In this document: piece after piece, positions 1-63,192 of the stretch
Layout: the number at the start of each line of letters is the position of its first letter
Position numbering within the stretch: the first letter of the stretch is position 1
Virus record (IMG/VR): IMGVR_UViG_3300044960_000525
Location: 1 to 63,192 of that record
From: a virus
Taxonomy: Duplodnaviria > Caudoviricetes
Direction: 5' to 3' (one strand)
Length of the DNA stretch: 63,192 nt
Notes under the pieces: generated by a model
The model's input: only the letters and a program-made list of their open reading frames with translations
Database searches by the model: none
Told to the model about the DNA's origin: nothing
Program-made: the position numbers and the translations under genes

Positions 1-126
1 CTATGCGTACCCGACGCGGCGGGTTCTGGAAGTTTGGGAGAACGTCGTGCGCACGCCTGTTCGGACACGATAGGGCATCACCTTGCGGCTCTGGCGGGCT
101 ATGAGCACGGGCTGACCCCCTCCCCC
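1..126. repeat. Terminal direct repeat, left copy (identical to 63057-63182)
   Basis: 126 nt exact match read by eye; the next 10 nt differ at 3 positions. Indicates circular assembly overlap or terminal redundancy. Confidence 0.95.
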
Positions 127-134
127 TCCCCCAC

Positions 135-180
135 GAACCGCTCTCAGGGCTTCTGGTGGGGCTCCCAGGACCTTCTGGGG
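135..180 (+). repeat. Dispersed phased motif, copy A (degenerate)
   Basis: GAACCGCTCTCAGGGCTTCTGGTGGGGCTCCCAGGACCTTCTGGGG resembles copies B-F. Confidence 0.6.
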
Positions 181-454
181 GCCCCCTCCCCCCTCGTTTT
201 CCCCCCCCAATAATTGCCCTCTGTGCGCATCTGTGCTGCGGCGTCACGGGGGGCGGTCCCCCCCTCATTTTTCCCAGTCCCCGACAGGTTTTCCCCTACC
301 GATGGGCACAGATGGGTCCCCTTTCCCTCAACCGACAGGGCCTTTTTCTTCAACCGATGGTGGCCTTCGGGAACCGACAGGCCTTTCGGGGAAACGACAG
401 GCGTCCCCCCGGCGCTGTGCAACGCGGCGATGGCCCGTGGGCATTATTCGGCGG

Positions 455-835
455 CCAATTATTCATCGCCTCGGCGGCCAATTATTCATCGCCCGGCACC
501 GAATATTCTCTTGTTCCGGCGGCGCTGTCATTCATCGCTCAGCGCCGAATATGTCTCGTCACGCCAACAATTATTGGTATCATCTTCTCGCCAATTTTCC
601 GCTTCGCCGTCAACTATTATTCCCACACCAATAATTGTTTTCCCGCCAATAATTATTCCCATGCCAATTATGATTCTCACGCCAATAATTCATTCCCCCG
701 TCAATTATTATTCCCACGCCGTATTCTCACGCCAATAATTATTTCCCCGCCAACAATTATTTCCCCGTCAACAATTATTCCCACGCCAATAATTCATTTC
801 CACGCCAATAATTGTTCCCACGTCCCACCAATAAT
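455..835. repeat. Degenerate ~18-bp tandem repeats (CGCCAATAATTATTCCCA-like)
   Basis: More than 10 imperfect copies, densest at 605-830; AT-rich cores in a GC-rich genome; no credible ORF. Confidence 0.85.
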
Positions 836-1225
836 CCGCGCTGATACTCATTCTCCCCGCCCGCCTGAAAAAAGAAGATTCCAATATTCCCCCAGAAACG
901 CAATCACGATATTCCGGGAAGATTCCCAATATTCCCAATATTTCCGCAATCACAATCGTCACAATGCGGGCGTGGCCCCGCGCACGCGGCGCTCCCACGG
1001 ACGGTGGCCTGAGCGCCGTGTTCCATGCGCCGCCGGGTTTCTACTGCGCCGCCATAATTCAACCATGGCCCTGTGGGGCGTCGTACGTGCCGATACGCTC
1101 TTGCCGCTGACCGAACGGCAAACCGAACGGCAAGGGGTGGGCGATACGAGGATGGTACGAGGATCGCCGGGGACGCCGCCGGAGACGCCGCCGGGGTGGC
1201 CGCTCCCTCGCCGCTGCCGCTGCGC

Positions 1226-1298
1226 CGCCGTCGCGGCGCTCCCTCGCCGCCGTCGCGGCGCTCCCCGTGGCGCCGTCGCGGCGCTCCCCGCGGCGCTC
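1226..1298. repeat. Three tandem copies of CGCCGTCGCGGCGCTCCC
   Basis: Copies at 1226, 1248 and 1271. Confidence 0.85.
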
Positions 1299-1361
1299 GG
1301 GTGCGGTGACGCGCGGCGACGGTGCGGCGACAGGGACGCGAAAAAAAGTTTTGGGAACCTG

Positions 1362-1390
1362 TTGACAAAACCTAAGAAGCGTGCTATACA
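1362..1390 (+). promoter_or_regulatory. Sigma70-type promoter
   Basis: TTGACA-N17-TATACA with TG just upstream of the -10. Confidence 0.75.
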
Positions 1391-1430
1391 GAGGATGCAG
1401 GGAAAACACAGCGAAGGGGAGGGACGAACG

Positions 1431-1706
1431 ATGAAGAAGACGAAGAAGATTGCGAAGGGGAAGGGGAAGGTGAAGGTCGCGAAGGGGAAGGGGAAGGTCG
1501 CGAACCTGAAGGAACGGGAGACCACTTCGTCGCGGTCCCGAAAGTGGATCGCGGACGTTGACGCTCGGTTCGTGTTCACCGTCCCGTCCGCGTACAGGAA
1601 CGCGCGGGACGTGGAAGACTATTTGAAGTCCGCGATCGTGTTCCTCCAGAAGCAGTTTCCGGGGGAGAAGATCGTGTTTAGGAAGATTGCTCCCCTGGAG
1701 GAGTAG
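1431..1706 (+). CDS. Small basic protein with Lys-rich N-terminus (AKGKGKV x2)
   Basis: GGAGG RBS before ATG 1431; own promoter and terminator. The upstream part of track ORF 156..1706 is repeat-derived. Confidence 0.8.
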   Translation: MKKTKKIAKGKGKVKVAKGKGKVANLKERETTSSRSRKWIADVDARFVFTVPSAYRNARDVEDYLKSAIVFLQKQFPGEKIVFRKIAPLEE

Positions 1707-1717
1707 GTAGTTCGCGC

Positions 1718-1758
1718 GGAGGAGAGGAGAACGATTCCTCTCCTCCTTCTTTTTTTTT
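1718..1758 (+). terminator. Rho-independent terminator
   Basis: GGAGGAGAGGA-loop-TCCTCTCCTCC followed by a T-run. Confidence 0.85.
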
Positions 1759-1985
1759 GCTTTTTTGGGGACGATACACGCGCCCACGAGCCCGTTGCAG
1801 AGAGGCGCCGCGGAGGGTTCATCGAGGCCCCGAGGAACGCGGTCCTAGAAAACAAAAGGGGGGCGCTGCGGAGAAAAAGGTCTGTGGGGAGAAGGCGCTG
1901 CGGAACGGGCGCTGGAAGGGGCGCAGGGATGCGCCGAATAATCATGTGCGAGGCCGTGCGGCGGGGGGCGAGGTGTACCCCCTCC

Positions 1986-2122
1986 CAATATATACGGCAT
2001 CCCTCGTACCCTTTTTCTCTCTCCCTCAATATATACGACATCCCTCATCCCCTTTTTTCTCAATATATACAGTATCCCTCATGCCCTTTTCCCCAATATA
2101 TCCGACACCCCCATGCCCGTAT
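1986..2122. repeat. Four tandem 33-41 bp repeats (CAATATATACGRCATCCCTCATRCCCTTTT)
   Basis: Copies start at 1986, 2027, 2061 and 2094, just upstream of TTGACA at 2132. Confidence 0.85.
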
Positions 2123-2180
2123 TCACCCCTCTTGACACGTCTGAGATACTCTACATAGGGAAAGGAGATGAGGGGAGACG

Positions 2181-2495
2181 ATGAAAGCCGGACGAGTCGA
2201 GTATGCGCGTGCGCGAGAGCGGAACGAGAAACTCTTTGAGAAATATCTCAAGGGGTATACGTACCGCGAACTCGCTGACCTGTTTGCGATTAGTCACAAC
2301 CGCGTGATGCAGATTGTGCAGCGCGAAGTGTCCCGACGCGCGGGACAATCGTATGCGCAGAGCGGGATTCTGCAAAAAGACAGGGACTTGAAGCGTCATC
2401 GGGATGCCATGCGAGCCGCGAGTCAGAAAACGGGACTGTCCCATCAAACCATTTCGCGGGTCTTGCGCGCGTATCTCGGAGCGATGTCCGCATGA
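2181..2495 (+). CDS. HTH DNA-binding protein (sigma region-4/Mor-like), possible late regulator
   Basis: GYTYRELADLFAISHNRVMQIV HTH; second HTH-like segment ASQKTGLSHQTISRVL. Confidence 0.7.
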   Translation: MKAGRVEYARARERNEKLFEKYLKGYTYRELADLFAISHNRVMQIVQREVSRRAGQSYAQSGILQKDRDLKRHRDAMRAASQKTGLSHQTISRVLRAYLGAMSA

Positions 2496-3085
2496 AAGTC
2501 CATCTGGTCCCGCTCACGACGATCAAGGAGATGCCGGGGAACCCGAGGAAGATTACGAATGAGGAACTCAAAGCGTTGATGCGGTCGTTGCGGAAATTCG
2601 GGATGCCGCAGCAAGCCATTGTCTTCAAACCGCGCGATCCGAGCGATGCGGAACATGAAAACGAAGTGATTGGGGGACACCAACGGATCAAAGCCGCGAA
2701 AGCGTTGAGTCAGCGTCCGCCATCGCAATGGGGAAAAATGCGAAAGTATCTTGAACGTGGTGTCGTTCCGGTCTCGTATTGGACAGGGTCGTATCGAGAA
2801 GCCCGAGCCCTCAATGTCGCGCTCAACAAAATCGGTGGCGACTTCGACGTGGATAAACTGGGAGAGTTTCTGTCGGACCTTGCGAATGACCAGTTGATTC
2901 GTGCGACAGGATTTACGGACGAAGAATTGGCTGCGTTGACCGAACAATTGGGTCAGTATACGCCGAAACTTGCGCCGGGGGAGGTGAAGGACATGGAGAT
3001 TGCGGTGGAGGCCCAACCCATTCGACCGCGGGAGCCGAAGAAGATTCGATGCCCGAAGTGCGCGCATCGGTTTTCTCTCTCGTAG
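2492..3085 (+). CDS. ParB/Srx N-terminal domain protein with C-terminal CxxC
   Basis: NPRKIT...SLRKFG...IGGHQRIKAA...ALNKIGGDFD motifs; CPKC at the end. Confidence 0.85.
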   Translation: MKVHLVPLTTIKEMPGNPRKITNEELKALMRSLRKFGMPQQAIVFKPRDPSDAEHENEVIGGHQRIKAAKALSQRPPSQWGKMRKYLERGVVPVSYWTGSYREARALNVALNKIGGDFDVDKLGEFLSDLANDQLIRATGFTDEELAALTEQLGQYTPKLAPGEVKDMEIAVEAQPIRPREPKKIRCPKCAHRFSLS

Positions 3086-3092
3086 AGGAGTG

Positions 3093-3269
3093 ATGACGGT
3101 GATACAGTATGCGAACGATCGGTGTCCGCGATGCGGACAGACCGTCACCGAAGGGTATGTGTCGGTCTCCATTCCGTTTGCCTTCAAGTGGCTGTTCTTC
3201 ACGTTGACGAGAACGGTGCGTGTCGAATATAGTTTCCGATGCGGATATATGAATATTACGGTTGTCTGA
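3093..3269 (+). CDS. Small Cys-containing hypothetical protein
   Basis: GAGGAG RBS; CPRC motif. Confidence 0.55.
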   Translation: MTVIQYANDRCPRCGQTVTEGYVSVSIPFAFKWLFFTLTRTVRVEYSFRCGYMNITVV

Positions 3270-3282
3270 GGAGGACAAGCCG

Positions 3283-3528
3283 ATGGTGCTCGACGTGTTC
3301 ATCAAGATCATGCTGGCACAAGGAGCCCTCGCAGCCATTGAGTGGGCGCTCGCGAATCTCGTGAATCTCTCGCTTCCGACGGTCTGGTTCCTTCCGCGGG
3401 AGTGGATATTGATGATGTTGGGGGCCGCGCTCACCGCGCTTGCGACGTGGGTGCGAAACCAGACCCCGACGCTGCGTCAGACGCAGCCCACCTTCATCGT
3501 CTGGCGTATTTTTGGGATCGCACGATAA
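3283..3528 (+). CDS. Small membrane protein (holin-like)
   Basis: GAGGAGG RBS; two hydrophobic segments. Confidence 0.6.
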   Translation: MVLDVFIKIMLAQGALAAIEWALANLVNLSLPTVWFLPREWILMMLGAALTALATWVRNQTPTLRQTQPTFIVWRIFGIAR

Positions 3529-3589
3529 CGACAGATCGTGGGACCGAGGCCATTCCCGGGTCTCGGTCCCACGTGGATGGAGGTGACGC

Positions 3590-4585
3590 ATGAGCGAGTA
3601 TGACGACGCGCAGCGTGTCCTTCCGTTGCGGTCCTCGATGGTCTACAAGGGAATCGGCTATAAATATGTCAATGGACAAAAAACAGAGACGGTCGCGGTC
3701 GTCGTCGGGGTGGAACAGAAAAAGCCTCGTGCCCAGGTGTCACCGCACGAGATGATCCCGACCACGATTGATGGGATTCCCACCGATGTGCAAGAAAATC
3801 CGCCGATTCGCGCATGGTCGGGTCGTCCGATGACCATCGCGCACAGTCACACCGCGCGTGTGCGTCCCGTTCCCCCCGGAGTGTCCATCGGTCACGAGCA
3901 GACGACCGCGGGTACGCACGGAGGATACGTACAGTACGGGACAGACACCGCGTGGTATGGGCTCTCCAATAATCATGTGGTGGCCAATGAGAATCGTGCG
4001 CAGCGGGGAGATCGCATTTATCAGCCGGGACCCTACGATATTCCGGAGCAGACCCCAGACGCGGAGACGTATACGATTGCAACGTTGGAGACGTTCGTGC
4101 GTCTCGGTCCGTCAACGTCGGGATGTTTGTGGTGGCCGTTCACACGTCGTCAGGAACGCCGTCAGCCGTATCCCAATCTCGTGGACGCAGCGATTTATCG
4201 GATGCGCACACAAGATGATGTTGAGTTGGCCATCCAGGGGAGTGGACGGGTGGTGCGCGGGATTCGGGATATGGTGCTCGGGGATCGCTGCTACAAGGTC
4301 GGACGCACGACCGGCTATACCGACGGCGTCGTCGAAATCGTGAATATGGAGATACCGATTCACTACGACGCAGGCGTGTGGAATTTTGTCGATCAATTGG
4401 GGATTCGTCATCGCACGAATGGGGAGATGTTTTCTGCTCCCGGGGATTCGGGAAGTTGGGTCCTCTCCCATGATGATTATTTTGGAGCCCTCCTCTTCGC
4501 CGGGGGAGGCGGAGTCACGATCGCCAATCCCGTTGCGCATGTCGTGGCGCTGCTCGGGGTTCGTCTCCCTGCGCAGCGGGTGTGA
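3590..4585 (+). CDS. Trypsin-like (S1, Nal1-like) serine protease
   Basis: Triad motifs SNNHVV, VDAA and GDSGS; KVGRTTG; N-terminal prodomain-like region (IPTTIDGIPTDV). Confidence 0.85.
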   Translation: MSEYDDAQRVLPLRSSMVYKGIGYKYVNGQKTETVAVVVGVEQKKPRAQVSPHEMIPTTIDGIPTDVQENPPIRAWSGRPMTIAHSHTARVRPVPPGVSIGHEQTTAGTHGGYVQYGTDTAWYGLSNNHVVANENRAQRGDRIYQPGPYDIPEQTPDAETYTIATLETFVRLGPSTSGCLWWPFTRRQERRQPYPNLVDAAIYRMRTQDDVELAIQGSGRVVRGIRDMVLGDRCYKVGRTTGYTDGVVEIVNMEIPIHYDAGVWNFVDQLGIRHRTNGEMFSAPGDSGSWVLSHDDYFGALLFAGGGGVTIANPVAHVVALLGVRLPAQRV

Positions 4586-4642
4586 GGGGGTGTCTGGGGG
4601 GGGTTCCGTCTTCCCCCCTCTCTTCCCCCTCCCTCCCCCCGA

Positions 4643-4675
4643 GAAATCGCTCCTGGAGCCTCCCAGGGGCTCTGA
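4643..4675 (+). repeat. Dispersed phased motif, copy B
   Basis: GAAATCGCTCCTGGAGCCTCCCAGGGGCTCTGA preceded by G and C runs. Confidence 0.8.
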
Positions 4676-4685
4676 CGAGGACGCT

Positions 4686-5438
4686 ATGACGCATCCCGTG
4701 GTCCCCAATCTCCCCTTCTGGCGCTCCCAAATCCCGTCGGTGCGTCCGACGATGCTGGGGGAGTTTCCCGATCAACGCGATTTGATTATGTTCGTGCAGC
4801 GTGGACATCGCACAACGTATCAGGGACCGGAGAAATCGTATATTCTTCGATGGGAAGGACGATGGCCGGCGATCAAAGCAGAACGACTCTATATTTCGCT
4901 CTTTGTTCCCGATCCATTGCTCGAAGAGATTTGGGCGGATTTGCGGACGTGGACACGTCAAGTCAAACACTACAACGCATACGCGGTGATGGGCGTGAGT
5001 TATTCGGTGTGGGTGGATGATCCGTTGCCGGTGCAACTCTATAATCTCTGGCGGGTTCGATTCACCGAACGGTATCTCCAAGATCATGGGGTTCGCGTGA
5101 TTCCCACGCTGGATTGCAGTCCTATCCTTCGAGAATTGACGGTGGCGACGTTGCCTCCGTATCTCCCTGCGGCGGCGATTGATATGCAAGTGTCCATCAA
5201 ACAAGGCTCAGTCGCCGCGTTGTGGTGGCAAACCTATGGCGCGTACCTTGCGGATACGATTCGGATTGATGCGCTATTTTTCAACGGTATCCAATCGCGC
5301 GAGAATCGCCTTCAGGTGCTCAAACAAGGGGTCGCGGCTCGTCATTTATTTGGGTCATGGGGGTACGACTATCGTGAATTGTTGGCGAAAAAGCGATTGT
5401 TGCCACGGGTGCCGACGCAGAGGAGATTTACTACATGA
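4686..5438 (+). CDS. DUF4417-like protein
   Basis: FVPDPLLEEIW...YSVWVDDPLPVQLYNLWRVRFTERYLQDHGVRVIPTL resembles the DUF4417 core as I recall it. Confidence 0.7.
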   Translation: MTHPVVPNLPFWRSQIPSVRPTMLGEFPDQRDLIMFVQRGHRTTYQGPEKSYILRWEGRWPAIKAERLYISLFVPDPLLEEIWADLRTWTRQVKHYNAYAVMGVSYSVWVDDPLPVQLYNLWRVRFTERYLQDHGVRVIPTLDCSPILRELTVATLPPYLPAAAIDMQVSIKQGSVAALWWQTYGAYLADTIRIDALFFNGIQSRENRLQVLKQGVAARHLFGSWGYDYRELLAKKRLLPRVPTQRRFTT

Positions 5439-6421
5439 TTTATCGTCCCGCATCATCGCATTGTGAATTGGAATACTGGCAAATGCGCGCTCGTGATTTT
5501 TATGCGCGGAGCGGTCATGCGCTCGTTGACGAACTTGAACGTCGGTTGGCTGCGCTAGAGGGGAGTCGAGGCGCAGTAGCGACCGCATCGGGGATGGCCG
5601 CCTTGACGATGATTCTCGTGGGACTCCGGTGCAATCGTCGGACGCATCTCTGGTCGCACGATGGGGCGTTCCCGCAAACGAATGAACTCTTGTGGTTGTG
5701 GGGGAAGATGACGGGCTGTCGGGTCTCGCAAGTCCCGACCCTCCCGATGCGGATGTCGAAAACGCGTAGAAACATTGTGTTTCTTCAATCCCCACGGTCG
5801 GATACGCTGGAATCCTTTTCCCTTGCGGATACGATTGCTGCACTCCGCGCGGATGATCCCGCGGTGACGATTGTTGTCGATAATTCGATTGTCACGTCGC
5901 TCCGTGAACGGCCCCTTCACTATGGGGCGGATATTGTCTGGGCATCGGTGAGCAAGTATTATTCGGGACACGGGACGGTGTTGGCTGGAGTGGCGTACTC
6001 GAACGATGAGACGACGCTGCATACGTGGAGAATGGATGCGCGCTATTTGCTTGGACTCATTCTTGGACACCAGGCCGCACGCGAGGCATTGCAAGGACTA
6101 GAGACATTGGCTGTTCGTCTAGAGCAGAGTACCGCTCATGCGCAAGTGCTTGTTGATGAACTCCGCACCTATCCGTGGGTCACGCATCTGCAGCATGTCA
6201 ACAGTTTGATTGCGTTTCACTGTGCGGAGGCGGAATGGGTCGTCAATAGTCTCCAGAAATTCGATCTGAGTGTGCATTGGGGTCATGTGCGGAGTACAGC
6301 GGTCTACGATATGTGGGCGGATCGGATTCGGTTGAGTATTGGTCTTGAATCGCCATCGGAGTTGTTGGCTGATCTTCGACAAGCATTTGCGCGGAATTTC
6401 TTGACACGCGAGGTACGATAA
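5435..6421 (+). CDS. PLP-dependent Cys/Met metabolism enzyme (cystathionine gamma-synthase/lyase family)
   Basis: ELERRLAALEG, ASGMAAL, VVDNS, GADIVWASVSKYYSGH (PLP lysine) and IRLSIGLE motifs. Confidence 0.9.
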   Translation: MIYRPASSHCELEYWQMRARDFYARSGHALVDELERRLAALEGSRGAVATASGMAALTMILVGLRCNRRTHLWSHDGAFPQTNELLWLWGKMTGCRVSQVPTLPMRMSKTRRNIVFLQSPRSDTLESFSLADTIAALRADDPAVTIVVDNSIVTSLRERPLHYGADIVWASVSKYYSGHGTVLAGVAYSNDETTLHTWRMDARYLLGLILGHQAAREALQGLETLAVRLEQSTAHAQVLVDELRTYPWVTHLQHVNSLIAFHCAEAEWVVNSLQKFDLSVHWGHVRSTAVYDMWADRIRLSIGLESPSELLADLRQAFARNFLTREVR

Positions 6422-6481
6422 CCATGGATAGTCAACGATGGGCAGCAACGCCTAGTCTCTCACAGAAGGAGGACGACACGC

Positions 6482-6592
6482 ATGAGTGGTGGAGCAGGGG
6501 GTCGGCGTGGTGGTCGGCGTCGGCGTGTGAGAACGGGAACGGCTCGACGCGGTGGTGGCGGGCGGCGCGTAGCGATTCGTCGGCGTCCGTAA
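6482..6592 (+). CDS. 36-aa Arg/Gly-rich protamine-like peptide (not in ORF track)
   Basis: AAGGAGG RBS at 6466-6472; MSGGAGGRRGGRRRRVRTGTARRGGGGRRVAIRRRP; followed by a terminator. Confidence 0.75.
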   Translation: MSGGAGGRRGGRRRRVRTGTARRGGGGRRVAIRRRP

Positions 6593-6613
6593 CGTCTCAA
6601 CGAACGTCGCACC

Positions 6614-6645
6614 GAAGGGGACATGGAGATTCCATGTCCCTTTTT
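6614..6645 (+). terminator. Rho-independent terminator
   Basis: GGGACATGGA-GAT-TCCATGTCCC-TTTTT. Confidence 0.85.
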
Positions 6646-6659
6646 CATCGTGATGAACC

Positions 6660-7280
6660 ATGACGCGGCGACGAACGGCGGTCACTCCAGATCAACTCGC
6701 GTTTGCGAAATCGCTGTATGTCTTCGGGATTGAAGACGAGAAGGGGAAGCGTGTCTTTCCGACGCTCCGACGAGTCGCTAAGCGCACAAAAATTCCTGTG
6801 CGCGTGTTAATTGAACACGCTCAACATGAAGATTGGCTTCAAGAACGCGGGTTTGCTCACGAAGAGTTTTATGTGCGGATGAAAGAGGAAATGCTGCAGA
6901 AACTCGTTGAAAAAAGCATTGAACTTCGGACACGACTTGCAGATGGCGCACGGGTAGGTATCAATATTGTGACCGCGCGACTTGGACTGATTGCGCGAGA
7001 AATGACCCAGGATCAGCATTCGACACCGAAAGGCGCGAGAGGGTTTGAATTGCGAGATTTGGGAATGGCGCTTGAAACATTCAAGCGTATTGGTCTCGAT
7101 TCGCTAGGAGATAATATGGCAGAAGAATTTACCTGGCGAGATTTGGTCACTCAAGCCAAAGGGTATCGTCAGGATCATGAGGAGCAGGATCGTGAAAAAG
7201 AAGACACCCCCCCTGTGGCCGAAAGAGCGTCCCCTCGTCGTCGCACCGTACTACAGCGGTCGCGCGCTGTCGAAGGATGA
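6660..7280 (+). CDS. terS: Probable terminase small subunit
   Basis: N-terminal HTH-like segment, helical body, position directly before TerL. Confidence 0.65.
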   Translation: MTRRRTAVTPDQLAFAKSLYVFGIEDEKGKRVFPTLRRVAKRTKIPVRVLIEHAQHEDWLQERGFAHEEFYVRMKEEMLQKLVEKSIELRTRLADGARVGINIVTARLGLIAREMTQDQHSTPKGARGFELRDLGMALETFKRIGLDSLGDNMAEEFTWRDLVTQAKGYRQDHEEQDREKEDTPPVAERASPRRRTVLQRSRAVEG

Positions 7281-8769
7281 CGCGGCACTCATCCTGCAGC
7301 GGTCGCTCACGAATCCGGAGTTTTTTGCTCGAACGATTCTCGGTGTCTCCCTGTGGAAAACGCAGAGCGAGATTCTCAAAGCCACGTTGTCAAATCACAA
7401 ACGGGTAGCGGTAAAAGCCTGTCACGCGTCCGGCAAGTCGTTCGTGGCTGCCGTGATTGGGATGACGTTTGTGCATTTGAATATCCCGAGTGTGGTGGTG
7501 ACTACGGCTCCCACGCTTCGTCAAGTGGGAGCGGTGTTGTGGAAAGAGATTCATCGCATTTATCGAGGCGCACGAAAGCCCCTTGGGGGTCGGATGTTGC
7601 AGATGTCGTATGCGCTGGCCGACGATACGTTTATGATGGGATTGACCACCGATGATCCCAATAAATTCCAGGGATTCCACTCAGAAAACATTCTTGTCAT
7701 TGTTGATGAAGGACCGGGGGTTGAGGAAAATGTGTACGAAGCCATTGAAGGCGTCATGGCAGGAGGAAACGCGCGACTCTTGCTCCTTGGCAACCCTACG
7801 TCGCTCGAAGGGTCGTTTTATCGCGCATTTAATGATCCGGCCTATTCGCGTTTGTTCTACAAATTCACGATCTCGGCGTTCGACACCCCAAATGTGGTTG
7901 CGAAGAAAGAAATTATTCCGGGGCTGGTAACGCATCAATGGGTGAAAGAGCGACAAGCGGTTTGGGGCGTCGATCACCCGCTGTATCAAATCAAGGTCCT
8001 TGGGGAATTTCCTGGACGCGAATTCGGCGATCTTGTGATTCCACCAATTTTCATTGAGCGCGCGTTCAATGTCACGCTGAATCCGCTTCCTGACGATCCG
8101 GTCATTCTCGGTGTTGATATTGGTGAATTGGGAGGAGACGAAACGACATGTGCGCTTCGTCGCGGTCAGCGATTGTATTGGACAAAGGGATGGATTGACG
8201 CGACGCTCCCTCAGACTGTTCAACGCCTTCTTTCCATCATCAATGAGTATAAAGTCAACGAAGTCCGCATTGACAAGATTGGTGTTGGGGCTGGGGTCTA
8301 CCAAATGTTGAAAGAATTGGAAAACGAAGCCAAAGGACGATGGCGTGTGGTCGGGATTGATGTTCGTGAGAAACCTGTCAATGACGCCAAATACTACGAT
8401 TGTCGGTCAGAGATGTGGTATGAGTTTCGAGAGAATCTGCGCCATGATCGCATTGATCTCTCACAATTTATCAAGCAGACACGGGATAGCGACATTACCA
8501 TTGCCCAACTAACAACACCGAAGTTTCAACCGATGCCAAATAGTGGTCTCATCAAAGTGGAATCAAAAACAGAAATGCGCCGACGTGGTGTCGGGTCGCC
8601 AGATCGGGCCGATGCGGTTGTGCAAGCCTTTTATGATAGTTATGTGAGCAAGGAACCTATTGTGAACATCGGGAGTCCTGCGCAAATTGAAGCCATTATG
8701 AAGCAACCAAAGTGGACGGAGAGCGGAGAGGGGGGTCAAGCGCCGTGGCTAAGAACCCCATTCATGTAA
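7192..8769 (+). CDS. terL: Terminase large subunit
   Basis: Walker A ACHASGKS, Walker B VIVDE, LLGNP, nuclease LGVDIG and SPDRAD motifs; start at GTG 7192 (GAGGAG RBS) or ATG 7177. Confidence 0.95.
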   Translation: MKKKTPPLWPKERPLVVAPYYSGRALSKDDAALILQRSLTNPEFFARTILGVSLWKTQSEILKATLSNHKRVAVKACHASGKSFVAAVIGMTFVHLNIPSVVVTTAPTLRQVGAVLWKEIHRIYRGARKPLGGRMLQMSYALADDTFMMGLTTDDPNKFQGFHSENILVIVDEGPGVEENVYEAIEGVMAGGNARLLLLGNPTSLEGSFYRAFNDPAYSRLFYKFTISAFDTPNVVAKKEIIPGLVTHQWVKERQAVWGVDHPLYQIKVLGEFPGREFGDLVIPPIFIERAFNVTLNPLPDDPVILGVDIGELGGDETTCALRRGQRLYWTKGWIDATLPQTVQRLLSIINEYKVNEVRIDKIGVGAGVYQMLKELENEAKGRWRVVGIDVREKPVNDAKYYDCRSEMWYEFRENLRHDRIDLSQFIKQTRDSDITIAQLTTPKFQPMPNSGLIKVESKTEMRRRGVGSPDRADAVVQAFYDSYVSKEPIVNIGSPAQIEAIMKQPKWTESGEGGQAPWLRTPFM

Positions 8770-10298
8770 ACAAGCAATCACCAGTCGAGTTTCGAGAATT
8801 GGGCGTCACAGCCGTTCAAACGTCTTTTGGGACAATTTTCGATGAACGGTTGCCGAAATTGGTTGGCGTGCGCGGACGAGAGATTTATCGTCAAATGATG
8901 GATAACGATCCTGTTGTCGGCAGTATGATGTTGGCTGTTGAACAATCCATGCGATCAGTGAAATGGAAAGTGGACCCAGAAAATTCAACGGATGATGCGA
9001 AACGGGACGCTGAGTTTGTGTATCAAAACATGAACGATATGAGTCTCACGTGGCAAGATTTTATTACTGACGCCCTCTCCATGCTCGGGTACGGATGGTC
9101 CTATTTCGAGATACTCTACAAGCGTCGTGCGGGAGGCGACGAGGACGGTCCAGCGGAAATACGGTCTCGATACACCGACCGGCAAATTGGATGGAGAAAG
9201 TTTGCGATTCGGTCGCAGACGACACTAGACCATTGGGATTTGGACGATAAGGGTGGTCTTCGTGGCATGTATCAGCGAGACCCGAATACGGCGGCGCTGT
9301 ATTACATCCCAATTCAGAAATCTCTCCACTTCAAAACCAAACCGAGCGCAGGATCACCCGAAGGGCGGTCGCTTCTGCGAAATGCTTTTCGTCCGTGGTG
9401 GTTCAAAAAATATATTGAAGAAATCGAGGGGATTGGGGCTGAACGCGATCTCGCGGGGTTGCCGAAGATTATTGCTCCCAAAGGGGTAGATATTTTCAGC
9501 AAGCAGAATGAAAAATTGCTGTTTGCGTTGCAGGAACTCGTGAGAAACGTGCGTCAAGATAAATACGCGGGTATTATTCTTCCGGGAGAATATGAGTTTG
9601 AGTTAGTAGGATCGGCAGGCGCAAAGCAATTCGACACGAATCTGATTATTGCACGATACGATCAGCGAATTGCGATGACAATTCTCGCGCAGTTTATTTT
9701 GCTTGGGACAGAGCGCGTAGGATCGTATGCACTGGCCAGCCAGCAACGCGATTTGTTCACCACAGCCATCGAGGGATGGTTGTTGGTCCTCGAACAGGTT
9801 ATCAATAACTACGCGGTTGCGCGACTGATGCGCATCAACAATCGTCCGACTCGTCCGCTGATTACGCACGAGCCGGTGATTCAGCCGACGTTGCGTGAAC
9901 TGACGGATTCGTTGCGCGATCTCGATGAGCGCGGATACATTCTGCCGACCCTGGAGACAGAAAATGCGTTGCGTCGGAGGATGCTCTTGCCGCTTCGGTC
10001 GAACGACGATGACGAACGCGACGAGGAACGACCCCAGGACGTTGACAATGCGGTTGAGGAACTTCGGAGGGATGCGCTGGATGCATTTGACCGTTCGGAC
10101 AATGGGGTCCGTCTCAATGACTTGCTCCCGTATACGAAAGTGGTGAGAAAACTTGTCGAAGCCTTCGATAATGAAGATCGAGGAGTGACCCTCGCGCACA
10201 CGATGCGTGAAAAAGTGAAGCATGTCTTGCAACACAAGAACAAATTGAGCAAGCGCCAGATGCGGTCTCGACTCATGAAGGTCTTGAGCGAGGTGTGA
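8712..10298 (+). CDS. Portal protein (DUF935/Mu gp29-like)
   Basis: YRQMMDNDPVV, GWSYFEILYK, PEGRSLLR and ERDLAGLP motifs; follows TerL. Confidence 0.9.
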   Translation: MDGERRGGSSAVAKNPIHVNKQSPVEFRELGVTAVQTSFGTIFDERLPKLVGVRGREIYRQMMDNDPVVGSMMLAVEQSMRSVKWKVDPENSTDDAKRDAEFVYQNMNDMSLTWQDFITDALSMLGYGWSYFEILYKRRAGGDEDGPAEIRSRYTDRQIGWRKFAIRSQTTLDHWDLDDKGGLRGMYQRDPNTAALYYIPIQKSLHFKTKPSAGSPEGRSLLRNAFRPWWFKKYIEEIEGIGAERDLAGLPKIIAPKGVDIFSKQNEKLLFALQELVRNVRQDKYAGIILPGEYEFELVGSAGAKQFDTNLIIARYDQRIAMTILAQFILLGTERVGSYALASQQRDLFTTAIEGWLLVLEQVINNYAVARLMRINNRPTRPLITHEPVIQPTLRELTDSLRDLDERGYILPTLETENALRRRMLLPLRSNDDDERDEERPQDVDNAVEELRRDALDAFDRSDNGVRLNDLLPYTKVVRKLVEAFDNEDRGVTLAHTMREKVKHVLQHKNKLSKRQMRSRLMKVLSEV

Positions 10299-10299
10299 T

Positions 10300-10986
10300 A
10301 TGCCCACCCTAGAATACATGAATAAAATCATTCAACTGTCGCAGAAATATCTGCCTCCGTGGCTCTATAAAGAACTTCATTACGCTGCGCGAGCCTATGC
10401 GGGAGGAAAATTGCGTGGACGAAAGCGCAAAGAGACTATTCAGAAACCGTATGATTCGCTTCAGGAGTTGCCGGATGCGGTGAAAAACCTTCCGAAGAAA
10501 AAGCGTCGTCAGTGGATGCATGTCTTCAATTCCGTGTATGAGCGTGTGGGAGAACAGCGAGCGCACGCAGCCGCGTGGGCAGCGGTCAATAAAGAATCTG
10601 TTGTTGGGAATTTCAGGATTATCAAAGCAGACGATGAAAAACGACTGCTCTACGGGGTCGTGTATGCTCCTCTGGAAGTGGATACGCAAAAAGACTTTGC
10701 CGAAGCCGAAGAGATTGAAAAAGCCGCGCACCAATTTTTGATCTTGTATGGTCGTGGAGAAGCGTTCATTGATGAGGGCCATAATGACAAACGAGCAGAA
10801 GCGGAACCCGTTGAGTCCTTTATTGCGCCGGTGGAGTTTACCTACGACAATGCGTCTGAGCCGTGTCCCAAAGGGTCGTGGGTGCTCGTTACCCATTTCT
10901 TGACTGATCGGGCATGGAAGCGGGCCAAGGAAGAATACGCCGGGTATAGTATGGCGGGGAAAGGAAAGCGCGAGCGAGTGACTTGA
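10300..10986 (+). CDS. ChaB domain fused to XkdF-like putative prohead serine protease
   Basis: PYDSLQELPDAVKNLP...WMHVFNS...AHAAAWAAV (ChaB) then KADDEKRLLYGVVYAP...EIEKAAHQF...GYSMAG (XkdF-like). Confidence 0.8.
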   Translation: MPTLEYMNKIIQLSQKYLPPWLYKELHYAARAYAGGKLRGRKRKETIQKPYDSLQELPDAVKNLPKKKRRQWMHVFNSVYERVGEQRAHAAAWAAVNKESVVGNFRIIKADDEKRLLYGVVYAPLEVDTQKDFAEAEEIEKAAHQFLILYGRGEAFIDEGHNDKRAEAEPVESFIAPVEFTYDNASEPCPKGSWVLVTHFLTDRAWKRAKEEYAGYSMAGKGKRERVT

Positions 10987-11023
10987 CGTGTTCGACTATA
11001 CTAGCCTGTAGGGAGAGAGACTA

Positions 11024-11905
11024 ATGATTACTAAACTCAAAGACATGAAAATCAACCGCGTGTCCCTGGTTCGTCGTCCGGCGATTCGTCGCCAATTTGT
11101 GCTCCGAAAATCAGCGGAAGCGGATGATGAAATCCATGAACTCGTGAAAGCCCTCCATCATCATATTGAAGCGGTCACTGAACTTCTCGGCGGCGATGAA
11201 GACATGAAAAAGAAAATCGAGCAGGTCGCAACCATGATCGAGGATGGAGGCGATCAAGCGGTTAGTCGGTTGTCGGGATTTCTCTGGCAATTGCGCGATT
11301 TGAAAACGATGTTGGAGTCTACGCTCACCAAGGATACGAACGATGAGGACAAGGAGGAGCCAGGTATGGAGAAGGGTGCCGTGAAGGAGCCTGTGAAGGA
11401 CCAGACCCAGAATGGGACACCTGCGGAAGCGCATGTCACGAAAACGGAGGTCGAAGAACTGCTCAAGTCAGAGCGTGAGGCGCGTATGAGGGCTGAGGAG
11501 CGTCTCGCAAAGATGGAGGAAGAGCGGAAGCAGGAACGCTATCTCGCCAAGGCTGCGAGTTACAAGCACCTGAATATTCCCGTTGAAGACCTTGCCCGCA
11601 TGATTCGCACCATGGATGAAGCCAATATTGATTGGGCAACGCACTTTGATCGTCTTGAAAAAGAGGCCCAGGAGTCTAAACTCATCGCTGTTAGCGGGGT
11701 TGATGGAGAAGAGACCAGGACCGTGCAGGAGGGTGAGTCGCCCTTCATGGCTGAGGTGGAGAAGCGTGTTCGGGAGCGCATTGTCAAGGGGGACACCGAT
11801 AAGCCAGAGAAGATTCGCGTGAATGTAATCGAGACACTTCAGAAAGAGAATCCCGGATTGTATTTGGAGCACATTCGTATTGTGCGTCGGCGAGGGAGGG
11901 AGTAA
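11024..11905 (+). CDS. Capsid scaffold-like protein
   Basis: N-terminal LKDMKINRVSLVRRPA motif seen in XkdF-linked heads; charged coiled-coil; position in head module. Confidence 0.7.
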   Translation: MITKLKDMKINRVSLVRRPAIRRQFVLRKSAEADDEIHELVKALHHHIEAVTELLGGDEDMKKKIEQVATMIEDGGDQAVSRLSGFLWQLRDLKTMLESTLTKDTNDEDKEEPGMEKGAVKEPVKDQTQNGTPAEAHVTKTEVEELLKSEREARMRAEERLAKMEEERKQERYLAKAASYKHLNIPVEDLARMIRTMDEANIDWATHFDRLEKEAQESKLIAVSGVDGEETRTVQEGESPFMAEVEKRVRERIVKGDTDKPEKIRVNVIETLQKENPGLYLEHIRIVRRRGRE

Positions 11906-11908
11906 GTC

Positions 11909-12277
11909 ATGGCATATGAAGCACCTGCGCCATTTCGGTATTCTGGAATTGCTGGGGGAACGGTTGCCGCCTATCGGTTCTTGCAGGATGACGGCTCAGG
12001 TCGAGTGATTCATGCGACTGGTGAAGGACAGAATATCGCCGGGGTGTCGCAGATGGCGGGAACCCTCGATACGGCCATTGAAGTGTGGGGGCCCCCGTGT
12101 GTGGTGAAGATTACTGCGAGCGGGGCGCTGGCCGCGGGGACGAAGGTGGTTCCCACGGTCGATGGAAAGGCAGCGGCGGCAGGAGCCGCGGGGACAGAAT
12201 ATTGGGGATGGTTGCTCGAAGCCTCAACCGGCGATAATCAGTTGGTGACACTCATGTTCATTCCAGGAACGGTGTAA
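11909..12277 (+). CDS. Capsid cement/decoration protein (DUF2190-like)
   Basis: Small Ala/Gly-rich beta protein immediately before the major capsid gene. Confidence 0.7.
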   Translation: MAYEAPAPFRYSGIAGGTVAAYRFLQDDGSGRVIHATGEGQNIAGVSQMAGTLDTAIEVWGPPCVVKITASGALAAGTKVVPTVDGKAAAAGAAGTEYWGWLLEASTGDNQLVTLMFIPGTV

Positions 12278-12285
12278 GGGAGGGT

Positions 12286-13299
12286 ATGGTGATGCCGCTG
12301 ATTCGCAAAGCACAGCCTGATTTCCGAGAAGTGCATACGGATGAAGTGCTCACGAGTATCAGCGTGGCTTATCTTCCTGATCTCAATGCGGAGTTGATTT
12401 CGGGCTCCGCGTTCCCCGTGGTGTCGGTGCTTCGGGCCTCCGATAAGTACCGCGTGTACGACAAGGAAGACTTCAACAAGGCCCAGGCCCGCAAACGAGC
12501 GCCGGGAACGGAGTCGCATGGATCGGGCTATCGTGTCGGGTCCGATGTCTACTCAACAGAAGTCTTCGCGTTTCACAAAGATGTCGACGATTGGACACGT
12601 CCGAACGCTGATGGAGTGTTGGACCCAGATCGGGACGCTACGTTGTTGGTCACGCGATCCCTGTTGTTGACTCGGGAACTTGAATGGGTGAACAAGTTCT
12701 TCAAAACAGGAGTCTGGACGGGACAGGCCGATCAGACAGGGGTTGGCGCGAGTCCCGGAGCCAACCAGTTTCTTCAGTGGAACGATGCGGGGAGCGATCC
12801 AATCGCGGATATTCGTAAGGCGCGGTTGTCCATCAAGCGATCAACCGGATTTCGACCGAACACGCTCGTGCTCCAGGAGGAGGTATACGAAACGCTGCGG
12901 GAGCACCCGGATATTGTTGACCGCGTGAAATACACGCAGCGGGCGCTCGGCGATGCGTTGGGGGCGGATGTGCTTGCTGCGGCGCTCGGAGTGAGTCGGA
13001 TTCTTGTGCTCGGCACCGTTCACGCGACAGGGATCGAGCCAGGAGAATCCATGGGGTTCATGGCGGGCAAGCACGCATGGCTCGGGTATGTGGCCCCACG
13101 GCCCGGGTTGCTGGTTCCGTCAGCAGGGTACATTTTCTCCTGGCGTATCCCGAATGTGACACAGGGAGTCGATAATGTCGCCATCGAGCGGATTCGGATG
13201 CCTCATTTGAAGAGCGACCGCATCGAGGGCAATATGGCGTGGGACATGAAAGTCGTTGGTGCGGACCTGGGAGCGTTCTTCTCGACCTGTATCGCATAA
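12286..13299 (+). CDS. Major capsid protein (lambda gpE-like, HK97 fold)
   Basis: LTSISVAY, SDPIADI, TGFRPNTLVL, LREHPDI and PSAGYIF motifs; size and position. Confidence 0.9.
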   Translation: MVMPLIRKAQPDFREVHTDEVLTSISVAYLPDLNAELISGSAFPVVSVLRASDKYRVYDKEDFNKAQARKRAPGTESHGSGYRVGSDVYSTEVFAFHKDVDDWTRPNADGVLDPDRDATLLVTRSLLLTRELEWVNKFFKTGVWTGQADQTGVGASPGANQFLQWNDAGSDPIADIRKARLSIKRSTGFRPNTLVLQEEVYETLREHPDIVDRVKYTQRALGDALGADVLAAALGVSRILVLGTVHATGIEPGESMGFMAGKHAWLGYVAPRPGLLVPSAGYIFSWRIPNVTQGVDNVAIERIRMPHLKSDRIEGNMAWDMKVVGADLGAFFSTCIA

Positions 13300-13376
13300 A
13301 CGAACGTCCAAAGACATCATGGTGACGGTGAGGGCGTTATGCCCTCACTGCTCTCCATACTCAGGAGGGTGTCATC

Positions 13377-13805
13377 GTGGGTGCGCATCAAATCACAAAG
13401 TCACGTCGGCCAGTCGCGGGAGGGATTGTGCTTCCGCTGTATCACCATCTTGTCTATGTGTTTCCTACGAACGCGAGCCTTGTGGATGTGCATGGGTTTA
13501 TTGCCGATGATGACTATGAACTTGTTTCTGCGTCGGAAATTCATACCACAGCAGGCACTGATGCGGGGGCGGTGTCGCTCGACATCAAGAAATGCGTAGG
13601 CACAGAAGCCCCTGCATCGGGTGTAACGATGCTTACAAGTCCGTTTAACCTAAAAGCCACAACGCATACCGTACAACATGCGACGCTCACGACAACGGGA
13701 CAGCATCGTAAATTGACAAGAGGTGATCGTCTCGCCTTCGACTTTATTGGAACGCTCACTGCTGTTGCTGGTGTTACCGTACGAGTAACGCTCAAGCGTG
13801 TCTAA
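13377..13805 (+). CDS. Hypothetical virion protein
   Basis: GGAGG RBS before GTG; beta-rich; head module. Confidence 0.6.
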   Translation: MGAHQITKSRRPVAGGIVLPLYHHLVYVFPTNASLVDVHGFIADDDYELVSASEIHTTAGTDAGAVSLDIKKCVGTEAPASGVTMLTSPFNLKATTHTVQHATLTTTGQHRKLTRGDRLAFDFIGTLTAVAGVTVRVTLKRV

Positions 13806-13838
13806 AACACGCTCAACCCACAGAAGGGGTGATATGGA

Positions 13839-14081
13839 GTGAACACAAAGAAGAAAAAGAAGAAGCGTGTGCTCCGTCACATGGTCACGAAGCCTTCGGG
13901 GATTACGTGGGAAGGAACGCATTATGCGTATGGGCAACTCCTTCCCCGAAGCGTTGTCGCGCACCCCAAGTTTCCTGTGCTGCTTCGCATTGGATATATT
14001 GCAGCAGCCGATTCTCCTCTTCGCTATGAGCGACAAATCCATCTTACTGATGAGCCGATAACGCCAACGAAGAAGGAATAA
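13839..14081 (+). CDS. Hypothetical protein
   Basis: ORF in head-tail module. Confidence 0.55.
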   Translation: MNTKKKKKKRVLRHMVTKPSGITWEGTHYAYGQLLPRSVVAHPKFPVLLRIGYIAAADSPLRYERQIHLTDEPITPTKKE

Positions 14082-14085
14082 GTAG

Positions 14086-14514
14086 ATGTCTGTGCTTGGG
14101 GTCTGGGACTACAATCCTGATTTGTCGCGTCCACTGGATCGTCTTCGATTTGAAGTCGGAGACGTGTTCAGCACGCGACAACTGCTGTCGAATGAAGAAA
14201 TTACGTATTTGTTGACCGTATACGGAGACAGTGGCGACGGATTCCTTGAAGCCTGTGCGCAAGCGTGCGAGAAAATTGCCCATCGCGTTGCGGGTGATCC
14301 GAATTTTCAGCGTGGAAGTTGGCGTCAGGACCGCAACGCTGTTGTGCAAAATTATCTTGCGATGGCAGAGCGGTTTCGCTTGCGTCGCGGGAGCGGGGTT
14401 GTGTTTACCAGCACGACTCCATCCGTGAAACCGTATTTTGACGTGGGGATGCACGATTTCCCCAACACGCCCCCGACGATGAGTAGAGACGACGAACCGG
14501 ATTTCCGCCCATGA
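14086..14514 (+). CDS. Head-tail adaptor-like protein
   Basis: DRLRFEVGD...LLSNEEITYLL pattern; position. Confidence 0.7.
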   Translation: MSVLGVWDYNPDLSRPLDRLRFEVGDVFSTRQLLSNEEITYLLTVYGDSGDGFLEACAQACEKIAHRVAGDPNFQRGSWRQDRNAVVQNYLAMAERFRLRRGSGVVFTSTTPSVKPYFDVGMHDFPNTPPTMSRDDEPDFRP

Positions 14515-14864
14515 TTCTGTATGGGGTTCTCGAAAGCGAAATTACTCGATTCAACGTGTATCGGAAAACCGGGCACGCAGAAGATGTCGATAATCCCGTT
14601 GAACGGGACGTTCGCATTTTGGAAGGGATTCCCATGCTGGTGGAACCCCTGAATCCAGTATCGCCGTTCACGGTAACATTCCAGACCACGCACCGGATTC
14701 ATAGCGACTATCGAGACGATTTGCGGAGCGAAGATCGTTTGGTTGAATTGGATCATCGCGGACGAGAAACGTCCACGCGCTACACCATCAAATACATTCA
14801 CTCATTCAAACCGCATCATTTGGAACTCTATGTGGCGCTCGATTCTCAGCCGCTGGTGCTGTAA
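14511..14864 (+). CDS. Head-closure-like protein
   Basis: Position, size and C-terminal HHLEL. Confidence 0.55.
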   Translation: MILYGVLESEITRFNVYRKTGHAEDVDNPVERDVRILEGIPMLVEPLNPVSPFTVTFQTTHRIHSDYRDDLRSEDRLVELDHRGRETSTRYTIKYIHSFKPHHLELYVALDSQPLVL

Positions 14865-14867
14865 ATC

Positions 14868-15311
14868 ATGTTCGAGATCACTATCGAGGTCAATATGGAG
14901 TATCTCCACCAGCGTCTCCAGCGGGTGAGTCGGAGTCTTCGTGAAGAACTCGCTCGTCTCGTCACGGAAATCAGTGAAACGGGACTCGCGCGTATTCAGC
15001 GTATGCTCTCTGGTGAGCGGCTTCAACGGCGGTCAGGGCGTCTCTTCAGCGCATGGCACATTGTTCGTGAAACCGTATTGCGTGCGCGTATTCGTCCCGA
15101 TCCGCGGGTCCGATACGCGCTCATCCATGAAACAGGCGGTGTGATTGTTCCTCGGCGCGCTCCCTATTTGACCTTTCAAATTGATGGACGATGGGTGCGG
15201 ACGACACGAGTCGTGATTCCCGCACGGCACTATGTGCGCGATAGCATACGTGAATTGAAAATTGCACTCAACAATAAAGCCATTGTCGCCATTCGCCGGA
15301 TCATTGATTGA
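14868..15311 (+). CDS. Neck/tail-completion protein (HK97 gp10/morphogenesis-like)
   Basis: RRSGRL, YALIHETGG and IPARHY motifs. Confidence 0.75.
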   Translation: MFEITIEVNMEYLHQRLQRVSRSLREELARLVTEISETGLARIQRMLSGERLQRRSGRLFSAWHIVRETVLRARIRPDPRVRYALIHETGGVIVPRRAPYLTFQIDGRWVRTTRVVIPARHYVRDSIRELKIALNNKAIVAIRRIID

Positions 15312-15377
15312 GGAAAAATATGCGTCAGAGGCTCGTTGTTCCTCTGGGGGGGTATCGAGGACCGGGGTCCCCCTCCA

Positions 15378-15423
15378 GAATCGCTCCTAGGGGCTCCTGG
15401 AGGCTCTAGCGGGGCTTCTAGAA
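15378..15423 (+). repeat. Dispersed phased motif, copy C
   Basis: GAATCGCTCCTAGGGGCTCCTGGAGGCTCTAGCGGGGCTTCTAGAA, intergenic. Confidence 0.8.
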
Positions 15424-15435
15424 GGGGGTCTGGAC

Positions 15436-15903
15436 GTGCCCGCGACCGATTCGCTCTGGGTCCACGTCGAAGATCGGATTCGTGACATTGTGCGCACGGT
15501 GTTCCCAGACCAAACCTATGTGGTCGGGCAAACAGGCGCACGGGCCAAAGAATACGCGGAAGTGGGGAGTCCCCCCGACACCGTGATTACGCAACGATGG
15601 GTCACGATTTCAGGCGGACAATCACACCAGACCCTGTCGTATCTCGTACAGGTCGAGATCAATGTGCAGTACGATGACAAACAGCCCCATCTCACACGAT
15701 GGCGAGCGATGAATCTCACGCAACAGGTGATCAATGCGTGTTTTGAAGCCTGGAAACTCGACCCGTCAATGGGAAATACCGTGCTCATGCCGGAGGGAAT
15801 TCGGGTGACGGGGCCGCGGATGACAACGCCGCGAGAGACCGAACGCATTGATTGGACTGTTACAATGGTAATAGAACTAATGGGACGATTTTTCAACGTC
15901 TAA
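15436..15903 (+). CDS. Putative tail terminator
   Basis: Position before tail tube gene; size. Confidence 0.55.
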   Translation: MPATDSLWVHVEDRIRDIVRTVFPDQTYVVGQTGARAKEYAEVGSPPDTVITQRWVTISGGQSHQTLSYLVQVEINVQYDDKQPHLTRWRAMNLTQQVINACFEAWKLDPSMGNTVLMPEGIRVTGPRMTTPRETERIDWTVTMVIELMGRFFNV

Positions 15904-15932
15904 TCTAGACATGTTCAGGAAGGAGTAGGGCC

Positions 15933-17168
15933 ATGCCAATTGGATTGACAGGATTTTTGGGTGCAGGACGAGAGACGGTGTGGGGCACACCTGTGGCGGC
16001 GGTGCGGTATGCGCCGCTGATGAGCGAGAATCTCGATCCCGCGATTGAACATGTCGGACACGATAACGTGCTCGGATTTGGGGTGAGCCAGCAACAGTCC
16101 CCGGTATCCGGGCTCCGGACTGTCTCGGGAGAAATTGTGTTTCAGTCCCGTCCCGCATTTTTGGGAGATATGCTGCGGGCCCTGCTCAACAGCCCCATTT
16201 CCGCAGCACTGACCGTTGCCGATACCGGAGCATCACAGGATATCAGCGTCAACGCCACGACGCGGACCTTCACACGAGCGTCTGGAAGTTTTCTGACCGA
16301 CGGGTTCAAAATTGGACAGACCATTATTCCGAGCGGATACGTTGCGAGCGGGAACAACGCACCACGGGTGATTCATAGTGTCACCGCGAGCACCATTACT
16401 GTGGTCAATGGCGCGGGGCTCGTCACCGAAGCGGGAACAGGAAATGAACAGATCACCGCAAGTGCGGGTGGAATTCAGCACCTGTATCGTCCTCGCAATA
16501 CCCCCTTTGCGCCAGAAACCTGGTGTGCGCCGTACACGTTTGAGGTGTTCAAAGGGGTGGGGACCCAATCCCATCAGTTTCCTGGTGTGGTTGTCGATTC
16601 CATGGAGTTTCGATGGGGCGCGGGAAACCGACTCATGTCGGTGTCGATGAACACGATTGGGAAAGACCTTCCGACGTTCATCACGAAAACGACGCCTACG
16701 GTTGAAGACACGCTTCCCTTTGCGTGGAATCAGTGCTTCATCACGCTGCCTGATCCCACGCTGTTCAAGCAGTTTTCCGACTTGACGCTACGCATTACGT
16801 GGGGATTGCGCGCAGAATCTCTCATTGATGGAACCAGTGTCATTGGTGTGGTGATGCCGGATCAGTTGTTGTCGGTGGAACTCTCTGGAACCGCGTATCC
16901 CTTTACCACGGACGAATACCAGGAGTTTATTGCACAGTCGGAGCGTCCGGCGATCATCACCTTCGTGTCCGATGAGGTGATCGGAGCGACGAATCGGTAT
17001 CTCCTTCGTTTTTCCTTCCCCCGATTGCGCTACTCCGTCTATCGGTACGGTTTGCGAGGCGTCGGGCTCATTCAAGCGGAAATTACCGCACGGTCGTTCT
17101 ACAACGTTGCCACAACCCAGGGGTTCGAGGTTCTGTTGCAGAACGGCATCACGAGTTATGAAGCGTAA
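15933..17168 (+). CDS. Major tail tube protein with inserted beta domain
   Basis: GAGRETVWGTP N-terminus and FSFPRLRY...LQNGITSY C-terminus; insert FTRASGSFLTDGFKIGQ. Confidence 0.8.
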   Translation: MPIGLTGFLGAGRETVWGTPVAAVRYAPLMSENLDPAIEHVGHDNVLGFGVSQQQSPVSGLRTVSGEIVFQSRPAFLGDMLRALLNSPISAALTVADTGASQDISVNATTRTFTRASGSFLTDGFKIGQTIIPSGYVASGNNAPRVIHSVTASTITVVNGAGLVTEAGTGNEQITASAGGIQHLYRPRNTPFAPETWCAPYTFEVFKGVGTQSHQFPGVVVDSMEFRWGAGNRLMSVSMNTIGKDLPTFITKTTPTVEDTLPFAWNQCFITLPDPTLFKQFSDLTLRITWGLRAESLIDGTSVIGVVMPDQLLSVELSGTAYPFTTDEYQEFIAQSERPAIITFVSDEVIGATNRYLLRFSFPRLRYSVYRYGLRGVGLIQAEITARSFYNVATTQGFEVLLQNGITSYEA

Positions 17169-17197
17169 TTAAGCCCCATATCGGGTGTGACCGAAGC

Positions 17198-17227
17198 GGG
17201 AGAGTTGAGCACCAACTCTCCCCTTTT
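17198..17227 (+). terminator. Rho-independent terminator
   Basis: GGGAGAGTTG-AGCAC-CAACTCTCCC followed by TTTT. Confidence 0.8.
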
Positions 17228-17304
17228 GGTTTGAAGAGCAGGACAGGGCCTCTCTTGCGCGAACACCACCGATCACGTATGGTGAATTGAGGAGGGGGTT
17301 GAGG

Positions 17305-17775
17305 ATGACAACACGCGCACAGAAAATTCGTGAACGCACGATCAAGGTCGTGGTTTCTCCGCTCACAGGAATCGACTACGAAATTACCAAAATCATGTTT
17401 GAAGACTTGATCGCCGAATTGGGGGAGATTCCTCTCGATCTTTTTGGCATGTCTCCCAACGAGGCGGTAGACGAAGCCACGAGCGAAGAGCATCAGCGCG
17501 AACAGATGCGGTTCGTTTTTCAAAATATCCACAAGATCAAGGAATTTTATCGTGCTGTGCTCAAACTCGGGTGTCTCGACCCTCGTGTTGTTGAAGATGT
17601 TCGTGACCCTGACCACGAAATCACTCCCTCGATGCTCGGGGAAGACTATCAGTGGCTCATCAACGAGATCATGGAATACAGCGGGTATGTGGGAAAAGAG
17701 CCGCAACCCTCCGACGCCTTGCCGAAAGCGAATTCGGAAGAACTCTCGGGTACACCGCCGAACGGTTTGGCGTAG
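17305..17775 (+). CDS. Tail assembly chaperone (gpG-like)
   Basis: Between tail tube and tape measure; contains slippery site. Confidence 0.8.
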   Translation: MTTRAQKIRERTIKVVVSPLTGIDYEITKIMFEDLIAELGEIPLDLFGMSPNEAVDEATSEEHQREQMRFVFQNIHKIKEFYRAVLKLGCLDPRVVEDVRDPDHEITPSMLGEDYQWLINEIMEYSGYVGKEPQPSDALPKANSEELSGTPPNGLA

Positions 17776-17912
17776 CGCCAAGTGCGTTTATTCGCCGTTC
17801 AGTTGGTGATGTCTTGTATGACCTGTTCACGTTTCTCAATATGCGCCGCCATGAGCAACAGGAAGAACAGCGTCTGTCCGGTCCCAGACTAACGCTGCCA
17901 CGGAGATTGTGA
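17691..17912 (+). CDS. -1 frameshift extension of tail chaperone (gpGT-like)
   Basis: G GGA AAA heptamer at 17691-17697 in the gpG frame; the -1 frame stays open to 17912, just before the tape measure ATG. Confidence 0.8.
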   Translation, partial: GKRAATLRRLAESEFGRTLGYTAERFGVAPSAFIRRSVGDVLYDLFTFLNMRRHEQQEEQRLSGPRLTLPRRL

Positions 17913-17913
17913 G

Positions 17914-20900
17914 ATGGCTGTAGATCGGCTGGACATCATTATCAATGCTGTAGATCATGCGACAGCGAAAATTCAACATTTGAATAACAACATGGTCCGC
18001 TATCTCCAAGGCATGACGGTGCAAAACCGTCACTTGCGGACCGCCGTTCAGCAGACCAACGCAACGCTCCAACAGCAATCAGCCATTCTCCAGCGTACGG
18101 CCAACCAGCAAAGCCAATATATGCGAAATATGAGTGTGCAATTGAGCCATGTCATTCAGCGATTGAATACGCTCATTGCGAATACGCGACACTATACGAC
18201 GCAGACACAGACCGCAGCCACCGCCACGCGGACGGCGACGACCGCTACCCAGTCATGGGTGGGCGCTCTTGCCAATCTTTCGGGCAACCTTGTGCGCGTC
18301 ATTGATAATTATCGTCATTTGCTCTTGAGAATTACTGTTGGTGTTGTTGTCTTTCGTAGCACAACGATGGCTATCGGCGGGTTTATCAACGCCATCAAAA
18401 GCGGAATCCAAGAAGTCGAGAATTATGAGCGTGCGATCTTGAGTATGACCTCAGCGTTTGTGTCCATGGATAGGCGAACCACCAGTGCGAACATCAGTCA
18501 GATGTTTCAGCAAACCGAGGAATATGTTCGTGCGCTGCTCAATTCGTTGCGTCTGCTCGACGTTGAGTTTTCTGGGTCACTTGAAGATTTGATCGCTATT
18601 ACCCGTGAATTTGCGGTGTATGGTGTCGTGATTGACACCAATAATCGAAGGCACCTTGAAGGGTTGCGTGGTGTTGCTGAAGCGATTAAAGCCCTCTCAC
18701 CGCACATGGATACAGCGAGAGAAGCGGCACAACTTGTACGAGCGGCTGTTTATGGAATTCGTGGCGAAATGGATAACGTCACACGCGCCCTTCGACTCTC
18801 GGGAGAAGAAGGGAAGAAGTTCCGCGCTGAGATGAACGCCGCAAAAACTCCTGCAGAACGTATGAATATCATTTGGGAGGCGCTTGCGGATCGAACGAAG
18901 GGATTCATTGAAGCGGGCGAACGGATGCGATTTACGCTTGAAGCCTCGGTAACGTCCCTGGAGACCGTATGGACAATTATTAGTCAAGAAGGGTTCAAGC
19001 AGGTATGGAAAGACATTGTGTTGACGTTGCAAGAATGGCGAAGTCTGCTCATGGACAACAATGGACAATTGACCGAGATGGGACAGCGGTTGGCCGACGA
19101 GATTAATGTTCAGTGGGAGCGGATCAAACAGGCGCTACGAGACGCTTTTGGAGGCACAGAACTTCCTGATTTTATTGCGCTAGTCAGAACAGCGGGAGAT
19201 ATTCTGGTCTCAATTATTCGTACCATTAACACGATTACCAAGACATTTATGGAGTTCAAACGGACATGGGATGCGCTTCCTGGATTTATCAAACAATTGG
19301 CAACCATAGCGGTGATTGCGCGATTTTTGTTGGGTCTCGATATTGTTTCAATGTTCATCAGACTTGGGAGATTCGTTGGGAGACTGCTTCCCTATCTTGA
19401 TAAATTGACCACAGCCTTTTGGGGTTTGCGTCTTGCGACATTGGGGTGGTACGGGGCGCTGATTCTCATTGGGGCAGGAACGGTTCTCTGGGCTATTCGA
19501 ACGATTGCGAGAAACATCGAGCGACTTCAAATGGGATTGCCACCTGGGGTGTTTCCTGACCAAGCCCTGCAGAGTGTTCGAACGCCGATGCTTCGTCTTC
19601 AGATACAAGGTGAGCGTCCTGGGCTCGCAGGGCTCACCGTACCACGATTGGAATATGAGCGTCCTTGGCTAGAACCCCCGCCATTTGGTCAACCGATTCC
19701 GTCATTGATCCCCTCGAAGCCGAAGAAGCCGCCGTTCACACCACAACCGACTCCGCGTGCTCCTGACGACAAGCAGCAAGGTCGTGAAGGTCGTGATCCT
19801 GCGATTGATAGGTTGCGTGACTTTCTCGCACTCAAGCAGCGGCAGCGTGAACTGAATGAAATTACCGCGGAAGAAGAACTCCAGCAATTGCGCACGACAG
19901 GAATGGCGTTGGCGAACAAGATCAAAGACGTACGCGAGAAAGAACTTGCGCTCCATAACGTTCGTGTTCGGATGCAACGGGTTGAGCAGGAGATGTATGA
20001 GTCCAGAATTCGAATCAATCAGGAACGCGAAGAAGCCACTAAACAACATGCACAGGAAGTCGAGCGTCTTACTGAAGACCTAGAACGCATGGTTGAACAA
20101 GCGGAAACTGAATATGATGTCTCACGAATTCAGCAATATCTCGCGGCAGCCGAGGCTGCAGGGACAATCACGAAAGAAGTGGCTGATGCGTGGCTTGCAA
20201 AGGTACGAGCCGTTGTTGAACTACGACAAGAAATTCGTCAAGCAGAAATCGACTTTGAGAATCAACGACGGCAGGACGAGCAAGCGGAAATTGAAATTCA
20301 ACAAAAGAACGAACAGCGACGCAAAGACGCCGATGCTCAACTCGAACTCCTGAGAGCAGAAATTGATTTGCAAGAAGCACTGGATGCGATTCGCCGTGAA
20401 GGAATTATTGGCGAGCGTCAGCGATATGAGGCCGATCTGAGAGCGCGACAGCGCGTTATTGAGAATTTGCAGCGTCAACTGGATTTGATGGAAAAGGCTA
20501 ACGAAGAAGCGGCGAAAATGCCGGGAGGGGTACTTGTCTATTCACCGCGCGAGATTCAAGAAATTACTGATAAAATCAGGATTGCCAAAGAGGAGGCTAA
20601 TGCATTTCAAGAAGCGTTCCGTATTCGTACCGATCCTGTGGCCGCATGGGCCGCGGTGATTGAGCAAATTCGCGGATATGTCCATAATTGGTATGAGACC
20701 TTTCTGAGAGTCACCGATGCAATTGAAGGAGCGTTTCAGCAACTCTTTACCGATATTTTGTCTGGAAGCAAGGAGTTTGGCGAATCATTGTTGGACTTTT
20801 TCCGAGGGATCGTAAACGCAATTATTGCGGAATTGGCTCGACTCGCCGCGCGATGGGTTATTGGGTGGCTGTTCCCGTTTGCGAAAGGCGGGATCATCCC

Positions 20901-21234
20901 AATGGCTCATGGAGGAATGATTCCTGCTTATCAATATGGCGCTGTCGTTGCAACAGGAAGTCGCGCGGGGGTGTATGGAGAACCCACCTATCTCGTGGGT
21001 GAAGGACGTAATCGTGAAGCGGTGGTTCCACTGCCCGATAATCGTTCCATTCCTGTGCGATTCGAGAATGGAGGGGCACAACAGCCGCTCGAAGTAAAAA
21101 TCAAAGTCGTTCAAGTCTTTGATCCGCGTAATATTCCAAAGCCTGATCCTGATGAAATTCTCGCGGTCGTGGCTGCGGATGCAATGCGGGGAGGACCGAT
21201 GGCCAAGGTTATCAAGAAAGTAATTGGGCGGTAG
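17914..21234 (+). CDS. Tape measure protein
   Basis: 1106 aa, helical/coiled-coil; IIINAVDHAT N-terminus and FAKGG...LVGEG..EAVVPL C-terminus. Confidence 0.9.
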   Translation: MAVDRLDIIINAVDHATAKIQHLNNNMVRYLQGMTVQNRHLRTAVQQTNATLQQQSAILQRTANQQSQYMRNMSVQLSHVIQRLNTLIANTRHYTTQTQTAATATRTATTATQSWVGALANLSGNLVRVIDNYRHLLLRITVGVVVFRSTTMAIGGFINAIKSGIQEVENYERAILSMTSAFVSMDRRTTSANISQMFQQTEEYVRALLNSLRLLDVEFSGSLEDLIAITREFAVYGVVIDTNNRRHLEGLRGVAEAIKALSPHMDTAREAAQLVRAAVYGIRGEMDNVTRALRLSGEEGKKFRAEMNAAKTPAERMNIIWEALADRTKGFIEAGERMRFTLEASVTSLETVWTIISQEGFKQVWKDIVLTLQEWRSLLMDNNGQLTEMGQRLADEINVQWERIKQALRDAFGGTELPDFIALVRTAGDILVSIIRTINTITKTFMEFKRTWDALPGFIKQLATIAVIARFLLGLDIVSMFIRLGRFVGRLLPYLDKLTTAFWGLRLATLGWYGALILIGAGTVLWAIRTIARNIERLQMGLPPGVFPDQALQSVRTPMLRLQIQGERPGLAGLTVPRLEYERPWLEPPPFGQPIPSLIPSKPKKPPFTPQPTPRAPDDKQQGREGRDPAIDRLRDFLALKQRQRELNEITAEEELQQLRTTGMALANKIKDVREKELALHNVRVRMQRVEQEMYESRIRINQEREEATKQHAQEVERLTEDLERMVEQAETEYDVSRIQQYLAAAEAAGTITKEVADAWLAKVRAVVELRQEIRQAEIDFENQRRQDEQAEIEIQQKNEQRRKDADAQLELLRAEIDLQEALDAIRREGIIGERQRYEADLRARQRVIENLQRQLDLMEKANEEAAKMPGGVLVYSPREIQEITDKIRIAKEEANAFQEAFRIRTDPVAAWAAVIEQIRGYVHNWYETFLRVTDAIEGAFQQLFTDILSGSKEFGESLLDFFRGIVNAIIAELARLAARWVIGWLFPFAKGGIIPMAHGGMIPAYQYGAVVATGSRAGVYGEPTYLVGEGRNREAVVPLPDNRSIPVRFENGGAQQPLEVKIKVVQVFDPRNIPKPDPDEILAVVAADAMRGGPMAKVIKKVIGR

Positions 21235-21267
21235 GATACAATATGACTGACTCCAAGGGAGGGATGG

Positions 21268-21531
21268 GTGATGCCGCGTATTACTGTTGTGGCCGTTGAT
21301 GCGCTTGGCGCTCGTTCAGCCCCAGCCACCGTTGAGGTGCGTGTCAACCAAGCACCAGTCATTGACACTGTGACGGTGGACCCACCGCGAGTGAATCCAG
21401 GAGGAGAAGCACTCATCACCATTGTCGCACGCGACCCGGACAATGACGCGCTAACCTACGAGGTCACAGCAGACGTTGGAAGTATCGAAGCAACAACGCA
21501 GCCGCACATCTTCCGGTATCGTGCGCCATAA
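21268..21531 (+). CDS. Small Ig/PKD-like virion protein
   Basis: NQAPVIDTV...ARDPDNDALTY motif. Confidence 0.7.
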   Translation: MMPRITVVAVDALGARSAPATVEVRVNQAPVIDTVTVDPPRVNPGGEALITIVARDPDNDALTYEVTADVGSIEATTQPHIFRYRAP

Positions 21532-21541
21532 GGGGCCTCTA

Positions 21542-21778
21542 GTGTTCAATTGGCTGCTAACGCTCGTGCGACGGATATGGGACTGGCTGCGGGGCTGGCC
21601 GCTCCACCCAACGATTACATCTATTCAGGCTGATCCTACGGTCGTCGCCCCGGGTGGCACATCTACCATCACGGTGCGTGTGCGTGGTGGTCAGGTGCCA
21701 TATCAGTATGTGGTGAGCACCACCCATGGACGTGTCCAGCAAATCAGCGATGGGGTTTTTCAATGGCGCGAGGAGTGA
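21542..21778 (+). CDS. Small Ig-like protein
   Basis: PTITSIQADPTVVAPGGTSTITV, similar to the preceding ORF. Confidence 0.55.
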   Translation: MFNWLLTLVRRIWDWLRGWPLHPTITSIQADPTVVAPGGTSTITVRVRGGQVPYQYVVSTTHGRVQQISDGVFQWREE

Positions 21779-21784
21779 TGGGCG

Positions 21785-23605
21785 ATGAGTCCTGAACTCA
21801 CCATTCGTGTGCGTGACTCGTTGGGGTTGGAGGCCCGACGGACCGTCTCAGTGCCGGTGGAGACCGGTGCGCCCGTCGTACGCTGGTCCACGCTGGGGTT
21901 GACCCGTACGTCGTCGTACGTCATCCCGTCCGGGGTGACGGTACTGCAGGACGTAGACGACGCCGAGGTTGGCCGCCTCCAAGTCCTCGGTGTGCTGCGA
22001 GCAGATCGCACCCGCCCGACACGCCTCCGACTCTACGGGAACCTGGTCGTCACGGAAGGGGGTGTGGTGGACTACGGCACGCCGGAGGACCCGGTGCTGG
22101 TGGACTGTCGGCTGTGGTGGCCCGTGGTGGATGAGTCGCGGATCGTCGGGGGCGGCATGACCGTGCTGGAGACCGACCCCGGGCTGTGGGTGATGCACCA
22201 CGGCAGGCTGCAGACGCACGGCGCGCGCACGACCCCGTGGACGCGCGCCACGAGCGGCCTAGTGGCGGGGCAGAGCGAGTTCACCGTCGAGGATGCGTCC
22301 GGGTGGCGCGCGGGGGACGAACTCGCGATTGCGCCGACCAATCCACCGACGACGCCCTCGTACTGGATGCAGACGGAGCGGCGCATCATCGCATCAGTCA
22401 GCGGCAACGTCGTGCGGCTGACGCTCCCGCTGTCGGTGGCGCACCCCGCGGTGGTCACGCCGTGGGCGACGTACACCGCGGAAGTCGCGAACCTCACGCG
22501 CACGGTGAAGATCGGCGGGACACCAACCGGTCGCGCGCACATCTTCATCCACGCGCATCATCCACAGGCGATCCACTACGCGGAGTTGCACCACCTGGGC
22601 CCGCTGGGCACAGGACGAGGACGCTACGCGCTGCACTATCATCACAACTTCGATGGCACCGACGGTACGGTCGAGGAGGGTGTGGTCGCGCACGACATCG
22701 GGAGTAACGCGTTCGTCCCGCACCTGAGTAGCGGGATCACGTTCCGCCAATTCGTTGCCGCGTTCATCAAGGACAACGCCTTCTGGTTCGACCCGCGTCG
22801 CACGAATCCGAACGAAGCCTTCATGGATTGGGGGCGTGTGACCTACGACCGCTGTCTCTCGATCCAGGTCGGCGATGGCGGCAACGACGACCACTATTTC
22901 CTCGGGGCGGGTGTGGGCAACCGCTGCCTCGACTGCGTGGCGGTCGGCGGCGAGGCCAAGGGCTTCAACTGGCCCGAGGATGAGAGTTTGGGGAGTCAGC
23001 CGGGGCAGGGGGTGTGGGAGTTCCGTCACGGGCTCGCGCACAACGTGCGGTTCCTCGGTCTGCGGAGTTGGCAGAACGATCCCTGGCTGCACACCATCGA
23101 CGGGTTCGATGGATACTACTGCCGCGAACAGGGACGTGAACCGTTCGCGGTGGAGTTGGGCGCGTACACCCTGCGCTACCAGATGCACCGGTTGCGCCTG
23201 TGGTGGCCCTCGGGGATCAAGACCCACGCGGTCGGGATCGACCACTATCACCACGAGCAGGATGGTCGCGGCGTGGAGGACTTCGCCCTCTGGGCGCGGG
23301 ACGACCAAGCGTTCAGCGAGCATGTCCCGCGTCTCATCGTGGCCCCCGTCTGGCGGAACTATCGGGTCGCGGGACTGGGCGTCCTGCGTACCACCGATGG
23401 GCAAGGTCGTTTGCAGGCCGTCAAGTACGAACTTCGCAACCCACAGACCCCGGGGACGCCGACGCCCGTGTGGTTCGCGGACGACTGTCACCCGGACTGT
23501 GAGGTGCTGCTCGTCCGCGACGGTCAGCCCACGCTGCGTCTGCGACGGCGGGATCAGCCGGGGACGTATGACCCGCGATTCAACGCGTCGGTGACGGTGC
23601 TCTGA
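21785..23605 (+). CDS. G8-domain/beta-helix-like protein (possible receptor-binding protein or depolymerase)
   Basis: AEVANLTRTVKI, LGPLG..GRYALHYH and FVPHLSSG motifs like G8/PbH1 proteins; GC-rich codon use. Confidence 0.65.
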   Translation: MSPELTIRVRDSLGLEARRTVSVPVETGAPVVRWSTLGLTRTSSYVIPSGVTVLQDVDDAEVGRLQVLGVLRADRTRPTRLRLYGNLVVTEGGVVDYGTPEDPVLVDCRLWWPVVDESRIVGGGMTVLETDPGLWVMHHGRLQTHGARTTPWTRATSGLVAGQSEFTVEDASGWRAGDELAIAPTNPPTTPSYWMQTERRIIASVSGNVVRLTLPLSVAHPAVVTPWATYTAEVANLTRTVKIGGTPTGRAHIFIHAHHPQAIHYAELHHLGPLGTGRGRYALHYHHNFDGTDGTVEEGVVAHDIGSNAFVPHLSSGITFRQFVAAFIKDNAFWFDPRRTNPNEAFMDWGRVTYDRCLSIQVGDGGNDDHYFLGAGVGNRCLDCVAVGGEAKGFNWPEDESLGSQPGQGVWEFRHGLAHNVRFLGLRSWQNDPWLHTIDGFDGYYCREQGREPFAVELGAYTLRYQMHRLRLWWPSGIKTHAVGIDHYHHEQDGRGVEDFALWARDDQAFSEHVPRLIVAPVWRNYRVAGLGVLRTTDGQGRLQAVKYELRNPQTPGTPTPVWFADDCHPDCEVLLVRDGQPTLRLRRRDQPGTYDPRFNASVTVL

Positions 23606-24678
23606 TGGCCCTGGTGACGTTCTCGCGCTCCTTCTACTGGCCCCAGGTCTTCCGCACCGCGGGTGGTGATCCGACGGGAGAGTTCGGCACGACCGCGCTC
23701 AACGCGAGCGGGCATCGCTTCGGCTGGGTGTTCACCGCGCCGGTCGGGGGATCGTGGGAAGGATTCGGCTTCCGCACGGGGAGCGTGACGACGGCGAGGG
23801 ATACGGATGCGCGCGCCGAGACGGTGGGCAGCGACGCCAACCCCACCGGCACGCTGGTCGCGACGGGTGCGCAGGTCACGATTCCGGCGGCATCCATCAC
23901 GGCGAACACCTGGATCACCGCGACGTTCGGAACCGCGCCCACCATTGCGGCAGGAGACGAACTCGCGGCGGTGCTTGCGCCCACCAGCACGCCGAACTAC
24001 CAGACCGCGAACCGTCTCATCAGGCACCTGGAGTCGTTTTGGCCTGCTGGACGGTTCTGGGGCGGCTCGTCGTGGACACACTTGCCCAACTGGCTCGTCT
24101 TCGCCGTTCGTATTGATGGGACCTGGATTTTCCTGCCCGGTGCGATCCCTATCGCAAGCCATCAGAACGTGCTCTTCCGCACCGGCCAGAGCCCCTCCGA
24201 GGTCGGCGTGTACCTGACGCCTTCGGTCCGCCTGCGCACCGTCGGGTTTCTGGTCAGCGGGTTTTCGTTCATGTCTGACGGTACCACTGCGACGGTGCGG
24301 GTGCGAGCGCTCGACAACACGGTGCTCGCGGAGTCCACGGGCTGGCGGGGCGGGATGCGGACGGCGCTGGGCAGCAACGCGTCGCAGTTACGCGGACGCT
24401 GGGCGAGTCCGACGACGCTGGAGCCGAACATCACCTACAGGTTGGTGATCGAGGGCACATCGTCCACTGACAACTGCCGCTTGCAGTATCAGCGGCTCCC
24501 GTCCACCGCGTACGCGACCGCGATGCCGCAGGGGTCTGGCCACTATCGCACCGAGCGGTCGGGCTCGGGCTCGTGGACGGACACGGACACCGACTACGCG
24601 AACATGGCGCTGGAGATCGACGCGGTCGAGGGGGGCGAAACTGTCCTCGTGCCGCGCCGGACGACGTACTTCGCCTAA
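23605..24678 (+). CDS. Hypothetical virion protein
   Basis: Overlapping TGATG junction; Thr/Gly-rich. Confidence 0.7.
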   Translation: MALVTFSRSFYWPQVFRTAGGDPTGEFGTTALNASGHRFGWVFTAPVGGSWEGFGFRTGSVTTARDTDARAETVGSDANPTGTLVATGAQVTIPAASITANTWITATFGTAPTIAAGDELAAVLAPTSTPNYQTANRLIRHLESFWPAGRFWGGSSWTHLPNWLVFAVRIDGTWIFLPGAIPIASHQNVLFRTGQSPSEVGVYLTPSVRLRTVGFLVSGFSFMSDGTTATVRVRALDNTVLAESTGWRGGMRTALGSNASQLRGRWASPTTLEPNITYRLVIEGTSSTDNCRLQYQRLPSTAYATAMPQGSGHYRTERSGSGSWTDTDTDYANMALEIDAVEGGETVLVPRRTTYFA

Positions 24679-24693
24679 TCAGGAGGGGCGCCG

Positions 24694-25155
24694 ATGGCAC
24701 GGGTCTACAGCATTGTGGTCGATGCGTTGTCCGTCAACGCGGTGACCGATCTCGTCTACATCAAGCCGCACGCGACGCGGGGTTTCGTCGTACACGAGGT
24801 GCTGGTCACGCAGGACACGAGCGAGACCAGCGAGCAGTTGCCGCTCAACCTGTTCCGCACCGCGACGGACAATGCGGCCCAGGGGACCGCGGGGACCGCG
24901 AACCCGCTGGTGCCTGGCGATTCGGCGTTCGGCGGTACGGTACGCGTGGGCATCACCGGCGCCAACCTCGCCGCGGAGACGACGCTGCTGCGGCGCGAAT
25001 CGCAGAACGTGCTCGGCGGATGGCATTACCTCCCGACGCCGGAAGCACGGTATGTCTTCCCCGGCGGCGGGCATGGCTTCGTCGTCAAACTCGACGCGGC
25101 CCCATCGTCCGCGCTGACCATTTCGGTGACGGTGACGATTGAAGAACTCTTTTAG
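24694..25155 (+). CDS. Hypothetical virion protein
   Basis: AGGAGG RBS; beta-rich. Confidence 0.7.
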   Translation: MARVYSIVVDALSVNAVTDLVYIKPHATRGFVVHEVLVTQDTSETSEQLPLNLFRTATDNAAQGTAGTANPLVPGDSAFGGTVRVGITGANLAAETTLLRRESQNVLGGWHYLPTPEARYVFPGGGHGFVVKLDAAPSSALTISVTVTIEELF

Positions 25156-25165
25156 TTAGCGACCG

Positions 25166-26605
25166 ATGCGGACATGGGTCTACCGCCGCCCTCCGCAGGA
25201 ACGCCCACGACGTGGGTCGTGGGTGGTACTCCACTCCGGTCAAGAACTGCAATCGCTATTTGCGAGCGTGACTGTTCCTTGGGACAGTAGCGGCGCAATT
25301 GCGCACACAGCAACCATTCCATGGACATCGACACGCACGCTCGTGCAGACACCAAGCGTCCCGTGGGAGTCCCTAGCCTCACGAGAACGCGCGGCGGAGT
25401 CACTCTGGGAAAGTCTGTCTGGGATTACTCACAGCCACGCGATCTCGTGGGAGAGTCTGTTTGGAATTGTTCGCAGCGACACCGTCGTATGGGAAAATCT
25501 GCACAGTGTGCTCCGCAGCGATAGCGTTCCATGGGAACATCTATTCCGCTTGTTCCGCGAACATGATACGTCATGGGAGAGTCTGCAAGGTGTGCTCCGC
25601 AGCGATGCGATTGCATGGGAGAATCTACACACACTGCTCCGCGGCGAGGGTCTCTCGTGGGAGAGTGTGCAGACCATCTCCCGCAATAATAGTGTGGAAT
25701 GGGAACATCTCCACGGTCTCCTCCGCAGCGATGCGATTCCATGGGAAAGTGGTCATGGAATACAACGTAGCGAGAACATCCCATGGGCATCAGGCGGAAC
25801 AGCCACACAAACGGGAAGTATTTCGTGGGAATCGTTGGAAAGACTCGCGCAAAGCGGAAGTCCTTTGTGGGAATCCGTGCAGGGAGTATTTCAGACAGTC
25901 ACGAGTGTGTGGGAAGCCCTTCACGGGCTTGAACACTCTGCGGTGATGTTCTGGGAATCAGGAGGAACAGCCACAGGACTTGTTCTTGTTCCCTGGGAAT
26001 CGCTCGCACATCGTGAGCGTCATGCGCAGACTGTCTGGGAAGCCCTCCATGGACTCCGACGTTCTGACGATGAACCGTGGGAAGCCCTCCAGCACATAGC
26101 ACCCGCTGTTGTGGTTGTGTGGGAAGCCGCAGGCACGATCACACGTCTCTCTGATGTCCTGTGGGAAAGTCTTCAGCATCGTCTCCAACGTGAAGATGTT
26201 CACTGGGAGTCGCTGCGCGACATTACCGCGTTGACGACTCCTTCATGGGAGGCTTTGCGGGCCCTTTCAACTCATGCTATTCTAGTGTGGGAAGCCGGTG
26301 AGTACTGTCTTGCGATGGCGGTGGTTCCATGGGAATCTACAGGCGAAGTGCTTGCAACAGTCACACAGCACGCGCTGATTCCTTGGGAATCCATAGGATT
26401 CGTTCACGGGGTGGCGGTGGTTCCATGGGAATCGGTTCCCTTCCACGACATTCCACTTCAACACTTTCGCGTCACGTCACTCCCAATTTTTCTGGTTCAC
26501 GAGTCCGCAGTGTTTCGTGTAGCACCACTTTCGATATTTGTCGTCACGTACGATCTCAACCTTCGTGTTGCTAAAATTCGTGTATTTATTGTGCCAAAAG
26601 CATGA
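25166..26605 (+). CDS. Fibre-like protein with 14-aa (V/I)xWE(S/A) repeats
   Basis: More than 25 Trp-anchored repeats at mostly 14-residue spacing. Confidence 0.75.
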   Translation: MRTWVYRRPPQERPRRGSWVVLHSGQELQSLFASVTVPWDSSGAIAHTATIPWTSTRTLVQTPSVPWESLASRERAAESLWESLSGITHSHAISWESLFGIVRSDTVVWENLHSVLRSDSVPWEHLFRLFREHDTSWESLQGVLRSDAIAWENLHTLLRGEGLSWESVQTISRNNSVEWEHLHGLLRSDAIPWESGHGIQRSENIPWASGGTATQTGSISWESLERLAQSGSPLWESVQGVFQTVTSVWEALHGLEHSAVMFWESGGTATGLVLVPWESLAHRERHAQTVWEALHGLRRSDDEPWEALQHIAPAVVVVWEAAGTITRLSDVLWESLQHRLQREDVHWESLRDITALTTPSWEALRALSTHAILVWEAGEYCLAMAVVPWESTGEVLATVTQHALIPWESIGFVHGVAVVPWESVPFHDIPLQHFRVTSLPIFLVHESAVFRVAPLSIFVVTYDLNLRVAKIRVFIVPKA

Positions 26606-26625
26606 GCCCATAAGGAGGATATACC

Positions 26626-27363
26626 ATGCCGATCAGTGCCAACGATCTCATCCCCTATCTTGCCGAGAACAATCCAGACGACGATGTGTCGACCGGGGGT
26701 GGAGGCATTGAGACTCTCGGTCGCCCAACGTTCACGCAGTGGACGGCCAATGCGGTGGTGGCTGTCGTCTCCGATGGAACCGATACTCGTACCTTGAACG
26801 TCGAAGGACGCTCTCCGACTGGAAGTATTGTCACCGATGCGATTGTCTTGAACGGGACCACCGAAGCGGTGGGCACAGTCACCTTTGAGCGTATTCTGAA
26901 ATTGAGTTTGTCCACAACCGATGCGAGTCGAACGGTCACAATTCGACAGGGAGCAGGCGGCCCAACACGAGCGACCATTGATCCGAACGAACGGTTTCGC
27001 TTTGCGCATTTCAAGCGCAGTGCGTCAGAAGCCACCACGGTTACTCGATACGATAAATTGCATTGGAAAAACACCCACGCGACGCTGACGTTGCAAAATG
27101 CCAAGGTACAGTTGGCTGCTGATCCTGACGCCCGTATTCGTCAGGGCATCCATACGTCGAAAAACGATACCGTCACCATTGCCAACCGCAAAACCGCACC
27201 ACCAGGAATCACGTTTGTTGATGATACCGTTGACCAGGATGTTCCCGGCACCACGCTTGAAGCGGGATCGTCCATCGGTGTCTGGTATGAGCAAACGCTT
27301 CCCGCAAACGATCCCGCGCATCGAACCACGTATACATCACAAATTACTGGACAAACTGTCTAG
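26626..27363 (+). CDS. Hypothetical virion protein
   Basis: AAGGAGG RBS; Thr-rich; tail module. Confidence 0.7.
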   Translation: MPISANDLIPYLAENNPDDDVSTGGGGIETLGRPTFTQWTANAVVAVVSDGTDTRTLNVEGRSPTGSIVTDAIVLNGTTEAVGTVTFERILKLSLSTTDASRTVTIRQGAGGPTRATIDPNERFRFAHFKRSASEATTVTRYDKLHWKNTHATLTLQNAKVQLAADPDARIRQGIHTSKNDTVTIANRKTAPPGITFVDDTVDQDVPGTTLEAGSSIGVWYEQTLPANDPAHRTTYTSQITGQTV

Positions 27364-27377
27364 GGAGGCGCTCATGC

Positions 27378-27830
27378 ATGAACATCGAAGAGATTCTCCA
27401 ACGAGTCGAGGCTGGTGAGGCCATCACCCGCGCGGACGCGAACGCCGTTGTGCGTCTCTGTGAGCGTCGGTGTCGAGGCAACACGCTTGTGCCTCCCGAG
27501 ATTCAAAAGAAATACTTTGCGTTTCTGGCTGACCCAACGATTGACACGCATACCCTCTTTTCCGCGTTTCTCAATGAAGACTTCGAGGGAGCCGCTGATG
27601 TGAGGACCTATGCGCAGACACGGCTCGCTGTACGAGGACGCGACGATGTACGATCCGCGCTCATTGACGCGCTCCGCGCACGAGCCGCAGATGTTGGTCA
27701 GGGATGCGGGTATGATTTCAACGATATTGTGTGTGCTGGACCGTTCGATGGACGTGAATACCCATTTGTCTGCCCGCAGTGCGGGGTTGAGGGGACCTAT
27801 CGCGCGCCGAGGTTTGTGCTCAATGGCTGA
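27378..27830 (+). CDS. Hypothetical protein with C-terminal CxxC
   Basis: GGAGG RBS; CPQCG motif. Confidence 0.65.
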   Translation: MNIEEILQRVEAGEAITRADANAVVRLCERRCRGNTLVPPEIQKKYFAFLADPTIDTHTLFSAFLNEDFEGAADVRTYAQTRLAVRGRDDVRSALIDALRARAADVGQGCGYDFNDIVCAGPFDGREYPFVCPQCGVEGTYRAPRFVLNG

Positions 27831-28134
27831 ACCCCTGTTTCGCGCCGATCCAAAACAGCCCAGCGAAATTTATCCCATTGCGGTTGATTGGGAAAATCGG
27901 CTCTCTCCAGGGGAAACAATTGTCACCCATGGAGCGTCGGCAATTCGTCTTGATACCGGCGCTGATGCGACCAGTGATTTGTTGATTTTGCCCACATCTA
28001 TTGTGGGAACGCAGCAGCGTGTCACCCTGAAAAATGGGAGTCACGGTGTCTATTATAAAGTCACCTTCACCATTACGACGAGCGCCGGTCATCTGCTTGA
28101 GGCCGATGTCATTCTTCCTGTGGTTGAACGGTGA
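27823..28134 (+). CDS. Fibre-tail adaptor-like protein
   Basis: KQPSEIYPIAVDW...GETI...GVYYKVTFTITTSAG pattern. Confidence 0.6.
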   Translation: MAEPLFRADPKQPSEIYPIAVDWENRLSPGETIVTHGASAIRLDTGADATSDLLILPTSIVGTQQRVTLKNGSHGVYYKVTFTITTSAGHLLEADVILPVVER

Positions 28135-28140
28135 GTCCTG

Positions 28141-28485
28141 ATGGCTGTCTATCCCGATAGTCCGCGTCCAGGGTCCATTGAGATCGAGCGATTGCAGTAC
28201 GATATGCTGAGCGATGATTGGCGGCGAGTGACGCGACAGGTTCGACGACGCCATCTTGTGATGCATCGACGAGTGTCGCTCCGGTATCCGTCATTGTCTG
28301 TGGCCCAATTTGAACTGTTCTTGAACTTCTATACTGCGCGTCGCGGGCCCGCAGAACGATTTGAGTACGTCCATCCCGTGACCGGAGAACAATATATGGT
28401 TCGATTTGCGGCTCCCCTCCAATGGGCCCATATCCCGCATAGTGATCGGTATATGCTTACCGTGGAACTCAAAGAAGCACCATGA
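28141..28485 (+). CDS. Distal tail/minor tail protein (gpM/DUF2460-like)
   Basis: LNFYTARRGPAERFEYVHP...VRF motif. Confidence 0.7.
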   Translation: MAVYPDSPRPGSIEIERLQYDMLSDDWRRVTRQVRRRHLVMHRRVSLRYPSLSVAQFELFLNFYTARRGPAERFEYVHPVTGEQYMVRFAAPLQWAHIPHSDRYMLTVELKEAP

Positions 28486-28874
28486 GCATTGTGCCTCGTC
28501 CCTTCACGATTCCCCTGGAAGGGCCTGGAGCCTATCCGATTACGTTTCCTCGCGCAACACGGATTACCACCGAAACAGAAGAATGGTTATCAACGGACGT
28601 TGAGTTTGATAGTCAGTATTCACAAGTGCTCCTGCTCGCCAATGTGGGATTGCGGTTCATTGAACTCGAATATCAAAATCTCACGACTGATGAATGGGCC
28701 GTGTTACGGGGGTTTTGGGAATCTGTAGGCGGGCTCGAAGGGACATTTCCGTTCACGCACCCCTCGCGGGGATGGACGGCGAGGATGCGGTTCGCTGAAG
28801 ATTTCCTTGAATGGACCTATTATGACCCCGCGGAGACACGAACAGTGATTGTGCGATTGGAGGAGGCCCAATAA
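28482..28874 (+). CDS. Second gpM/DUF2460-like paralogue
   Basis: LRGFWESVGGLEGTFPFTHP...MRF motif. Confidence 0.65.
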   Translation: MSIVPRPFTIPLEGPGAYPITFPRATRITTETEEWLSTDVEFDSQYSQVLLLANVGLRFIELEYQNLTTDEWAVLRGFWESVGGLEGTFPFTHPSRGWTARMRFAEDFLEWTYYDPAETRTVIVRLEEAQ

Positions 28875-29677
28875 TGCAAAAGTATGAAAACTCTGCGTGG
28901 AATAGCACCACCGGCCTTCCGATTGCCGAACCCACCATTGAGGTTCGACATGCGGGAACAGGCACAACCGCAACCATTTATTCTGATGATGGTGTCACCC
29001 CCAAGAGTAATCCGTTTCTCGGAGACACCGTTGGACGATTTTCCTTTTATGCGCCGACGGGGCGGTACGACATTATTGTGACAAAAACAGGTGTTACGAG
29101 TTATACGATTACCGATGTGTCCTTGACAGAGCCGCGAAGCGGAGGGTATGAACTCGCGCACGGCGTTGATGTCCAAGCCTTGCTGGCGAACGCGCTCCAT
29201 GACCGTGTCACCAATACGTGGCATCGTCGACATACGGCCCGACCCGCGTGGCGCGTGGAAACCGATTCAACGACGAGCAATGATTATTTCCGTGCGCTCC
29301 ATGCGCTTGCAGGCGCCAACCCTATTACGTGGACAGAACTCTGGCGTCTCGATGGCACAGGACAGATGCAACTCGGTGGAAATATTGTCATTGGTGGAAC
29401 CTTGGCGCACACTGGCACCGCAGTCGGATTTTACGCGAAGACGCCGGTGCCGATTGCGGACGCGAGTGACAATTTGACCGATAACAGCGGAGGAACGGCT
29501 GATGATAACATTGAATTCATACCGGACCCCGCGGATGATCCGGCGACCGCAGATGACCTGCGCGATGACCTTGTTGCGAATCTGATTCCCGAATTGCGGA
29601 ACAATTTTGCGGATTTGACCGCAAAAGTGAACAAAGCCTTGACGGTGCTTCGTGATGTGGGGTTGATGGACACATGA
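28874..29677 (+). CDS. Tail fibre/spike protein with head-binding-like N-terminus
   Basis: ATIYSDDGVTPKSNPF..D..GRFSFYA..GRYDI motif; C-terminal LRDVGL coiled end. Confidence 0.65.
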   Translation: MQKYENSAWNSTTGLPIAEPTIEVRHAGTGTTATIYSDDGVTPKSNPFLGDTVGRFSFYAPTGRYDIIVTKTGVTSYTITDVSLTEPRSGGYELAHGVDVQALLANALHDRVTNTWHRRHTARPAWRVETDSTTSNDYFRALHALAGANPITWTELWRLDGTGQMQLGGNIVIGGTLAHTGTAVGFYAKTPVPIADASDNLTDNSGGTADDNIEFIPDPADDPATADDLRDDLVANLIPELRNNFADLTAKVNKALTVLRDVGLMDT

Positions 29678-29862
29678 TTCATGAATTTACGCACCTCATC
29701 AAAGAGCATATTGTGCGCCATGAACGCACGCTTCAAGAATTATTGCGTGCCGAGGACAACTTGCTCCAGGTGTTACGAGACAATAAACGTGCTCAACATG
29801 AGGCCACGGGCGCCATCAACGCCCTGCAGACCATCCTCAAGGCGGTAAACCCCGATGCCTAA
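29674..29862 (+). CDS. Small coiled-coil protein
   Basis: Overlapping ORF. Confidence 0.55.
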   Translation: MIHEFTHLIKEHIVRHERTLQELLRAEDNLLQVLRDNKRAQHEATGAINALQTILKAVNPDA

Positions 29863-30358
29863 ATTGATGTCTCCCGGCATGATCGCCGCCAAACATGTCC
29901 TCGATCCTCAAGGACCGTGGGTGACGCTCTACAAATTGAATTTGAATCCTCCAGGAGAATCCAATCCCACGCTCTACCGACGTATTGTCAATCATCCGCG
30001 CGCCATTGTGTATGGAGGAGAAGAATATCTTCCCTTTCCCGTACGGCACGAGGGGATTCGAGAGGAAGCCCAGGGACGATTGCAGCGCATTACGGTGCAG
30101 GTGGCCAATGTGAGTCGAGAAATCCAGGATTTGCTCGAAGCGCACGATGGGTTGCGGGGCAAACACGTCACGTTGATTGCGATCAATCTCGATCAGCCCG
30201 ATCTGGGCGATGTGCGACAAACATTCATTATTGATAGCGTGACCGCAGGGGATCAGGTGGTCTCAATCACCTTGGGCAAACCCATCCCCATTATGGACGT
30301 AAAATTGCCCAAACGGCTCATTTTCCGCGACCTGTTCCCCGCGGTGATGTATACATGA
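29855..30358 (+). CDS. Minor tail protein gpL/DUF1833-like
   Basis: YGGEEYLPFP...ITVQVANVSREI motif. Confidence 0.8.
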   Translation: MPKLMSPGMIAAKHVLDPQGPWVTLYKLNLNPPGESNPTLYRRIVNHPRAIVYGGEEYLPFPVRHEGIREEAQGRLQRITVQVANVSREIQDLLEAHDGLRGKHVTLIAINLDQPDLGDVRQTFIIDSVTAGDQVVSITLGKPIPIMDVKLPKRLIFRDLFPAVMYT

Positions 30359-30849
30359 CCCCCCAGGGGGGTGTCTTCCCCCTTCCCCGTCCCTCCGAAG
30401 CCCTCCTGGGGGCTCCCAGGCCCCTTCCTGGGGCTTCTAGAACGCACCCAGGATACTCGTGCGCGTGGTGTGAAGCGCATTTTCCCCCAACACTCCACGA
30501 TTGGCTGGGATGGCACCATTTTCACACGGATGCGCCGTGCTGGTGGTTTGTTCACCAGGTCTATCGTCGCCATCTGCAGATTGTGTTGCCCAAACATGAA
30601 GTGATTGAAACCCGGGATCAATGGTCGTCGCTCGTCACCGCTCACATGACGCAATTCCAGCGCGCAGACCCCGACACGTATCGGCTCGTGTTATTCTGCT
30701 ACCCCAATGGGACGATGCACGTGGGGATTATGGAAAATGCTCGATGGTTTCTCCATGTGCCGACGCCCGAAGCCGGCGTCTGTCGCGCTGAACTCATGCG
30801 CTATCAGGAACGAGGGTATCTCCGTGGAATCTATCGCTACATCGGGTGA
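30355..30849 (+). CDS. NlpC/P60 tail protein (gpK-like)
   Basis: CWWFVHQVY, HVGI and FLH motifs; start uncertain. Confidence 0.75.
   Translation: MTPQGGVFPLPRPSEALLGAPRPLPGASRTHPGYSCAWCEAHFPPTLHDWLGWHHFHTDAPCWWFVHQVYRRHLQIVLPKHEVIETRDQWSSLVTAHMTQFQRADPDTYRLVLFCYPNGTMHVGIMENARWFLHVPTPEAGVCRAELMRYQERGYLRGIYRYIG
30397..30442 (+). repeat. Dispersed phased motif, copy D
   Basis: GAAGCCCTCCTGGGGGCTCCCAGGCCCCTTCCTGGGGCTTCTAGAA. Confidence 0.8.
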
Positions 30850-33436
30850 GCGTCTTCGGTGCTATCATTGTTCGACGTTGGTGTCCATCCCGCACCGACG
30901 ATGGGCGCACTGTCCATCGTGTCTGCGCAAAGTGCGCTATCGCAAAGGACGACGATTTTACCAAAAAACGACCATTGATCTCGATGAAAAACTCGCAACA
31001 CTCGGGTTGCGGCATCATTCGCGGGCACGTGTCCGAGGAGCCCTTGTGGGGGCATTTCTTGGGTGGTGGGCGACCGCGTCGGTGCTCGCAAAAGTCTTCG
31101 TCGGTCTCTTTGTGGTCGCTGGTCTCATGTACGTTGCACGACTCCTCCAGCGTCCACGTCCCGACCGAGAGACTCAACAAGTCTATGGGTTCACGTCTCG
31201 AACAAATGCCGTTGGGACAGGAACGCCGGTTCCCATTATTTATGGGGAACATCGTCATTGGCCTGCAGTCGTTCAAGAATATGTTGATGTCGTCAATAAT
31301 ATTTCGACGCTTTATCGGCTCTATTGTCTTGGAGAAGGACCCATTGAATCCGTAACAGGCATCGAGTTGAATAATCAACCCATTGAGTTTTTCAATGGAG
31401 TGTCGTGGCAGGTGCGCTATGGGCATCCTGTTCAAACGGTGATTCCATGGTTTGCGGATAATCGGAATACGTATCATGTTGGCATTGAATTGTTGGCTGA
31501 TGGGCGCAGTTTTATCTATCGGACGATTACGCCCATTGATGAGTTTATTGTGCGAGTCTTGTTCCCCCAAGGGCTCACAGGAAGTGGTGGGGCCACAGGC
31601 AGCGGAACCAACTCCGTGACGGTGCGGGTTGAGCATCGCATCCTCGGCGACGTGCCGTGGACGCTTCTTGGCAACTTTGTTGTGAATGGGGTCGCCAACG
31701 ATACACGACCTATTTTGCGACAATTCCGCTCGGGTCCTTTGACGCCTATTACCGTCAAATTGCCTGGATCAGTGACCAACAACAACAGTATCGGGGGAAC
31801 AGCATGGACGAACCCCGCTCATGCGTTGACCTCGAATGACCAGTGGGCTGTTGTTGACGAACCCACGTCTACTCCGCGCGATACCCAATATCTCCTGTTC
31901 ACCGATTTTCAAATGAACCTACCTGGCGATGCTGTTGTGAATGGGATACAAGTTGAAGTCGAGCGACATCATGCGCCTGGTGGAGTGAGTGGAGGCAACG
32001 ATTGGCTCCCCGAAGGACCGCCTGAGTCTACCTATGATCGGAGCGTGCGGTTGTATGTCAACGGCACATTCATGGGGGAGAATAAGGCCGATACCACGAC
32101 AGCCTGGCCAACAACCGATGCGACAAAATCGTATGGAGGCCCATCAGATTTGTGGGGGCTCACGTCAGCAGAGTTGAACCCAACAACCCTCAACGCTTCA
32201 AACTTTGGATTTGGGATTGCTGCTCGCGTGGACAATGGATCAGCGAAAATTGATGCCGCAACAATCCGCGTCTATTACACGTCGTCGAGTGTGCCGGGTA
32301 TTGCACGACGAGAAATTCGTGTAACGCGAGTGAGTACGTCGAGCACACCGAAACCTCCAATGTCCTTTGATTCCATTGATGAAATTAGTTATGGGAGTAT
32401 TCTCAACACGTATCCCAATATTGCGATACTCGGGCTCAAAGTTCAAGCGAGTGAACAATTGTCTGGGTCGGTTACGACAAGTTGTCTTGTGCGCGGACGA
32501 ACAGTGCGTCAACTCACCGATGGCGAATTGAGTACGACAGAATCGTGGTCACAAAATCCTGTTGAATGTTTGATTGACTTGCTGACGAACGCCCGATACG
32601 GGCTCGGCACATACATTACCGATGCGGATTTGTTGCTTTCCTCGTTCCAAACCGCAAAGGATTATTGCAATGAGATTGTCGAGGGAGAGACCCGTCATCA
32701 GTTGGACATTATTATGGACGAATATCTCAACGCCTGGGATTGGCTCGAAGTCTTGCTGAATACGTGTCGTGGGATTCTCATTGAAAGCGATGGGCGCTGG
32801 AAACTCGGCGTTGACCACCTTACGGAACCCTCACAGGTATTCACCAACGCGAACATTGTCAAAGGCACGTTTACCAATGCTTGGGTCTCATTGTCAGAGG
32901 AATACGATACCGTCGAGGGCATCTATTTTGATCGTGAATTGGATTATCGACGTGAAAGCGTCTTCGATCCCGTGCCAGCGGGACGGCGCATCAAGTCCAT
33001 TCAAATCAAGGGAATTGTTCGGCGAAGTCATGCGCTCCGCGAAGTTCGATACCATCGGCGCGTCATCGAACTCACCTCTCGATTTATTGAGTTTGAAACG
33101 TCCATTGAGGCGCTCGGGTCTGATGTTATGGATGTCATTCTCGTCTCTCACGATGTTCCAAAATGGGGAATGAGTGGGCGTGTCGTGAGCGTGAGCGGAT
33201 TGACGATTACCGTTGATCGAAATGATCTCCCCACCGATGTGGCTACCACGGATTATGATTTGATTGTTCGTCAGCAAAATGGGGATATTGAGCAGCGAGC
33301 CATTACGGCTATTTCGGCTCCCTATGTTTCTTCTGAAGGGCATCCGCGGCAAGACATTACGATTGCGTCTTCGTTTGCGTCTTCACCGGTTCCACGAAAT
33401 ACCTTGTGGGTACTCGTGCTCGCTGAGGGCGATTAA
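30824..33436 (+). CDS. Tail tip/host-specificity protein gpJ-like, main part
   Basis: GTPVPIIYGE, LGEGPI, YPNIA, NPVECLIDLLTNARYGLG and DVILVSHDVPKWGMSGRV motifs; probable GTG start at 30824. Confidence 0.9.
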   Translation: MESIATSGERLRCYHCSTLVSIPHRRWAHCPSCLRKVRYRKGRRFYQKTTIDLDEKLATLGLRHHSRARVRGALVGAFLGWWATASVLAKVFVGLFVVAGLMYVARLLQRPRPDRETQQVYGFTSRTNAVGTGTPVPIIYGEHRHWPAVVQEYVDVVNNISTLYRLYCLGEGPIESVTGIELNNQPIEFFNGVSWQVRYGHPVQTVIPWFADNRNTYHVGIELLADGRSFIYRTITPIDEFIVRVLFPQGLTGSGGATGSGTNSVTVRVEHRILGDVPWTLLGNFVVNGVANDTRPILRQFRSGPLTPITVKLPGSVTNNNSIGGTAWTNPAHALTSNDQWAVVDEPTSTPRDTQYLLFTDFQMNLPGDAVVNGIQVEVERHHAPGGVSGGNDWLPEGPPESTYDRSVRLYVNGTFMGENKADTTTAWPTTDATKSYGGPSDLWGLTSAELNPTTLNASNFGFGIAARVDNGSAKIDAATIRVYYTSSSVPGIARREIRVTRVSTSSTPKPPMSFDSIDEISYGSILNTYPNIAILGLKVQASEQLSGSVTTSCLVRGRTVRQLTDGELSTTESWSQNPVECLIDLLTNARYGLGTYITDADLLLSSFQTAKDYCNEIVEGETRHQLDIIMDEYLNAWDWLEVLLNTCRGILIESDGRWKLGVDHLTEPSQVFTNANIVKGTFTNAWVSLSEEYDTVEGIYFDRELDYRRESVFDPVPAGRRIKSIQIKGIVRRSHALREVRYHRRVIELTSRFIEFETSIEALGSDVMDVILVSHDVPKWGMSGRVVSVSGLTITVDRNDLPTDVATTDYDLIVRQQNGDIEQRAITAISAPYVSSEGHPRQDITIASSFASSPVPRNTLWVLVLAEGD

Positions 33437-33437
33437 T

Positions 33438-34181
33438 ATGCCTCGCTATGTTGATGCGTTCAACCGACCTCCAGGAATTGATCTCAATGCGTCATGGATT
33501 GAAAGTCGGTATGCTGTCGATAATCCTCCCGCCGCTTTGTTGGGCGATGGAACGGTTATGCTGATTACGAGCATAGATAACAGCGAAGTGCATGGCGGAC
33601 TCTTTTTGTGGGATCGACCAGTAAGGAACAATCAGTATAGTCGCCTTGTGTATTCACGAGTGTCTCCAGGTTTGCCAGGAGATTCAGGGCCAGTGGTTCG
33701 AGGGTCTGGCACCTATTCATCAATGACGGGATATTTTCTTTCTCAAGCGGGAGGACCAGATATTTCGCTAAAAAAGGTCGTCAATGGTTTTGCGTTTCCT
33801 GGAGTCACAATTGGCGATGTTCAACTCTCTGGTCCCTTGAATGAGGGAGATGTGCTTGAACTTCGTGCCGTTGATGATGTCTTGACGGTTCTCGTCAATA
33901 ATGTGGTTGTGCTCACTGTGGTTGATGCGGATATTCCTACTGGTCACGTGGGCATGGTGTGTTTGGGGTTTGTGTGGGTGGAGAATGAAGTTCCTGCTCC
34001 CTATGATGGTCCAGTCATGCAAGTGTGGCACCGATGGGAAGGCGGGGATATTGTACGACGTGTCTCAACCAACATCGGTGAAGCCAAACTCTTTCGTATC
34101 ATGGGGATGGAACTCAAAGAGGATTTTCGCTGGCGCATCCATGCATCAGAATATCATCCCGATATTTATGATCTCGACTGA
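33438..34181 (+). CDS. Lectin-like domain plus gpJ-type terminal segment
   Basis: Beta-sandwich (LELRAVDDVLTVLVNNVVVLTVVD..IPTGHVG) then KLFRIMGME...IHASEYHPDIYD. Confidence 0.75.
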   Translation: MPRYVDAFNRPPGIDLNASWIESRYAVDNPPAALLGDGTVMLITSIDNSEVHGGLFLWDRPVRNNQYSRLVYSRVSPGLPGDSGPVVRGSGTYSSMTGYFLSQAGGPDISLKKVVNGFAFPGVTIGDVQLSGPLNEGDVLELRAVDDVLTVLVNNVVVLTVVDADIPTGHVGMVCLGFVWVENEVPAPYDGPVMQVWHRWEGGDIVRRVSTNIGEAKLFRIMGMELKEDFRWRIHASEYHPDIYDLD

Positions 34182-34189
34182 GGTGCGCT

Positions 34190-34363
34190 ATGAATCGCGC
34201 CAAATTGTTCCGTATCGTTGGCATAGAACTCAAAGAGGATTTTCGTTGGCGTATTCATGCGTCGGAATATCATCCTGAAATCTACGAGCCTGCAGAAGGC
34301 CTTCCCATGAAACTTCTTCGGGCGGAAAAATCAGCAAAAATCGAGAAAAAATCGAGAAAATGA
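34190..34363 (+). CDS. 57-aa ORF duplicating the gpJ-type terminal segment (not in track)
   Basis: GAGGTG RBS; MNRAKLFRIVGIELKEDFRWRIHASEYHPEIYE... Confidence 0.6.
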   Translation: MNRAKLFRIVGIELKEDFRWRIHASEYHPEIYEPAEGLPMKLLRAEKSAKIEKKSRK

Positions 34364-34364
34364 A

Positions 34365-34545
34365 TAATATAGATATAGAGATATAGATATAGATATAGGA
34401 ATTATCTCTTCCTCTCCATTCGATAAACATGCCCTTTGTTCTTCCTTTCATCTCCCTTTCAATAACATGCCTCTTTCATCTCCCTTTCAGTAACATGCCC
34501 TTTTATATTCCTTTCAGCAACATGCCTCTCTTTATCTCTATCCCT
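34365..34545. repeat. ATATAG microrepeats and four AACATGCC-containing repeats
   Basis: (ATATAG)n at about 34367-34398; AACATGCC at 34426, 34464, 34492 and 34519. Confidence 0.8.
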
Positions 34546-34610
34546 ATCCCCCCTTACCCCCCTTTCCCTTTCTCTTTTTCTCTCCTTTCCGTCATCGCCA
34601 TGTCTATTTT

Positions 34611-34638
34611 TTGACCTCATAGACGGGCAATGTATAAT
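34611..34638 (+). promoter_or_regulatory. Sigma70-type promoter for lysis genes
   Basis: TTGACC-N16-TATAAT. Confidence 0.7.
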
Positions 34639-34667
34639 AGCCTTTGAACACGAAAGGGGGTTTACCG

Positions 34668-34946
34668 ATGCAAATGCGCGGATTCATCGTCGGATTCGCC
34701 ATGGTCATCTTCCTGTTTTCAGGACTAGTAATGTCCAGCAAAGCGGAAGCCGTTCACCAAGAGTCTTCTCACATCGTGTTCGATGGCACTATCACATTAG
34801 GCAATCTGCTCACTCTCCTGGGGATGCTCATTGCCCTTATCACCAGTTATACTCGCATCATGTCTCGCATCGGAATTATTGAAACCCGGGTCCATGATTT
34901 ATGGGATGACTATAAAAACCGACGAAGTCGAAAGGACAATGACTAA
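34668..34946 (+). CDS. Putative holin
   Basis: Two hydrophobic segments, basic C-terminus, directly before the endolysin. Confidence 0.65.
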   Translation: MQMRGFIVGFAMVIFLFSGLVMSSKAEAVHQESSHIVFDGTITLGNLLTLLGMLIALITSYTRIMSRIGIIETRVHDLWDDYKNRRSRKDND

Positions 34947-35374
34947 TGGGCGACATTACCAAACACTTCAGTTGGTGGGAATTTCGCTCCAAAGACGGCG
35001 CGCCAACACCCGAGTCCGTCAAACCTAATATTATTCGGGTAGCGCGGATGCTCGAACTCCTTCGAAGCGCAGTGTCAGACCATGTCGGGCGTGATTGTCC
35101 CCTAATTATTCTTTCAGGGTATCGCAGTCCTGCGCACAATACAGCCGTTGGTGGTGTTCCCACATCATTTCATCTCAAAGGATTGGCTGCCGATATTGTG
35201 TCACGTTTTGCGTCACCGCACACCATTCAATCCCTTGCGCGGTCCTTACAAGCACGAGGAATTATTGGCGGGCTCGGGGTCTATGCGGGTTTCACACACG
35301 TTGATTTGGGACCACGACGAAATTGGACCGAAGCGACGAGAACGCAGAAGGGAGGGGAGAATTTCCCCTCTTGA
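34946..35374 (+). CDS. Endolysin, peptidase M15A family
   Basis: HFSWWEF, SGYRSPAHN..VGG...SFHLKGLAADI and FTHVD motifs. Confidence 0.9.
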   Translation: MGDITKHFSWWEFRSKDGAPTPESVKPNIIRVARMLELLRSAVSDHVGRDCPLIILSGYRSPAHNTAVGGVPTSFHLKGLAADIVSRFASPHTIQSLARSLQARGIIGGLGVYAGFTHVDLGPRRNWTEATRTQKGGENFPS

Positions 35375-35399
35375 CAGTCCTCGGTCGAAGGAGTATCTT
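35371..35399 (+). promoter_or_regulatory. Sigma70-type promoter for replication module
   Basis: TTGACA-N17-TATCTT. Confidence 0.65.
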
Positions 35400-35477
35400 C
35401 AAGGGGATTGTCGGGAGTGCGACCGATCTCTCTTCAACCGAAAACAATAACGAGAACAATGAAAGGAGAACAATGAT

Positions 35478-35888
35478 ATGGAGATTCCGCAGCGCGTCAA
35501 AAAAGCATTGGAAGGATACGCCATTATTCTGCGCGAAGAACGCGATCTCAAATACAAGAAACAACAATTTGGCTATGAACTCCGAAAATTTATTGAACAG
35601 ATACGTCAGCGCGATCCCACATTCACAACATTCAGCACAGAACACGGCACGGCAACGCTTGTTGAGCCCGTCAAAGACGACATTGATGCTGATGCGCTCT
35701 ACCATGACTTGAAACGCAAAGGATTGCTCACTCCCGAGATTCAAACAGCCTTTCGCCGCGTTGTTGACAAGGCAAAAATTGTCCAGTTTCTCGACGAGTT
35801 AAAACTGCCCCGACAACTCGTCAAGAAACATTGGACCGAGAGCCCCGCAGAACCCTATATTCGTGTGACGCCAGGCCGAGAGGGTTAA
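35478..35888 (+). CDS. Hypothetical protein
   Basis: AAGGAG RBS; charged helical protein. Confidence 0.7.
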   Translation: MEIPQRVKKALEGYAIILREERDLKYKKQQFGYELRKFIEQIRQRDPTFTTFSTEHGTATLVEPVKDDIDADALYHDLKRKGLLTPEIQTAFRRVVDKAKIVQFLDELKLPRQLVKKHWTESPAEPYIRVTPGREG

Positions 35889-35894
35889 CTCAAT

Positions 35895-36875
35895 ATGAGT
35901 GGACCGAGTCCACAAACGTCACGCTTTGATGTCGTGGCGATTCTTTCACACTATGGAATCAAGGCACAAGCGTTGTCCATGGGACAATTGCACGCGTGGT
36001 GTCCGTTCCACAACGACCGACGGCCATCATTGTCCGTGCATCTCCATACCGGCCAATGGCTCTGCTTTGGGTGTCACCGTCAAGGAAACATGATTGATTT
36101 TGTCAACGAAATCGAAGGGTTCAACGATGAACTGAAGGCTATTTTGACCGCTAAACGTATTGGGCAGATTGAGCGCACAATTCAGCCCGACTTCAATATG
36201 TGGGATTTGGACCGGGTATCTGACGTTGATGTGTCTCGATTCGATCAACCGCCGTGGAAGCGATTGTTTCGGATTTATACGAAAATGCGATATGGAACCC
36301 ACGGAGGGACACCGTTGTACGCTTTTGCGCGTGGATTGGTGCCGATAACCCTTCGACAGTTTGATGTGCGATGGGATCATCGCCGCAAGCATCTCATTTT
36401 TCCTGTGCGATGGCAGAATAGAATTATTGGGTATCAGCGGCGAGTGACGGTGACAGAGGACGAAGCCTTTGGGAAATATCGCAATAGCGCCGGACTTCCT
36501 CGACTCCGTATTTTCTACTGGACGCGACAATGGATTGACGATGAGGGATTTCCTCCCCTCCTCGTGGAAGGTGTTCTCGATGCCCTTCGCGCTGTGCAAT
36601 TTGGGTGGAAACACGTTGTGCATCCGTTTGGGTGCAAAGTATCGCCGATTCAGCGCGAGTGGTTACAGCGTCTGATGAGACACTACACAACGCTCTATGT
36701 TGCCTTCGACAATGATCGAGAAGGACGTGACGCTGAACGCGCTCTTTCACTGGGAATACGGGTGCCAAAAAAACACTGGGGAGGGGTGTCTGATATTGGC
36801 GGTCTCACCAAAACGCAATTTTGGCTGTCCATGCGCGATGCGGGATGGACACAGGGAGGTGATTGGACACGCTGA
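35895..36875 (+). CDS. dnaG: DnaG-type primase (CHC2 zinc finger + TOPRIM)
   Basis: CPFHND..PS...CFGC, LVEGVLD and AFDNDREG motifs. Confidence 0.9.
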   Translation: MSGPSPQTSRFDVVAILSHYGIKAQALSMGQLHAWCPFHNDRRPSLSVHLHTGQWLCFGCHRQGNMIDFVNEIEGFNDELKAILTAKRIGQIERTIQPDFNMWDLDRVSDVDVSRFDQPPWKRLFRIYTKMRYGTHGGTPLYAFARGLVPITLRQFDVRWDHRRKHLIFPVRWQNRIIGYQRRVTVTEDEAFGKYRNSAGLPRLRIFYWTRQWIDDEGFPPLLVEGVLDALRAVQFGWKHVVHPFGCKVSPIQREWLQRLMRHYTTLYVAFDNDREGRDAERALSLGIRVPKKHWGGVSDIGGLTKTQFWLSMRDAGWTQGGDWTR

Positions 36876-36920
36876 CCTGAAGGGCGCTCGCGGTATATTC
36901 TCTCTCCGAAGGGGGCTGAC

Positions 36921-37511
36921 ATGGTAAAGCGAAGCACGATGGAAATTATCGAGGAAGAACAGCGGCGACGAGGCGCAAGCCAGATACTCGATCATTTTAT
37001 CCTGCTTCGTGAAAGCGGGGATGAAGTGACCTTGCGGTTTCTCGATGAATTTGAAGGGAAGGATGAACAGGACAAGCGTGTGGCGCACACCTTCAAGGTG
37101 CATCATTTTGGCGGCGCAGGTACCAAAGACCCCTACCAGGCCATTCTGTGTGGGGGAGTCGGGTGTCAACTCTGCACTGACAATCCGCCGCGCGTCCACG
37201 TCGTTTTCCGCGCGTGGGTGTATGACGACAAGACCGTCAAACTCTTCGACGCGAAGGCGCGGTCGGATGTGATTCTCGATCTTGTCGAGCACGTGAAACA
37301 GTACGGGAGTATCACCAACGCTGACTATGTGTTCAAGCGCCGTGGAAAGCAGATGGACACGCGCTATTTTTTGCTCCGTCAAGAGAAAATGCCGCTTTCC
37401 GAAAAACTCAAGAAGCGTATCAAGGCGGAATGGCTGTCCTCGAAGCGTGTCCGCGAATTGATTGAGGCGCGGTATCGTCCGTGGGAAAAACGCACGACGG
37501 AGGAGGAGTAG
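36921..37511 (+). CDS. Putative single-stranded DNA-binding protein (gp32-like)
   Basis: LRFL, H...C....C.LC zinc motif and DYVFKRRGKQMDTRY. Confidence 0.6.
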   Translation: MVKRSTMEIIEEEQRRRGASQILDHFILLRESGDEVTLRFLDEFEGKDEQDKRVAHTFKVHHFGGAGTKDPYQAILCGGVGCQLCTDNPPRVHVVFRAWVYDDKTVKLFDAKARSDVILDLVEHVKQYGSITNADYVFKRRGKQMDTRYFLLRQEKMPLSEKLKKRIKAEWLSSKRVRELIEARYRPWEKRTTEEE

Positions 37512-37545
37512 GGGGAGGGGGGGTGGTCTCCCCCCTTCCTCCCCA

Positions 37546-37593
37546 GAAAATCGCTCCTGGAGGCTCCTACGGGGCTTCCTGGGGCTTCTAGGA
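37546..37593 (+). repeat. Dispersed phased motif, copy E
   Basis: GAAAATCGCTCCTGGAGGCTCCTACGGGGCTTCCTGGGGCTTCTAGGA, intergenic. Confidence 0.85.
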
Positions 37594-37600
37594 GGGGATA

Positions 37601-37774
37601 ATGGACGCGCGGATTCCTCTTGGATACACCGATGATGGGCACCCCGTGTGGGGACGAACGTATGGCGGAAAATATATTGTTGGACACTGTCAGTACGCTG
37701 ACGGAGAAATTGTCTATACCGTCTCTGTTCAAGAACATTGTCTTGTTCAGCAGGCACACATCGAGTATGCGTGA
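37601..37774 (+). CDS. 57-aa hypothetical protein (not in track)
   Basis: GGAGGGG RBS; MDARIPLGYTDDGHPVWGRT...; stop overlaps the next gene. Confidence 0.55.
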   Translation: MDARIPLGYTDDGHPVWGRTYGGKYIVGHCQYADGEIVYTVSVQEHCLVQQAHIEYA

Positions 37775-38309
37775 GCGCGATTTTGTCTCTGAGTTTGGGC
37801 GGAGTATACGCCACGAGGGGGGGTTTTGGCACAAAATTAGCGATAGCCCAATTTTCAAGGGGATGAAGACGCGGTTCACGCGCAAGAAACCATTTGATGG
37901 CATCGCGGTGCTTCCAGGACTCGTGCTCTTTTGCGAGATGAAAATTGCTCGTCCATCAATTACGTTGATGAAGCACCAAGAACAGAGTTTGCGGCAGATT
38001 CAGCGTTTGCTCACGTGTGATGCTCTAGCGGCGATCATTATCTACGAAGGGAGAGGACGCGCATGGCTCGTGCCCATCGCACACTATCCAAGACATCATC
38101 GCACCCTTCATCGACGCACCCTCGCAACGCTCGGCGTGCCAATTCTCAAGCGACAAGGGTATTGGACGCTCCACGACCTCCGAAATACCTTGTCGCCATT
38201 CTTGGGGTCAGAATCTTCAAAAAGAGACTCCGAAAATCTATCCTTGCGCTCTCCAAAGAACTGGCCAAGGCGGAAGAAACGCAATATTTGCGCCATCTTG
38301 CCCCCCTGA
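37767..38309 (+). CDS. RecU-like Holliday junction resolvase
   Basis: ERDF...KKPFDG...CEMK...HQ PD-(D/E)XK pattern. Confidence 0.75.
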   Translation: MRERDFVSEFGRSIRHEGGFWHKISDSPIFKGMKTRFTRKKPFDGIAVLPGLVLFCEMKIARPSITLMKHQEQSLRQIQRLLTCDALAAIIIYEGRGRAWLVPIAHYPRHHRTLHRRTLATLGVPILKRQGYWTLHDLRNTLSPFLGSESSKRDSENLSLRSPKNWPRRKKRNICAILPP

Positions 38310-38440
38310 TTGTTCAAGGACTTGCGAAGGGGCCAACGTTTGCCAAAGTGACGTATGCGCGAGTCTATACGCCACATCGTCGATATCATGCGGAAGTTGG
38401 AAATCAAGAATAACACGACACGATACAGGAGAACTACGAC

Positions 38441-40957
38441 ATGGCGCGGATACCCTCGTTCTGTCATTTGCATGTTCACACTGAAATGAGTTTTGGCGAT
38501 GCAATTGGGTCGATTGCGCAATACGCCGAAGAAGCAGCGCGGCTCGATCAACCTGGATTTGCGGTTACTGACCACGGGCATCTTTTTGGTCTCGTGGATG
38601 CGGTGACGACGACCGGGGTCAAAGTCATTCCGGGATGCGAACTCTATGTCATTGATCCACAAGAAGAGAAGCGACACGGTACCAGTCACCTGACCGTCAT
38701 TGCGAAGTCTTCAAAGGGATTGCGTCAATTGTTGGCGCTATTATCACGGTCACAGACCGAGCATTATTACTATCACGGGAGAACGCCGCTTGATGAACTC
38801 TCGTCGCTCACGGAGTGCTTCATTTTTTCGGGATGTCGATTCGGATACTGCGCCAAACCCCTTCTTGAACGAGGTGATGCGCGCGAAAGTCGTCGGCGCC
38901 TTGACCACCTTCGTGCCATGTTTGGAGATCGGTTCTTCGCTGAACTCCAGGCCCATGATGATGCTGCGCAACTTACGTGGAATACATTTCTCCGCACGTA
39001 CGGCACACAACATATTCTGACGAATGACGTGCATTATCCGAAGCGAGACCACGTGCTCGCTCAACAAGTTGTTGTCGGAGGGCGCGCGTCACGTCGTGAG
39101 ACGACGGAATCACCGCCAACGCAATTGTGGCTCAAGAGTGCTCAACGGATGTATCGGGATATGCGACAGCAAGGATTTACGGACGCGGAAGTCGTGCGCT
39201 TCATGGAACGAACGGTTGACGTGGCCGAGGGATGTGTGGTGCGGCTCACCTCGAATGACTATCGCGTGCCATCGCCGGATAATGCCCTCCAGCGCATTGA
39301 ACACGTTATTCAACACTCAGCACTATTGCGAAAACGACGGTATCGAGAACGAGTGCGCGAAGAACTCGCCATTATTCGCGCGAAGGGATTTGCGGGGTTC
39401 TTTTGGCTCCTCCATGAAATTGTGACATGGGCGCGATCACGCGGGATGTATGTGTCCAATCGCGGGAGCGCGGTCTCCAGTCTTGTGCTCCATCTTCTTG
39501 GTGTCACCACCATTGATCCGCTGATGTATGACCTGCCCGTTTTTCGATTCATTTCTCTGACACGGGATGAGCCTCCCGACGTTGATATTGATGTCGAGCG
39601 GGCACGGCGCGATGAATTGATGACACACATTTTTTCAACCTATGGAGAAGAGCACGTTGCGCCGTTGGCCAATATCGGACGTTACAAACCGTACCTGTTG
39701 ATGAACGATATTGTTCGAGCCTGGGAAAAGGGGTATATCCCCGATTTTGGATCATGTACGCCGACAATGAAATCACTGCTCAGAGAGATTGCGGAGAACA
39801 AACGTGAATGGCCGAAAACGCCGCAGATGCGGAAAATTCGTGAGATATATGATTTGCTTGAGGACCGGGCGCGATACGTGAGCGTCCACGCAGGAGGTCT
39901 TGTGTTCTCCGCTCGTCCCATTTGGCACAGCACGCATCTTTATCGCATGAACAATCAGCACGTTGCGGCGATTGATAAATTCATGGCTGAAAAAATTGGG
40001 ATGATGAAACTTGACGTGTTGATTGTGGACACGCTCGATATTCTTCGTCAAGCGGTTGTCAAGCGCGAGCGAGATGCGCTCTTCAATCAGCCGCCGACGG
40101 ATCCGCAGGTGTATCGCTGGTTGCGACACCATCCGTATGATTTGGCCGGAATCTTTCAACTGTCTGATAAAGGACGAGATGCTGTTCAACAGATTCAACC
40201 ACGCACATTCAACGATCTCATGGTGGCGACTACGGTGATTCGCCCAGGAAGTTCGGGGCTCCAAGAATACATACAGGGTGGTGTGACTGTTCCAGAACGT
40301 TTCAAGAAATACCTTGTACGAACGCGAGGCGTCGTGTTGTACCAGGAGCAAATTATGCAACTCGTTATGGATGTTGGGTTTACGCCGCACGAAGCGGATT
40401 ACCTGATGAAATTGAACAAGAAACGGGAGAATCAAAAAACGTATCGAAGCGATTATGCGAGACTGCGCCGCAAATGGATCGCGGGATGTGTGCGCCATCA
40501 CATTCCCGTGAATGATGCGGCGCGTTTGTGGGGCTATTTGACTGAATACGGATTCAATCTCGGTCATGCGTGTGGGTATGCGTATTTGACCTATCTGACA
40601 GCGTGGGCGAAGTCGAGATACTATCTTCGCTTCATGTGTGCGCTGCTCAATTATGAAAAAAATGAAGCGAAAGAGCGACAAATTGTGCGCGAACTTCTTC
40701 GTTCAGGCGTTCGGTTGCTTCCTCCGCATGTGAACGAGAGCAAAGTGCAGCATTGCGTGGTGCCGGGAGCAAAAGCCATTCGTATTGGGCTTGGGTCCAT
40801 CAAATTCGTCGGTCACGCAGCGGAGCAGATTGTCAAACACGCTCCGTTTACCAAAAAGACATGGGAGCAATTTCAGCAACGCCATACACGACTCATCAAT
40901 AAGCGCGTTGTTGATGCGCTGATGGCGGCTAACGCCTTGGAAAATATTCTCCCATAG
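38441..40957 (+). CDS. dnaE: DNA polymerase III alpha-like (PHP + polymerase, C-terminally short)
   Basis: HLHVHT, TDHG, TNDVHY, RGSA, PDVDID, KLDVL, YQEQIM and FNLGH motifs. Confidence 0.95.
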   Translation: MARIPSFCHLHVHTEMSFGDAIGSIAQYAEEAARLDQPGFAVTDHGHLFGLVDAVTTTGVKVIPGCELYVIDPQEEKRHGTSHLTVIAKSSKGLRQLLALLSRSQTEHYYYHGRTPLDELSSLTECFIFSGCRFGYCAKPLLERGDARESRRRLDHLRAMFGDRFFAELQAHDDAAQLTWNTFLRTYGTQHILTNDVHYPKRDHVLAQQVVVGGRASRRETTESPPTQLWLKSAQRMYRDMRQQGFTDAEVVRFMERTVDVAEGCVVRLTSNDYRVPSPDNALQRIEHVIQHSALLRKRRYRERVREELAIIRAKGFAGFFWLLHEIVTWARSRGMYVSNRGSAVSSLVLHLLGVTTIDPLMYDLPVFRFISLTRDEPPDVDIDVERARRDELMTHIFSTYGEEHVAPLANIGRYKPYLLMNDIVRAWEKGYIPDFGSCTPTMKSLLREIAENKREWPKTPQMRKIREIYDLLEDRARYVSVHAGGLVFSARPIWHSTHLYRMNNQHVAAIDKFMAEKIGMMKLDVLIVDTLDILRQAVVKRERDALFNQPPTDPQVYRWLRHHPYDLAGIFQLSDKGRDAVQQIQPRTFNDLMVATTVIRPGSSGLQEYIQGGVTVPERFKKYLVRTRGVVLYQEQIMQLVMDVGFTPHEADYLMKLNKKRENQKTYRSDYARLRRKWIAGCVRHHIPVNDAARLWGYLTEYGFNLGHACGYAYLTYLTAWAKSRYYLRFMCALLNYEKNEAKERQIVRELLRSGVRLLPPHVNESKVQHCVVPGAKAIRIGLGSIKFVGHAAEQIVKHAPFTKKTWEQFQQRHTRLINKRVVDALMAANALENILP

Positions 40958-40967
40958 GAGATTGACG

Positions 40968-41777
40968 ATGCATGAGACAGCGAAACGACTCTTGAAAGAC
41001 CTGCAATCCCAATTCGGGAAAGACGTGATTATGACCGGCGCAGATTTGAATGTTGGGAAAAAATTGCGGTTCTGGAGAATCAAGACGCTGAACCATCTCC
41101 TTGGAGGGGGTGTGCCACGCTCAAAACTCACCGAGATTTTTGGTCCCGAAGATAGCGGGAAAACAACGCTGGCCTATCGTCTTCTTGCTCAGGTTCAGCG
41201 AGAAGATGGTGTTCCCGCCTATATTGATGCTGAAGGACAATGGGACCATGACTGGGCCCAACAACAAGGTGTTGACCCCGCAAATATGATTTTGGTTCGT
41301 CCTGTGTCTGCGGAAGCCATGTTGGAGGCGGTTGTGCAGTTAGTGAAACAACATGTGCCGCTGGTGATTTTCGACAGTATTGCGGCCCAAGAATCCCTCA
41401 AGGTCCACGAAGGGGATATGGATGTCGGCGCGATGGCGGACATTCCACGACTGTTGAACCGCTGTGTCCGAAAATGCTTGGTCTTGTTTCGGACGAGTCC
41501 AACGTCGCTGGTGTTCCTCAATCAGGTTCGGGAACGGGTTGTTCGAGGACGCCCGCTCTATGGGGATTTTCTGACGACAACCGGGGGACGAGGGATTCGT
41601 CACTTTGCTCATCTGCGACTTGAGGTCGTTCGCACGCGCTACTTGACAGCACGGAGAAAGAAAGACACGATTCGCGTAGGCCAGGTGGTCGCGGTACGAG
41701 TGCAAAAATCAAAGGTGAGCAAGCCAGGAGGGCATTGTGAATTGATTTTGAGATATGGGGAGGGATTTGTGACATGA
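40968..41777 (+). CDS. recA: RecA-like recombinase
   Basis: GGGVPR, EIFGPEDSGKTT, YIDAE, DSIAA and NQVR motifs. Confidence 0.92.
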   Translation: MHETAKRLLKDLQSQFGKDVIMTGADLNVGKKLRFWRIKTLNHLLGGGVPRSKLTEIFGPEDSGKTTLAYRLLAQVQREDGVPAYIDAEGQWDHDWAQQQGVDPANMILVRPVSAEAMLEAVVQLVKQHVPLVIFDSIAAQESLKVHEGDMDVGAMADIPRLLNRCVRKCLVLFRTSPTSLVFLNQVRERVVRGRPLYGDFLTTTGGRGIRHFAHLRLEVVRTRYLTARRKKDTIRVGQVVAVRVQKSKVSKPGGHCELILRYGEGFVT

Positions 41778-41971
41778 AGCACATTACCCTCACGGTCAGT
41801 GTCAAGGAGTCCGATGAAAAGAGCATAGAAGAGATGTTTATGGCGATAGCGACATCCTTGATGAAAGAGTGTGCGACACGACTGACGATCAAGACGCTTG
41901 ATAATGAACAGGAGGGATGGATTATTACAACACCCATTGATACTCTCACGTCAGGTCCGACGCACGAATAG
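41774..41971 (+). CDS. Hypothetical protein
   Basis: ATGA overlap. Confidence 0.55.
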   Translation: MKHITLTVSVKESDEKSIEEMFMAIATSLMKECATRLTIKTLDNEQEGWIITTPIDTLTSGPTHE

Positions 41972-41994
41972 AACGGCGAAAACGTTGGTGGAGG

Positions 41995-42684
41995 ATGCTT
42001 GTGGGCACGCTCGGGACCTTTCTCAAGGCTGAAGGACCGCTGTTGCACTATGAGATGGCGCTTCATCAATCGCTGCGAAAAGACTATGCACGCGATGAAG
42101 CCGCGCGGCGACACGAACTTCATGCGTCGTTGCTCGACGGAGATCACTATTGTTTACGTCGAACGGTTCTCGCCGCGGCAGGACAATTGCGATCATTCCA
42201 TGGATTGCACGTGTTGCTCCGATTCGAGGATGGTCATTGGCGGCACAAGAAATGGCAGCATCGGCTCCTTCAGGCGAAATTGACTGCGCCGCTCCTAATT
42301 GAACAGCGCAGAACCTTGTCGGTGCGAACGCTGTGTACGACCGATAGTGTGATCTATATTGCCCGCGTCCCATATATTTGGGAGTGCAAGGGGATGCGTG
42401 ACGATCTGTTTCGCAAAGTGGTGAAGGAGAACAAGCCACCTGCGCAATTCATTCGACGGATGCACTTGTATTTTGCTGCGCAGAAAATACCTCGCGGGAT
42501 TTTGCATATTGATGCTAAAGGGAGTAACGAGTTCAAGGCGTTTCTTGTCCATGAAGACCCAGCATTATCCACGATGATGCTCCAGCGCGTGCAAGCGGCT
42601 GAGAAGGCGTATGGTCGCTATCTCAAACACAAACAATTGCCGCCAAGGTGTGCGTATGAAACCTGCGACGTATGCCGACGTTGA
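41995..42684 (+). CDS. Cas4-like PD-(D/E)XK exonuclease
   Basis: HAS...C.RR, D...WECK and C-terminal CxxxxCxxC; no CRISPR nearby. Confidence 0.7.
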   Translation: MLVGTLGTFLKAEGPLLHYEMALHQSLRKDYARDEAARRHELHASLLDGDHYCLRRTVLAAAGQLRSFHGLHVLLRFEDGHWRHKKWQHRLLQAKLTAPLLIEQRRTLSVRTLCTTDSVIYIARVPYIWECKGMRDDLFRKVVKENKPPAQFIRRMHLYFAAQKIPRGILHIDAKGSNEFKAFLVHEDPALSTMMLQRVQAAEKAYGRYLKHKQLPPRCAYETCDVCRR

Positions 42685-42928
42685 AAGGAGGCTCCGACAA
42701 TGGGGGTATCGAATCGTCAGGATGAGCACGACCATCACGCTCGCGGTACACGCGAAGACGTTCGTGATCGTCAGCCTAAAGAAGACGTATTTACAACCCT
42801 TTCTCCAGACGCTCTCGGAATTTCCTGGCAAGGTCTATCTCATCACACAGGAGGGTCGCACGTGGACCGTATACACGCTCGTGGAGAACACACTACGTCC
42901 GGGAACATGGAGCGAAATGAGGAATTGA
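42656..42928 (+). CDS. Hypothetical protein
   Basis: Overlapping ORF with AAGGTG RBS. Confidence 0.5.
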   Translation: MKPATYADVERRLRQWGYRIVRMSTTITLAVHAKTFVIVSLKKTYLQPFLQTLSEFPGKVYLITQEGRTWTVYTLVENTLRPGTWSEMRN

Positions 42929-43227
42929 TTCGCACGCTCCGCCATGTTCAGGTTGGCATCAATAAAGCCCTTCGGATGCTCACGGGAATTCGGAAGGGGG
43001 AATTTACCATCGGCGAAGAGTTGCAGGGTATTGTGAAGTGGTTCAGCACCGAGCGAGGATATGGGTTCCTGGAAATCAAAAACCGTGGGGATTTGTTCGT
43101 GCATTACACCGAAATTGTTGGGGAAGGGTATCGGGTGCTCCATGAGGGCGAACTCGTCTCATGCACCGTGAAGCAGGGGCAAAAAGGATTCGAGGCAAGC
43201 GGTGTGCGTGTGCTTCAGGAGACATAA
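42907..43227 (+). CDS. Cold-shock domain protein with N-terminal extension
   Basis: GIVKWF...GYGFL...DLFVHY RNP1/RNP2 motifs. Confidence 0.9.
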   Translation: MERNEELIRTLRHVQVGINKALRMLTGIRKGEFTIGEELQGIVKWFSTERGYGFLEIKNRGDLFVHYTEIVGEGYRVLHEGELVSCTVKQGQKGFEASGVRVLQET

Positions 43228-43229
43228 AT

Positions 43230-43403
43230 ATGGCTATAGATTTTCACGTTGTCTTCGTTGATGAAGAGGGACAATTATGGGGTATTGATGTGTGTGCGGA
43301 GTCATGGGAAGACGCTCTCCAGCAAGCATTACATCGTCGTGCGCACGATCCTCTCGGATCGGCGTTATCGTCGGTTGTAACTATCGAGATTGACCATGAG
43401 TGA
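43230..43403 (+). CDS. Hypothetical protein
   Basis: AGGAG RBS. Confidence 0.5.
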   Translation: MAIDFHVVFVDEEGQLWGIDVCAESWEDALQQALHRRAHDPLGSALSSVVTIEIDHE

Positions 43404-43806
43404 GGCGAGACGATCCGAACGCAAAGGCGCACGATTGACACATTCTCGTCTTCATCGTGCGTCGGGGAGTTTGTGGATGCCGGGCGAGAAAGCAGACTAC
43501 GATAATGATGATTATGTGACCGAACACAAGCACACACGATACCGAACGTGGTATTTATCCCCCACCGTATGGAATCGTGTGGTGGAACAGGCCAATGCTG
43601 TACACAAACGTCCCCGGATTCTTGTGTGTTTTCGTCCGGTGGCCGGAATCGAATATTGGTGGGAAATTGTTGCATCGGAGGTCCCTCCACAACGCATCAC
43701 CAAGGGGTTTTTGGTCCATGCAGAGGACAATTCCAGGGACCGGAGGGGAGTTTGCGTTCGAAAGTTTTCCCCTCTTGACAAACGGGACCGACGGGGACTA
43801 CAATAA
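43396..43806 (+). CDS. Putative PD-(D/E)XK nuclease/resolvase
   Basis: SERK.A...ASGS...KAD...EHKHT pattern. Confidence 0.6.
   Translation: MSEARRSERKGARLTHSRLHRASGSLWMPGEKADYDNDDYVTEHKHTRYRTWYLSPTVWNRVVEQANAVHKRPRILVCFRPVAGIEYWWEIVASEVPPQRITKGFLVHAEDNSRDRRGVCVRKFSPLDKRDRRGLQ
43775..43804 (+). promoter_or_regulatory. Sigma70-type promoter
   Basis: TTGACA-N18-TACAAT. Confidence 0.75.
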
Positions 43807-43807
43807 A

Positions 43808-44082
43808 GGGGTCCCTGGGAGTACGGGAACGCGCATATCGCACTCCACGCGATCACTGTGGTCTGCCCTTCTTGGGGATGCACACATAATTCCATTGAAC
43901 CTGTCACCGACCCGATAGCCGAGCAGTGTGTGCCCAACGAGAGGCCGTGCAGTGTGCTGTGGAAACATTGGGGCTTCGGGTCTCCTCTCAAAATCCCGTA
44001 GAGGAGCAGGTTCAGTCCACAGTGCGCTGCACATTTTTCGGCCACGAAAGGGGTGAGAGACCGAATACTCCTGAAACGCCCT
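43808..44082 (+). ncRNA. Candidate structured pseudoknotted RNA 1 (unassigned family)
   Basis: 5'/3' closing stem, 17-bp stem with G-U pairs and loop-loop pairing; starts right after the promoter. Confidence 0.6.
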
Positions 44083-44121
44083 CATGTCTTATCCCAACAA
44101 TAATTGTCTAGGAGGATCGGT

Positions 44122-44730
44122 GTGCCAAAGGACAAACAGGAAATTCCTGACCTGTGGGAATTGCTCGAAGAGATTCAGAAAAACGAGCACGCGGCTAATC
44201 TGAAAATTGCGGAGAAGTGGCCGACGCTGTATTACGCGATCTCCGCGATGAACGCTCAGGAAATTGATGAATGGCTTCAAACAGCAGCACAGACAAAGGG
44301 CGTGAAGGTCAAGAAAGACGTGAGTGTTGCTGAGAGTGATGACGACGAGGAGGACGACGAAGAGGGCGACGACGACGAAGACGAAGACGAAGACGAAGAC
44401 GACGACGACGACGAAGACGAAGACGAAGACGAAGACGAAGACGAAGACGAAGACGAAGACGAAGACGAAGACGAAGACGAAGACGAAGACGAAGACGACG
44501 ACGAAGACGACGACGAGGAGGAGGACGAGGAGTTGGCGCGTAAACCCCTTCACAAGGACGACGAAGAGGACGAAGACGAGGAGGAGGAAGACGAGGAGGA
44601 CGAGGAGGAGACACCCAAGAAGCGGGCTTCTGCAGCAACGAAGCGGCAGGTTGCTGTGACAAAGAAGCGTCGTGGACCGGGGCGTCCGAGGGGAGTGAAG
44701 GACCGTAAGCCACGGAAGAAGCGACGCTAA
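44122..44730 (+). CDS. Polyacidic protein with basic AT-hook-like C-terminus
   Basis: AGGAGG RBS before GTG; ~65-residue Asp/Glu tract; C-terminal RRGPGRPRGVKDRKPRKKRR. Confidence 0.85.
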   Translation: MPKDKQEIPDLWELLEEIQKNEHAANLKIAEKWPTLYYAISAMNAQEIDEWLQTAAQTKGVKVKKDVSVAESDDDEEDDEEGDDDEDEDEDEDDDDDEDEDEDEDEDEDEDEDEDEDEDEDEDEDDDEDDDEEEDEELARKPLHKDDEEDEDEEEEDEEDEEETPKKRASAATKRQVAVTKKRRGPGRPRGVKDRKPRKKRR

Positions 44731-44744
44731 CCGAGCACGGATGC

Positions 44745-44785
44745 GGGGATAAGGGGGTGGAAGAGCACCGCCCCCTTATCTCTTT
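44745..44785 (+). terminator. Terminator-like hairpin
   Basis: GATAAGGGGGTGG-loop-CCGCCCCCTTATC-TCTTT. Confidence 0.7.
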
Positions 44786-44802
44786 CCTCACAAGGAGTGG
44801 CG

Positions 44803-44943
44803 ATGGGACAACATATCAAAATATACTGCGGATGTCAGTTCGTTACATCGGAGATTGATGAAGCGCAAGCGCACGCGAATCAAACAGGACACACGCTCAT
44901 TGTTCAGGGCACCATTACTTCAAATATCACGAGGGATCGCTAA
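44803..44943 (+). CDS. 46-aa C2H2-like zinc-finger peptide (not in track)
   Basis: AAGGAG RBS; MGQHIKIYCGCQFVTSEIDEAQAHANQTGH... Confidence 0.6.
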   Translation: MGQHIKIYCGCQFVTSEIDEAQAHANQTGHTLIVQGTITSNITRDR

Positions 44944-44945
44944 CC

Positions 44946-45899
44946 ATGAAACTCCCGCCGATTGTCGGAAAATCATCAAAGCGGCTCTACGCGCATCTCA
45001 AACACATGCTCCGTACTTCTCGCACGCCGATTGCGTTGGTTGGTCCGACGGGATCGGGCAAGACGCTCATTGGGCTGCATCTCCTCTCCTGGTACGAGCG
45101 TACATTCCGCGTTCCGTCGTACTACTTGCAAATGTCGCCGGATACGAACCGCACGGTGCTCGTCGGAGGGTTTCGTCTCATCGAGGGGTCTCTGACACCC
45201 GTGAAAGGAGTGATTATGCGGGCACAGGACGAAGGAGGAATTGTGTTCCTCGATGAGTTTACGCACGCGGAGACGGACGATCAGGCGTCGGTTAACAGCG
45301 CGTTCAACAGCGACCGTGTGAAGATCGTCTCAATTGGTGAATTGGTGAGCGAAGCCCAGTCGAGTACGCGCTATATGATTGCGCACAACCCCATCACGTA
45401 TGCGGGAAATCATCCTATGCCGATTTCGCTCCGACGGCGATTGTATTCGGTCTGGGTGGATTTTCCCCCAGTGCAAGAAGAAAGTCGAATAGCGCGCGCA
45501 ATCGTCCAGCGAGAGACGAACAAGAAACCGCTTCGGGCCCTCGTGCAGTATCTGGTCCAAATTGCGCGAGAAATCCGCAACGAAGACGCGCCTCTGTGCG
45601 CAGCGAACGTCGCTAATGCGATAATGGCGCTCTCCACCCTCAAGAAGGGTGAAACGACGGAGTTGCTCCCAGAACAGACGCTCACGGAGGCGGTCTATCG
45701 GAATCTCTACACCAAGATTCATGGCACAGCCCCGACTTCGACAGAAGCCCTCGACGATAAATCCGTTATCGCACTTCACACGCTGATTGCTCGCGTCGGC
45801 GGAGAACAATTCAGAGACATTGTGTTTCGCGCGTTCATGGGACCCTATCTCACGGAGAAAACTCGCGCGACGCTCGTGGCGTTGCTCCCGCAGTTCTAG
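44946..45899 (+). CDS. MoxR-family AAA+ ATPase
   Basis: GPTGSGKT, VFLDE, AHNP..YAG and LRRR motifs. Confidence 0.9.
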   Translation: MKLPPIVGKSSKRLYAHLKHMLRTSRTPIALVGPTGSGKTLIGLHLLSWYERTFRVPSYYLQMSPDTNRTVLVGGFRLIEGSLTPVKGVIMRAQDEGGIVFLDEFTHAETDDQASVNSAFNSDRVKIVSIGELVSEAQSSTRYMIAHNPITYAGNHPMPISLRRRLYSVWVDFPPVQEESRIARAIVQRETNKKPLRALVQYLVQIAREIRNEDAPLCAANVANAIMALSTLKKGETTELLPEQTLTEAVYRNLYTKIHGTAPTSTEALDDKSVIALHTLIARVGGEQFRDIVFRAFMGPYLTEKTRATLVALLPQF

Positions 45900-45916
45900 G
45901 AGAGGAGTGGTTCCCA

Positions 45917-47548
45917 GTGTTCGACCCCAGGATGCTTGTTGGATCACGGCGTATTGAAATTCGACGGGGGTCTGTGAGTGAACAAACCTCCCGGTATCTC
46001 GACACCGGTAGTCTCTCTCTCGGCTATTGCCAAAAAACGAATGACGGGTATTGTGTTGTGCTCTTTACTCCCAAGGGCACGAGACCGGTGGTTGATTTGG
46101 GGCTTGTGACACACGAAATTGCGCATATTCGATATGGGTCGCTCGATCACCTAATGTTATTCAGGAACTATCAACGGCAGTGGGGAGAATTAGCCTCGGT
46201 ATTTTGCGCAATCTGGAATTACCTTGAAGATGTACGGGTCGAGTACCAATTCGTGCTCGATTTCCCTCATGCGTTCCCCTATATCGCCGCGTTTCGCGGT
46301 GTGATGCGTGACATGATTGTTCGCTGGAAAACCTGGAAAACGTCGTTGCCTTCAGACCCGGCTGAGCATGACGCGAGAAATCAACTCCAAAAAGCCTTGG
46401 ACGTTACACGCGATTTTGTTCAGTTTGGAACGTATCCGCCAGATTGGCGTTCTGAAGTGAACTTTCTCGCAGGGCGACTGACGCTGGTTGCGCGAAGTAC
46501 GTCGGCGAAAGATACGTTGAGACTCGCAAGCGAATATCTTGCATATGTGATTCTGCGCCGAAACATTCCTATCCCGAAAACGAATGTTCAAGTTGAACAA
46601 AAACTCAATCGCAAGCGGGCCAACGACATTGAGCGTATAGCGTCTCAAGAGTCACACGCGCAGGGAAGTCGTCGCGCATCAACAACGCGTTCCAAAAACA
46701 CCCACATTCAGCCGACAACTCCTTGGGGTGGGGCTCAAGGCCAGTGGGATAGACTTGTGAAGGGGTTTGCGCACCAACTCATGCACGGCGGTGGAGTAGG
46801 GGTCAGTGATTCCATGAAGATACTCGATGTGATCGAGACGAGCGGATTTGTGGCTCGCGTCGAATCTATGCGAAAGGATGAGATTCGCCGCTATACCGAA
46901 GCGTTCAAGCGCATCGAATCTCGAACAACCCATTATGCGCATGATGGGATCATTGCACTGGAACGACAACAGGATGCGTACACGCAATCCTTCCTCGGTC
47001 CCGATGACCAGGGAAAGGTGTACGCGCGAAAACGGCGAGTGCCCGCACAGTATGATGCGGCAGTGGTTATTGATGTGAGTGGGTCAATGGGAGCGTTGGC
47101 GGAACAAGCCATGAGCGATGCGGTCGTACTCGTGAAAGCGATGGATTCGCCTCATGTTCGATTGGGGATTTTTGGGGTCAACAACGACCTCCATGTCTAC
47201 AAACACTTTGACGAACGACTGGAGGCTGCACGCCTGTCCATAAGGAGCGAGGGACTCACGAACTTCCATCACTTCTTCACGAAATTCCCGACAATTGCGA
47301 CGTGGACCCATCCACGCCGCATGATTTTCATCATCAGCGACGGTAAATGGTCTTGGGGAAGGATTGTGCCTGACACTATCAAGAACAATCCGTTCTACCA
47401 GGACGTTGAGTGGTATGTCGTGTTCATGAATGAGTGGCGCATCCTTGAATATGGGGCGTTGGATAAAACAAAAGCCATGTTCAAGCAGGTGTTCTTCACG
47501 CTTCCGGATGCGGTGAGCGCCGCGACAGGAATGAGGGTTGCCCAATGA
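45917..47548 (+). CDS. VWA-domain protein with N-terminal HExxH region (CobT-like MoxR partner)
   Basis: THEIAH, NYLEDVRVE, MIDAS DVSGSM and ISDG motifs. Confidence 0.88.
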   Translation: MFDPRMLVGSRRIEIRRGSVSEQTSRYLDTGSLSLGYCQKTNDGYCVVLFTPKGTRPVVDLGLVTHEIAHIRYGSLDHLMLFRNYQRQWGELASVFCAIWNYLEDVRVEYQFVLDFPHAFPYIAAFRGVMRDMIVRWKTWKTSLPSDPAEHDARNQLQKALDVTRDFVQFGTYPPDWRSEVNFLAGRLTLVARSTSAKDTLRLASEYLAYVILRRNIPIPKTNVQVEQKLNRKRANDIERIASQESHAQGSRRASTTRSKNTHIQPTTPWGGAQGQWDRLVKGFAHQLMHGGGVGVSDSMKILDVIETSGFVARVESMRKDEIRRYTEAFKRIESRTTHYAHDGIIALERQQDAYTQSFLGPDDQGKVYARKRRVPAQYDAAVVIDVSGSMGALAEQAMSDAVVLVKAMDSPHVRLGIFGVNNDLHVYKHFDERLEAARLSIRSEGLTNFHHFFTKFPTIATWTHPRRMIFIISDGKWSWGRIVPDTIKNNPFYQDVEWYVVFMNEWRILEYGALDKTKAMFKQVFFTLPDAVSAATGMRVAQ

Positions 47549-47754
47549 CCAAACTGACAGATGTTCGAGTGCATGTTGTGCGAAGTGCGACCATCCCTAC
47601 CGGTCGCTATAAATCAACGCGAGTAGAATTTGGACTCGCGGGTATGTTGAGTGGAGTTGTGAGCGATACACAGGTTCGTCTCGCCTATAAACGTCTCAAA
47701 CGATTGGTTGAAGACGAACTTGTTCGAGAAAAGCGCCGGTTGCAGGAGGAATGA
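47545..47754 (+). CDS. Hypothetical protein
   Basis: ATGA overlap. Confidence 0.6.
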   Translation: MTKLTDVRVHVVRSATIPTGRYKSTRVEFGLAGMLSGVVSDTQVRLAYKRLKRLVEDELVREKRRLQEE

Positions 47755-48200
47755 CGATGACGCGACAGACGCAAACGATACACACGTTCAAGTGTCCTCA
47801 TGGGAGTGTGCGGTTTGTCCGCAGTTCACAAGGTTATTTCCGGTTCTTGCACCGCGATGGTCACCCATGTCCGGTGCTATCAACGTTTACTGCGACCTTG
47901 AAAGATGCGTATGCGCCTCAAGAGGAGAGAAAGCCTGCGCGACTCTCTGATGTCGTGTCCATTTTTGCGATGATGGGAGACCCGATGTCCAAACTGTTCG
48001 ATGACGCCAAGAAAATCCTGCATCGTCAGTTATCGTTGCGGGAATTCTTTGAAGGGGTGGAATCGCCTCCGACAGAGGAGAAACAGGTCGAGGATGCGAA
48101 CAAGGAAATTGAAGAACTCGCCCGATCCTTGACCGAGAACGTCGCACGATTGACGCATGTGAAGAAACTTGCACACGACCTTGAAAAGGGGCGACCATGA
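47751..48200 (+). CDS. Hypothetical protein
   Basis: AGGAGG RBS. Confidence 0.65.
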   Translation: MTMTRQTQTIHTFKCPHGSVRFVRSSQGYFRFLHRDGHPCPVLSTFTATLKDAYAPQEERKPARLSDVVSIFAMMGDPMSKLFDDAKKILHRQLSLREFFEGVESPPTEEKQVEDANKEIEELARSLTENVARLTHVKKLAHDLEKGRP

Positions 48201-48248
48201 CGAACGAACACCCCTCTGTCACCCAATAATTCACAAAAAGGAGTATGT

Positions 48249-48602
48249 ATGAGTGCGTCTCAGACCCGCTTGCACGTACTTGCCATCTACAAGGGAACGG
48301 GTGGACGTTGTTCAGAAGAGGAGAATGTTCTGACTCCACGATTTGAAGTTCCATCAGGACAGATTGCTAAAGCCATCAAAGCACAGGTGTATTGGCTGGA
48401 AAAACCCCTTGTAGTAAAAATTCGTGTTGAGCGGTCACACCATATTATTGGGCGAGCGACAGGGGTGCTTCGCGCGGTAAACGTCTACGCGGACCAGCGG
48501 TCGCTTTGGGTTTTTCAATGGTCAGCGCGAGAGGAACGGGCGGTGCGGTGGATTGCTCACACATTTAGGACCAACGTGGTCCTCTCGCTGAGGAAACTGT
48601 GA
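48249..48602 (+). CDS. Hypothetical protein
   Basis: AAGGAG RBS. Confidence 0.6.
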   Translation: MSASQTRLHVLAIYKGTGGRCSEEENVLTPRFEVPSGQIAKAIKAQVYWLEKPLVVKIRVERSHHIIGRATGVLRAVNVYADQRSLWVFQWSAREERAVRWIAHTFRTNVVLSLRKL

Positions 48603-48850
48603 TGGCGACACACGATCCTGATGATATTTTCTACGTTGTGGTGTCCTCCCATGATACGGAGGAATATGAACTCCCATTTGGCGTGTGCCAACGATGCGGT
48701 GATATTGTGGAAGTGCAAAATGGCGTTCCCGTTACAGCCACAGACGCACGAATCAGCGCGGTGTGCAATGCAGATGATCGAGATGTCCTCTACAAAGTCG
48801 CCGCTCGTATTCGGTCCATGATTCACAAGGCACTAGCGATGATGAATTGA
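48599..48850 (+). CDS. Hypothetical protein
   Basis: Overlap with upstream gene; CQRC motif. Confidence 0.55.
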   Translation: MMATHDPDDIFYVVVSSHDTEEYELPFGVCQRCGDIVEVQNGVPVTATDARISAVCNADDRDVLYKVAARIRSMIHKALAMMN

Positions 48851-48854
48851 GGGG

Positions 48855-49433
48855 GTGAGGGTTGTGCGCCGAGTACGACCGGGGCCTCGATTTACTCCGC
48901 TCTTGCAGACGACCCCTCGTCAGCGACAACGCGAAGTCATTATTGGAGCAACAATTGTTCTTCTGGCCGTGCTCGTGGGATTTGCGCTAGGGCTGTTTTG
49001 GGGGGGGTACGCATCGAGGAGGGGGGAAGAGACCCCATCGCGTCTAGAATCGCTCCTGGAGGCTCCCAGGGACCTTCCTGAGCCTTCTAGGAGCACGGTC
49101 CTGACCGTCACGCGCACCGCATACAATCCAGTTCCTGAACAGACGTGGGGCGATCCCTGTATCGGGGCTTCAGGGAAAAACCTGTGCGAGATGGCCAAGC
49201 AGGGGAAACGCATTATTGCAACAACCCCCGATCTATCGCTCCCCTTTGGCACACGTGTCCGTATCGAAGGACATATCTACGAAGTGTGGGATCGGATGCC
49301 GACTTCTCGGTATGATTTTCAACGAAAACGACGTGTTCCGCAAACGCAGGCTGTAGACATTTTTACGTTCGACTATGCTGAAGCGATGCGATTGGGACGA
49401 CGCCAGGTGCAGATGGAGGTCCTCGATGACTAA
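48855..49433 (+). CDS. Membrane-anchored 3D-domain (lytic transglycosylase-like) protein
   Basis: TM helix then TAYN, IIATTP..LPFGTRVRIEG.IYEVWDR and VDIF motifs. Confidence 0.8.
   Translation: MRVVRRVRPGPRFTPLLQTTPRQRQREVIIGATIVLLAVLVGFALGLFWGGYASRRGEETPSRLESLLEAPRDLPEPSRSTVLTVTRTAYNPVPEQTWGDPCIGASGKNLCEMAKQGKRIIATTPDLSLPFGTRVRIEGHIYEVWDRMPTSRYDFQRKRRVPQTQAVDIFTFDYAEAMRLGRRQVQMEVLDD
49047..49093 (+). repeat. Dispersed phased motif, copy F (inside CDS)
   Basis: GAATCGCTCCTGGAGGCTCCCAGGGACCTTCCTGAGCCTTCTAGGAG. Confidence 0.85.
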
Positions 49434-49671
49434 CGGATTGTTGACTCTTGGTGAGCGTGTTGATACTCCGTATGGGTCCGGAATTATTGTGGGGTTTGGG
49501 AGGGCTCGTGCGGGATGGGAGGGGGTATGGCAAGTCGACATCGTAGACCCAACGCTCGGTCCCGTTCGTGTTGTGGGCACGAAAGGTCCCTTTGTGGTTG
49601 TGCTCATCGAGGATCGAACCATCTCGGTGCTCTATGACGAAATCAATCCCCTGAGGAGGGATATTGAGTGA
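49426..49671 (+). CDS. Hypothetical protein
   Basis: GGAGG RBS. Confidence 0.55.
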   Translation: MTNGLLTLGERVDTPYGSGIIVGFGRARAGWEGVWQVDIVDPTLGPVRVVGTKGPFVVVLIEDRTISVLYDEINPLRRDIE

Positions 49672-50009
49672 GTCGCCTTGTGCGTATAGGAATTCTCGCG
49701 TGCGCGGTGTTTGTGGCTGTGGAACTTGGTCCACCAATTTGGAAGGGAAATATCCGAGATGGCTTGGTGGCGACTGGGGAGACGCCGTTGCACGATAAAT
49801 CCCACCCCCCAGATACGTCTCCCCCTTCAGATACGTCTCACCCCGAACGATCAACCGACGATGCGCCGTGGGGGTGGATGGTGATTCGGAAGACCGATCC
49901 GTTTCGACGCATGATTTATGGTCCGTTTTTGACCCCCGAGCCCGAATGTCGGGGGTATGAGCGACGATTTCCTGCGCTCTATGTGTGTGTGCCGCTCAAA
50001 GTGCTGTAA
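49668..50009 (+). CDS. Hypothetical secreted or membrane protein
   Basis: N-terminal hydrophobic segment. Confidence 0.55.
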   Translation: MSRLVRIGILACAVFVAVELGPPIWKGNIRDGLVATGETPLHDKSHPPDTSPPSDTSHPERSTDDAPWGWMVIRKTDPFRRMIYGPFLTPEPECRGYERRFPALYVCVPLKVL

Positions 50010-50022
50010 ACCACAAGGAGGG

Positions 50023-50232
50023 ATGAATCACATGATTGCATCTCCGCTTCTGTCACTGGGTGCGAGAATGGAACGGAAAGCGATTCGACGGTATCTGCAA
50101 CGGAAACTCAAGAAATACAATGACGAATCAGCCTATTCAGTATGTAAAGAGATGCTGCAGTGGGTGCTCACTCGTCAGAAGCGATACGATTCACGTCCAG
50201 GCGGATTGGGAAGATCACGTCGAAAGACATGA
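50023..50232 (+). CDS. Hypothetical basic protein
   Basis: AAGGAGG RBS. Confidence 0.55.
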   Translation: MNHMIASPLLSLGARMERKAIRRYLQRKLKKYNDESAYSVCKEMLQWVLTRQKRYDSRPGGLGRSRRKT

Positions 50233-50245
50233 GGAGATACACACC

Positions 50246-50617
50246 ATGACTGTGTGGACGATGCTTCGTGCGTGGGGTGCGCCGATAGTGTCTGTGGAGG
50301 AAGATGGGGATCGCTTTCTCGGGCTCACCCCCGATGCGATCCCCAGCCCAACGCTCAAGGCCGCGACCGAGCGGGTTGCGGCTGTCGCCAACTGGTATCC
50401 CGAAATCACCTCCCTGGTCGTTGGGCTGGTGCTCGACGGGGATGCGGATCGGTTGCGGGCGTGGAATCGCGCGATGTTGGAGCGCGTGGGGTATGAGACG
50501 GCTGAGGTCTCCGATCCCACAGCGCGGATGACATCTGCCAGGGCATATGCTGATAGGGTGATGGACGCGCTGGGGGGTCTCGCGTCTCTGATAGAGACCG
50601 AGGAGGGAGAACCATAA
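50246..50617 (+). CDS. Hypothetical protein, paralogue family I
   Basis: GDADRLRAWNR...ARAYADRV shared with 58764 and 59192. Confidence 0.7.
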   Translation: MTVWTMLRAWGAPIVSVEEDGDRFLGLTPDAIPSPTLKAATERVAAVANWYPEITSLVVGLVLDGDADRLRAWNRAMLERVGYETAEVSDPTARMTSARAYADRVMDALGGLASLIETEEGEP

Positions 50618-50642
50618 TGAGTCAGATGACACGGGGTGACAC

Positions 50643-51026
50643 ATGCTCTCCGCGGTGAGGCACGTCTCCCCATGGTTTGACCAAGAGCCGCCTGAGCGCC
50701 CCATTGTCGGCTTCGTGGCGTCGCTCGACATCTCCCCGTCATGGGAGTTGGACGCGATGGCCGTGTTCCGTGTGACAGGTCGCGGATACCTGGTCGTGCA
50801 TGTCCGCGGGTGTTCGTGCTGGCCGCTCTATGGGGACACGGTGCAGATGTATGCTCCGACAGTTGCCGAGGCTGAACGGACGATCCGTCGGCTGTGGGAT
50901 GGGGACGCGGACGCCAAGGCAGCGGCTGCGGAGTTAGTCCTGCGCTGTCAGCGTGCTCGGTGGCGTATCACGGGGTCGTCTGCTGAAAGCGGGGAGCGTC
51001 ATAATGAGCCAGATGACAAGGGGTGA
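50643..51026 (+). CDS. Hypothetical protein flanked by 29-bp direct repeats
   Basis: GCSCW motif; repeats at 50613 and 51000. Confidence 0.6.
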   Translation: MLSAVRHVSPWFDQEPPERPIVGFVASLDISPSWELDAMAVFRVTGRGYLVVHVRGCSCWPLYGDTVQMYAPTVAEAERTIRRLWDGDADAKAAAAELVLRCQRARWRITGSSAESGERHNEPDDKG

Positions 51027-51032
51027 CATGGC

Positions 51033-51239
51033 GTGGTGTCTCTCCGTCCGTTGGCTTGGTGTAACGTTTCGAAATGTGGTCAGCCAGCGGTTTGGGAAGT
51101 CTACAGTCCCCGTGGGATATTTCTGGGGACATATTGTGAGCGACATGCGCAGGATGAAGTACAGCGCGGGGTGTTGATCCGACAGCGGCGATTGCGTCAG
51201 AGGGTGTTGCGGGAGACGCACGGACGAGAGAGGAGATGA
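51033..51239 (+). CDS. Small zinc-binding protein, paralogue family II
   Basis: CNxxxC...LG.YC..HA shared with 53579. Confidence 0.6.
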   Translation: MVSLRPLAWCNVSKCGQPAVWEVYSPRGIFLGTYCERHAQDEVQRGVLIRQRRLRQRVLRETHGRERR

Positions 51240-51296
51240 CATCATGGGTTACGTACGGAGGGCGCGGGAGGGACGATGGCGCGATGGGCTCTGGTG

Positions 51297-51845
51297 ATGA
51301 GCGAGTCGGAGACATGGACGTATCTTGCGGAGGTGTGGGAGCGCACCGCTCGGGCACGGCGACGCAGAGTGGCCGGGCCGGAGCGTCGCATGTGGTATGG
51401 GCTCTGCGCGGGGGTAGATTATATTCGCGCGCAGCGGTGGATTTCCCGACGGATTTATCAGAATATGTTCGACACGTTGAACCGCGCGGTGGAGCGGTCG
51501 GGGCGCACGGACGGTTTTGCCTGGCCGTTGACGGTGGAGGGCGCGAGACAGCGAGCGCGGTTCTGTCGTCGGATGGCGAGAGCCACGGCGCAGGACACGA
51601 CGACGAGGACGCAGCGCACGTCTCGTCGGACGACGGGGACGGGGGTGCGTGATGGTCCGTGGTGGGCACGTGGGCACGGAGGGCTGGACGGATATTGTGA
51701 TGTCGGAGAAGACGGACGATTGGGTCAAGGCTTTCATGGCCAACCCGGACCCTTACGGGGCGGAGGTGATTGGCGGCGCCATTCTGGTGATGGCGCAACT
51801 GGCGGTTGGCAAAGACCCCGCTGCGGCGGCACAGGACGTGTTTGA
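51297..51845 (+). CDS. Hypothetical protein, paralogue family III
   Basis: MSESETWTYLAEVW...AWPLT..GA..RARFCR shared with 57690; C-terminal extension doubtful. Confidence 0.65.
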   Translation: MSESETWTYLAEVWERTARARRRRVAGPERRMWYGLCAGVDYIRAQRWISRRIYQNMFDTLNRAVERSGRTDGFAWPLTVEGARQRARFCRRMARATAQDTTTRTQRTSRRTTGTGVRDGPWWARGHGGLDGYCDVGEDGRLGQGFHGQPGPLRGGGDWRRHSGDGATGGWQRPRCGGTGRV

Positions 51846-52071
51846 TGACCTGAGTGTGTTCCAGATGTGCTTAGTGGCTGAAATGGTCAGCGCGCTCAGC
51901 CCGCGAGGAGAGGAGTTCCGGAGGTGGTGGAACTTCCACGTGCCCAAGACAGCGGTTGAGGAGTCCCGGCTGCTGCGGGACACCTACGTGAAGGCGTTGG
52001 TGCTCGCGCTGGTCATCAGCATGATTGCTGGGCTGTACGTGCTGATGTGCGGCTACGCAGGCGGCCCCTGA
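51699..52071 (+). CDS. Hypothetical membrane protein
   Basis: C-terminal TM helix; start uncertain. Confidence 0.55.
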
Positions 52072-52320
52072 CCGCCCGAATCGTAGAGGCTCCTGCTACA
52101 ACGGCGGGATGGGTTGGTTGGGGGCCGCCCGCTCGTGTAAGGGACGTTGAGGGAGGAACGGTTATGAAGCGCAAAACCGAGCAACAGTCTTTGTGGGGAG
52201 TGCGTCTCCTGTTCGAGACAGTGACGGTTGACATACCAGGAGAACGGCAGATCAAGGTGCCCATGACGAGTCCACAGGGGGGCTTGGCCGGGGTGATTCT
52301 GGAGCGAAAGGAGACGGGAG

Positions 52321-53160
52321 ATGACCGACAGTGTGCAGACCGCTGACGTGCGTCAGGACGGCGATGTGCTCCATCGCTTGCGACGCGATCTCCGTCGAGC
52401 GATGGTGACGCTCTCACCGCAAGAGGTGCGGTACCTGGTTGACGCCTACTACACGATGCAGAAACAGCGCATCCGTGCGGGGAACCAGGCCACCGCGATG
52501 CGCAAGGTGGGAGAGCCCAATGAGGCGGTCACCTGGTACATGGAGGAGTCGGAGCGCCTGGAGGAGGAGGTGTACGGGGTTCTCCGGGCGTACGCTCAAG
52601 GGCACCCTGTGGGGCAATGGTCGCTCTCCATCGTCGGTATTGGGCCTGTGATCTCTGCAGGACTGCTGGCGCACATTGACATCGAGCGCGCACCGACGGT
52701 CGGGCACATCTGGCGGTTTGCTGGGCTCGATCCCACGGTGACATGGGAGCGGGGCGCGAAGCGGCCCTTCAACCGACGGCTCAAAGTGATTTGCTGGCAC
52801 ATCGGCGAGTCATTCAAGCGCACCAGCGGTCATGCGCGATCGTTCTACGGTCCGCTCTACCGGGCACGCAAGGCCCTGGAGGAGCAGCGGAACGCGGAGG
52901 GGCTCTACGCCGAGCAGGCTGCGCGCACGCTGCGGGAGCGACCCACCCACGCGCAGCGGGATATCTACGCGGAGGGGCGTCTGCCGCAGGGTCGTCTCGA
53001 CTTGCGGGCGACGCGATGGGTGACGAAACTCTTTCTAGCGCACTGGCACCACGTCGCCTACGTGGTGCGCTATGGGACCGCGCCGCCGAAGCCCTACGTC
53101 ATCAGCGTGATGGGCCACGGGGACTACATCGCGCCGCCCAATTGGCCGATGCCAGAGTAG
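52321..53160 (+). CDS. tasA: TIGR-associated Nop-domain protein without nuclease domain (TasA-like)
   Basis: Coiled-coil (YLVDAYYTMQKQRIR) plus IS110/Nop-type SIVGIGPVISAGLL...IWRFAGLDP and KLFLAHW; no RuvC or HNH; directly followed by a 36-nt dual-repeat array. Confidence 0.85.
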   Translation: MTDSVQTADVRQDGDVLHRLRRDLRRAMVTLSPQEVRYLVDAYYTMQKQRIRAGNQATAMRKVGEPNEAVTWYMEESERLEEEVYGVLRAYAQGHPVGQWSLSIVGIGPVISAGLLAHIDIERAPTVGHIWRFAGLDPTVTWERGAKRPFNRRLKVICWHIGESFKRTSGHARSFYGPLYRARKALEEQRNAEGLYAEQAARTLRERPTHAQRDIYAEGRLPQGRLDLRATRWVTKLFLAHWHHVAYVVRYGTAPPKPYVISVMGHGDYIAPPNWPMPE

Positions 53161-53171
53161 GGGTGCAGAGT

Positions 53172-53548
53172 AGCCGCGGAGAGTACCGCGAGTTCGGAGC
53201 GAGCCGTGAGGAGCGAGAGTACCGTGGCTGCAGAGCGAGCCGAAGGCGAGGAGAGTACCGCCTGGTGCGAGCGAGCCGAGTCGGGAGAGAGTACCGTTGG
53301 CGGAGAGCGAGCCGTGGTCACCGAGAGTACCGTGGACAGGGAGCGAGCCGCGCGACAGGAGAGTACCGTGAAACCGGAGCGAGCCGAAAGTGCGGAGAGT
53401 ACCGTGGGCCCTGAGCGAGCCGGGGCTGTCGAGAGTGCCGTTGCTGGTGAGCGAGCCGCGAGGGACGAGAGTACCGTGGGAACCGAGCGAGCCGTCCTCT
53501 GGGAGAGTACCGCGTCGCGCGAGCGATCCGTAAGTAGCGAGAGTGAGG
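53172..53548 (+). ncRNA. TIGR (tandem interspaced guide RNA) array: 9 full 36-nt units plus degenerate end units
   Basis: Unit AGCCG-N9-AGAGTACCG-N9-AGCG; loop repeat recurs exactly every 36 nt from 53180 to 53540; all spacers differ. Confidence 0.9.
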
Positions 53549-53578
53549 GTTCGATTCGGAGTGGGGAGGGAAACAGCG

Positions 53579-53779
53579 ATGGCGTATCTGCGTACATTGC
53601 CTGTGTGCAATGAGTCGGGGTGTACCCGATGGGCAACGCACTCTCTGTATGATGAGGGGGCCATTCGTTTGGGAGACTACTGCAGCCTGCACGCTCTGGC
53701 TGCGCTCCACCGATGGGTGAAGAGACATGATCGTGTTCGCAGTCACAGCACAGAGAAAGAACGGGGAAAGAAGTCATAA
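53579..53779 (+). CDS. Small zinc-binding protein, paralogue family II
   Basis: GGAGG RBS; CNESGC...LGDYCSLHA. Confidence 0.65.
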   Translation: MAYLRTLPVCNESGCTRWATHSLYDEGAIRLGDYCSLHALAALHRWVKRHDRVRSHSTEKERGKKS

Positions 53780-53790
53780 CCAAGTCCCTG

Positions 53791-54660
53791 ATGGAGGACG
53801 AAGTGACCGGGAGAATCTACCTGGCGGACAACCTGGAGGTTCTTCGAACACTACCGGCTGAGTCCGTGGACCTTGTCTATATTGATCCCCCATTCAACAC
53901 GGGCAAGGTCCAGCAGCGCACCCATCTGAAGACTGTGCGCTCGTCGAAAGGTGGCCGTGTCGGTTTCCAGGGTCGTCGTTACAAGAGTATCGTCGTGGGA
54001 ACGAGACGCTTTGCCGACCTCTTCGATGACTACTTGGCCTTCCTGGAGCCGCGCCTCACCGAGGCTCATCGAGTCCTGGCCCCTCACGGGTCCTTCTACT
54101 TCCACATTGATTACCGCGAGGTGCATTACTGCAAGGTCCTCCTCGACCACATCTTCGGGCGGGAGTGCTTTCTGAACGAGATCATCTGGGCCTATGACTA
54201 CGGTGGTCGGCCCAAGGACCGGTGGCCGCCGAAGCACGACAACATTCTCCTCTACGTGAAGAACCCGTCGAAGTATATCTTCAACGTGGACGCGATTGAG
54301 CGAATCCCGTATATGACGCCTGGTCTTGTGGGACCAGAAAAGGCGGCGCGGGGGAAACTCCCGACCGACACGTGGTGGCACACCATCGTGCCAACGAACA
54401 GTGTGGAGAAGACGGGGTATCCGACACAAAAACCGCTCGGGATTCTTCGACGTATTGTCATGGCTTCTTCACGACCAGGAGCATTAGTTCTGGACTTTTT
54501 TGCGGGGAGCGGAACCACTGGTGTTGCAGCGTTGGAATGTGGGCGGCACTTTCTTTTGGTGGACAATAATCCAGAGGCCCTTGAGGTCATGGCTAAGCGG
54601 TTCGACGGTGTGGACGGTATTGAGTGGGTCGGATTCAACCCCGTGGTCAAGCGGAGATAG
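53791..54660 (+). CDS. Amino DNA methyltransferase (N6A/N4C, beta class), orphan
   Basis: IDPPF motif IV precedes YPTQKP and LDFFAGSGTT motif I. Confidence 0.93.
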   Translation: MEDEVTGRIYLADNLEVLRTLPAESVDLVYIDPPFNTGKVQQRTHLKTVRSSKGGRVGFQGRRYKSIVVGTRRFADLFDDYLAFLEPRLTEAHRVLAPHGSFYFHIDYREVHYCKVLLDHIFGRECFLNEIIWAYDYGGRPKDRWPPKHDNILLYVKNPSKYIFNVDAIERIPYMTPGLVGPEKAARGKLPTDTWWHTIVPTNSVEKTGYPTQKPLGILRRIVMASSRPGALVLDFFAGSGTTGVAALECGRHFLLVDNNPEALEVMAKRFDGVDGIEWVGFNPVVKRR

Positions 54661-54997
54661 GTGATAAGGAGGGAGAATGACCTATGCGCCTATCCGAGTT
54701 CTGGACGATGTTGAATAATGACCGACGTGGTATTGGGCTCAAAATTATTCTCCTTGCTCTCCTTATGCTCATAGCAGCGTTGCTGGAACCGAGATAGCAA
54801 GGAATCCGACCGTGGCGATTTCACAATTCTTCCGCTTTTCCTGGGGTCGAGCGGGGTGAAGTCGTCACGGTCACTTCATTGTTCGTGGGATTATGGGTCT
54901 GCACACGACATTGAAACTGGGGAGGGGGTTGAGAACGCGGCGCAGAAAACGGAATCCGCATGACAGCAGGGATGAACCGTGGAGGAGATGAACAGGG

Positions 54998-55204
54998 ATG
55001 AAGCCACCGAACTACCCGGTGATTGTTGTGCATCTGGAGGATGGAGGCAGAACGGCGTGTACGGGTGATGAATTACCGGACCCCCCGTCCGTGGTGTTTC
55101 AGAACGTACCACGGTATCTCTGCCCGGGATGCCGACTTATCGTGTTCCTTCGTGACCGTCAGAGAGCACCGATGGACGATTTTGGAGAGCGCCGGACACC
55201 TTGA
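54998..55204 (+). CDS. Hypothetical protein
   Basis: RBS; CPGC motif. Confidence 0.5.
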   Translation: MKPPNYPVIVVHLEDGGRTACTGDELPDPPSVVFQNVPRYLCPGCRLIVFLRDRQRAPMDDFGERRTP

Positions 55205-55324
55205 AGTGATTTGCCGCCGCCGGGCGAGTGCTGTTGTAGAATATGGCGGCGTACAAAATCCATTTGCTCGGAGATGACGAGTGGTTCACGAAACGGGTAG
55301 GGAGCGGGGTGTGATGAGACGACG

Positions 55325-55798
55325 ATGAAATTCATTCGGCTGACACAGGGGAAAATTACCGTGATTGATACGCGGGATTGGCTCCGTGTGAGTCGATATA
55401 AACGCTGGCACGCGGTGAATTGGGGAGGACGGTTCTACGCCGCCACTACGCTCAAAAATGGTCGGAAACTCTATTTGCATCGGTTGCTCCTCAACGCTCC
55501 TGCGGATGCGCAAATTGACCATATCAACGGGAATACGCTGGATAACCGCCGAAGTAATTTGCGGATCAGTACCGCGTCCACCAATCAACAAAATCGTCAC
55601 CGCGTGCAGGGACATATTCCCTATAAAGGGGTCTACCGTCACACCGATGGGCGATTTATCGCGCGGATCAAGGTGAGGAACACACAATACTGGTTGGGAT
55701 CGTTCAAAACCGCACTCGAAGCCGCGCGTGCGTATGATCGAAAAGCCCGCTATTATTTCGGTGCTTTTGCGAGGGTGAATTTCCCACAATGGAAATGA
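55325..55798 (+). CDS. HNH-AP2 homing endonuclease
   Basis: LHR...IDHINGNTLDNRRSNLR plus YKGV...LGSF....EAARAYD AP2 domain. Confidence 0.93.
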   Translation: MKFIRLTQGKITVIDTRDWLRVSRYKRWHAVNWGGRFYAATTLKNGRKLYLHRLLLNAPADAQIDHINGNTLDNRRSNLRISTASTNQQNRHRVQGHIPYKGVYRHTDGRFIARIKVRNTQYWLGSFKTALEAARAYDRKARYYFGAFARVNFPQWK

Positions 55799-55874
55799 GG
55801 CCGCCTGTGTCATCGGTGCGCTTGCCGACACATCGGCAAAGAAATCGAATACGTATGCTCTACGCAGCGACCGA

Positions 55875-56366
55875 ATGAAGGTGCGGTTGGTCGCTCGAAC
55901 CCCGCCAGGCCACTGGCTGCGTCCTGCACTCGGCCTGTCTCTGCATCAGTATCTCGCCATCTTCGAGCCCACGCCGCTTCCCGACACGCTAGAGGCTATC
56001 GACGCGCTCTTGCGGTCGTCTCGCCAAATTCTGTGTGTTGGCCGAGACGTGGCCCGCGCTTTTGGCGTGCCTCGTCGCACGCCGTTTCTCACGAATATTC
56101 CTATCTATCAAGACGAGCAACACACAGGGTGGATTGCCGTAATCCCGGTGTCGGCGTGTTGGTGGTCGTCGGTGGAGCAGCGTTATGCTGCTCGCGCGTT
56201 CCTCTCCCAAATCACGATGGACCGGGCTGTGTATCATCGCGGGCTGGCGTACTATGAAACACCATTGCGTGACACCGATAGCGAGCCTGACCCTGACGTG
56301 CTTCGCACGATTGCAGAACCTCCAATGGGAGTGCGGAGGATTCCTCGGTTCCTGCGAACGCTTTAG
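55875..56366 (+). CDS. Hypothetical protein
   Basis: ORF on coding strand. Confidence 0.55.
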   Translation: MKVRLVARTPPGHWLRPALGLSLHQYLAIFEPTPLPDTLEAIDALLRSSRQILCVGRDVARAFGVPRRTPFLTNIPIYQDEQHTGWIAVIPVSACWWSSVEQRYAARAFLSQITMDRAVYHRGLAYYETPLRDTDSEPDPDVLRTIAEPPMGVRRIPRFLRTL

Positions 56367-56371
56367 ACCCC

Positions 56372-56401
56372 TTGACGGAACCTTACTAAATCCCCTATAC
56401 T
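56372..56401 (+). promoter_or_regulatory. Sigma70-type early promoter
   Basis: TTGACG-N18-TATACT. Confidence 0.75.
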
Positions 56402-56409
56402 TCACTTAA

Positions 56410-56830
56410 ACTGCATAAGTAGTGGTGAACGTAGTCCCGTGACCACGGGACACCGCCGAGTGACGTTGGAACGGGTGATGCTGTTCCAAACGATGCGAGG
56501 TGGGGGAAAGAAAGGCGGGGTGCATGAACCCGCGCGGATCACCCGGGGTGACGCCGAGCCGAGAGGACAGACGCGAATCACCCCCCCCTGGGGAGGGCCG
56601 AGAGGACAGACAACCTGGGGATGCAGCACATAACCCGATGACCCGCCGGACGGATGGAGTGATGACCTAAAGTCGGGGCTCATTACTTCCTGCGGTGCGT
56701 GCTTCGTGTTCGGCGGATCAGGGTCGCGAGCCGCAGGAGGTGATGGGCCCCGCGCCGTTCCAGAACGACCCCGGGGGGAACACGCCATGGAGAATGAGCG
56801 CCCGGGAGAGAAAGAACACAAAGGGCAGGA
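56410..56830 (+). ncRNA. Candidate structured pseudoknotted RNA 2 (shares core with RNA 1)
   Basis: 21-bp stem with 3 G-U pairs, pseudoknot, several hairpins and shared TGGGGATGCA(G)CACATAA motif; 3' end approximate. Confidence 0.6.
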
Positions 56831-56857
56831 TAGACCGGAGAGAGAGGAGGAACAGCG

Positions 56858-57259
56858 ATGGAGGAGACGATGGAATATTATTACCACGGAACGTCTACTC
56901 GGTTGGTCGGCTCTATCCTTCGGGAGGGGCTGCAACCGCGGGGCGAGACTCTGGCTCCCGGGGAGGAGCCAGGGGTGTTTTTTGCCACGCGGCCCGAGAG
57001 AGCAGTAATGTTCTCCTATTATGCTTGCGGGCGCTATGGAGGAAGGCCCGTGGTGCTCCGGGTACGGGCCGATGCGGTGAGGGCGCAGTCCCTCCAGGCG
57101 TATGGCTTGGAGGATTGTGGACAGGTCTATTCGTCGAACCCCGTCCCTCCCGACGCCATTGCGGTCGGGTGGGTGGAGGGGGTCTGCGACGAGTGCGCTC
57201 GCGGTGCGTGGTGGGCGTGCTGCGGGTGCTGGCCCCATTGGACGCGGAGGGAGCCCTAA
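56858..57259 (+). CDS. ADP-ribosyltransferase-fold protein (Tpt1/KptA C-domain-like)
   Basis: YYHGTS....SILREGLQP...GVFFAT....A motif; C-terminal VPPDAI. Confidence 0.65.
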   Translation: MEETMEYYYHGTSTRLVGSILREGLQPRGETLAPGEEPGVFFATRPERAVMFSYYACGRYGGRPVVLRVRADAVRAQSLQAYGLEDCGQVYSSNPVPPDAIAVGWVEGVCDECARGAWWACCGCWPHWTRREP

Positions 57260-57693
57260 TGGAGAAGAGACTTATCAACCTGACGGAGCACGACATCACC
57301 GTGCTTCCGGAAGGTAGAGTTGGCGTCACGGCCCACATTCTCGGTGCGCGCATCCGTCGTACCCGTCGGGTGACTATCCCGCCGTCCGGTGTGGTCGCTC
57401 GCGTTCACGCCGTCCACGAGGAGGTCGCGCGGGTGACTATCGACGGGGGCGATATCTCCATTGTTTCGACGCGCTTTGGGGAAATCGTCGGGCTCCCTGC
57501 TCCTGAGCCCGGGGTGCTCTACATTGCGAGCACCCTGGTCGCTCAAGCGGCGGCTCGCGCTGGGCGGCGCGACGTTGTCGCTCCCGACACCGGGCCCGAC
57601 AGCGTCATTCGTGGTCCGGACGGTCGGCCTGTGGCGGTTCAGCGGTTTCAGACCTTTTGGGCCGACGACGAGGAGGAGGCGAAGAACGTATGA
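57259..57693 (+). CDS. Hypothetical protein
   Basis: INLTEHDI, IPPSG.VARV, GLPAP..G..YI.S..VA and R.DV..P pattern that I recall from viral proteins. Confidence 0.75.
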   Translation: MEKRLINLTEHDITVLPEGRVGVTAHILGARIRRTRRVTIPPSGVVARVHAVHEEVARVTIDGGDISIVSTRFGEIVGLPAPEPGVLYIASTLVAQAAARAGRRDVVAPDTGPDSVIRGPDGRPVAVQRFQTFWADDEEEAKNV

Positions 57694-58046
57694 GCACTAA
57701 GGTCTGGCACCCCGAGCACCGCACAGCACGCCGTTCTGCCCCCACCCTCCAGATGAGCGAATCGGAGGCGTGGACGTATCTTGCGGAGGTGTGGACGAAC
57801 GCGTATCGGGCCCGGCGGTGCAGAGCAGCAGGGCCGGATGATCAGATATGGACCGGGCTCTGCGAGGGAGTGGACTATCTGCGCGCGAAGCGGCGGATTA
57901 CCCGACAGACCTATCAGGTCATGATCCGAACGTTGAAGGATATGGTCGTTCGGTCGGGACGCAATGACTGTCTTGCTTGGCCGCTGACGATCAAGGGCGC
58001 CCAACACCGGGCGCGGTTCTGTCGTCAGATGGCACGAATGAGGTGA
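57690..58046 (+). CDS. Hypothetical protein, paralogue family III
   Basis: Similar to 51297. Confidence 0.7.
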   Translation: MSTKVWHPEHRTARRSAPTLQMSESEAWTYLAEVWTNAYRARRCRAAGPDDQIWTGLCEGVDYLRAKRRITRQTYQVMIRTLKDMVVRSGRNDCLAWPLTIKGAQHRARFCRQMARMR

Positions 58047-58078
58047 AAAGCGATATTCGCCAGAAGGAGGAACAGCGA

Positions 58079-58288
58079 ATGAAAAAGTGTAGGTTCGCCT
58101 TGCACGGAAAGACCGTGTTGTTGATGTTGAAGGAAGATCGGAGTGTGTTGGCCGTTCCCTCGCTGCGCATCAAGTTGGTGGGAGAGAAGCCCGCGGTGAT
58201 AGCGCGGGCTAAAGAGTATCTGGAGCGCCCTTGGCTGTTGCAGGGTGCGCAAGACAGGATCATTGTCTTGAAGGGAGAGAGGACATGA
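58079..58288 (+). CDS. Hypothetical protein
   Basis: AAGGAGG RBS. Confidence 0.6.
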   Translation: MKKCRFALHGKTVLLMLKEDRSVLAVPSLRIKLVGEKPAVIARAKEYLERPWLLQGAQDRIIVLKGERT

Positions 58289-58743
58289 ACATGAAACGCG
58301 AGGGGCGCTACACGGTGAAAACGGTGCGGGTTCGGCTGCGAGTAAGTGAACCGCTGGAATTGGTAAGAAGGCCCGCGGACGCAGCGCGGATTGCAGAGGC
58401 GGTGTACCGTAACCTGGACGCTGACCAGGAACACTTCACGATCCTGGCGCTGGACGCGCAACACCAGATGATCGGGTTCAAGGTGATATCCAGTGGCGGG
58501 ATGGACTCCGCGCACGTTGACTTTCGTCTGGTGTTCCGCGCTGCATTGCTGCTGGGCGCCGCTTCGATCATTGTGGTGCATAATCACCCGAGCGGCGATT
58601 CCGATCCGAGTTCTGACGATATGCAGATAACCGTGAGGTTGATAGAGGCCGGTGCGCTTCTGGGATTACCGGTGTTGGACCACATAGTGCTCGGCGCAGG
58701 TTGCTATCACAGTTTCGGCGAGCATGGGCTCATGTCCAAATAG
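58285..58743 (+). CDS. radC: RadC-like JAB/MPN domain protein
   Basis: QEHF.IL.LD, HNHPSG...PS..D and VLDHIV motifs. Confidence 0.92.
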   Translation: MNMKREGRYTVKTVRVRLRVSEPLELVRRPADAARIAEAVYRNLDADQEHFTILALDAQHQMIGFKVISSGGMDSAHVDFRLVFRAALLLGAASIIVVHNHPSGDSDPSSDDMQITVRLIEAGALLGLPVLDHIVLGAGCYHSFGEHGLMSK

Positions 58744-58763
58744 ACCGGAGAGGAGGAGCAGGG

Positions 58764-59144
58764 ATGAGGGACAAGACTGCTCGATTGGCGTTGGATATGC
58801 GAGGGTTGATTGTCTGGGGGGCGATGCCGTCGATGGAAACCGTTGCGGCGTCCATTCCGGTGGACCGGGTGCCCGATGTCAAACTCCGGGCCCAGATCAA
58901 GGAGATGATGCTGAACTATCGCTTTCCACCGTATGTCGCGTCCTACATCGCGGGGCGCATCCTCGCAGGGGACGCGGAGGGACTGCGGTGCTGGAACCGC
59001 GAGGCGTTGGAGGCCATTGGGCTCCAGATGGCTGAACAGCGCCACGCAGGTCCGGTTGATAAGAGGGTTTATGCCAGGTGTTATGCGGAGGAACTGAAAA
59101 AGGACTTGGAGAGTCTCGCGCAGTCCGTGGAGAGGGAGGCGTGA
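58764..59144 (+). CDS. Hypothetical protein, paralogue family I
   Basis: GDAEGLRCWNR...ARCYAE. Confidence 0.7.
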   Translation: MRDKTARLALDMRGLIVWGAMPSMETVAASIPVDRVPDVKLRAQIKEMMLNYRFPPYVASYIAGRILAGDAEGLRCWNREALEAIGLQMAEQRHAGPVDKRVYARCYAEELKKDLESLAQSVEREA

Positions 59145-59191
59145 TTATGTACCCGCTCCGGACCATCAGAGGATGGAGGGAGGACAGAGAC

Positions 59192-59587
59192 ATGTTGAGC
59201 GTCAAGGATGAGTGGACGGCACTGCAGATTGCTCGATCCTGGGGTGCGCCGGTGCCCGAGACACCCCAGGCGCGCGATGCGTACACCGGGTGGTACACCG
59301 GGTGGTCGTTATTCGCCGTGCCCGCCTGTTTCCGTCGGGCCATTGAGGCGGTCGAAGCCGAGGCCAATTGGCCCGTGGAAGTAACCGAGGTTCTCATCGG
59401 GTTAGTGGTCCGCAGGGACGCGAACCTTCTGAGGGCTTGGCGTCGCCAAGCCTTGGTGGAAGTTGGCGAGGCCACGTCCGAGGAGCGGACGCGCGCAGCG
59501 CGGGCGGCGTCGGCAGAGCGCTATGCTGACCGGGTCATCGCGGCCTTGGGGCGGGTGGCGGACATGGTGCAGGAGAGGGAGACGTGA
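59192..59587 (+). CDS. Hypothetical protein, paralogue family I
   Basis: ANWPVEV...DANLLRAW...ERYADRV. Confidence 0.7.
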   Translation: MLSVKDEWTALQIARSWGAPVPETPQARDAYTGWYTGWSLFAVPACFRRAIEAVEAEANWPVEVTEVLIGLVVRRDANLLRAWRRQALVEVGEATSEERTRAARAASAERYADRVIAALGRVADMVQERET

Positions 59588-59645
59588 TATATACCCGCTC
59601 CGGAACGATTCGGGACCGTATCCTCGGAGAGGAGGAGGAGGAACG

Positions 59646-59819
59646 ATGCGCACGCCACCGACCGAGCAACCGCCGCGTCTGTGTAGTTGTGGAAATCCTG
59701 CACAGGCGTATATCTGGGGATCATGGCTCTGCGAGGAATGTCTTGAGATCATTATGACTCCAACGGATGATGAGTTCGGCGAATGGGAACCGGAGAGGAG
59801 GAATCAAAGATGCTCTTGA
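59646..59819 (+). CDS. Small zinc-finger-like protein
   Basis: GGAGG RBS; CSCG...LCEEC. Confidence 0.55.
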   Translation: MRTPPTEQPPRLCSCGNPAQAYIWGSWLCEECLEIIMTPTDDEFGEWEPERRNQRCS

Positions 59820-60136
59820 AGGACGCTCGGGAGCACGCGGGCTCGTCAAAGTTCTCGGGATATGACCAGAAGGGGCGGGTGTTGGCCGCCGCGTTGTGGT
59901 TGTTGTCCCTGGAATCCGGTCATGACGAGGAGGCCGGGGATGCGGTCGATGGGCCGGGCTGGTTCGCCTTGTTTCATCGGTCGCACCGACCGACATCGTT
60001 TGTGCTGTCGGTCTCGCCGAGTGGGTTCGTGGACATTTCCACGCACCCGTCCCGTAAGGTGCTCGCGGTCTGGGAGCGGATTGTGAGGGACCTTGAGGGC
60101 GAAGAGGAGAAGGGGGGATGCGACCGTTTCTCGTAG
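59810..60136 (+). CDS. Hypothetical protein, paralogue family IV
   Basis: MLLKDAREHAGSS...HRPTSFVL shared with 62830. Confidence 0.7.
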   Translation: MLLKDAREHAGSSKFSGYDQKGRVLAAALWLLSLESGHDEEAGDAVDGPGWFALFHRSHRPTSFVLSVSPSGFVDISTHPSRKVLAVWERIVRDLEGEEEKGGCDRFS

Positions 60137-60420
60137 GAGTTGTCGGCCACGAAACAGTTCCCGTCGTCGTGATGTTCGCAACCTCACGACGTGCTGCGTA
60201 CAGGGCGTTCATCAAAGACGCCCCATTTTTTCGAGGGGATGCGATCTTCGTGATTCCGCTTCCGCGCGGGTCACGGTATATCGTGAAACGACGACAACGG
60301 GCGTGGACACCGTTGTCGAAACCGTTGAAGAAGCCTCGGACGAGAAGGCCGGAACCGGAAACGATTCCGGAGATCATCAAGGACGCCCTACAACGAGCAG
60401 CGAGGAGGAGACGACGATGA
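60118..60420 (+). CDS. Hypothetical protein
   Basis: RBS; overlaps neighbours at both ends. Confidence 0.55.
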   Translation: MRPFLVGVVGHETVPVVVMFATSRRAAYRAFIKDAPFFRGDAIFVIPLPRGSRYIVKRRQRAWTPLSKPLKKPRTRRPEPETIPEIIKDALQRAARRRRR

Positions 60421-61430
60421 CGTTGAGCAACGCGGAAGTGATTCGGCGGTTTGCTGCCCAGCAGGTGAACCGTGCTACAAGCAAGGTGAACCCTAAGGTG
60501 TATTGGCGTTCACATGGTCTCACCACGTCCGGCGATGGGTTGTATTCGTATGGACAACTCATCGCGCGGTATTTGGCCCCCAATCTCTTCCTGAAGTGTG
60601 GTGATCGGTTCACGGCCAGGACAGGGGGTGCGGAAGTTCCGTACTCGGTCACCACGAATCAGCATATCGGGATGATCGTATCTCCCAGAGGGCTTCGGGG
60701 GCCCGTTGTATCGTTCAACGCCCTGGAGAGCGCAGGGGTTGACGTGCGGGAGTTGACCGCCGACAACATCGTGCATTGGACAGCGGATCACACGATTCCC
60801 CTGTATCGGGAGTCATTGGACGCGGAATGGCGGGACGCGAGGACGCACGAGGCGTTCAAGGCTCCAGACCAGGGGATGCTCATTCCCGAGGTTGATGGGC
60901 TCCATGCGGAATGGCACTTCATCGACGAGACCCTCCTGAACGTGAAGGGGCGCACGTTGCTGTGTCGCCTCGATGAGAACGTGTATTGCGTCATCGAGGT
61001 TCCTTCTGGCCCGCGCACGGTGCATGAGGCGATTGAGAGCCTCAAGCCCGCTCCCGTGAAGGAGAGCGAGGCTGCGGGGGTCCCCGTGCTGCGACAGGGC
61101 GAGTGGTTCTTCGTTCCCTTTGCGAAAGACGACGCGGACCTTGCAACGAAGTTGGGCTTGGCGAGCAAGACCGCGGTGCGGAAGCAGAGTCGGATGCGTC
61201 CTCTTCCTCGAAGAGACGCTTCTTCAAGGGCGCATTTTGCTGTAACTCTGATTCACGACAATCGCATCTATGCTCGGGGGACGGTGCATCATCGGCGGGA
61301 AGTGATGAGGCCCTATCGGGAGAAGTGGTGTGCGTCGGGGGAGCATAGGCCGTTGCGCTTGGACGGATGGTATGCGGTCTACCCTAACTTGGAGATCGCC
61401 TCCTGGACGCAATCGGGGAATTTCGACTAG
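60417..61430 (+). CDS. Hypothetical protein
   Basis: GAGGAGG RBS; LYSYG, SVTTNQH and RQGEWFFVP motifs. Confidence 0.75.
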   Translation: MTLSNAEVIRRFAAQQVNRATSKVNPKVYWRSHGLTTSGDGLYSYGQLIARYLAPNLFLKCGDRFTARTGGAEVPYSVTTNQHIGMIVSPRGLRGPVVSFNALESAGVDVRELTADNIVHWTADHTIPLYRESLDAEWRDARTHEAFKAPDQGMLIPEVDGLHAEWHFIDETLLNVKGRTLLCRLDENVYCVIEVPSGPRTVHEAIESLKPAPVKESEAAGVPVLRQGEWFFVPFAKDDADLATKLGLASKTAVRKQSRMRPLPRRDASSRAHFAVTLIHDNRIYARGTVHHRREVMRPYREKWCASGEHRPLRLDGWYAVYPNLEIASWTQSGNFD

Positions 61431-61729
61431 TGCGCCACCGTCGAAAAACCGTGAGCGTGTATTTGTTGTGCCGTTCCTCCGCAACTCCAGCGGAGATTGT
61501 GCAGACCATCACTGACGCCCTAAATACCACCGCATGGGGCGCGATCACGGACATTATTGGCGCACAGGACTATGTGGCTGTTGCGCCAACCATGGACCAG
61601 CATGCGCTTGCGCGCATCTATTCGCTCGCCAAAGGGGGGATAATTCGGAAAATCGCCAAACGCGCACTGACCGCAGGGAACTACTGGAAGTGGAAAAAGG
61701 CTACTCATCTCTGGAAACACGGAGGATAA
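61430..61729 (+). CDS. Hypothetical protein
   Basis: Adjacent ORF. Confidence 0.5.
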   Translation: MRHRRKTVSVYLLCRSSATPAEIVQTITDALNTTAWGAITDIIGAQDYVAVAPTMDQHALARIYSLAKGGIIRKIAKRALTAGNYWKWKKATHLWKHGG

Positions 61730-61731
61730 CC

Positions 61732-61980
61732 ATGGCCAAGAAGACGAAAGAGGATGTTGTGGTTGCGCCGCGTGGGTTCGTGATCCTCTCCCCGGAGGAA
61801 AAGTTGAAGGTGGCCCGCGCTGCGGAAAAGGACTTCAGCAAGATTCCTGCGGCGCACCGCGACGCGGTGGTCGCGGTCATCAACAAATACTTCCTCCAGA
61901 TCGGCTACAAGCCCCTTGTGCGTCTGCTCCGCGGGAAAACTCCAGAGCAGGCCATCAGCAAGTGGGGAAAGGGGGAGTAA
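61732..61980 (+). CDS. Hypothetical basic protein
   Basis: GGAGG RBS. Confidence 0.7.
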   Translation: MAKKTKEDVVVAPRGFVILSPEEKLKVARAAEKDFSKIPAAHRDAVVAVINKYFLQIGYKPLVRLLRGKTPEQAISKWGKGE

Positions 61981-61985
61981 CGTGA

Positions 61986-62207
61986 ATGTCGCCCGTCAAA
62001 CCCGTTTTCGCGGGTGTCGCCTATGTCAAGTTCTACCGCACCATGAATAGGGTGATCGTGGCGCTTCCCCACCATATCATCGTCGCGCCGAATAGGTGGA
62101 CGTGGATTCTCAAGCGTCAGCGCCACGCGAATATCGACCGTCTCCTCCAGAAGCGGGGGTTGCTACCTCCAAAGCGCGTTCCTAGGCTGAAAAGGCCGAA
62201 CACTTGA
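61986..62207 (+). CDS. Hypothetical basic protein
   Basis: GGGGAG RBS. Confidence 0.55.
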   Translation: MSPVKPVFAGVAYVKFYRTMNRVIVALPHHIIVAPNRWTWILKRQRHANIDRLLQKRGLLPPKRVPRLKRPNT

Positions 62208-62384
62208 TGCGTGACCCCTTCCGGGTGCAGCGGGTGTTCATCAAGACGCTGCACTCCTTCCCACGAGCGGCCATCCACCTCTTCGTGGTCTATCTGCTCT
62301 GGGGATGGCGCAGTATTCTCTTCTGGCTCGTGGTCGTCTACTATGTCGTCTATATTTTAGGCGACGACTGACCACGCACGGGAT

Positions 62385-62411
62385 GGGGGGGCGGTCGCAC
62401 GCCCCCCTTTT
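62385..62411 (+). terminator. Terminator-like hairpin
   Basis: GGGGGGCG-loop-CGCCCCCC-TTTT. Confidence 0.6.
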
Positions 62412-62458
62412 CCCTCAGCCCTCGGTTGCATGTGTTCTGGAACAAGGAGGAAGACACC

Positions 62459-62716
62459 ATGGCGCGATCTCGGGCCCGCAAGGCGGATTCGTCGCGGTAT
62501 CGGGTCCGCAAGGTGAGTTTTTACGATCTCGCGCGGACTGTCGCGTATGTCGTCGAAGACACGGAGGCGATCATTAACTCTGTCGTTGACGCGTTCTCCG
62601 AATCGACGTATGGCGCCCAGGCGCGGACTGTCGCGATGAAGCGTCGGGATGCACTGAACACGGAGCACGCCCTTCGCCGAATTTTGCAATCCTCCCAGGA
62701 CGTTCGTCAGGGTTGA
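62459..62716 (+). CDS. Hypothetical protein
   Basis: AAGGAGG RBS. Confidence 0.65.
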   Translation: MARSRARKADSSRYRVRKVSFYDLARTVAYVVEDTEAIINSVVDAFSESTYGAQARTVAMKRRDALNTEHALRRILQSSQDVRQG

Positions 62717-62829
62717 GCACGGGACGGTGGGGTGGCTTGTGCCAGACCCGAGGAGGAGGGGGAATGGGGCTGTCTACAACGCGAAGGCGGAATCTGTGGG
62801 AGAACGAAACGAAGGGAGGGGAACGACGG

Positions 62830-63129
62830 ATGCTCCTCAAGGAGGCCAGGGAGTACGCAGGGTCGTCGCAATTTGACAGGTATACCCCGCGGGGTCGCAT
62901 GCTTGTGGCGTCCCTGTATCTTCTCGCGTTGAAGGGTGGCCACGACGTGGAAACCTGGGGTACGGCTGATGGGACGGTTCGGTTGACGTTGTTTTATCGT
63001 CCCCACCGGCCTACGTCCTTCGTCCTGTTGGTATCGCCGTCGGAAGGCATGATTGTCTATGCGTACCCGACGCGGCGGGTTCTGGAAGTTTGGGAGAACG
63101 TCGTGCGCACGCCTGTTCGGACACGATAG
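62830..63129 (+). CDS. Hypothetical protein, paralogue family IV
   Basis: Similar to 59810. Confidence 0.7.
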   Translation: MLLKEAREYAGSSQFDRYTPRGRMLVASLYLLALKGGHDVETWGTADGTVRLTLFYRPHRPTSFVLLVSPSEGMIVYAYPTRRVLEVWENVVRTPVRTR

Positions 63130-63182
63130 GGCATCACCTTGCGGCTCTGGCGGGCTATGAGCACGGGCTGACCCCCTCCCCC
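63057..63182. repeat. Terminal direct repeat, right copy
   Basis: Identical to 1-126. Confidence 0.95.
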
Positions 63183-63192
63183 GCCCCCGCGG

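Follow-up and report, generated by a model that had tools for sequence, protein, structure and literature searches.

A strand-specific hairpin behind a near-consensus promoter as a possible terminator or attenuator in the leader of an acidic-protein operon of a hot-spring tailed phage

The stretch of about 300 nt (43807-44103) that separates the ORF at 43390-43806 from the gene of a polyacidic protein in a hot-spring tailed phage contains one 86-nt hairpin that is more stable than shuffled sequence allows and that clearly favours the + strand. We read this stretch, tentatively and with a probability of about 0.42, as the 5' leader of the acidic-protein operon with a promoter-proximal terminator or attenuator hairpin, in the manner of lambda pR'-tR'. 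As judged from the sequence, it would form the untranslated 5' leader of an operon for the acidic protein, an AAA_5 ATPase and a VWA protein, with host RNA polymerase initiating at a sigma-70-type promoter that is close to consensus and probably regulated. The very stable hairpin, with A-U5 behind it, would form some 137 nt into the transcript and would act as a promoter-proximal intrinsic terminator or pause site (attenuator). A fraction of the transcripts would stop by default near 44036-44040, giving an RNA of ~225 nt, and expression of the downstream operon would depend on read-through; the start of transcription, its termination and the regulated read-through are all steps that we infer. 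If true, this arrangement would be an internal, regulated boundary between transcription units in an uncultivated hot-spring phage, and the promoter, the operator-like repeats and the stop hairpin would offer a handle on the timing of the acidic protein/AAA_5 ATPase/VWA module. No new RNA class is opened by these results and their main value is negative, in that a multi-helix drawing made in a first-pass annotation shrinks to a single hairpin when each helix is compared with shuffled sequences and with the genome background.

The window, by which we mean the whole stretch of DNA that was analysed, is one virus record of 63,192 nt with an estimated completeness of 38%. Near-identical DNA is present in metagenome runs from hot springs and microbial mats, and the run contigs that cover the stretch between the two genes are DNA and near-identical to the window. 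Nearly all long ORFs of the window lie on the + strand, and the PHROGs and Pfam matches lay out a tailed-phage genome (Table 1) in which the stretch sits at the right edge of the replication block. The 138-aa protein encoded upstream of it belongs to no Pfam or PHROGs family; a reading of its sequence by eye suggests a D...E-x-K-type (PD-(D/E)XK-like) nuclease motif, and its homologues in two related loci, L019 and L021, were recognised from translations that were also compared by eye. A C-terminal tail of ~30 aa, which overlaps the promoter, is not conserved in the relatives' versions. The acidic proteins of the window, of L019 (~9048-9549) and of L021 (3156-3656) have in common an N-terminal domain of ~70 aa, an extended run of Asp and Glu and, at the C-terminus, a basic tail, which in the window carries an RGPGRPRG-like motif; in all three the gene is found upstream of the AAA_5 ATPase and VWA genes.

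Table 1. Features of the window that bear on the stretch between the replication block and the acidic-protein gene.
Feature	Coordinates	Strand	Remarks
Terminase, portal, protease, major head, tape measure and tail genes	7-34 kb (7-35 kb including lysis)		PHROGs and Pfam; tailed-phage layout
Endolysin	34.9 kb		PHROGs/Pfam
Replication block	35.9-43.8 kb		PHROGs/Pfam; primase, SSB, DnaE-type polymerase, RecA, Cas4-like nuclease, cold-shock-domain protein
Upstream gene, 138-aa protein	43390-43806	+	Homologues at the equal syntenic position: L019 7567-8304, L021 2317-2802
Direct repeat GGGACCGRMGGGGA (14 nt), copy 1	43736-43749	+	Upstream of the -35 element
Sigma-70-type promoter	43775-43804	+	TTGACA 43775-80, 18-nt spacer, TACAAT 43799-804
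Direct repeat GGGACCGRMGGGGA (14 nt), copy 2	43784-43797		Inside the promoter spacer
5' part of the leader	43811-43946	+	z = +0.07; 99 of 200 shuffles fold equally well or better
Closing helix	43816-23/44066-73		8 bp, 2 G-U
Alternative ("switch") partner	43854-61/44017-24		8 bp, 0 G-U
Helix	43880-87/43926-33		8 bp, 1 G-U
Loop-loop (pseudoknot) helix	43894-904/44006-16		11 bp, 2 G-U; 10 bp in the first-pass annotation
86-nt hairpin	43947-44032	+	17-bp basal stem (3 G-U), 4-nt bulge, weak middle helix, apical CUCCUCU/AGAGGAG stem
Short U-run, terminator-like tail	44033-44039	+	A-TTTTT-C, abutting the 3' foot of the stem
Possible SD/start-sequestering helix	44060-44122	+	ACCGA..CUCCUG (44060-73) with CUAGGAG..UCGGU (44108-22)
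ORFs of 47, 61 and 42 aa	ORF47 43858-44001; ORF61 43926-44111	+	
ORFs of 95 and 177 aa		-	
Polyacidic protein with basic tail	44121-44730	+	SD AGGAGG 44111-16, start GTG 44121
AAA_5 ATPase	44946-45899		Pfam; downstream of the polyacidic-protein gene
VWA protein	45917-47548		Pfam; after the AAA_5 ATPase

The promoter directly upstream of the stretch agrees with the consensus at 11 of 12 positions, and the pattern TTGACA-N15-19-TANAAT has this single match in the 63 kb (at least one match appears in 4 of 100 shuffled sequences), which bears out the promoter of the first-pass annotation as a near-consensus site of sigma-70 type. Transcription would begin at approximately 43811, some 7 nt past the -10 element. 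The exact repeat GGGACCGRMGGGGA occurs in the window at 43736 and 43784 only. In L019 an exact 16-mer, CCGGGTCCCCGGTCCG, has its only two copies at 8253-8268 and 8347-8362, where they bracket a promoter that, as read from the sequence, consists of TTGACA (8307-12), a 19-nt spacer and TACAAT (8332-37) right behind the stop of the upstream-gene homologue. This site was skipped by our promoter scan, which reported 0 promoter-like sites for L019, because its spacer of 19 nt lies outside the scanner's range of 16-18 nt. The position of the promoter is thus conserved in a distant relative. The direct repeats around it resemble operators at which a phage regulator might bind, and the promoter is probably regulated; a candidate DNA-binding protein of the phage is the HTH protein encoded at 2181-2495.

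All of the pairings drawn in the first-pass annotation are present at their positions in an exhaustive list of stems for 43808-44082, and it is the stem pairing 43947-63 with 44016-32 over 17 bp, three of them G-U, that goes beyond chance, as a stem of at least 17 bp appears in none of 300 dinucleotide shuffles and the longest shuffled stem has 15 bp. The hairpin as a whole folds with -42.8 kcal/mol (z = -5.43, none of 200 shuffles as stable), compared with -29.7 kcal/mol (z -2.63) on the - strand, and gives a z of -4.43 when it is folded as single-stranded DNA. In a scan of 6310 genome segments it ranks 8th on the + strand, where it is approximately the sixth distinct locus, and 425th on the - strand, with the caveat that the register of the scan was set on the hairpin itself and is slightly biased in its favour. 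The three G-U pairs in the stem make the fold clearly better on the transcribed strand, and this strand preference fits a hairpin acting at the RNA level, as the tolerance of G-U pairs had been taken to indicate. Since the hairpin lies directly 3' of a conserved strong promoter, it would be transcribed if that promoter is active. It alone stays constant at 37, 55, 65 and 75 °C, with the remaining helices rearranging, and in energy, z-score, persistence to 75 °C and strand it has the stable stem-loop of an intrinsic terminator.

The hairpin begins ~137 nt past the putative start of transcription and its A-U5 tail ends ~227 nt past it. Our terminator scan was unable to list this structure because its loop exceeds the scanner's limit of 3-8 nt; other sites of the window have tails like CATTTTTTCG and CCATTTTTGC. 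The A-T5 run is short: the window's clear terminators, which are compact, with stems of 10-13 bp and loops of 4-5 nt, have longer runs of T7-T9. Most of the remaining hairpins that rank among the strongest on the + strand of this phage lie between genes or where genes end, and several of them are clear terminators (1718-46 plus T9 and 17198-222 are examples). Two further long hairpins, at 54797 and 56667, lack a T-run, and a ribosome-binding site is embedded in one of the two, so long hairpins in this phage are not necessarily terminators. One depth-2 contig of two equal-size runs reads T for C at 44039, which lengthens the T-run from 5 to 6 and may be a sequencing error.

Beyond this hairpin the stretch is no more structured than shuffled sequence. 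Counting stems of 8 bp or more that have no more than two G-U pairs gives 4, against 3.82 ± 1.93 in shuffles, and a stem of 10 bp or more under the same G-U limit, the class to which the loop-loop helix belongs, is present in 33% of 300 shuffles. The full 275 nt has an MFE of -105.9 kcal/mol on the + strand (z = -2.21, 2 of 200 shuffles as stable) and a z of -1.04 on the reverse strand, and ranks 102nd of 630 genome segments on the + strand when MFE is regressed on G+C (residual -0.84 sd). When it is taken apart, the 5' part is at the level of shuffles (Table 1), as is the 3' part with the ribosome-binding site included (44033-44130, z +0.39, 132 of 200 shuffles at least as stable). Set beside the z-score of the hairpin, these values mean that the signal comes from one + strand hairpin and not from a multi-domain fold, and the compact ~275-nt RNA of several helices that had been proposed is not borne out; in the comparison with shuffles that its authors had named as a check, the hairpin held and all else did no better than chance.

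The individual helices fare accordingly. The closing helix is as frequent as in shuffles, and it is lost once the ribosome-binding site is included, for in the MFE structures at both 37 and 65 °C it is replaced by the pairing of 44060-73 with 44108-22, the two being mutually exclusive; this putative SD-sequestering helix is itself at chance level (z +0.39, 132 of 200, for its segment). The switch that had been hinted at would use 43854-61 with 44017-24, and a further candidate partner for an attenuator is the direct repeat GCCGWGCAGTGTG at 43918 and 43944, but stems of like size are equally common in shuffles. We also consider the loop-loop pseudoknot sterically unlikely, since strand 44006-16 abuts both the 17-bp stem (at 44016) and the apical stem (at 44006) with no linkers. 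The helices other than the long hairpin, including the pseudoknot and the "switch", are at chance level and are not needed.

That no known RNA class could be recognised agrees with Rfam, which gives 0 matches in the whole window at the gathering score and, at E <= 10 in 43300-44400, one match to a C/D snoRNA model (E 5.1) that lies within the acidic-protein gene. A blastn search of the stretch against the phage collection returned no match, and blastn and nhmmer searches against L019-L021 returned short chance matches only. An exact 17-mer has three single matches in viral_contigs, with dissimilar surroundings, and a degenerate two-arm hairpin pattern has 0 matches in genome_contigs. A promoter-plus-motif pattern found 15 loci in viral_contigs, none with any of seven neighbouring window proteins and none resembling the stretch. 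A CRISPR-repeat mimic (RNA anti-CRISPR) was considered and rejected, as an 18-mer of the stem arm has eight single matches in genome_contigs and none is repeated within a locus. By our own estimate the numbers of 18-mer and 17-mer matches are about those expected by chance.

Relatives were also sought through the neighbouring proteins. A search of the protein collection with the AAA_5 ATPase gave 10 relatives, at 34-73% identity, the closest being P0002 (73%), with P0003-P0005 and P0008-P0009 also among the closer ones, and an alignment search with the ATPase found three loci in metagenome_contigs (L019, L020 and L021) and 0 in viral_contigs and in genome_contigs. L020 is 99% identical to L019, so the three loci amount to two independent phages; the ATPase of L019 is 49% identical to that of the window. 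Neither the ATPase nor the upstream ORF gave a locus when viral_contigs was scanned with each protein singly, and a scan with RecA found only 14 loci, at 26-37% identity. The gene order of L019 and L021 is that of the window (DnaE, RecA, Cas4-like, the homologue of ORF 43390-43806, acidic protein, ATPase, VWA), but in the interval that the stretch occupies in the window they carry small ORFs (51/72, 135 and 76 aa). A tblastn comparison of these small ORFs with the stretch gave nothing significant; the best matches in the 2.4-kb region have E 0.005 (an acidic repeat outside the stretch) and, for the others, E >= 0.41. The leaders before the acidic-protein gene fold no better than shuffles in either relative (z +1.17 in L021, z -0.41 in L019).

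L019 has a canonical terminator at 8546-8582, a 13-bp stem plus T7 that ends ~238 nt past the putative start, which compares with ~227 nt for the U-run in the window, so that the layout from promoter to stop recurs. A 51-aa ORF with a good ribosome-binding site lies between this promoter and this terminator, and the analogy with the window is for that reason positional only. The corresponding region of L021, when scanned, gave 0 promoter-like and 0 terminator-like sites. An identical 12-mer, CCTGGGAGTACG, is found at 43814-43825 in the window and at 2808-2819 in L021, a few nt past the stop of the homologous upstream gene, where in L021 it is the beginning of the 76-aa ORF; with E = 14 we rejected it as a conserved signal and take it to be chance.

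The stretch holds no supported ORF, in agreement with its description as gene-free. None of its ORFs, the 42-aa frame set aside, has a Pfam or PHROGs family, and their codon scores, from -0.07 to -0.21, fall in the off-frame range (true genes score 0.153 ± 0.088), although this is a weak measure given that the acidic-protein gene's own N-terminus scores -0.25. The large-library protein search, which among these frames covered ORF61 alone, gave two matches at E <= 0.001 among 1.84 billion representatives, both of them repeat proteins aligned in 4-5 stretches. We regard a small protein encoded by ORF47, by ORF61 or by a 34-aa frame that starts at GTG 43952 behind GAGAGG as the most improbable of the explanations considered. 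Open frames do exist and the relatives have small genes at the equivalent place; the stop of ORF61 overlaps the SD of the next gene, and GAGAGG stands 6 nt ahead of GTG 43952. Against this, the off-frame codon scores (-0.106 to -0.212) and the lack of Pfam or PHROGs families are joined by the nature of the two ORF61 matches, by the lack of an SD at GTG 43858 and GTG 43926, and by the burial of GTG 43952 in the 17-bp stem.

The leader with a promoter-proximal stop has in its favour the unique 11/12 promoter, the synteny with L019, the repeats, the z-score of the hairpin and the T5 at the foot of the stem, and has against it a run of only five U preceded by A, a hairpin of unusual length, the lack of an antiterminator family among the matches, the lack of the corresponding sites in L021, and alternative antiterminator pairings that are no commoner than chance. 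The short U-run, the length of the hairpin, the missing antiterminator gene and the other hairpins without T-runs make control of processing, stability or translation a serious rival. In such a case the leader would be read through, and the hairpin would serve the processing or the stability of the RNA, as an RNase III-type site or a 5' stabiliser, and set the 5' end, the half-life or the translation of the acidic-protein mRNA instead of stopping transcription; we hold this to be possible but doubtful. Long, near-continuous helices are typical of substrates of double-strand-specific RNases, and the hairpin, with its 17 bp, 4-nt bulge and more helices beyond, is long and nearly continuous in a way that is atypical of terminators. 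G-U pairs that are tolerated strand-specifically, a weak U-run, and other long intergenic hairpins without T-runs, of which 56667-56752 carries a ribosome-binding site in its 3' arm, point in the same direction. RNase III is, however, usually quoted as needing roughly 20-22 bp, or about two turns of double-stranded RNA, and the continuous stem offers 17 bp plus coaxial extensions; the position of T5 exactly at the 3' foot of the stem and the true terminator at the equivalent distance from the promoter in L019 also speak for a stop.

It is less probable that the segment from about 43811 to 44038 is a self-contained, strongly expressed small-RNA gene of ~225 nt belonging to a thermophile's phage and acting in trans or in cis. 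Such a unit would fill the slot that the small protein gene of L019 occupies between the same promoter and terminator; in trans it might act on host or phage mRNAs as StxS or lambda 6S would, with the exposed anti-SD-like CUCCU motifs as candidates, and in cis it might act on the polymerase in a put-like fashion to control read-through. We consider it equally unlikely that the stretch has no RNA function at all and is spacer DNA or what is left of a decaying sequence, such as a small gene of the sort that the relatives have here, with the inverted repeat as a DNA-level site or an accident. The small ORFs of L019 and L021 in the equivalent interval, the failure to detect any homologue of the stretch, and the fact that the hairpin stands out also as single-stranded DNA and on the - strand are what one would cite for this, but those small ORFs have no significant tblastn match to the stretch, the stem with its three G-U pairs is clearly more stable in the sense of transcription, and a conserved strong promoter lies directly upstream. 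A discrete, compact RNA of ~275 nt representing a new structural class, riboswitch- or ribozyme-like and with a 5'/3' closing helix, a pseudoknot and a switch, is very unlikely. Its pairings all exist, the element as a whole reaches a z of -2.21, Rfam offers no family, a promoter lies upstream, and the gap is long for so dense a genome (a rough + strand ORF map has only 10 gaps of more than 150 nt, a count that omits the present gap because ORF61 was counted as filling it). The whole folding signal nevertheless comes from one hairpin, the closing helix, switch partner and pseudoknot occur at chance frequency, and the structure outside the hairpin shifts with temperature and context; the rank of 102 of 630 against the genome background, the pseudoknot strand without a linker to either flanking helix and the lack of a homologous stretch in L019, L020 and L021 add to this.

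Returning to the leader with a terminator or attenuator, the closest known arrangement is that of the lambdoid late promoter, whose pR' transcripts end at tR' just downstream to give a short RNA such as lambda 6S or StxS (PMC7547250). A strong sigma-70 promoter, a hairpin plus U-run within a few hundred nt and a long operon beyond are common to both, and here too transcription would by default yield a short non-coding RNA (PMC7547250 for the lambdoid case). The promoter (11/12) and the hairpin plus U5, which ends ~227 nt past the putative start, are present here at the level of sequence only. The differences are that we found no Q-type antiterminator gene in the 63-kb window, that the genes downstream are not structural or lysis genes (which lie at 7-35 kb), and that the hairpin, a putative terminator, is far longer than a usual one and has a U-run of only 5 nt. 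No Q, N or gp39-like antiterminator family is among the PHROGs matches (E <= 1e-5) of the 83 ORFs of this 38%-complete record or among those of the 14 and 46 ORFs scanned with Pfam, and no Q-family gene stands beside the promoter in the record so scanned.

The clear terminators of this phage and of L019 are likewise + strand hairpins between genes with a T-run directly after them, and the one in L019 is about as far from the homologous promoter as the hairpin is here. They differ in having G+C-rich stems of 10-13 bp, loops of 4-5 nt and T7-T9, compared with 86 nt, a structured top of 52 nt, three G-U pairs and an A-T5 tail here. RNase III processing hairpins occur in phage early mRNAs (T7, the lambda N leader) and resemble the present one in being long, imperfect duplexes that lie in the leader of, or between genes on, RNA synthesised by the host polymerase, but the continuous stem here has 17 bp and a U-run at its foot. 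For a thermophile's phage there is a precedent of read-through control in gp39 of Thermus phage P23-45, a small protein that controls read-through of intrinsic terminators (PMC3351154). No gp39-like family is among the family matches of the window.

Several other sites of the window have features of a similar kind. At 56372-56760 a promoter-like TTGACG-N18-TATACT (10/12) precedes ~320 nt that are poor in ORFs and in which the motif CCGAGAGGACAGAC recurs, and the strongest hairpin of the window (56667-56752, -57.8 kcal/mol) holds the ribosome-binding site and start of the next gene, GGAGGTGATG, in its 3' arm. Dense short tandem and direct repeats (GATATAGATATAG and CATCTCCCTTTCAATAACATGCC-like units) that resemble iterons or an origin lie at 34320-34600, with a TTGACC-N16-TATAAT promoter and the gene of a small membrane protein following closely downstream. 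An IS110-family transposase gene (phrog_4285, E 5.8e-40; PF02371) lies inside the phage at 52047-53160, and one of the strongest + strand hairpins is found just upstream of it at ~52047-52130. Finally, GAAATCGCTCCTGGA follows directly after G/C-homopolymer hairpins at two intergenic sites, ~4600-4660 and ~37540-37560, and may be a shared regulatory signal.

Follow-up and report, generated by a model that had tools for sequence, protein, structure and literature searches.

The window, by which we mean the whole 63,192-nt stretch of DNA analyzed here, is a 63-kb contig encoding terminase, portal, protease, major head, tape measure, tail, and replication proteins; this gene content assigns it to a tailed phage. 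On its plus strand, the gene tasA (52321..53160) encodes a 279-aa TIGR-associated protein, which comprises a coiled coil and a Nop domain and lacks a nuclease domain. A dual-repeat TIGR array follows on the same strand (53172-53561), beginning 12 nt 3' of the tasA stop codon and built from two alternating 10-nt repeats and, as read here, 8-nt spacers in a 36-nt unit. No second array is present anywhere in the 63-kb window. A promoter scan of the locus yielded no promoter, and a terminator scan returned two weak terminator-like sites, neither of them directly 3' of the array. The array is directly followed by a Cys-rich ORF of 78 aa (53543-53779) with a weak EsV_1_7_cys match (E 0.003, below cutoff) and then by an N6/N4 DNA methyltransferase gene (53791-54660; Pfam N6_N4_Mtase, E 3e-46; PADLOC MTase_II, 475 bits).

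The TasA sequence scores 191.3 bits against the NCBIfam model NF052498 (TIGR_Tas_endo, “TIGR-Tas system RNA-guided endonuclease”), for which the cutoff is 100. A phmmer search of the PDB aligned residues 22-276 with residues 102-322 of the TIGR-TasR chain 9mty_A (E 1.7e-16), the best sequence match over coiled coil and Nop domain, and also retrieved TasH chains (E 6e-8). The alignment starts at residue 102 of TasR and leaves just 21 residues of TasA on its N-terminal side, too few for a nuclease domain. An AF2 model of TasA (pLDDT 88.7) is all-helical from residue 10 onwards, and a Foldseek comparison of this model with the PDB placed TIGR-TasR (9mty) and TasH complexes on top, followed by IS621. 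In a 22-sequence alignment, Y259 and G265-H266 align with the Y..H processing dyad of SpTasH. The TasA family counts 5211 proteins at E 1e-3 or better, the best non-self match sharing 63% identity. We thus assign the protein to TasA, the Tas proteins without N-terminal HNH or RuvC domain. Pfam returned Transposase_20 alone (24.4 bits); an IS110-family transposase was considered and rejected, as the score against NF033542 (transpos_IS110) is 23.7 bits versus a cutoff of 140 and the N-terminal (DEDD/RuvC) domain is absent.

TIGR arrays are defined by two alternating repeats of 8-12 nt (Faure et al., PMC12045711, section 4), and the window array accordingly displays distinct alternating repeats, spacers of ~8-9 nt, and a 36-nt unit beside a tas gene. 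Between 53179 and 53530, the two short repeats alternate at a strict 18-nt spacing, the 10-nt edge repeat being GAGCGAGCCG and the 10-nt loop repeat GAGAGTACCG. The string AGAGTACCG occurs in ten copies from 53180 onwards, nine of them exact and the one at 53432 with a single mismatch, and AGCGAGCCG likewise in ten copies from 53198, with a single mismatch confined to the copy at 53522. TRF reports periods of 36, 72, and 108 in the array. Both repeats take the form GAG....CCG, opening with box D and closing with box C, and the boxes of edge and loop repeat are identical; box C reads CCG in both, where CCA is usual, a feature shared with the array of locus L016 and 13 further arrays. Nine complete 36-nt units, predicted to give tigRNAs 1-9, span 53202..53525 on the plus strand, each consisting of AGCCG, an N8 spacer A, GAGAGTACCG, an N8 spacer B, and GAGCG. 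They are preceded by a defective leader-proximal unit (53172..53201, plus strand), in which AGCCG, the remnant of a 5'-truncated edge repeat (53172-53176), is followed by only 2 nt (CG) in place of spacer A and then by the loop repeat, an 8-nt spacer, and GAGCG. At the 3' end, a degenerate terminal unit (53526..53561, plus strand) reads ATCCG, TAAGTAGC, GAGAGTGAGG, GTTCGATT, and CGGAG; here box C is gone from the loop repeat, the closing edge repeat is unrecognizable, and no convincing terminator lies directly behind.

TRF also detects a near-duplication of 13 nt just 5' of the array (period 13, 53167-53190; region 53154-53190), and this together with the 2-nt spacer A may be the scar of a deletion at the leader end. 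An Rfam search of the array returned no match at E up to 1. The array was also compared with CRISPR arrays, for which one repeat of ~25-36 nt, spacers of similar size, and cas genes were taken as criteria. The two alternating 10-nt repeats and 8-nt spacers rule out this assignment, and PADLOC found no match for the neighboring protein. The locus is a TIGR-TasA system of the dual-repeat type in a tailed phage and belongs to an already known kind.

The sequence-only reading of this array had listed its spacers as 9-nt gaps that all end in G, and had joined each spacer A to the reverse complement of spacer B to predict nine 18-bp targets with a common central GC. A script recovered all 18 strings and the nine 18-mers without any deviation. 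The outer gaps at 53189-53197 and 53531-53539 end in G as well, which brings the count from 18/18 to 20/20. Given a G frequency of 0.394 at the other spacer positions, the probability of this outcome is 8e-9 for 20/20 and 5e-8 for 18/18, and the G at every gap end is not due to chance. Given the final G of every gap, a central GC in the 18-mers is a matter of arithmetic and no independent observation. A further compositional bias is visible at the 5' side of spacer B (53189-53520), with T at position 1 in 7/10, G at position 2 in 7/10, and G at position 3 in 6/10 copies. In related arrays, spacer B position 2 is A in 12/13 copies of L016, 83% of those in L015, and 70% of those in L011. Some clades may in effect have a loop repeat that takes up the first 1-3 nt of spacer B; alternatively, the targets may have a common flank.

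We compared the array with 105 related loci from 21 viral contigs, Salicola phage CGphi29, 80 metagenome contigs, and 3 genome contigs, all of which encode TasA relatives except for the Salicola phage with its TasH. Arrays were delineated by a chain-scoring parser that left the base in question unscored. After removal of duplicates, 84 loci including the window were retained, and an array was found in 66 of these; several of the 18 loci in which the parser found none are short or cut contigs. At locus L014, a TasA relative is flanked (at about 2139 and 3435) by repeats with a period of 37 and 38 instead of 36, which the parser did not resolve. The first base of the repeat is in its majority G in 64 of the 65 other arrays and A in the remaining one, that of Salicola phage CGphi29. 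Counted per repeat copy over these 65 arrays, it is G in 1984/2499 and a purine in 2342/2499 cases. The share of G reaches at least 90% in only 30/65 arrays and lies well below 90% in some, partly because the parser takes in degenerate or mis-registered copies. In the same arrays, 2138 spacers are 8 nt long, 188 are 9 nt, and 42 are 7 nt. The first base moreover changes in parallel in edge and loop repeats, being mostly G/G, A/A in Salicola, and a G/A mix in both repeats of L005 and L007. Motifs read by a symmetric dimer show the same pattern in both repeats (Faure et al., PMC12045711, section 8), and the parallel change fits a base that is read in this way.

The Salicola array (edge repeat AAGCGAGCCA, loop repeat AAGACAACCA, 8-nt spacers) is particularly close in format, its edge repeat matching the window edge repeat GAGCGAGCCG at 8/10 positions and differing only at the first and last base. 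Faure et al. counted 16 variable nt for it (PMC12045711, section 6), and cryo-EM of SpTasH is described as showing an 8-nt spacer A and heteroduplexes one bp shorter than those of TaTasR and PlTasA (10.64898/2026.08.11.744272, sections 5 and 8). The same report places the box C adenine of SpTIGR at tigRNA position 5, in line with a cut between AAGCG and AGCCA, which by analogy would fall between GAGCG and AGCCG in the window. As G is conserved in both repeat types of 64/65 arrays, and A takes its place in the Salicola system with its 8-nt pairing, the spacers would be 8 nt long. The most likely place of the invariant G is position 1 of edge and loop repeats alike, adjoining box D. One of the two options that the sequence-only reading had offered, 8-nt spacers with 10-nt repeats, is thereby supported; the other, 18-bp targets with a fixed central GC, appears over-specified, and the GC is probably an artefact of counting and no targeting requirement. 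By the TIGRFinder convention, which counts box C, 9 nt, and a 2-nt box D (10.64898/2026.09.09.750476), the G of the window would be labeled spacer position 9. The choice between spacer position 9 and repeat position 1 is a matter of convention only, unless the base pairs with DNA.

With regard to target geometry, the published 8-nt 3' overhangs and “C-5” rule (PMC12045711, sections 7 and 8), together with the report that the outer unwinding junctions are where box C and the first paired nucleotide of the tigRNA lie (10.64898/2026.08.11.744272), argue for the order spacer A followed by the reverse complement of spacer B; the opposite order would, by our own derivation, yield 5' overhangs. The pairing of A with B and the target orientation assumed in the sequence-only reading agree with these published features. 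TaTasR is described as tolerating mismatches at spacer edges and gaps of 1-2 bp between half-sites (PMC12045711), and a strict GC requirement would thus be unexpected even if the G pairs. Target searches for such arrays should consequently employ guides of 8+8 nt with the central pair free or absent, and not 18-mers with a fixed GC.

Searches of the array-masked window returned no match with 0 or 1 mismatch for any of the nine 18-mers in the A plus reverse-complement B order, in line with the earlier by-eye statement that full self-matches are absent. The sole near-match within the phage belongs to the unit 9 18-mer (23286-23303, 2 mismatches, inside the ORF 21785-23605) and lies within the rate of shuffled pairings. 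The inverse order, reverse complement of B followed by A, gave 0/9 matches with up to 2 mismatches, and for 16-mers with or without a 2-nt center, neither phase produced a match at 0 or 1 mismatch. Comparison of cognate pairs with the 72 non-cognate A/B pairings at gaps of 0-2 revealed no enrichment in the window, with 2 matches at exactly 2 mismatches versus 1.38 expected per 9 pairs, and 13 versus 16.4 at exactly 3 mismatches. Viral contigs were scanned with four of the nine guides (units 1, 3, 6, and 8) in the form A8-N{0,2}-rc(B8), where 26, 8, 6, and 18 stretches were found, respectively. No two of these 58 exact matches share a contig, and their distribution among the three gap classes is that expected by chance; those with a 2-nt center carry GC in 0/17 cases and look like chance matches. 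Within the matching stretches, 4 secondary matches with 2 mismatches were counted, where the 72 non-cognate pairings predict 11.9 for nine guides; a second guide matches at 2 mismatches in three stretches (L046, L070, and L079). Guides of 16 nt yield many chance matches according to the literature, and the scan supports no firm conclusion. No target was identified in the window with all nine guides or in viral contigs with the four guides used.

Other readings of the array were weighed against these data. The G could be a true ninth guide nucleotide that pairs with C on each strand, in which case all targets of the G-type clade would carry a central 5'-GC-3'. Pairing with DNA is indeed described for the ninth nucleotide of the interval from box C to box D in TaTasR and PlTasA, and this interval likewise spans 9 nt in the window. 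In sequence, the window TasA is nearer to TaTasR, with its 9-nt pairing, than to SpTasH, with 8 nt; the almost exclusive presence of a purine at this position is by itself compatible with pairing. A guide base should vary, yet this one is fixed across 64/65 arrays from very different samples, and the homologous A of SpTIGR is reported to lie outside the 8-bp heteroduplex. Considering the edge mismatches and 1-2-bp gaps tolerated by TaTasR, a paired G would add little specificity. The absence of a GC center from all 17 exact 8+NN+8 matches in viral contigs points in the same direction, albeit weakly, as these matches resemble chance. We therefore regard a pairing G as unlikely. If it were true, a system described as motif-free would turn out to have an internal sequence requirement, the first of its kind; this could explain the conservation from array to array, and would render target prediction smaller and sharper for thousands of arrays.

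A shift of the phase by half a unit, which would make GAGAGTACCG the edge repeat and leave all nine predicted targets wrongly assembled, draws on the two ends of the array: it opens with a full GAGAGTACCG (53179), its last recognizable element is a 3'-truncated GAGAGT (53539-53544), and both superficially fit the rule that arrays begin and end with an edge repeat, as stated in PMC12045711. The terminal bases of the 4-nt core are, however, complementary in 0.90 of GAGCGAGCCG copies versus 0.00 of GAGAGTACCG copies, and such complementarity is the published edge-repeat criterion of TIGRFinder (10.64898/2026.09.09.750476). The core ends are C4:G7 in GAGCGAGCCG versus A4/A7 in the loop repeat, and relatives display T4:A7, a change from C:G to T:A whose covariation supports an additional base pair in the edge repeat. 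Moreover, the arrays of L003 and L006, whose repeats are near-identical, start with AGCCA and end with GAGCG, and an AGCCG remnant is retained at 53172-53176 of the window. Matches to the window with 0 or 1 mismatch are absent in either phase. Core complementarity, T:A relatives, and the termini of L003 and L006 agree on GAGCGAGCCG as the edge repeat, which leaves the shifted phase very improbable; the phase originally proposed, with units from 53202 and AGCGAGCCG as edge repeat, can be trusted. Hardly credible is a protein-coding tandem repeat of 12 residues, or a non-functional tandem repeat without any RNA-guide role. Three of the six frames are indeed open across the window array, and ORFs run through it, such as 53206-53613 (plus strand) and 53124-53783 (minus strand), but long ORFs through the array (52743-53783, both strands) exist solely owing to its low A and T content. 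Among 20 related arrays, 12 have no frame open over the whole array, and all arrays of at least 478 nt (9/20) are interrupted in all six frames. The 7- and 9-nt spacers would shift the frame, conservation resides in nucleotide repeats and not in a codon pattern, and an array stands beside a curated Tas protein in 66/84 non-duplicate loci. Gene callers may wrongly annotate the ORFs that run through the array.

We favor, with a probability of about 0.82, a phage TIGR-TasA array that gives rise to self-processed 36-nt tigRNAs with a structural G and an 8+8-nt guide, and that acts by binding without cleavage. Array anatomy, family membership, conservation of the G across the family, and the edge/loop phase are shown by the present analysis. 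The array is probably transcribed together with tasA, and by analogy with SpTasH and TaTasR the transcript would be cut in the middle of the edge repeat, between GAGCG and AGCCG. A metal-independent Tyr/His dyad is described to mature pre-tigRNA in dual-repeat systems (PMC13421893, section 15; 10.64898/2026.09.09.750476, section 10), and judging by homology the cutting enzyme is probably TasA itself, acting through its conserved Tyr259/His266 dyad. The predicted products are nine 36-nt tigRNAs of the form 5'-AGCCG-N8-GAGAGUACCG-N8-GAGCG-3'. Each of these would be bound by a TasA dimer, with the two Nop domains holding CCG (box C, at the repeat end) and GAG (box D side, at the repeat start), and the invariant G would occupy a structural, protein-bound position beside box D instead of serving as a guide base, leaving a guide of 8+8 nt. 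Spacers A and B would pair with adjacent stretches of opposite DNA strands, such that the spacer 3' ends meet in the middle of a site composed of A8 and then rc(B8), possibly with 0-2 bp in between. As TasA is devoid of a nuclease, the complex would be expected to block its site by binding, for instance by repressing transcription, and not to cut; DNA binding and transcription repression are described for TasA and dead TasR (10.64898/2026.09.09.750476, section 12). Processing, 8-bp pairing, and binding without cleavage are thus predicted from published relatives, where the analogy with SpTasH is drawn from array format and not from closeness of the proteins; the stem-loop PlTasA, like TaTasR, pairs 9 nt.

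Among characterized systems, TIGR-TasH of Salicola phage CGphi29 (PDB 9W03, 9W04, and others) shares with the window a phage-encoded dual-repeat array with 10-nt repeats, 8-nt spacers, and a 36-nt unit, and SpTasH and the window TasA have the fold and the Tyr/His processing dyad in common, at only about 21% identity. The window protein has no nuclease and thus lacks the N-terminal HNH domain of SpTasH, a protein that cuts DNA; the Salicola array further differs in the first repeat base (A versus G) and in box C (CCA versus CCG). TaTasR from Thermoproteota (PDB 9MTY), the best PDB match of the window protein, likewise combines a dual-repeat array, a 36-nt tigRNA, box C/box D logic, and tandem-spacer targeting, as described in PMC12045711. 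It differs by an active RuvC domain, 9-nt spacers that are all paired with DNA, UG/CCA boxes, and a Trp at the position of the processing Tyr of the window family. FpTasA, MbTasA, and PlTasA resemble the window protein in being described as Nop-only, tigRNA-bound proteins. For MbTasA, DNA binding and guide-dependent transcription repression are described (10.64898/2026.09.09.750476, section 12), whereas PlTasA differs by stem-loop tigRNAs and 9-bp pairing (10.64898/2026.08.11.744272) and FpTIGR by 18 variable nt, according to PMC12045711. IS110/IS621 bridge-RNA recombinases and archaeal box C/D sRNPs (Nop5) share an RNA-binding Nop-like fold (Foldseek IS621, E 3e-3) and a two-guide RNA. They employ a single guide RNA, whereas the window guides form an array, and the window has no DEDD/RuvC transposase domain, k-turn boxes, or fibrillarin partner. 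With its nine intact guides, the locus is a well-preserved addition to the TasA systems, and the 63-kb tailed-phage contig around it looks complete, which makes it a useful setting for asking which role nuclease-free TIGR systems have in phages.

Comparison of TasA relatives with their arrays pointed at a further protein–RNA correspondence. The residue aligned to SpTasH His256, R225 in the window, tracks the third base of box C (CCG versus CCA), in an alignment of about 21% identity and with the Salicola row misplaced in a larger third alignment. His256 is reported to stack on the box C adenine in SpTasH (10.64898/2026.08.11.744272). Loci with Arg-type TasA comprise 14 arrays with at least 50% G at the end of box C (window, L016, L081, L083, L084, L088, L097, L098, L106, L107, L111, L123, L136, and L144) and 3 arrays with 30-50% G, and all arrays alongside His-type (39 arrays) or Gln-type (5 arrays) TasA have less than 30% G and are CCA arrays. 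On a 61-row tree, from which 23 rows were left out, the association holds in 17/17 and 44/44 cases. The best tree shows 7 coincident changes, but a single one is required by well-supported branches, and independent origins are thus not established. An Asp two residues after the Arg is found in the window (R225-D227, 52993-53001) and in most Arg-type proteins. The searched passages of TIGR-Tas papers contain no mention of a link between Arg/His and CCG/CCA. This switch gives tests of box C recognition by Tas proteins a concrete starting point.

Variants of the array were found in short contigs from four coded runs (X1, X3, X5, and X9), labeled as hot-spring and microbial-mat metagenomes; all of these contigs are DNA, and the locus turned up in no RNA run. 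A 1200-nt contig of run X1 equals 53038-54000 without any difference, and possibly stems from the sample of the window itself, so that it does not count as independent. Short contigs of all four runs carry the same two repeats with other spacers, and the base before AG is, by eye, G at 10/11 repeat starts and A at one. Over the region 53161-53500, contigs of these runs also display joints that skip or repeat units. From the other spacers and the unit joints, it follows that guide sets differ among related phages of these communities.

Follow-up and report, generated by a model that had tools for sequence, protein, structure and literature searches.

A long structured leader in a hot-spring phage genome shares a small motif with a second leader and most likely runs into a terminator

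GOLLD and ROOL are large structured Rfam RNAs of several hundred nt that are associated with phages and metagenomes. Phage HK022 has two put RNAs of ~70 nt with common sequence behind its early promoters; the first is near its promoter and the second ~270 nt downstream (PMC9378689). In another setting, the 383-bp intergenic ‘large RNA element’ conAn2 heads an operon and antiterminates at downstream terminators (PMC8191782). In the nutL/nutR boxB and N system of lambda, a short near-identical hairpin is found in two early leaders with unrelated surroundings, upstream of the first terminators. Here, we describe a long folded region, designated RNA 2, in a 63,192-bp virus record from IMG/VR, the whole of which was analysed and is referred to as the window, together with a second region, designated RNA 1, which the initial annotation had regarded as another copy of the same RNA.

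RNA 2 lies within a gap of 491 nt (56367–56857) that separates the ORF at 55875–56366 from the first ORF behind RNA 2, and its most likely role is that of a regulatory leader with a terminator at its end. The positions of its parts, and of those of RNA 1, are compiled in Table 1. By the mechanism that we propose, RNA 2 would form a long folded 5′ leader at the head of an accessory-gene operon, in a hot-spring phage of ~63 kb: host RNA polymerase would initiate at the sigma-70-type promoter, make ~450 nt of structured untranslated RNA, and then reach a strong intrinsic terminator inside a first ORF that resembles the Tpt1/KptA C-lobe. The small bulged hairpin GGGAUG-CA(G)CA-CAU-AA-YCC would serve as a cis-acting recognition site, so that the polymerase itself, or a factor binding at the hairpin, would read through the downstream terminator, and the leader/terminator units would set the amount of transcription entering the operon. 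RNA 1 has the same build, namely a promoter, the motif with 17 of 18 nt in common, and a 17-bp stem followed by U5, and therefore both regions are read as leader/terminator units. That RNA 2 and RNA 1 are promoter-proximal units acting in cis, in which read-through depends on recognition of the shared hairpin, is a tentative interpretation of the analysis, to which we give somewhat less than even confidence. Newly noted here is that each leader is paired with a terminator-like signal that is rare in the genome, which yields a simple testable model.

Table 1. Positions in the window of the RNA 1 and RNA 2 features and of the surrounding genes
Feature	Position	Strand	Details
Portal, capsid and tail genes	~7–34 kb	+	
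M15 endolysin, primase, pol III alpha, RecA-like and cold-shock-domain proteins	35–43 kb	+	
RNA 1 promoter, sigma-70-like	43775–43804	+	TTGACA-N18-TACAAT; 11/12 consensus matches
RNA 1 motif copy	43873–43893	+	UGGGGAUGCACACAUAA; hairpin GGGAU/AUUCC
RNA 1 long stem, terminator-like	43947–44038	+	17 bp with 3 G-U pairs, 52-nt interior, then A, then U5
MoxR-type AAA and VWA proteins	45–47.5 kb	+	
Accessory region, GC-richer	50–62 kb	+	transposase, DNA methyltransferase, HNH endonuclease, RadC
HNH_3 endonuclease gene, free-standing	55325–55798		600 nt upstream of the RNA 2 region
RNA 2 promoter, sigma-70-like	56372–56401	+	TTGACG-N18-TATACT; 10/12 consensus matches
RNA 2 leader	56409–56857	+	~450 nt with no credible ORF (frames, Pfam, codon usage, fold z)
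5′-proximal hairpin	56434–56451	+	7 bp, GUCCCGUG-ACCA-CGGGAC; in MFE and centroid structures
Second hairpin	56466–56489	+	UUGGAAC...GUUCCAA; in MFE and centroid structures
15-nt repeat	56558–56572, 56597–56611	+	GCCGAGAGGACAGAC; two exact copies, 39 nt apart
RNA 2 motif copy	56616–56636	+	UGGGGAUGCAGCACAUAA; possible bulged hairpin GGG-AUG / CAU-AA-CCC
21-bp stem	56675–56695 / 56731–56751	+	3 G-U pairs, 35-nt loop; pair probabilities 0.99–1.00
Purine-rich tract	56805–56857	+	predicted unpaired; ends in GAGGAGG, the ribosome-binding site of the first ORF
First ORF behind RNA 2	56858–57259	+	133 aa; apparent lone homologue of the Tpt1/KptA C-terminal NAD/ADP-ribosyltransferase lobe
Intrinsic-terminator-like site, strong	56949–56984	+	10-bp stem (7 G-C), 6-nt loop, then GTGTTTTTT (T6)

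A near-identical element that lies in two leaders, each time between a promoter and a terminator-like site, has the anatomy of a put- or nut-type site, which is what the small hairpin common to both leaders may represent. As with putL and putR, there are two copies in one phage genome, with shared sequence, behind early sigma-70 promoters and with terminators downstream (PMC9378689). The distances of the motif from the start, ~+62 and ~+207, can be set against ‘just downstream’ and ~270 nt in HK022, where put has two long stem-loops that are similar over their full length (PMC9378689), whereas here only 17 of 18 nt are common and the hairpin is small and weak. This likeness is one of layout only, and read-through activity at the present locus is a prediction. 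The features named above for lambda nutL and nutR also recur here, and the basic, Arg/Lys-rich tail of the first gene behind RNA 1 can be likened to the lambda N system; differing from lambda, neither a boxA nor an N-like protein was identified here, and the host is a thermophile. The loop and bulge of lambda boxB differ from those of the motif hairpin. GOLLD and ROOL are comparable in size class and phage context, but no Rfam family matched the window at the gathering score, or the RNA 1 and RNA 2 regions at E≤10 apart from microRNA noise. RNA 2 resembles conAn2 in layout, as a large intergenic RNA at the head of a long operon with terminators inside the operon as targets, and also in the 20-bp inverted repeats, the stem-loops and the poor sequence conservation between systems; conAn2 differs in that it requires the protein ConAn1, encoded just upstream, and in that it belongs to Gram-positive conjugative plasmids rather than to a phage (PMC8191782). 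That neither an N-like nor a ConAn1-like factor was identified in the present genome speaks against the antitermination reading.

Because the first 135 bases of the record recur at 63057–63191 with 99% identity, we read the ~63 kb phage genome as complete with a terminal repeat, against the class given in the record, which is linear and 38% complete. All ORFs that could be annotated are carried on the + strand, tRNA and tmRNA searches found none in the whole window, and the sequencing runs containing the region are labelled ‘hot springs metagenome’ and ‘microbial mat metagenome’. The best matches of the transposase in the accessory region (53% in a Halomonas genome, 48% in an Acidobacteria MAG, and 39%) were uninformative for the host.

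The promoter that the initial annotation had placed before RNA 2 is present and is the sole sigma-70-like site within 55800–57300, where 0.2 would be expected. Together with that of RNA 1, it ranked among the top two of 10 sigma-70-like sites in 43200–63192, and both are on the coding strand. These promoter-like sites were found by computation; if used as promoters, transcription of RNA 2 would start at approximately 56408–56410. A CCCCT(C)TTGAC context is common to the promoters at 35371, 43775 and 56372, and the upstream CCCCTCTTGACA context is found at the third promoter (35371) as well. The leader behind the promoter at 35371 is an ordinary one of 75 nt that lacks the shared motif, which counts against the antitermination model.

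The ~450 nt behind the RNA 2 promoter are indeed without a credible gene, as had been claimed. Stop-to-stop frames of the + strand that lie inside the leader reach at most 85 aa, and the two longer + strand frames that begin in its 3′ part extend into the downstream genes. When seven frame pieces were compared with Pfam at E≤10, the six lying mostly within the leader gave one noise match and no relic of a Tpt1 N-lobe, and the seventh (56834–57256), which is the downstream ART-like frame, gave three weak matches. The codon-usage scores of the small leader frames ranged from −0.12 to 0.14, true genes scoring 0.21 ± 0.09 and off-frames −0.35 ± 0.20. These scores are intermediate and not clearly those of off-frames, the 15-nt repeat has a spacing of 39 nt, a multiple of three, that preserves the reading frame within a 48-aa frame (56524–56670), and the downstream ORF matches the Tpt1 C-lobe only, so a hidden small protein gene, or the decayed 5′ part of a longer gene such as the missing N-lobe, had to be considered. 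We regard it as very improbable, since none of the six + strand pieces gave a meaningful Pfam match, the translations are of low complexity and rich in Arg, Gly and Pro, and the candidate starts are not preceded by the GGAGG ribosome-binding sites of the real genes here.

Folding of the leader was compared with that of shuffled sequences on each strand. On the + strand, the z-score was −3.65 and 0 of 100 shuffles were as stable, while the − strand gave a z-score of −0.66 with 24 of 100 shuffles as stable. A stability confined to the + strand fits structure at the RNA level in the sense orientation, and these data support a + strand-specific, structured and apparently non-coding transcript region behind a good promoter. 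Both 5′ hairpins described previously were recovered in the MFE and centroid structures, and the 21-bp stem with its three G-U pairs is read directly in the sequence and paired with near certainty in the predicted fold. By our reading of the sequence, AGGAGGUGAU in the 3′ arm of this stem resembles a Shine-Dalgarno sequence, but no usable start codon follows it. The duplication of GCCGAGAGGACAGAC is exact, each copy being followed by CCUGGGGA; the element occurs exactly twice, and only 1 of 100 shuffles gave two matches even when two mismatches were allowed. Tandem Repeats Finder detected no array in 56350–56900.

These results bear on another explanation, by which the region has no dedicated function and is a long GC-rich untranslated spacer in a mosaic accessory region (50–62 kb), with hairpins that are incidental or stabilise the mRNA and a motif that arose by chance or is the relic of a duplicated promoter region. 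We hold this to be somewhat unlikely. The stability of the whole leader on the + strand alone speaks against it, as do the three G-U pairs of the long stem, which become A-C mismatches on the opposite strand, and 491 nt of useless DNA would be unusual in a tightly packed phage genome. In its favour, the neighbours are mobile or accessory genes (transposase, methyltransferase, HNH endonuclease, RadC), and a cruder scan, corrected for GC content and covering 1049 windows of 300 nt, placed those of RNA 2 from 20th to 508th; they were mostly unremarkable, with only the window of the long stem conspicuous.

Higher-order pairing within the leader was less distinct. The loop of the 21-bp stem (56709–56724) is complementary to the upstream stretch 56633–56650 at −25.3 kcal/mol, so the complementarity from which a pseudoknot (H-type) had been proposed does exist, but 35–67 of 1000 shuffles were as good and it does not clearly exceed chance; the equivalent pairing in RNA 1 (−16.5 kcal/mol) was equalled by 111–139 of 1000 shuffles. 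The RNA 2 pairing also competes with the motif hairpin, and we consider the RNA 2 pseudoknot marginal. This complementarity, together with the free-standing HNH endonuclease gene upstream, could suggest a self-cleaving ribozyme or a self-splicing intron, which we judge highly improbable: no ribozyme or intron family of Rfam matched even at E≤10, the region starts with a promoter, the pseudoknot is not clearly above chance, and the flanking ORFs are unrelated, the upstream one having its stop codon ahead of the promoter and no similarity to Tpt1. A group I or group II intron was likewise rejected, as the flanking ORFs do not make up a single interrupted gene and no Rfam intron matched. Among the functions listed in the initial annotation, a leader switch comes nearest to the anatomy, while nothing was found in favour of a ribozyme. 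Six duplex tests of anti-terminator and anti-Shine-Dalgarno pairings were at chance, 37–257 of 300 shuffles having an energy as good. An attenuator of the classical type, with alternative hairpins, is not supported, no upstream pairing with the terminator arm or the Shine-Dalgarno being above chance.

RNA 1 and RNA 2 had been proposed to contain the same series of motifs in the same order, with a conserved core around an exchanged stem. One of these motifs, TGGGGATGCA(G)CACATAA, with 17 of 18 nt common to the two regions, stood above chance: aligning TGGGGATGCA-CACATAA (43873) with TGGGGATGCAGCACATAA (56616) gave a local score of 29, which none of 300 shuffles reached, the best having 26. When both strands of the window were searched with up to three mismatches, just the two copies were found. 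By our arithmetic from the 141 same-strand match pairs genome-wide that are equal or better, true repeats included, at most ~0.01 matches this good are expected between the two leaders, and ~0.3–0.9 if the search space is taken as all non-coding DNA of the genome; the match score was the lowest that passed the genome-wide threshold. These 141 same-strand matches, each at least equal to the motif, agree with a spacer that has no dedicated function, whereas the placement of each copy, behind one of the top-ranked promoters and ahead of a terminator-like site of a rare kind, does not.

Beyond the motif, RNA 1 and RNA 2 were no more alike than shuffled sequences, as the spacer explanation would also have it. 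After removal of the motif, the semi-global scores of the downstream and upstream flanks were reached by 273 and 403 of 500 shuffles, and the local scores by 464 and 243 of 500, respectively. Because the flanks are no more alike than shuffles, the remaining pairs TGAACC/TGACCC, AGTGTGTGCCCAA/AGTGATGACCTAA and GGTTCAG/GGATCAG are at chance level and carry no weight. A covariance model built from the RNA 2 core (56611–56755) and run over the whole window with filters off gave 20 matches at E≤10 that did not include RNA 1, a weak negative because a single-sequence model tolerates length changes poorly; this too sides with a mere spacer. With one shared motif above shuffles and no further homologues found, the claim of a family whose core is conserved while its stem is exchanged mostly fails by the refuting conditions that the initial annotation had set, and a new RNA family in two copies is not proven. 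The motif hairpins themselves are weak (−5.2 kcal/mol in RNA 2 and −3.7 kcal/mol in RNA 1). In full-leader folds, that of RNA 2 had a pair probability of ~0.35, and that of RNA 1 a probability of ~0, because GCACACA pairs with UGUGUGC instead. A general YCYTGGGGM site that would join the motif to a 46-nt repeat family was also considered, with 8 occurrences versus 4 expected; 4 of 100 shuffles reached 8, and the idea was dropped because this excess is weak.

Searches for homologues gave the same picture of isolation. None of the 4227 models of Rfam 15 matched the whole window at the gathering threshold, so membership in a known family found no support; at E≤10, the four matches in 56200–57000 were all to microRNA models far under their thresholds and represent noise, and the RNA 1 region (43700–44200) had none. 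No Rfam match supported a CsrA-type GGA sponge, a CRISPR-repeat mimic, a Y-RNA-like or a 6S-like RNA. The RNA had no homologue by blastn in INPHARED (50,697 phage records). Motif scans of larger collections yielded 2 and 19 loci in IMG/VR, 0 and then 14 in JGI metagenomes, and 0 in GTDB genomes; all contexts were unrelated, and by our reading the loci lie mostly in protein-coding DNA. These scans were exact pattern matches only, which exclude close copies of the motif and could miss diverged family members. The phage is isolated, with no close relatives: the portal has relatives in three records at 32–43% identity, in which neither RNA was matched, and pol III alpha in 36 loci at 20–30% identity. 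Across 39 loci of distant relatives (646 kb), no convincing match was seen, the nearest being one generic hairpin match (E 0.027) and two sites with three mismatches. The Tpt1-like ORF and a 163-aa ORF, both flanking RNA 2, had no relatives in IMG/VR, and none were found for the VWA protein. This lack of homologues in the collections searched again suits a spacer with no dedicated function. Four DNA runs compared with 43500–58000 consisted of contigs; one contig of low depth covers 56600–56750 with 0 differences from the record, and a second covers 43747–44085 with 2, so there was no natural variation on which RNA pairing could be tested.

Each of the two leaders runs into a terminator-like signal of a kind that is rare in this genome. 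Under stricter criteria, the + strand of the genome has 4 strong hairpins that resemble terminators and end in a T-run, versus 0.28 expected (40 shuffles). The one behind RNA 2 is the best such site among the 40 kb scanned, and the other three are at gene ends (1718–1746, 6618–6640 and 17198–17222). Perfect helices of at least 12 bp next to T5 occur twice on the + strand versus 0.13 expected (30 shuffles), and one of the two is the long stem of RNA 1, which with its U5 precedes the first gene of that unit, a gene whose product ends in a basic, Arg/Lys-rich tail. The RNA 2 site lies 92 nt inside the first ORF, where the hairpin codes for an insertion of 7 residues that solved Tpt1 structures lack. 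Ribosomes translating an ORF may mask a terminator within it, and this counts against the leader/terminator model.

The first ORF was compared with known proteins. It matched PDB 9ld3 (E 0.008, residues 5–102 against 93–177 of 180), phrog_5470 (E 1.3e-3) and, weakly, the Pfam families PARP (0.067) and PTS_2-RNA (0.3). From its sequence, it appears to be a stand-alone gene resembling the C-lobe of the RNA 2′-phosphotransferase Tpt1/KptA, with the N-lobe missing, and a word search of 5.8 billion proteins returned only the protein itself.

Promoter-plus-terminator boundaries are statistically unusual and could also delimit a discrete, stable non-coding RNA that acts in trans, with the downstream genes transcribed by read-through only. 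The predicted promoter-to-terminator lengths would then be ~575 nt for RNA 2 (56409 to ~56984) and ~228 nt for RNA 1 (43811 to ~44038), and such an RNA might, for example, be a protein-binding decoy or sponge, or work with the Tpt1-like enzyme encoded next to it, as partner or as substrate. The stable 5′ hairpins and long stem, the repeated 15-nt element and the GGA-rich and purine-rich tracts would agree with this. We nevertheless think it doubtful: the RNA 2 terminator falls within a real-looking ORF that has a strong ribosome-binding site, no antisense target of the motif was found elsewhere in the window on both strands at up to three mismatches, and no homologues were found.

Improbable, in our estimate, is the more far-reaching proposal that RNA 2, with RNA 1, is the first known case of a class of large leader RNAs that act in cis in phages of thermophiles, in which a small conserved hairpin in a big scaffold confers terminator resistance on host RNA polymerase, or that it is a discrete ~575-nt RNA partnering the adjacent lone Tpt1 C-lobe enzyme and replacing the RNA binding of the missing N-lobe. 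Returning to the regulatory leader that we favour, if the leader and its hairpin do control read-through, they would form a device for antitermination or attenuation that is based on RNA and has no sequence relation to put, nut and conAn, a prediction from a single genome. Coming from an uncultivated hot-spring phage, it would extend the range of such devices known so far and would explain why the terminator is located inside the first ORF. The locus also has practical value as a well-defined promoter-motif-terminator template for in vitro transcription. In the GC-corrected scan described above, the most structured of the 1049 windows genome-wide was 56941–57240, which lies within the first ORF.

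The two ends of the window carry a direct terminal repeat of 135 bp with 99% identity (1-135 versus 63057-63191), and the window therefore probably represents one entire genome, about 63 kb long, despite the classification of the IMG/VR record as linear and 38% complete. Base composition was found to differ locally: three consecutive ORFs at 21785-25155 have a third-codon-position GC of 0.84-0.85, compared with approximately 0.55 elsewhere, which suggests that these tail-fibre-region genes were recently acquired.

In the GC-richer accessory region (50-62 kb), the transposase gene reached contig depths of approximately 100-190 in two runs, compared with at most about 3 for most bins elsewhere in the phage. 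This depth lies far above that of the surrounding phage DNA, and the copies are 90-95% identical; the insertion sequence seems to be common to the phage and an abundant community member. A paralogous gene pair of unknown function was also found (51276-51845 and 57657-58046; 64% identity over 97 residues), its two members falling in opposite halves of this region.

The first gene after RNA 2, the structured leader of about 450 nt, encodes a stand-alone homologue of the C-lobe of the RNA 2′-phosphotransferase Tpt1/KptA, and the RNA-binding N-lobe is absent. A word search of 5.8 billion proteins found no relatives of this product. The ORF also contains an intrinsic-terminator-like hairpin, which lies within a 7-residue insertion.

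For the leader RNA 1, the predicted fold pairs GCAUAUCGCACUCC (43833-43846) with the RBS and GUG start codon of the gene that follows (44111-44125), and in a shuffle test the pairing of the leader with this start region was not above chance. The product of that gene ends in a basic C-terminal tail with an AT-hook-like GRP motif. Assemblies of the runs were broken at its Asp/Glu repeat.

Features located in the window
Feature	Position	Strand
First gene behind RNA 1; very acidic Asp/Glu-repeat protein	44123-44730	
Transposase gene, phrog_4285	52321-53160	
Tpt1/KptA C-lobe-like ORF, ADP-ribosyltransferase fold	56858-57259	
46-nt repeat copies	136-181, 4645-4690, 15379-15434, 30398-30443, 37549-37594, 49048-49093	+
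Short direct-repeat arrays	34409-34516, 578-824, 1986-2091	

Among the repeats, a 46-nt family has 7 copies, all on one strand and most of them directly 5′ of gene starts, each built of about four 10-nt GGCTYCYWGG-like units, and may represent a phage-specific promoter or protein-binding array. The three short direct-repeat arrays, located in non-coding DNA, resemble iterons or operators; the first one listed lies directly 5′ of a promoter at 34611.
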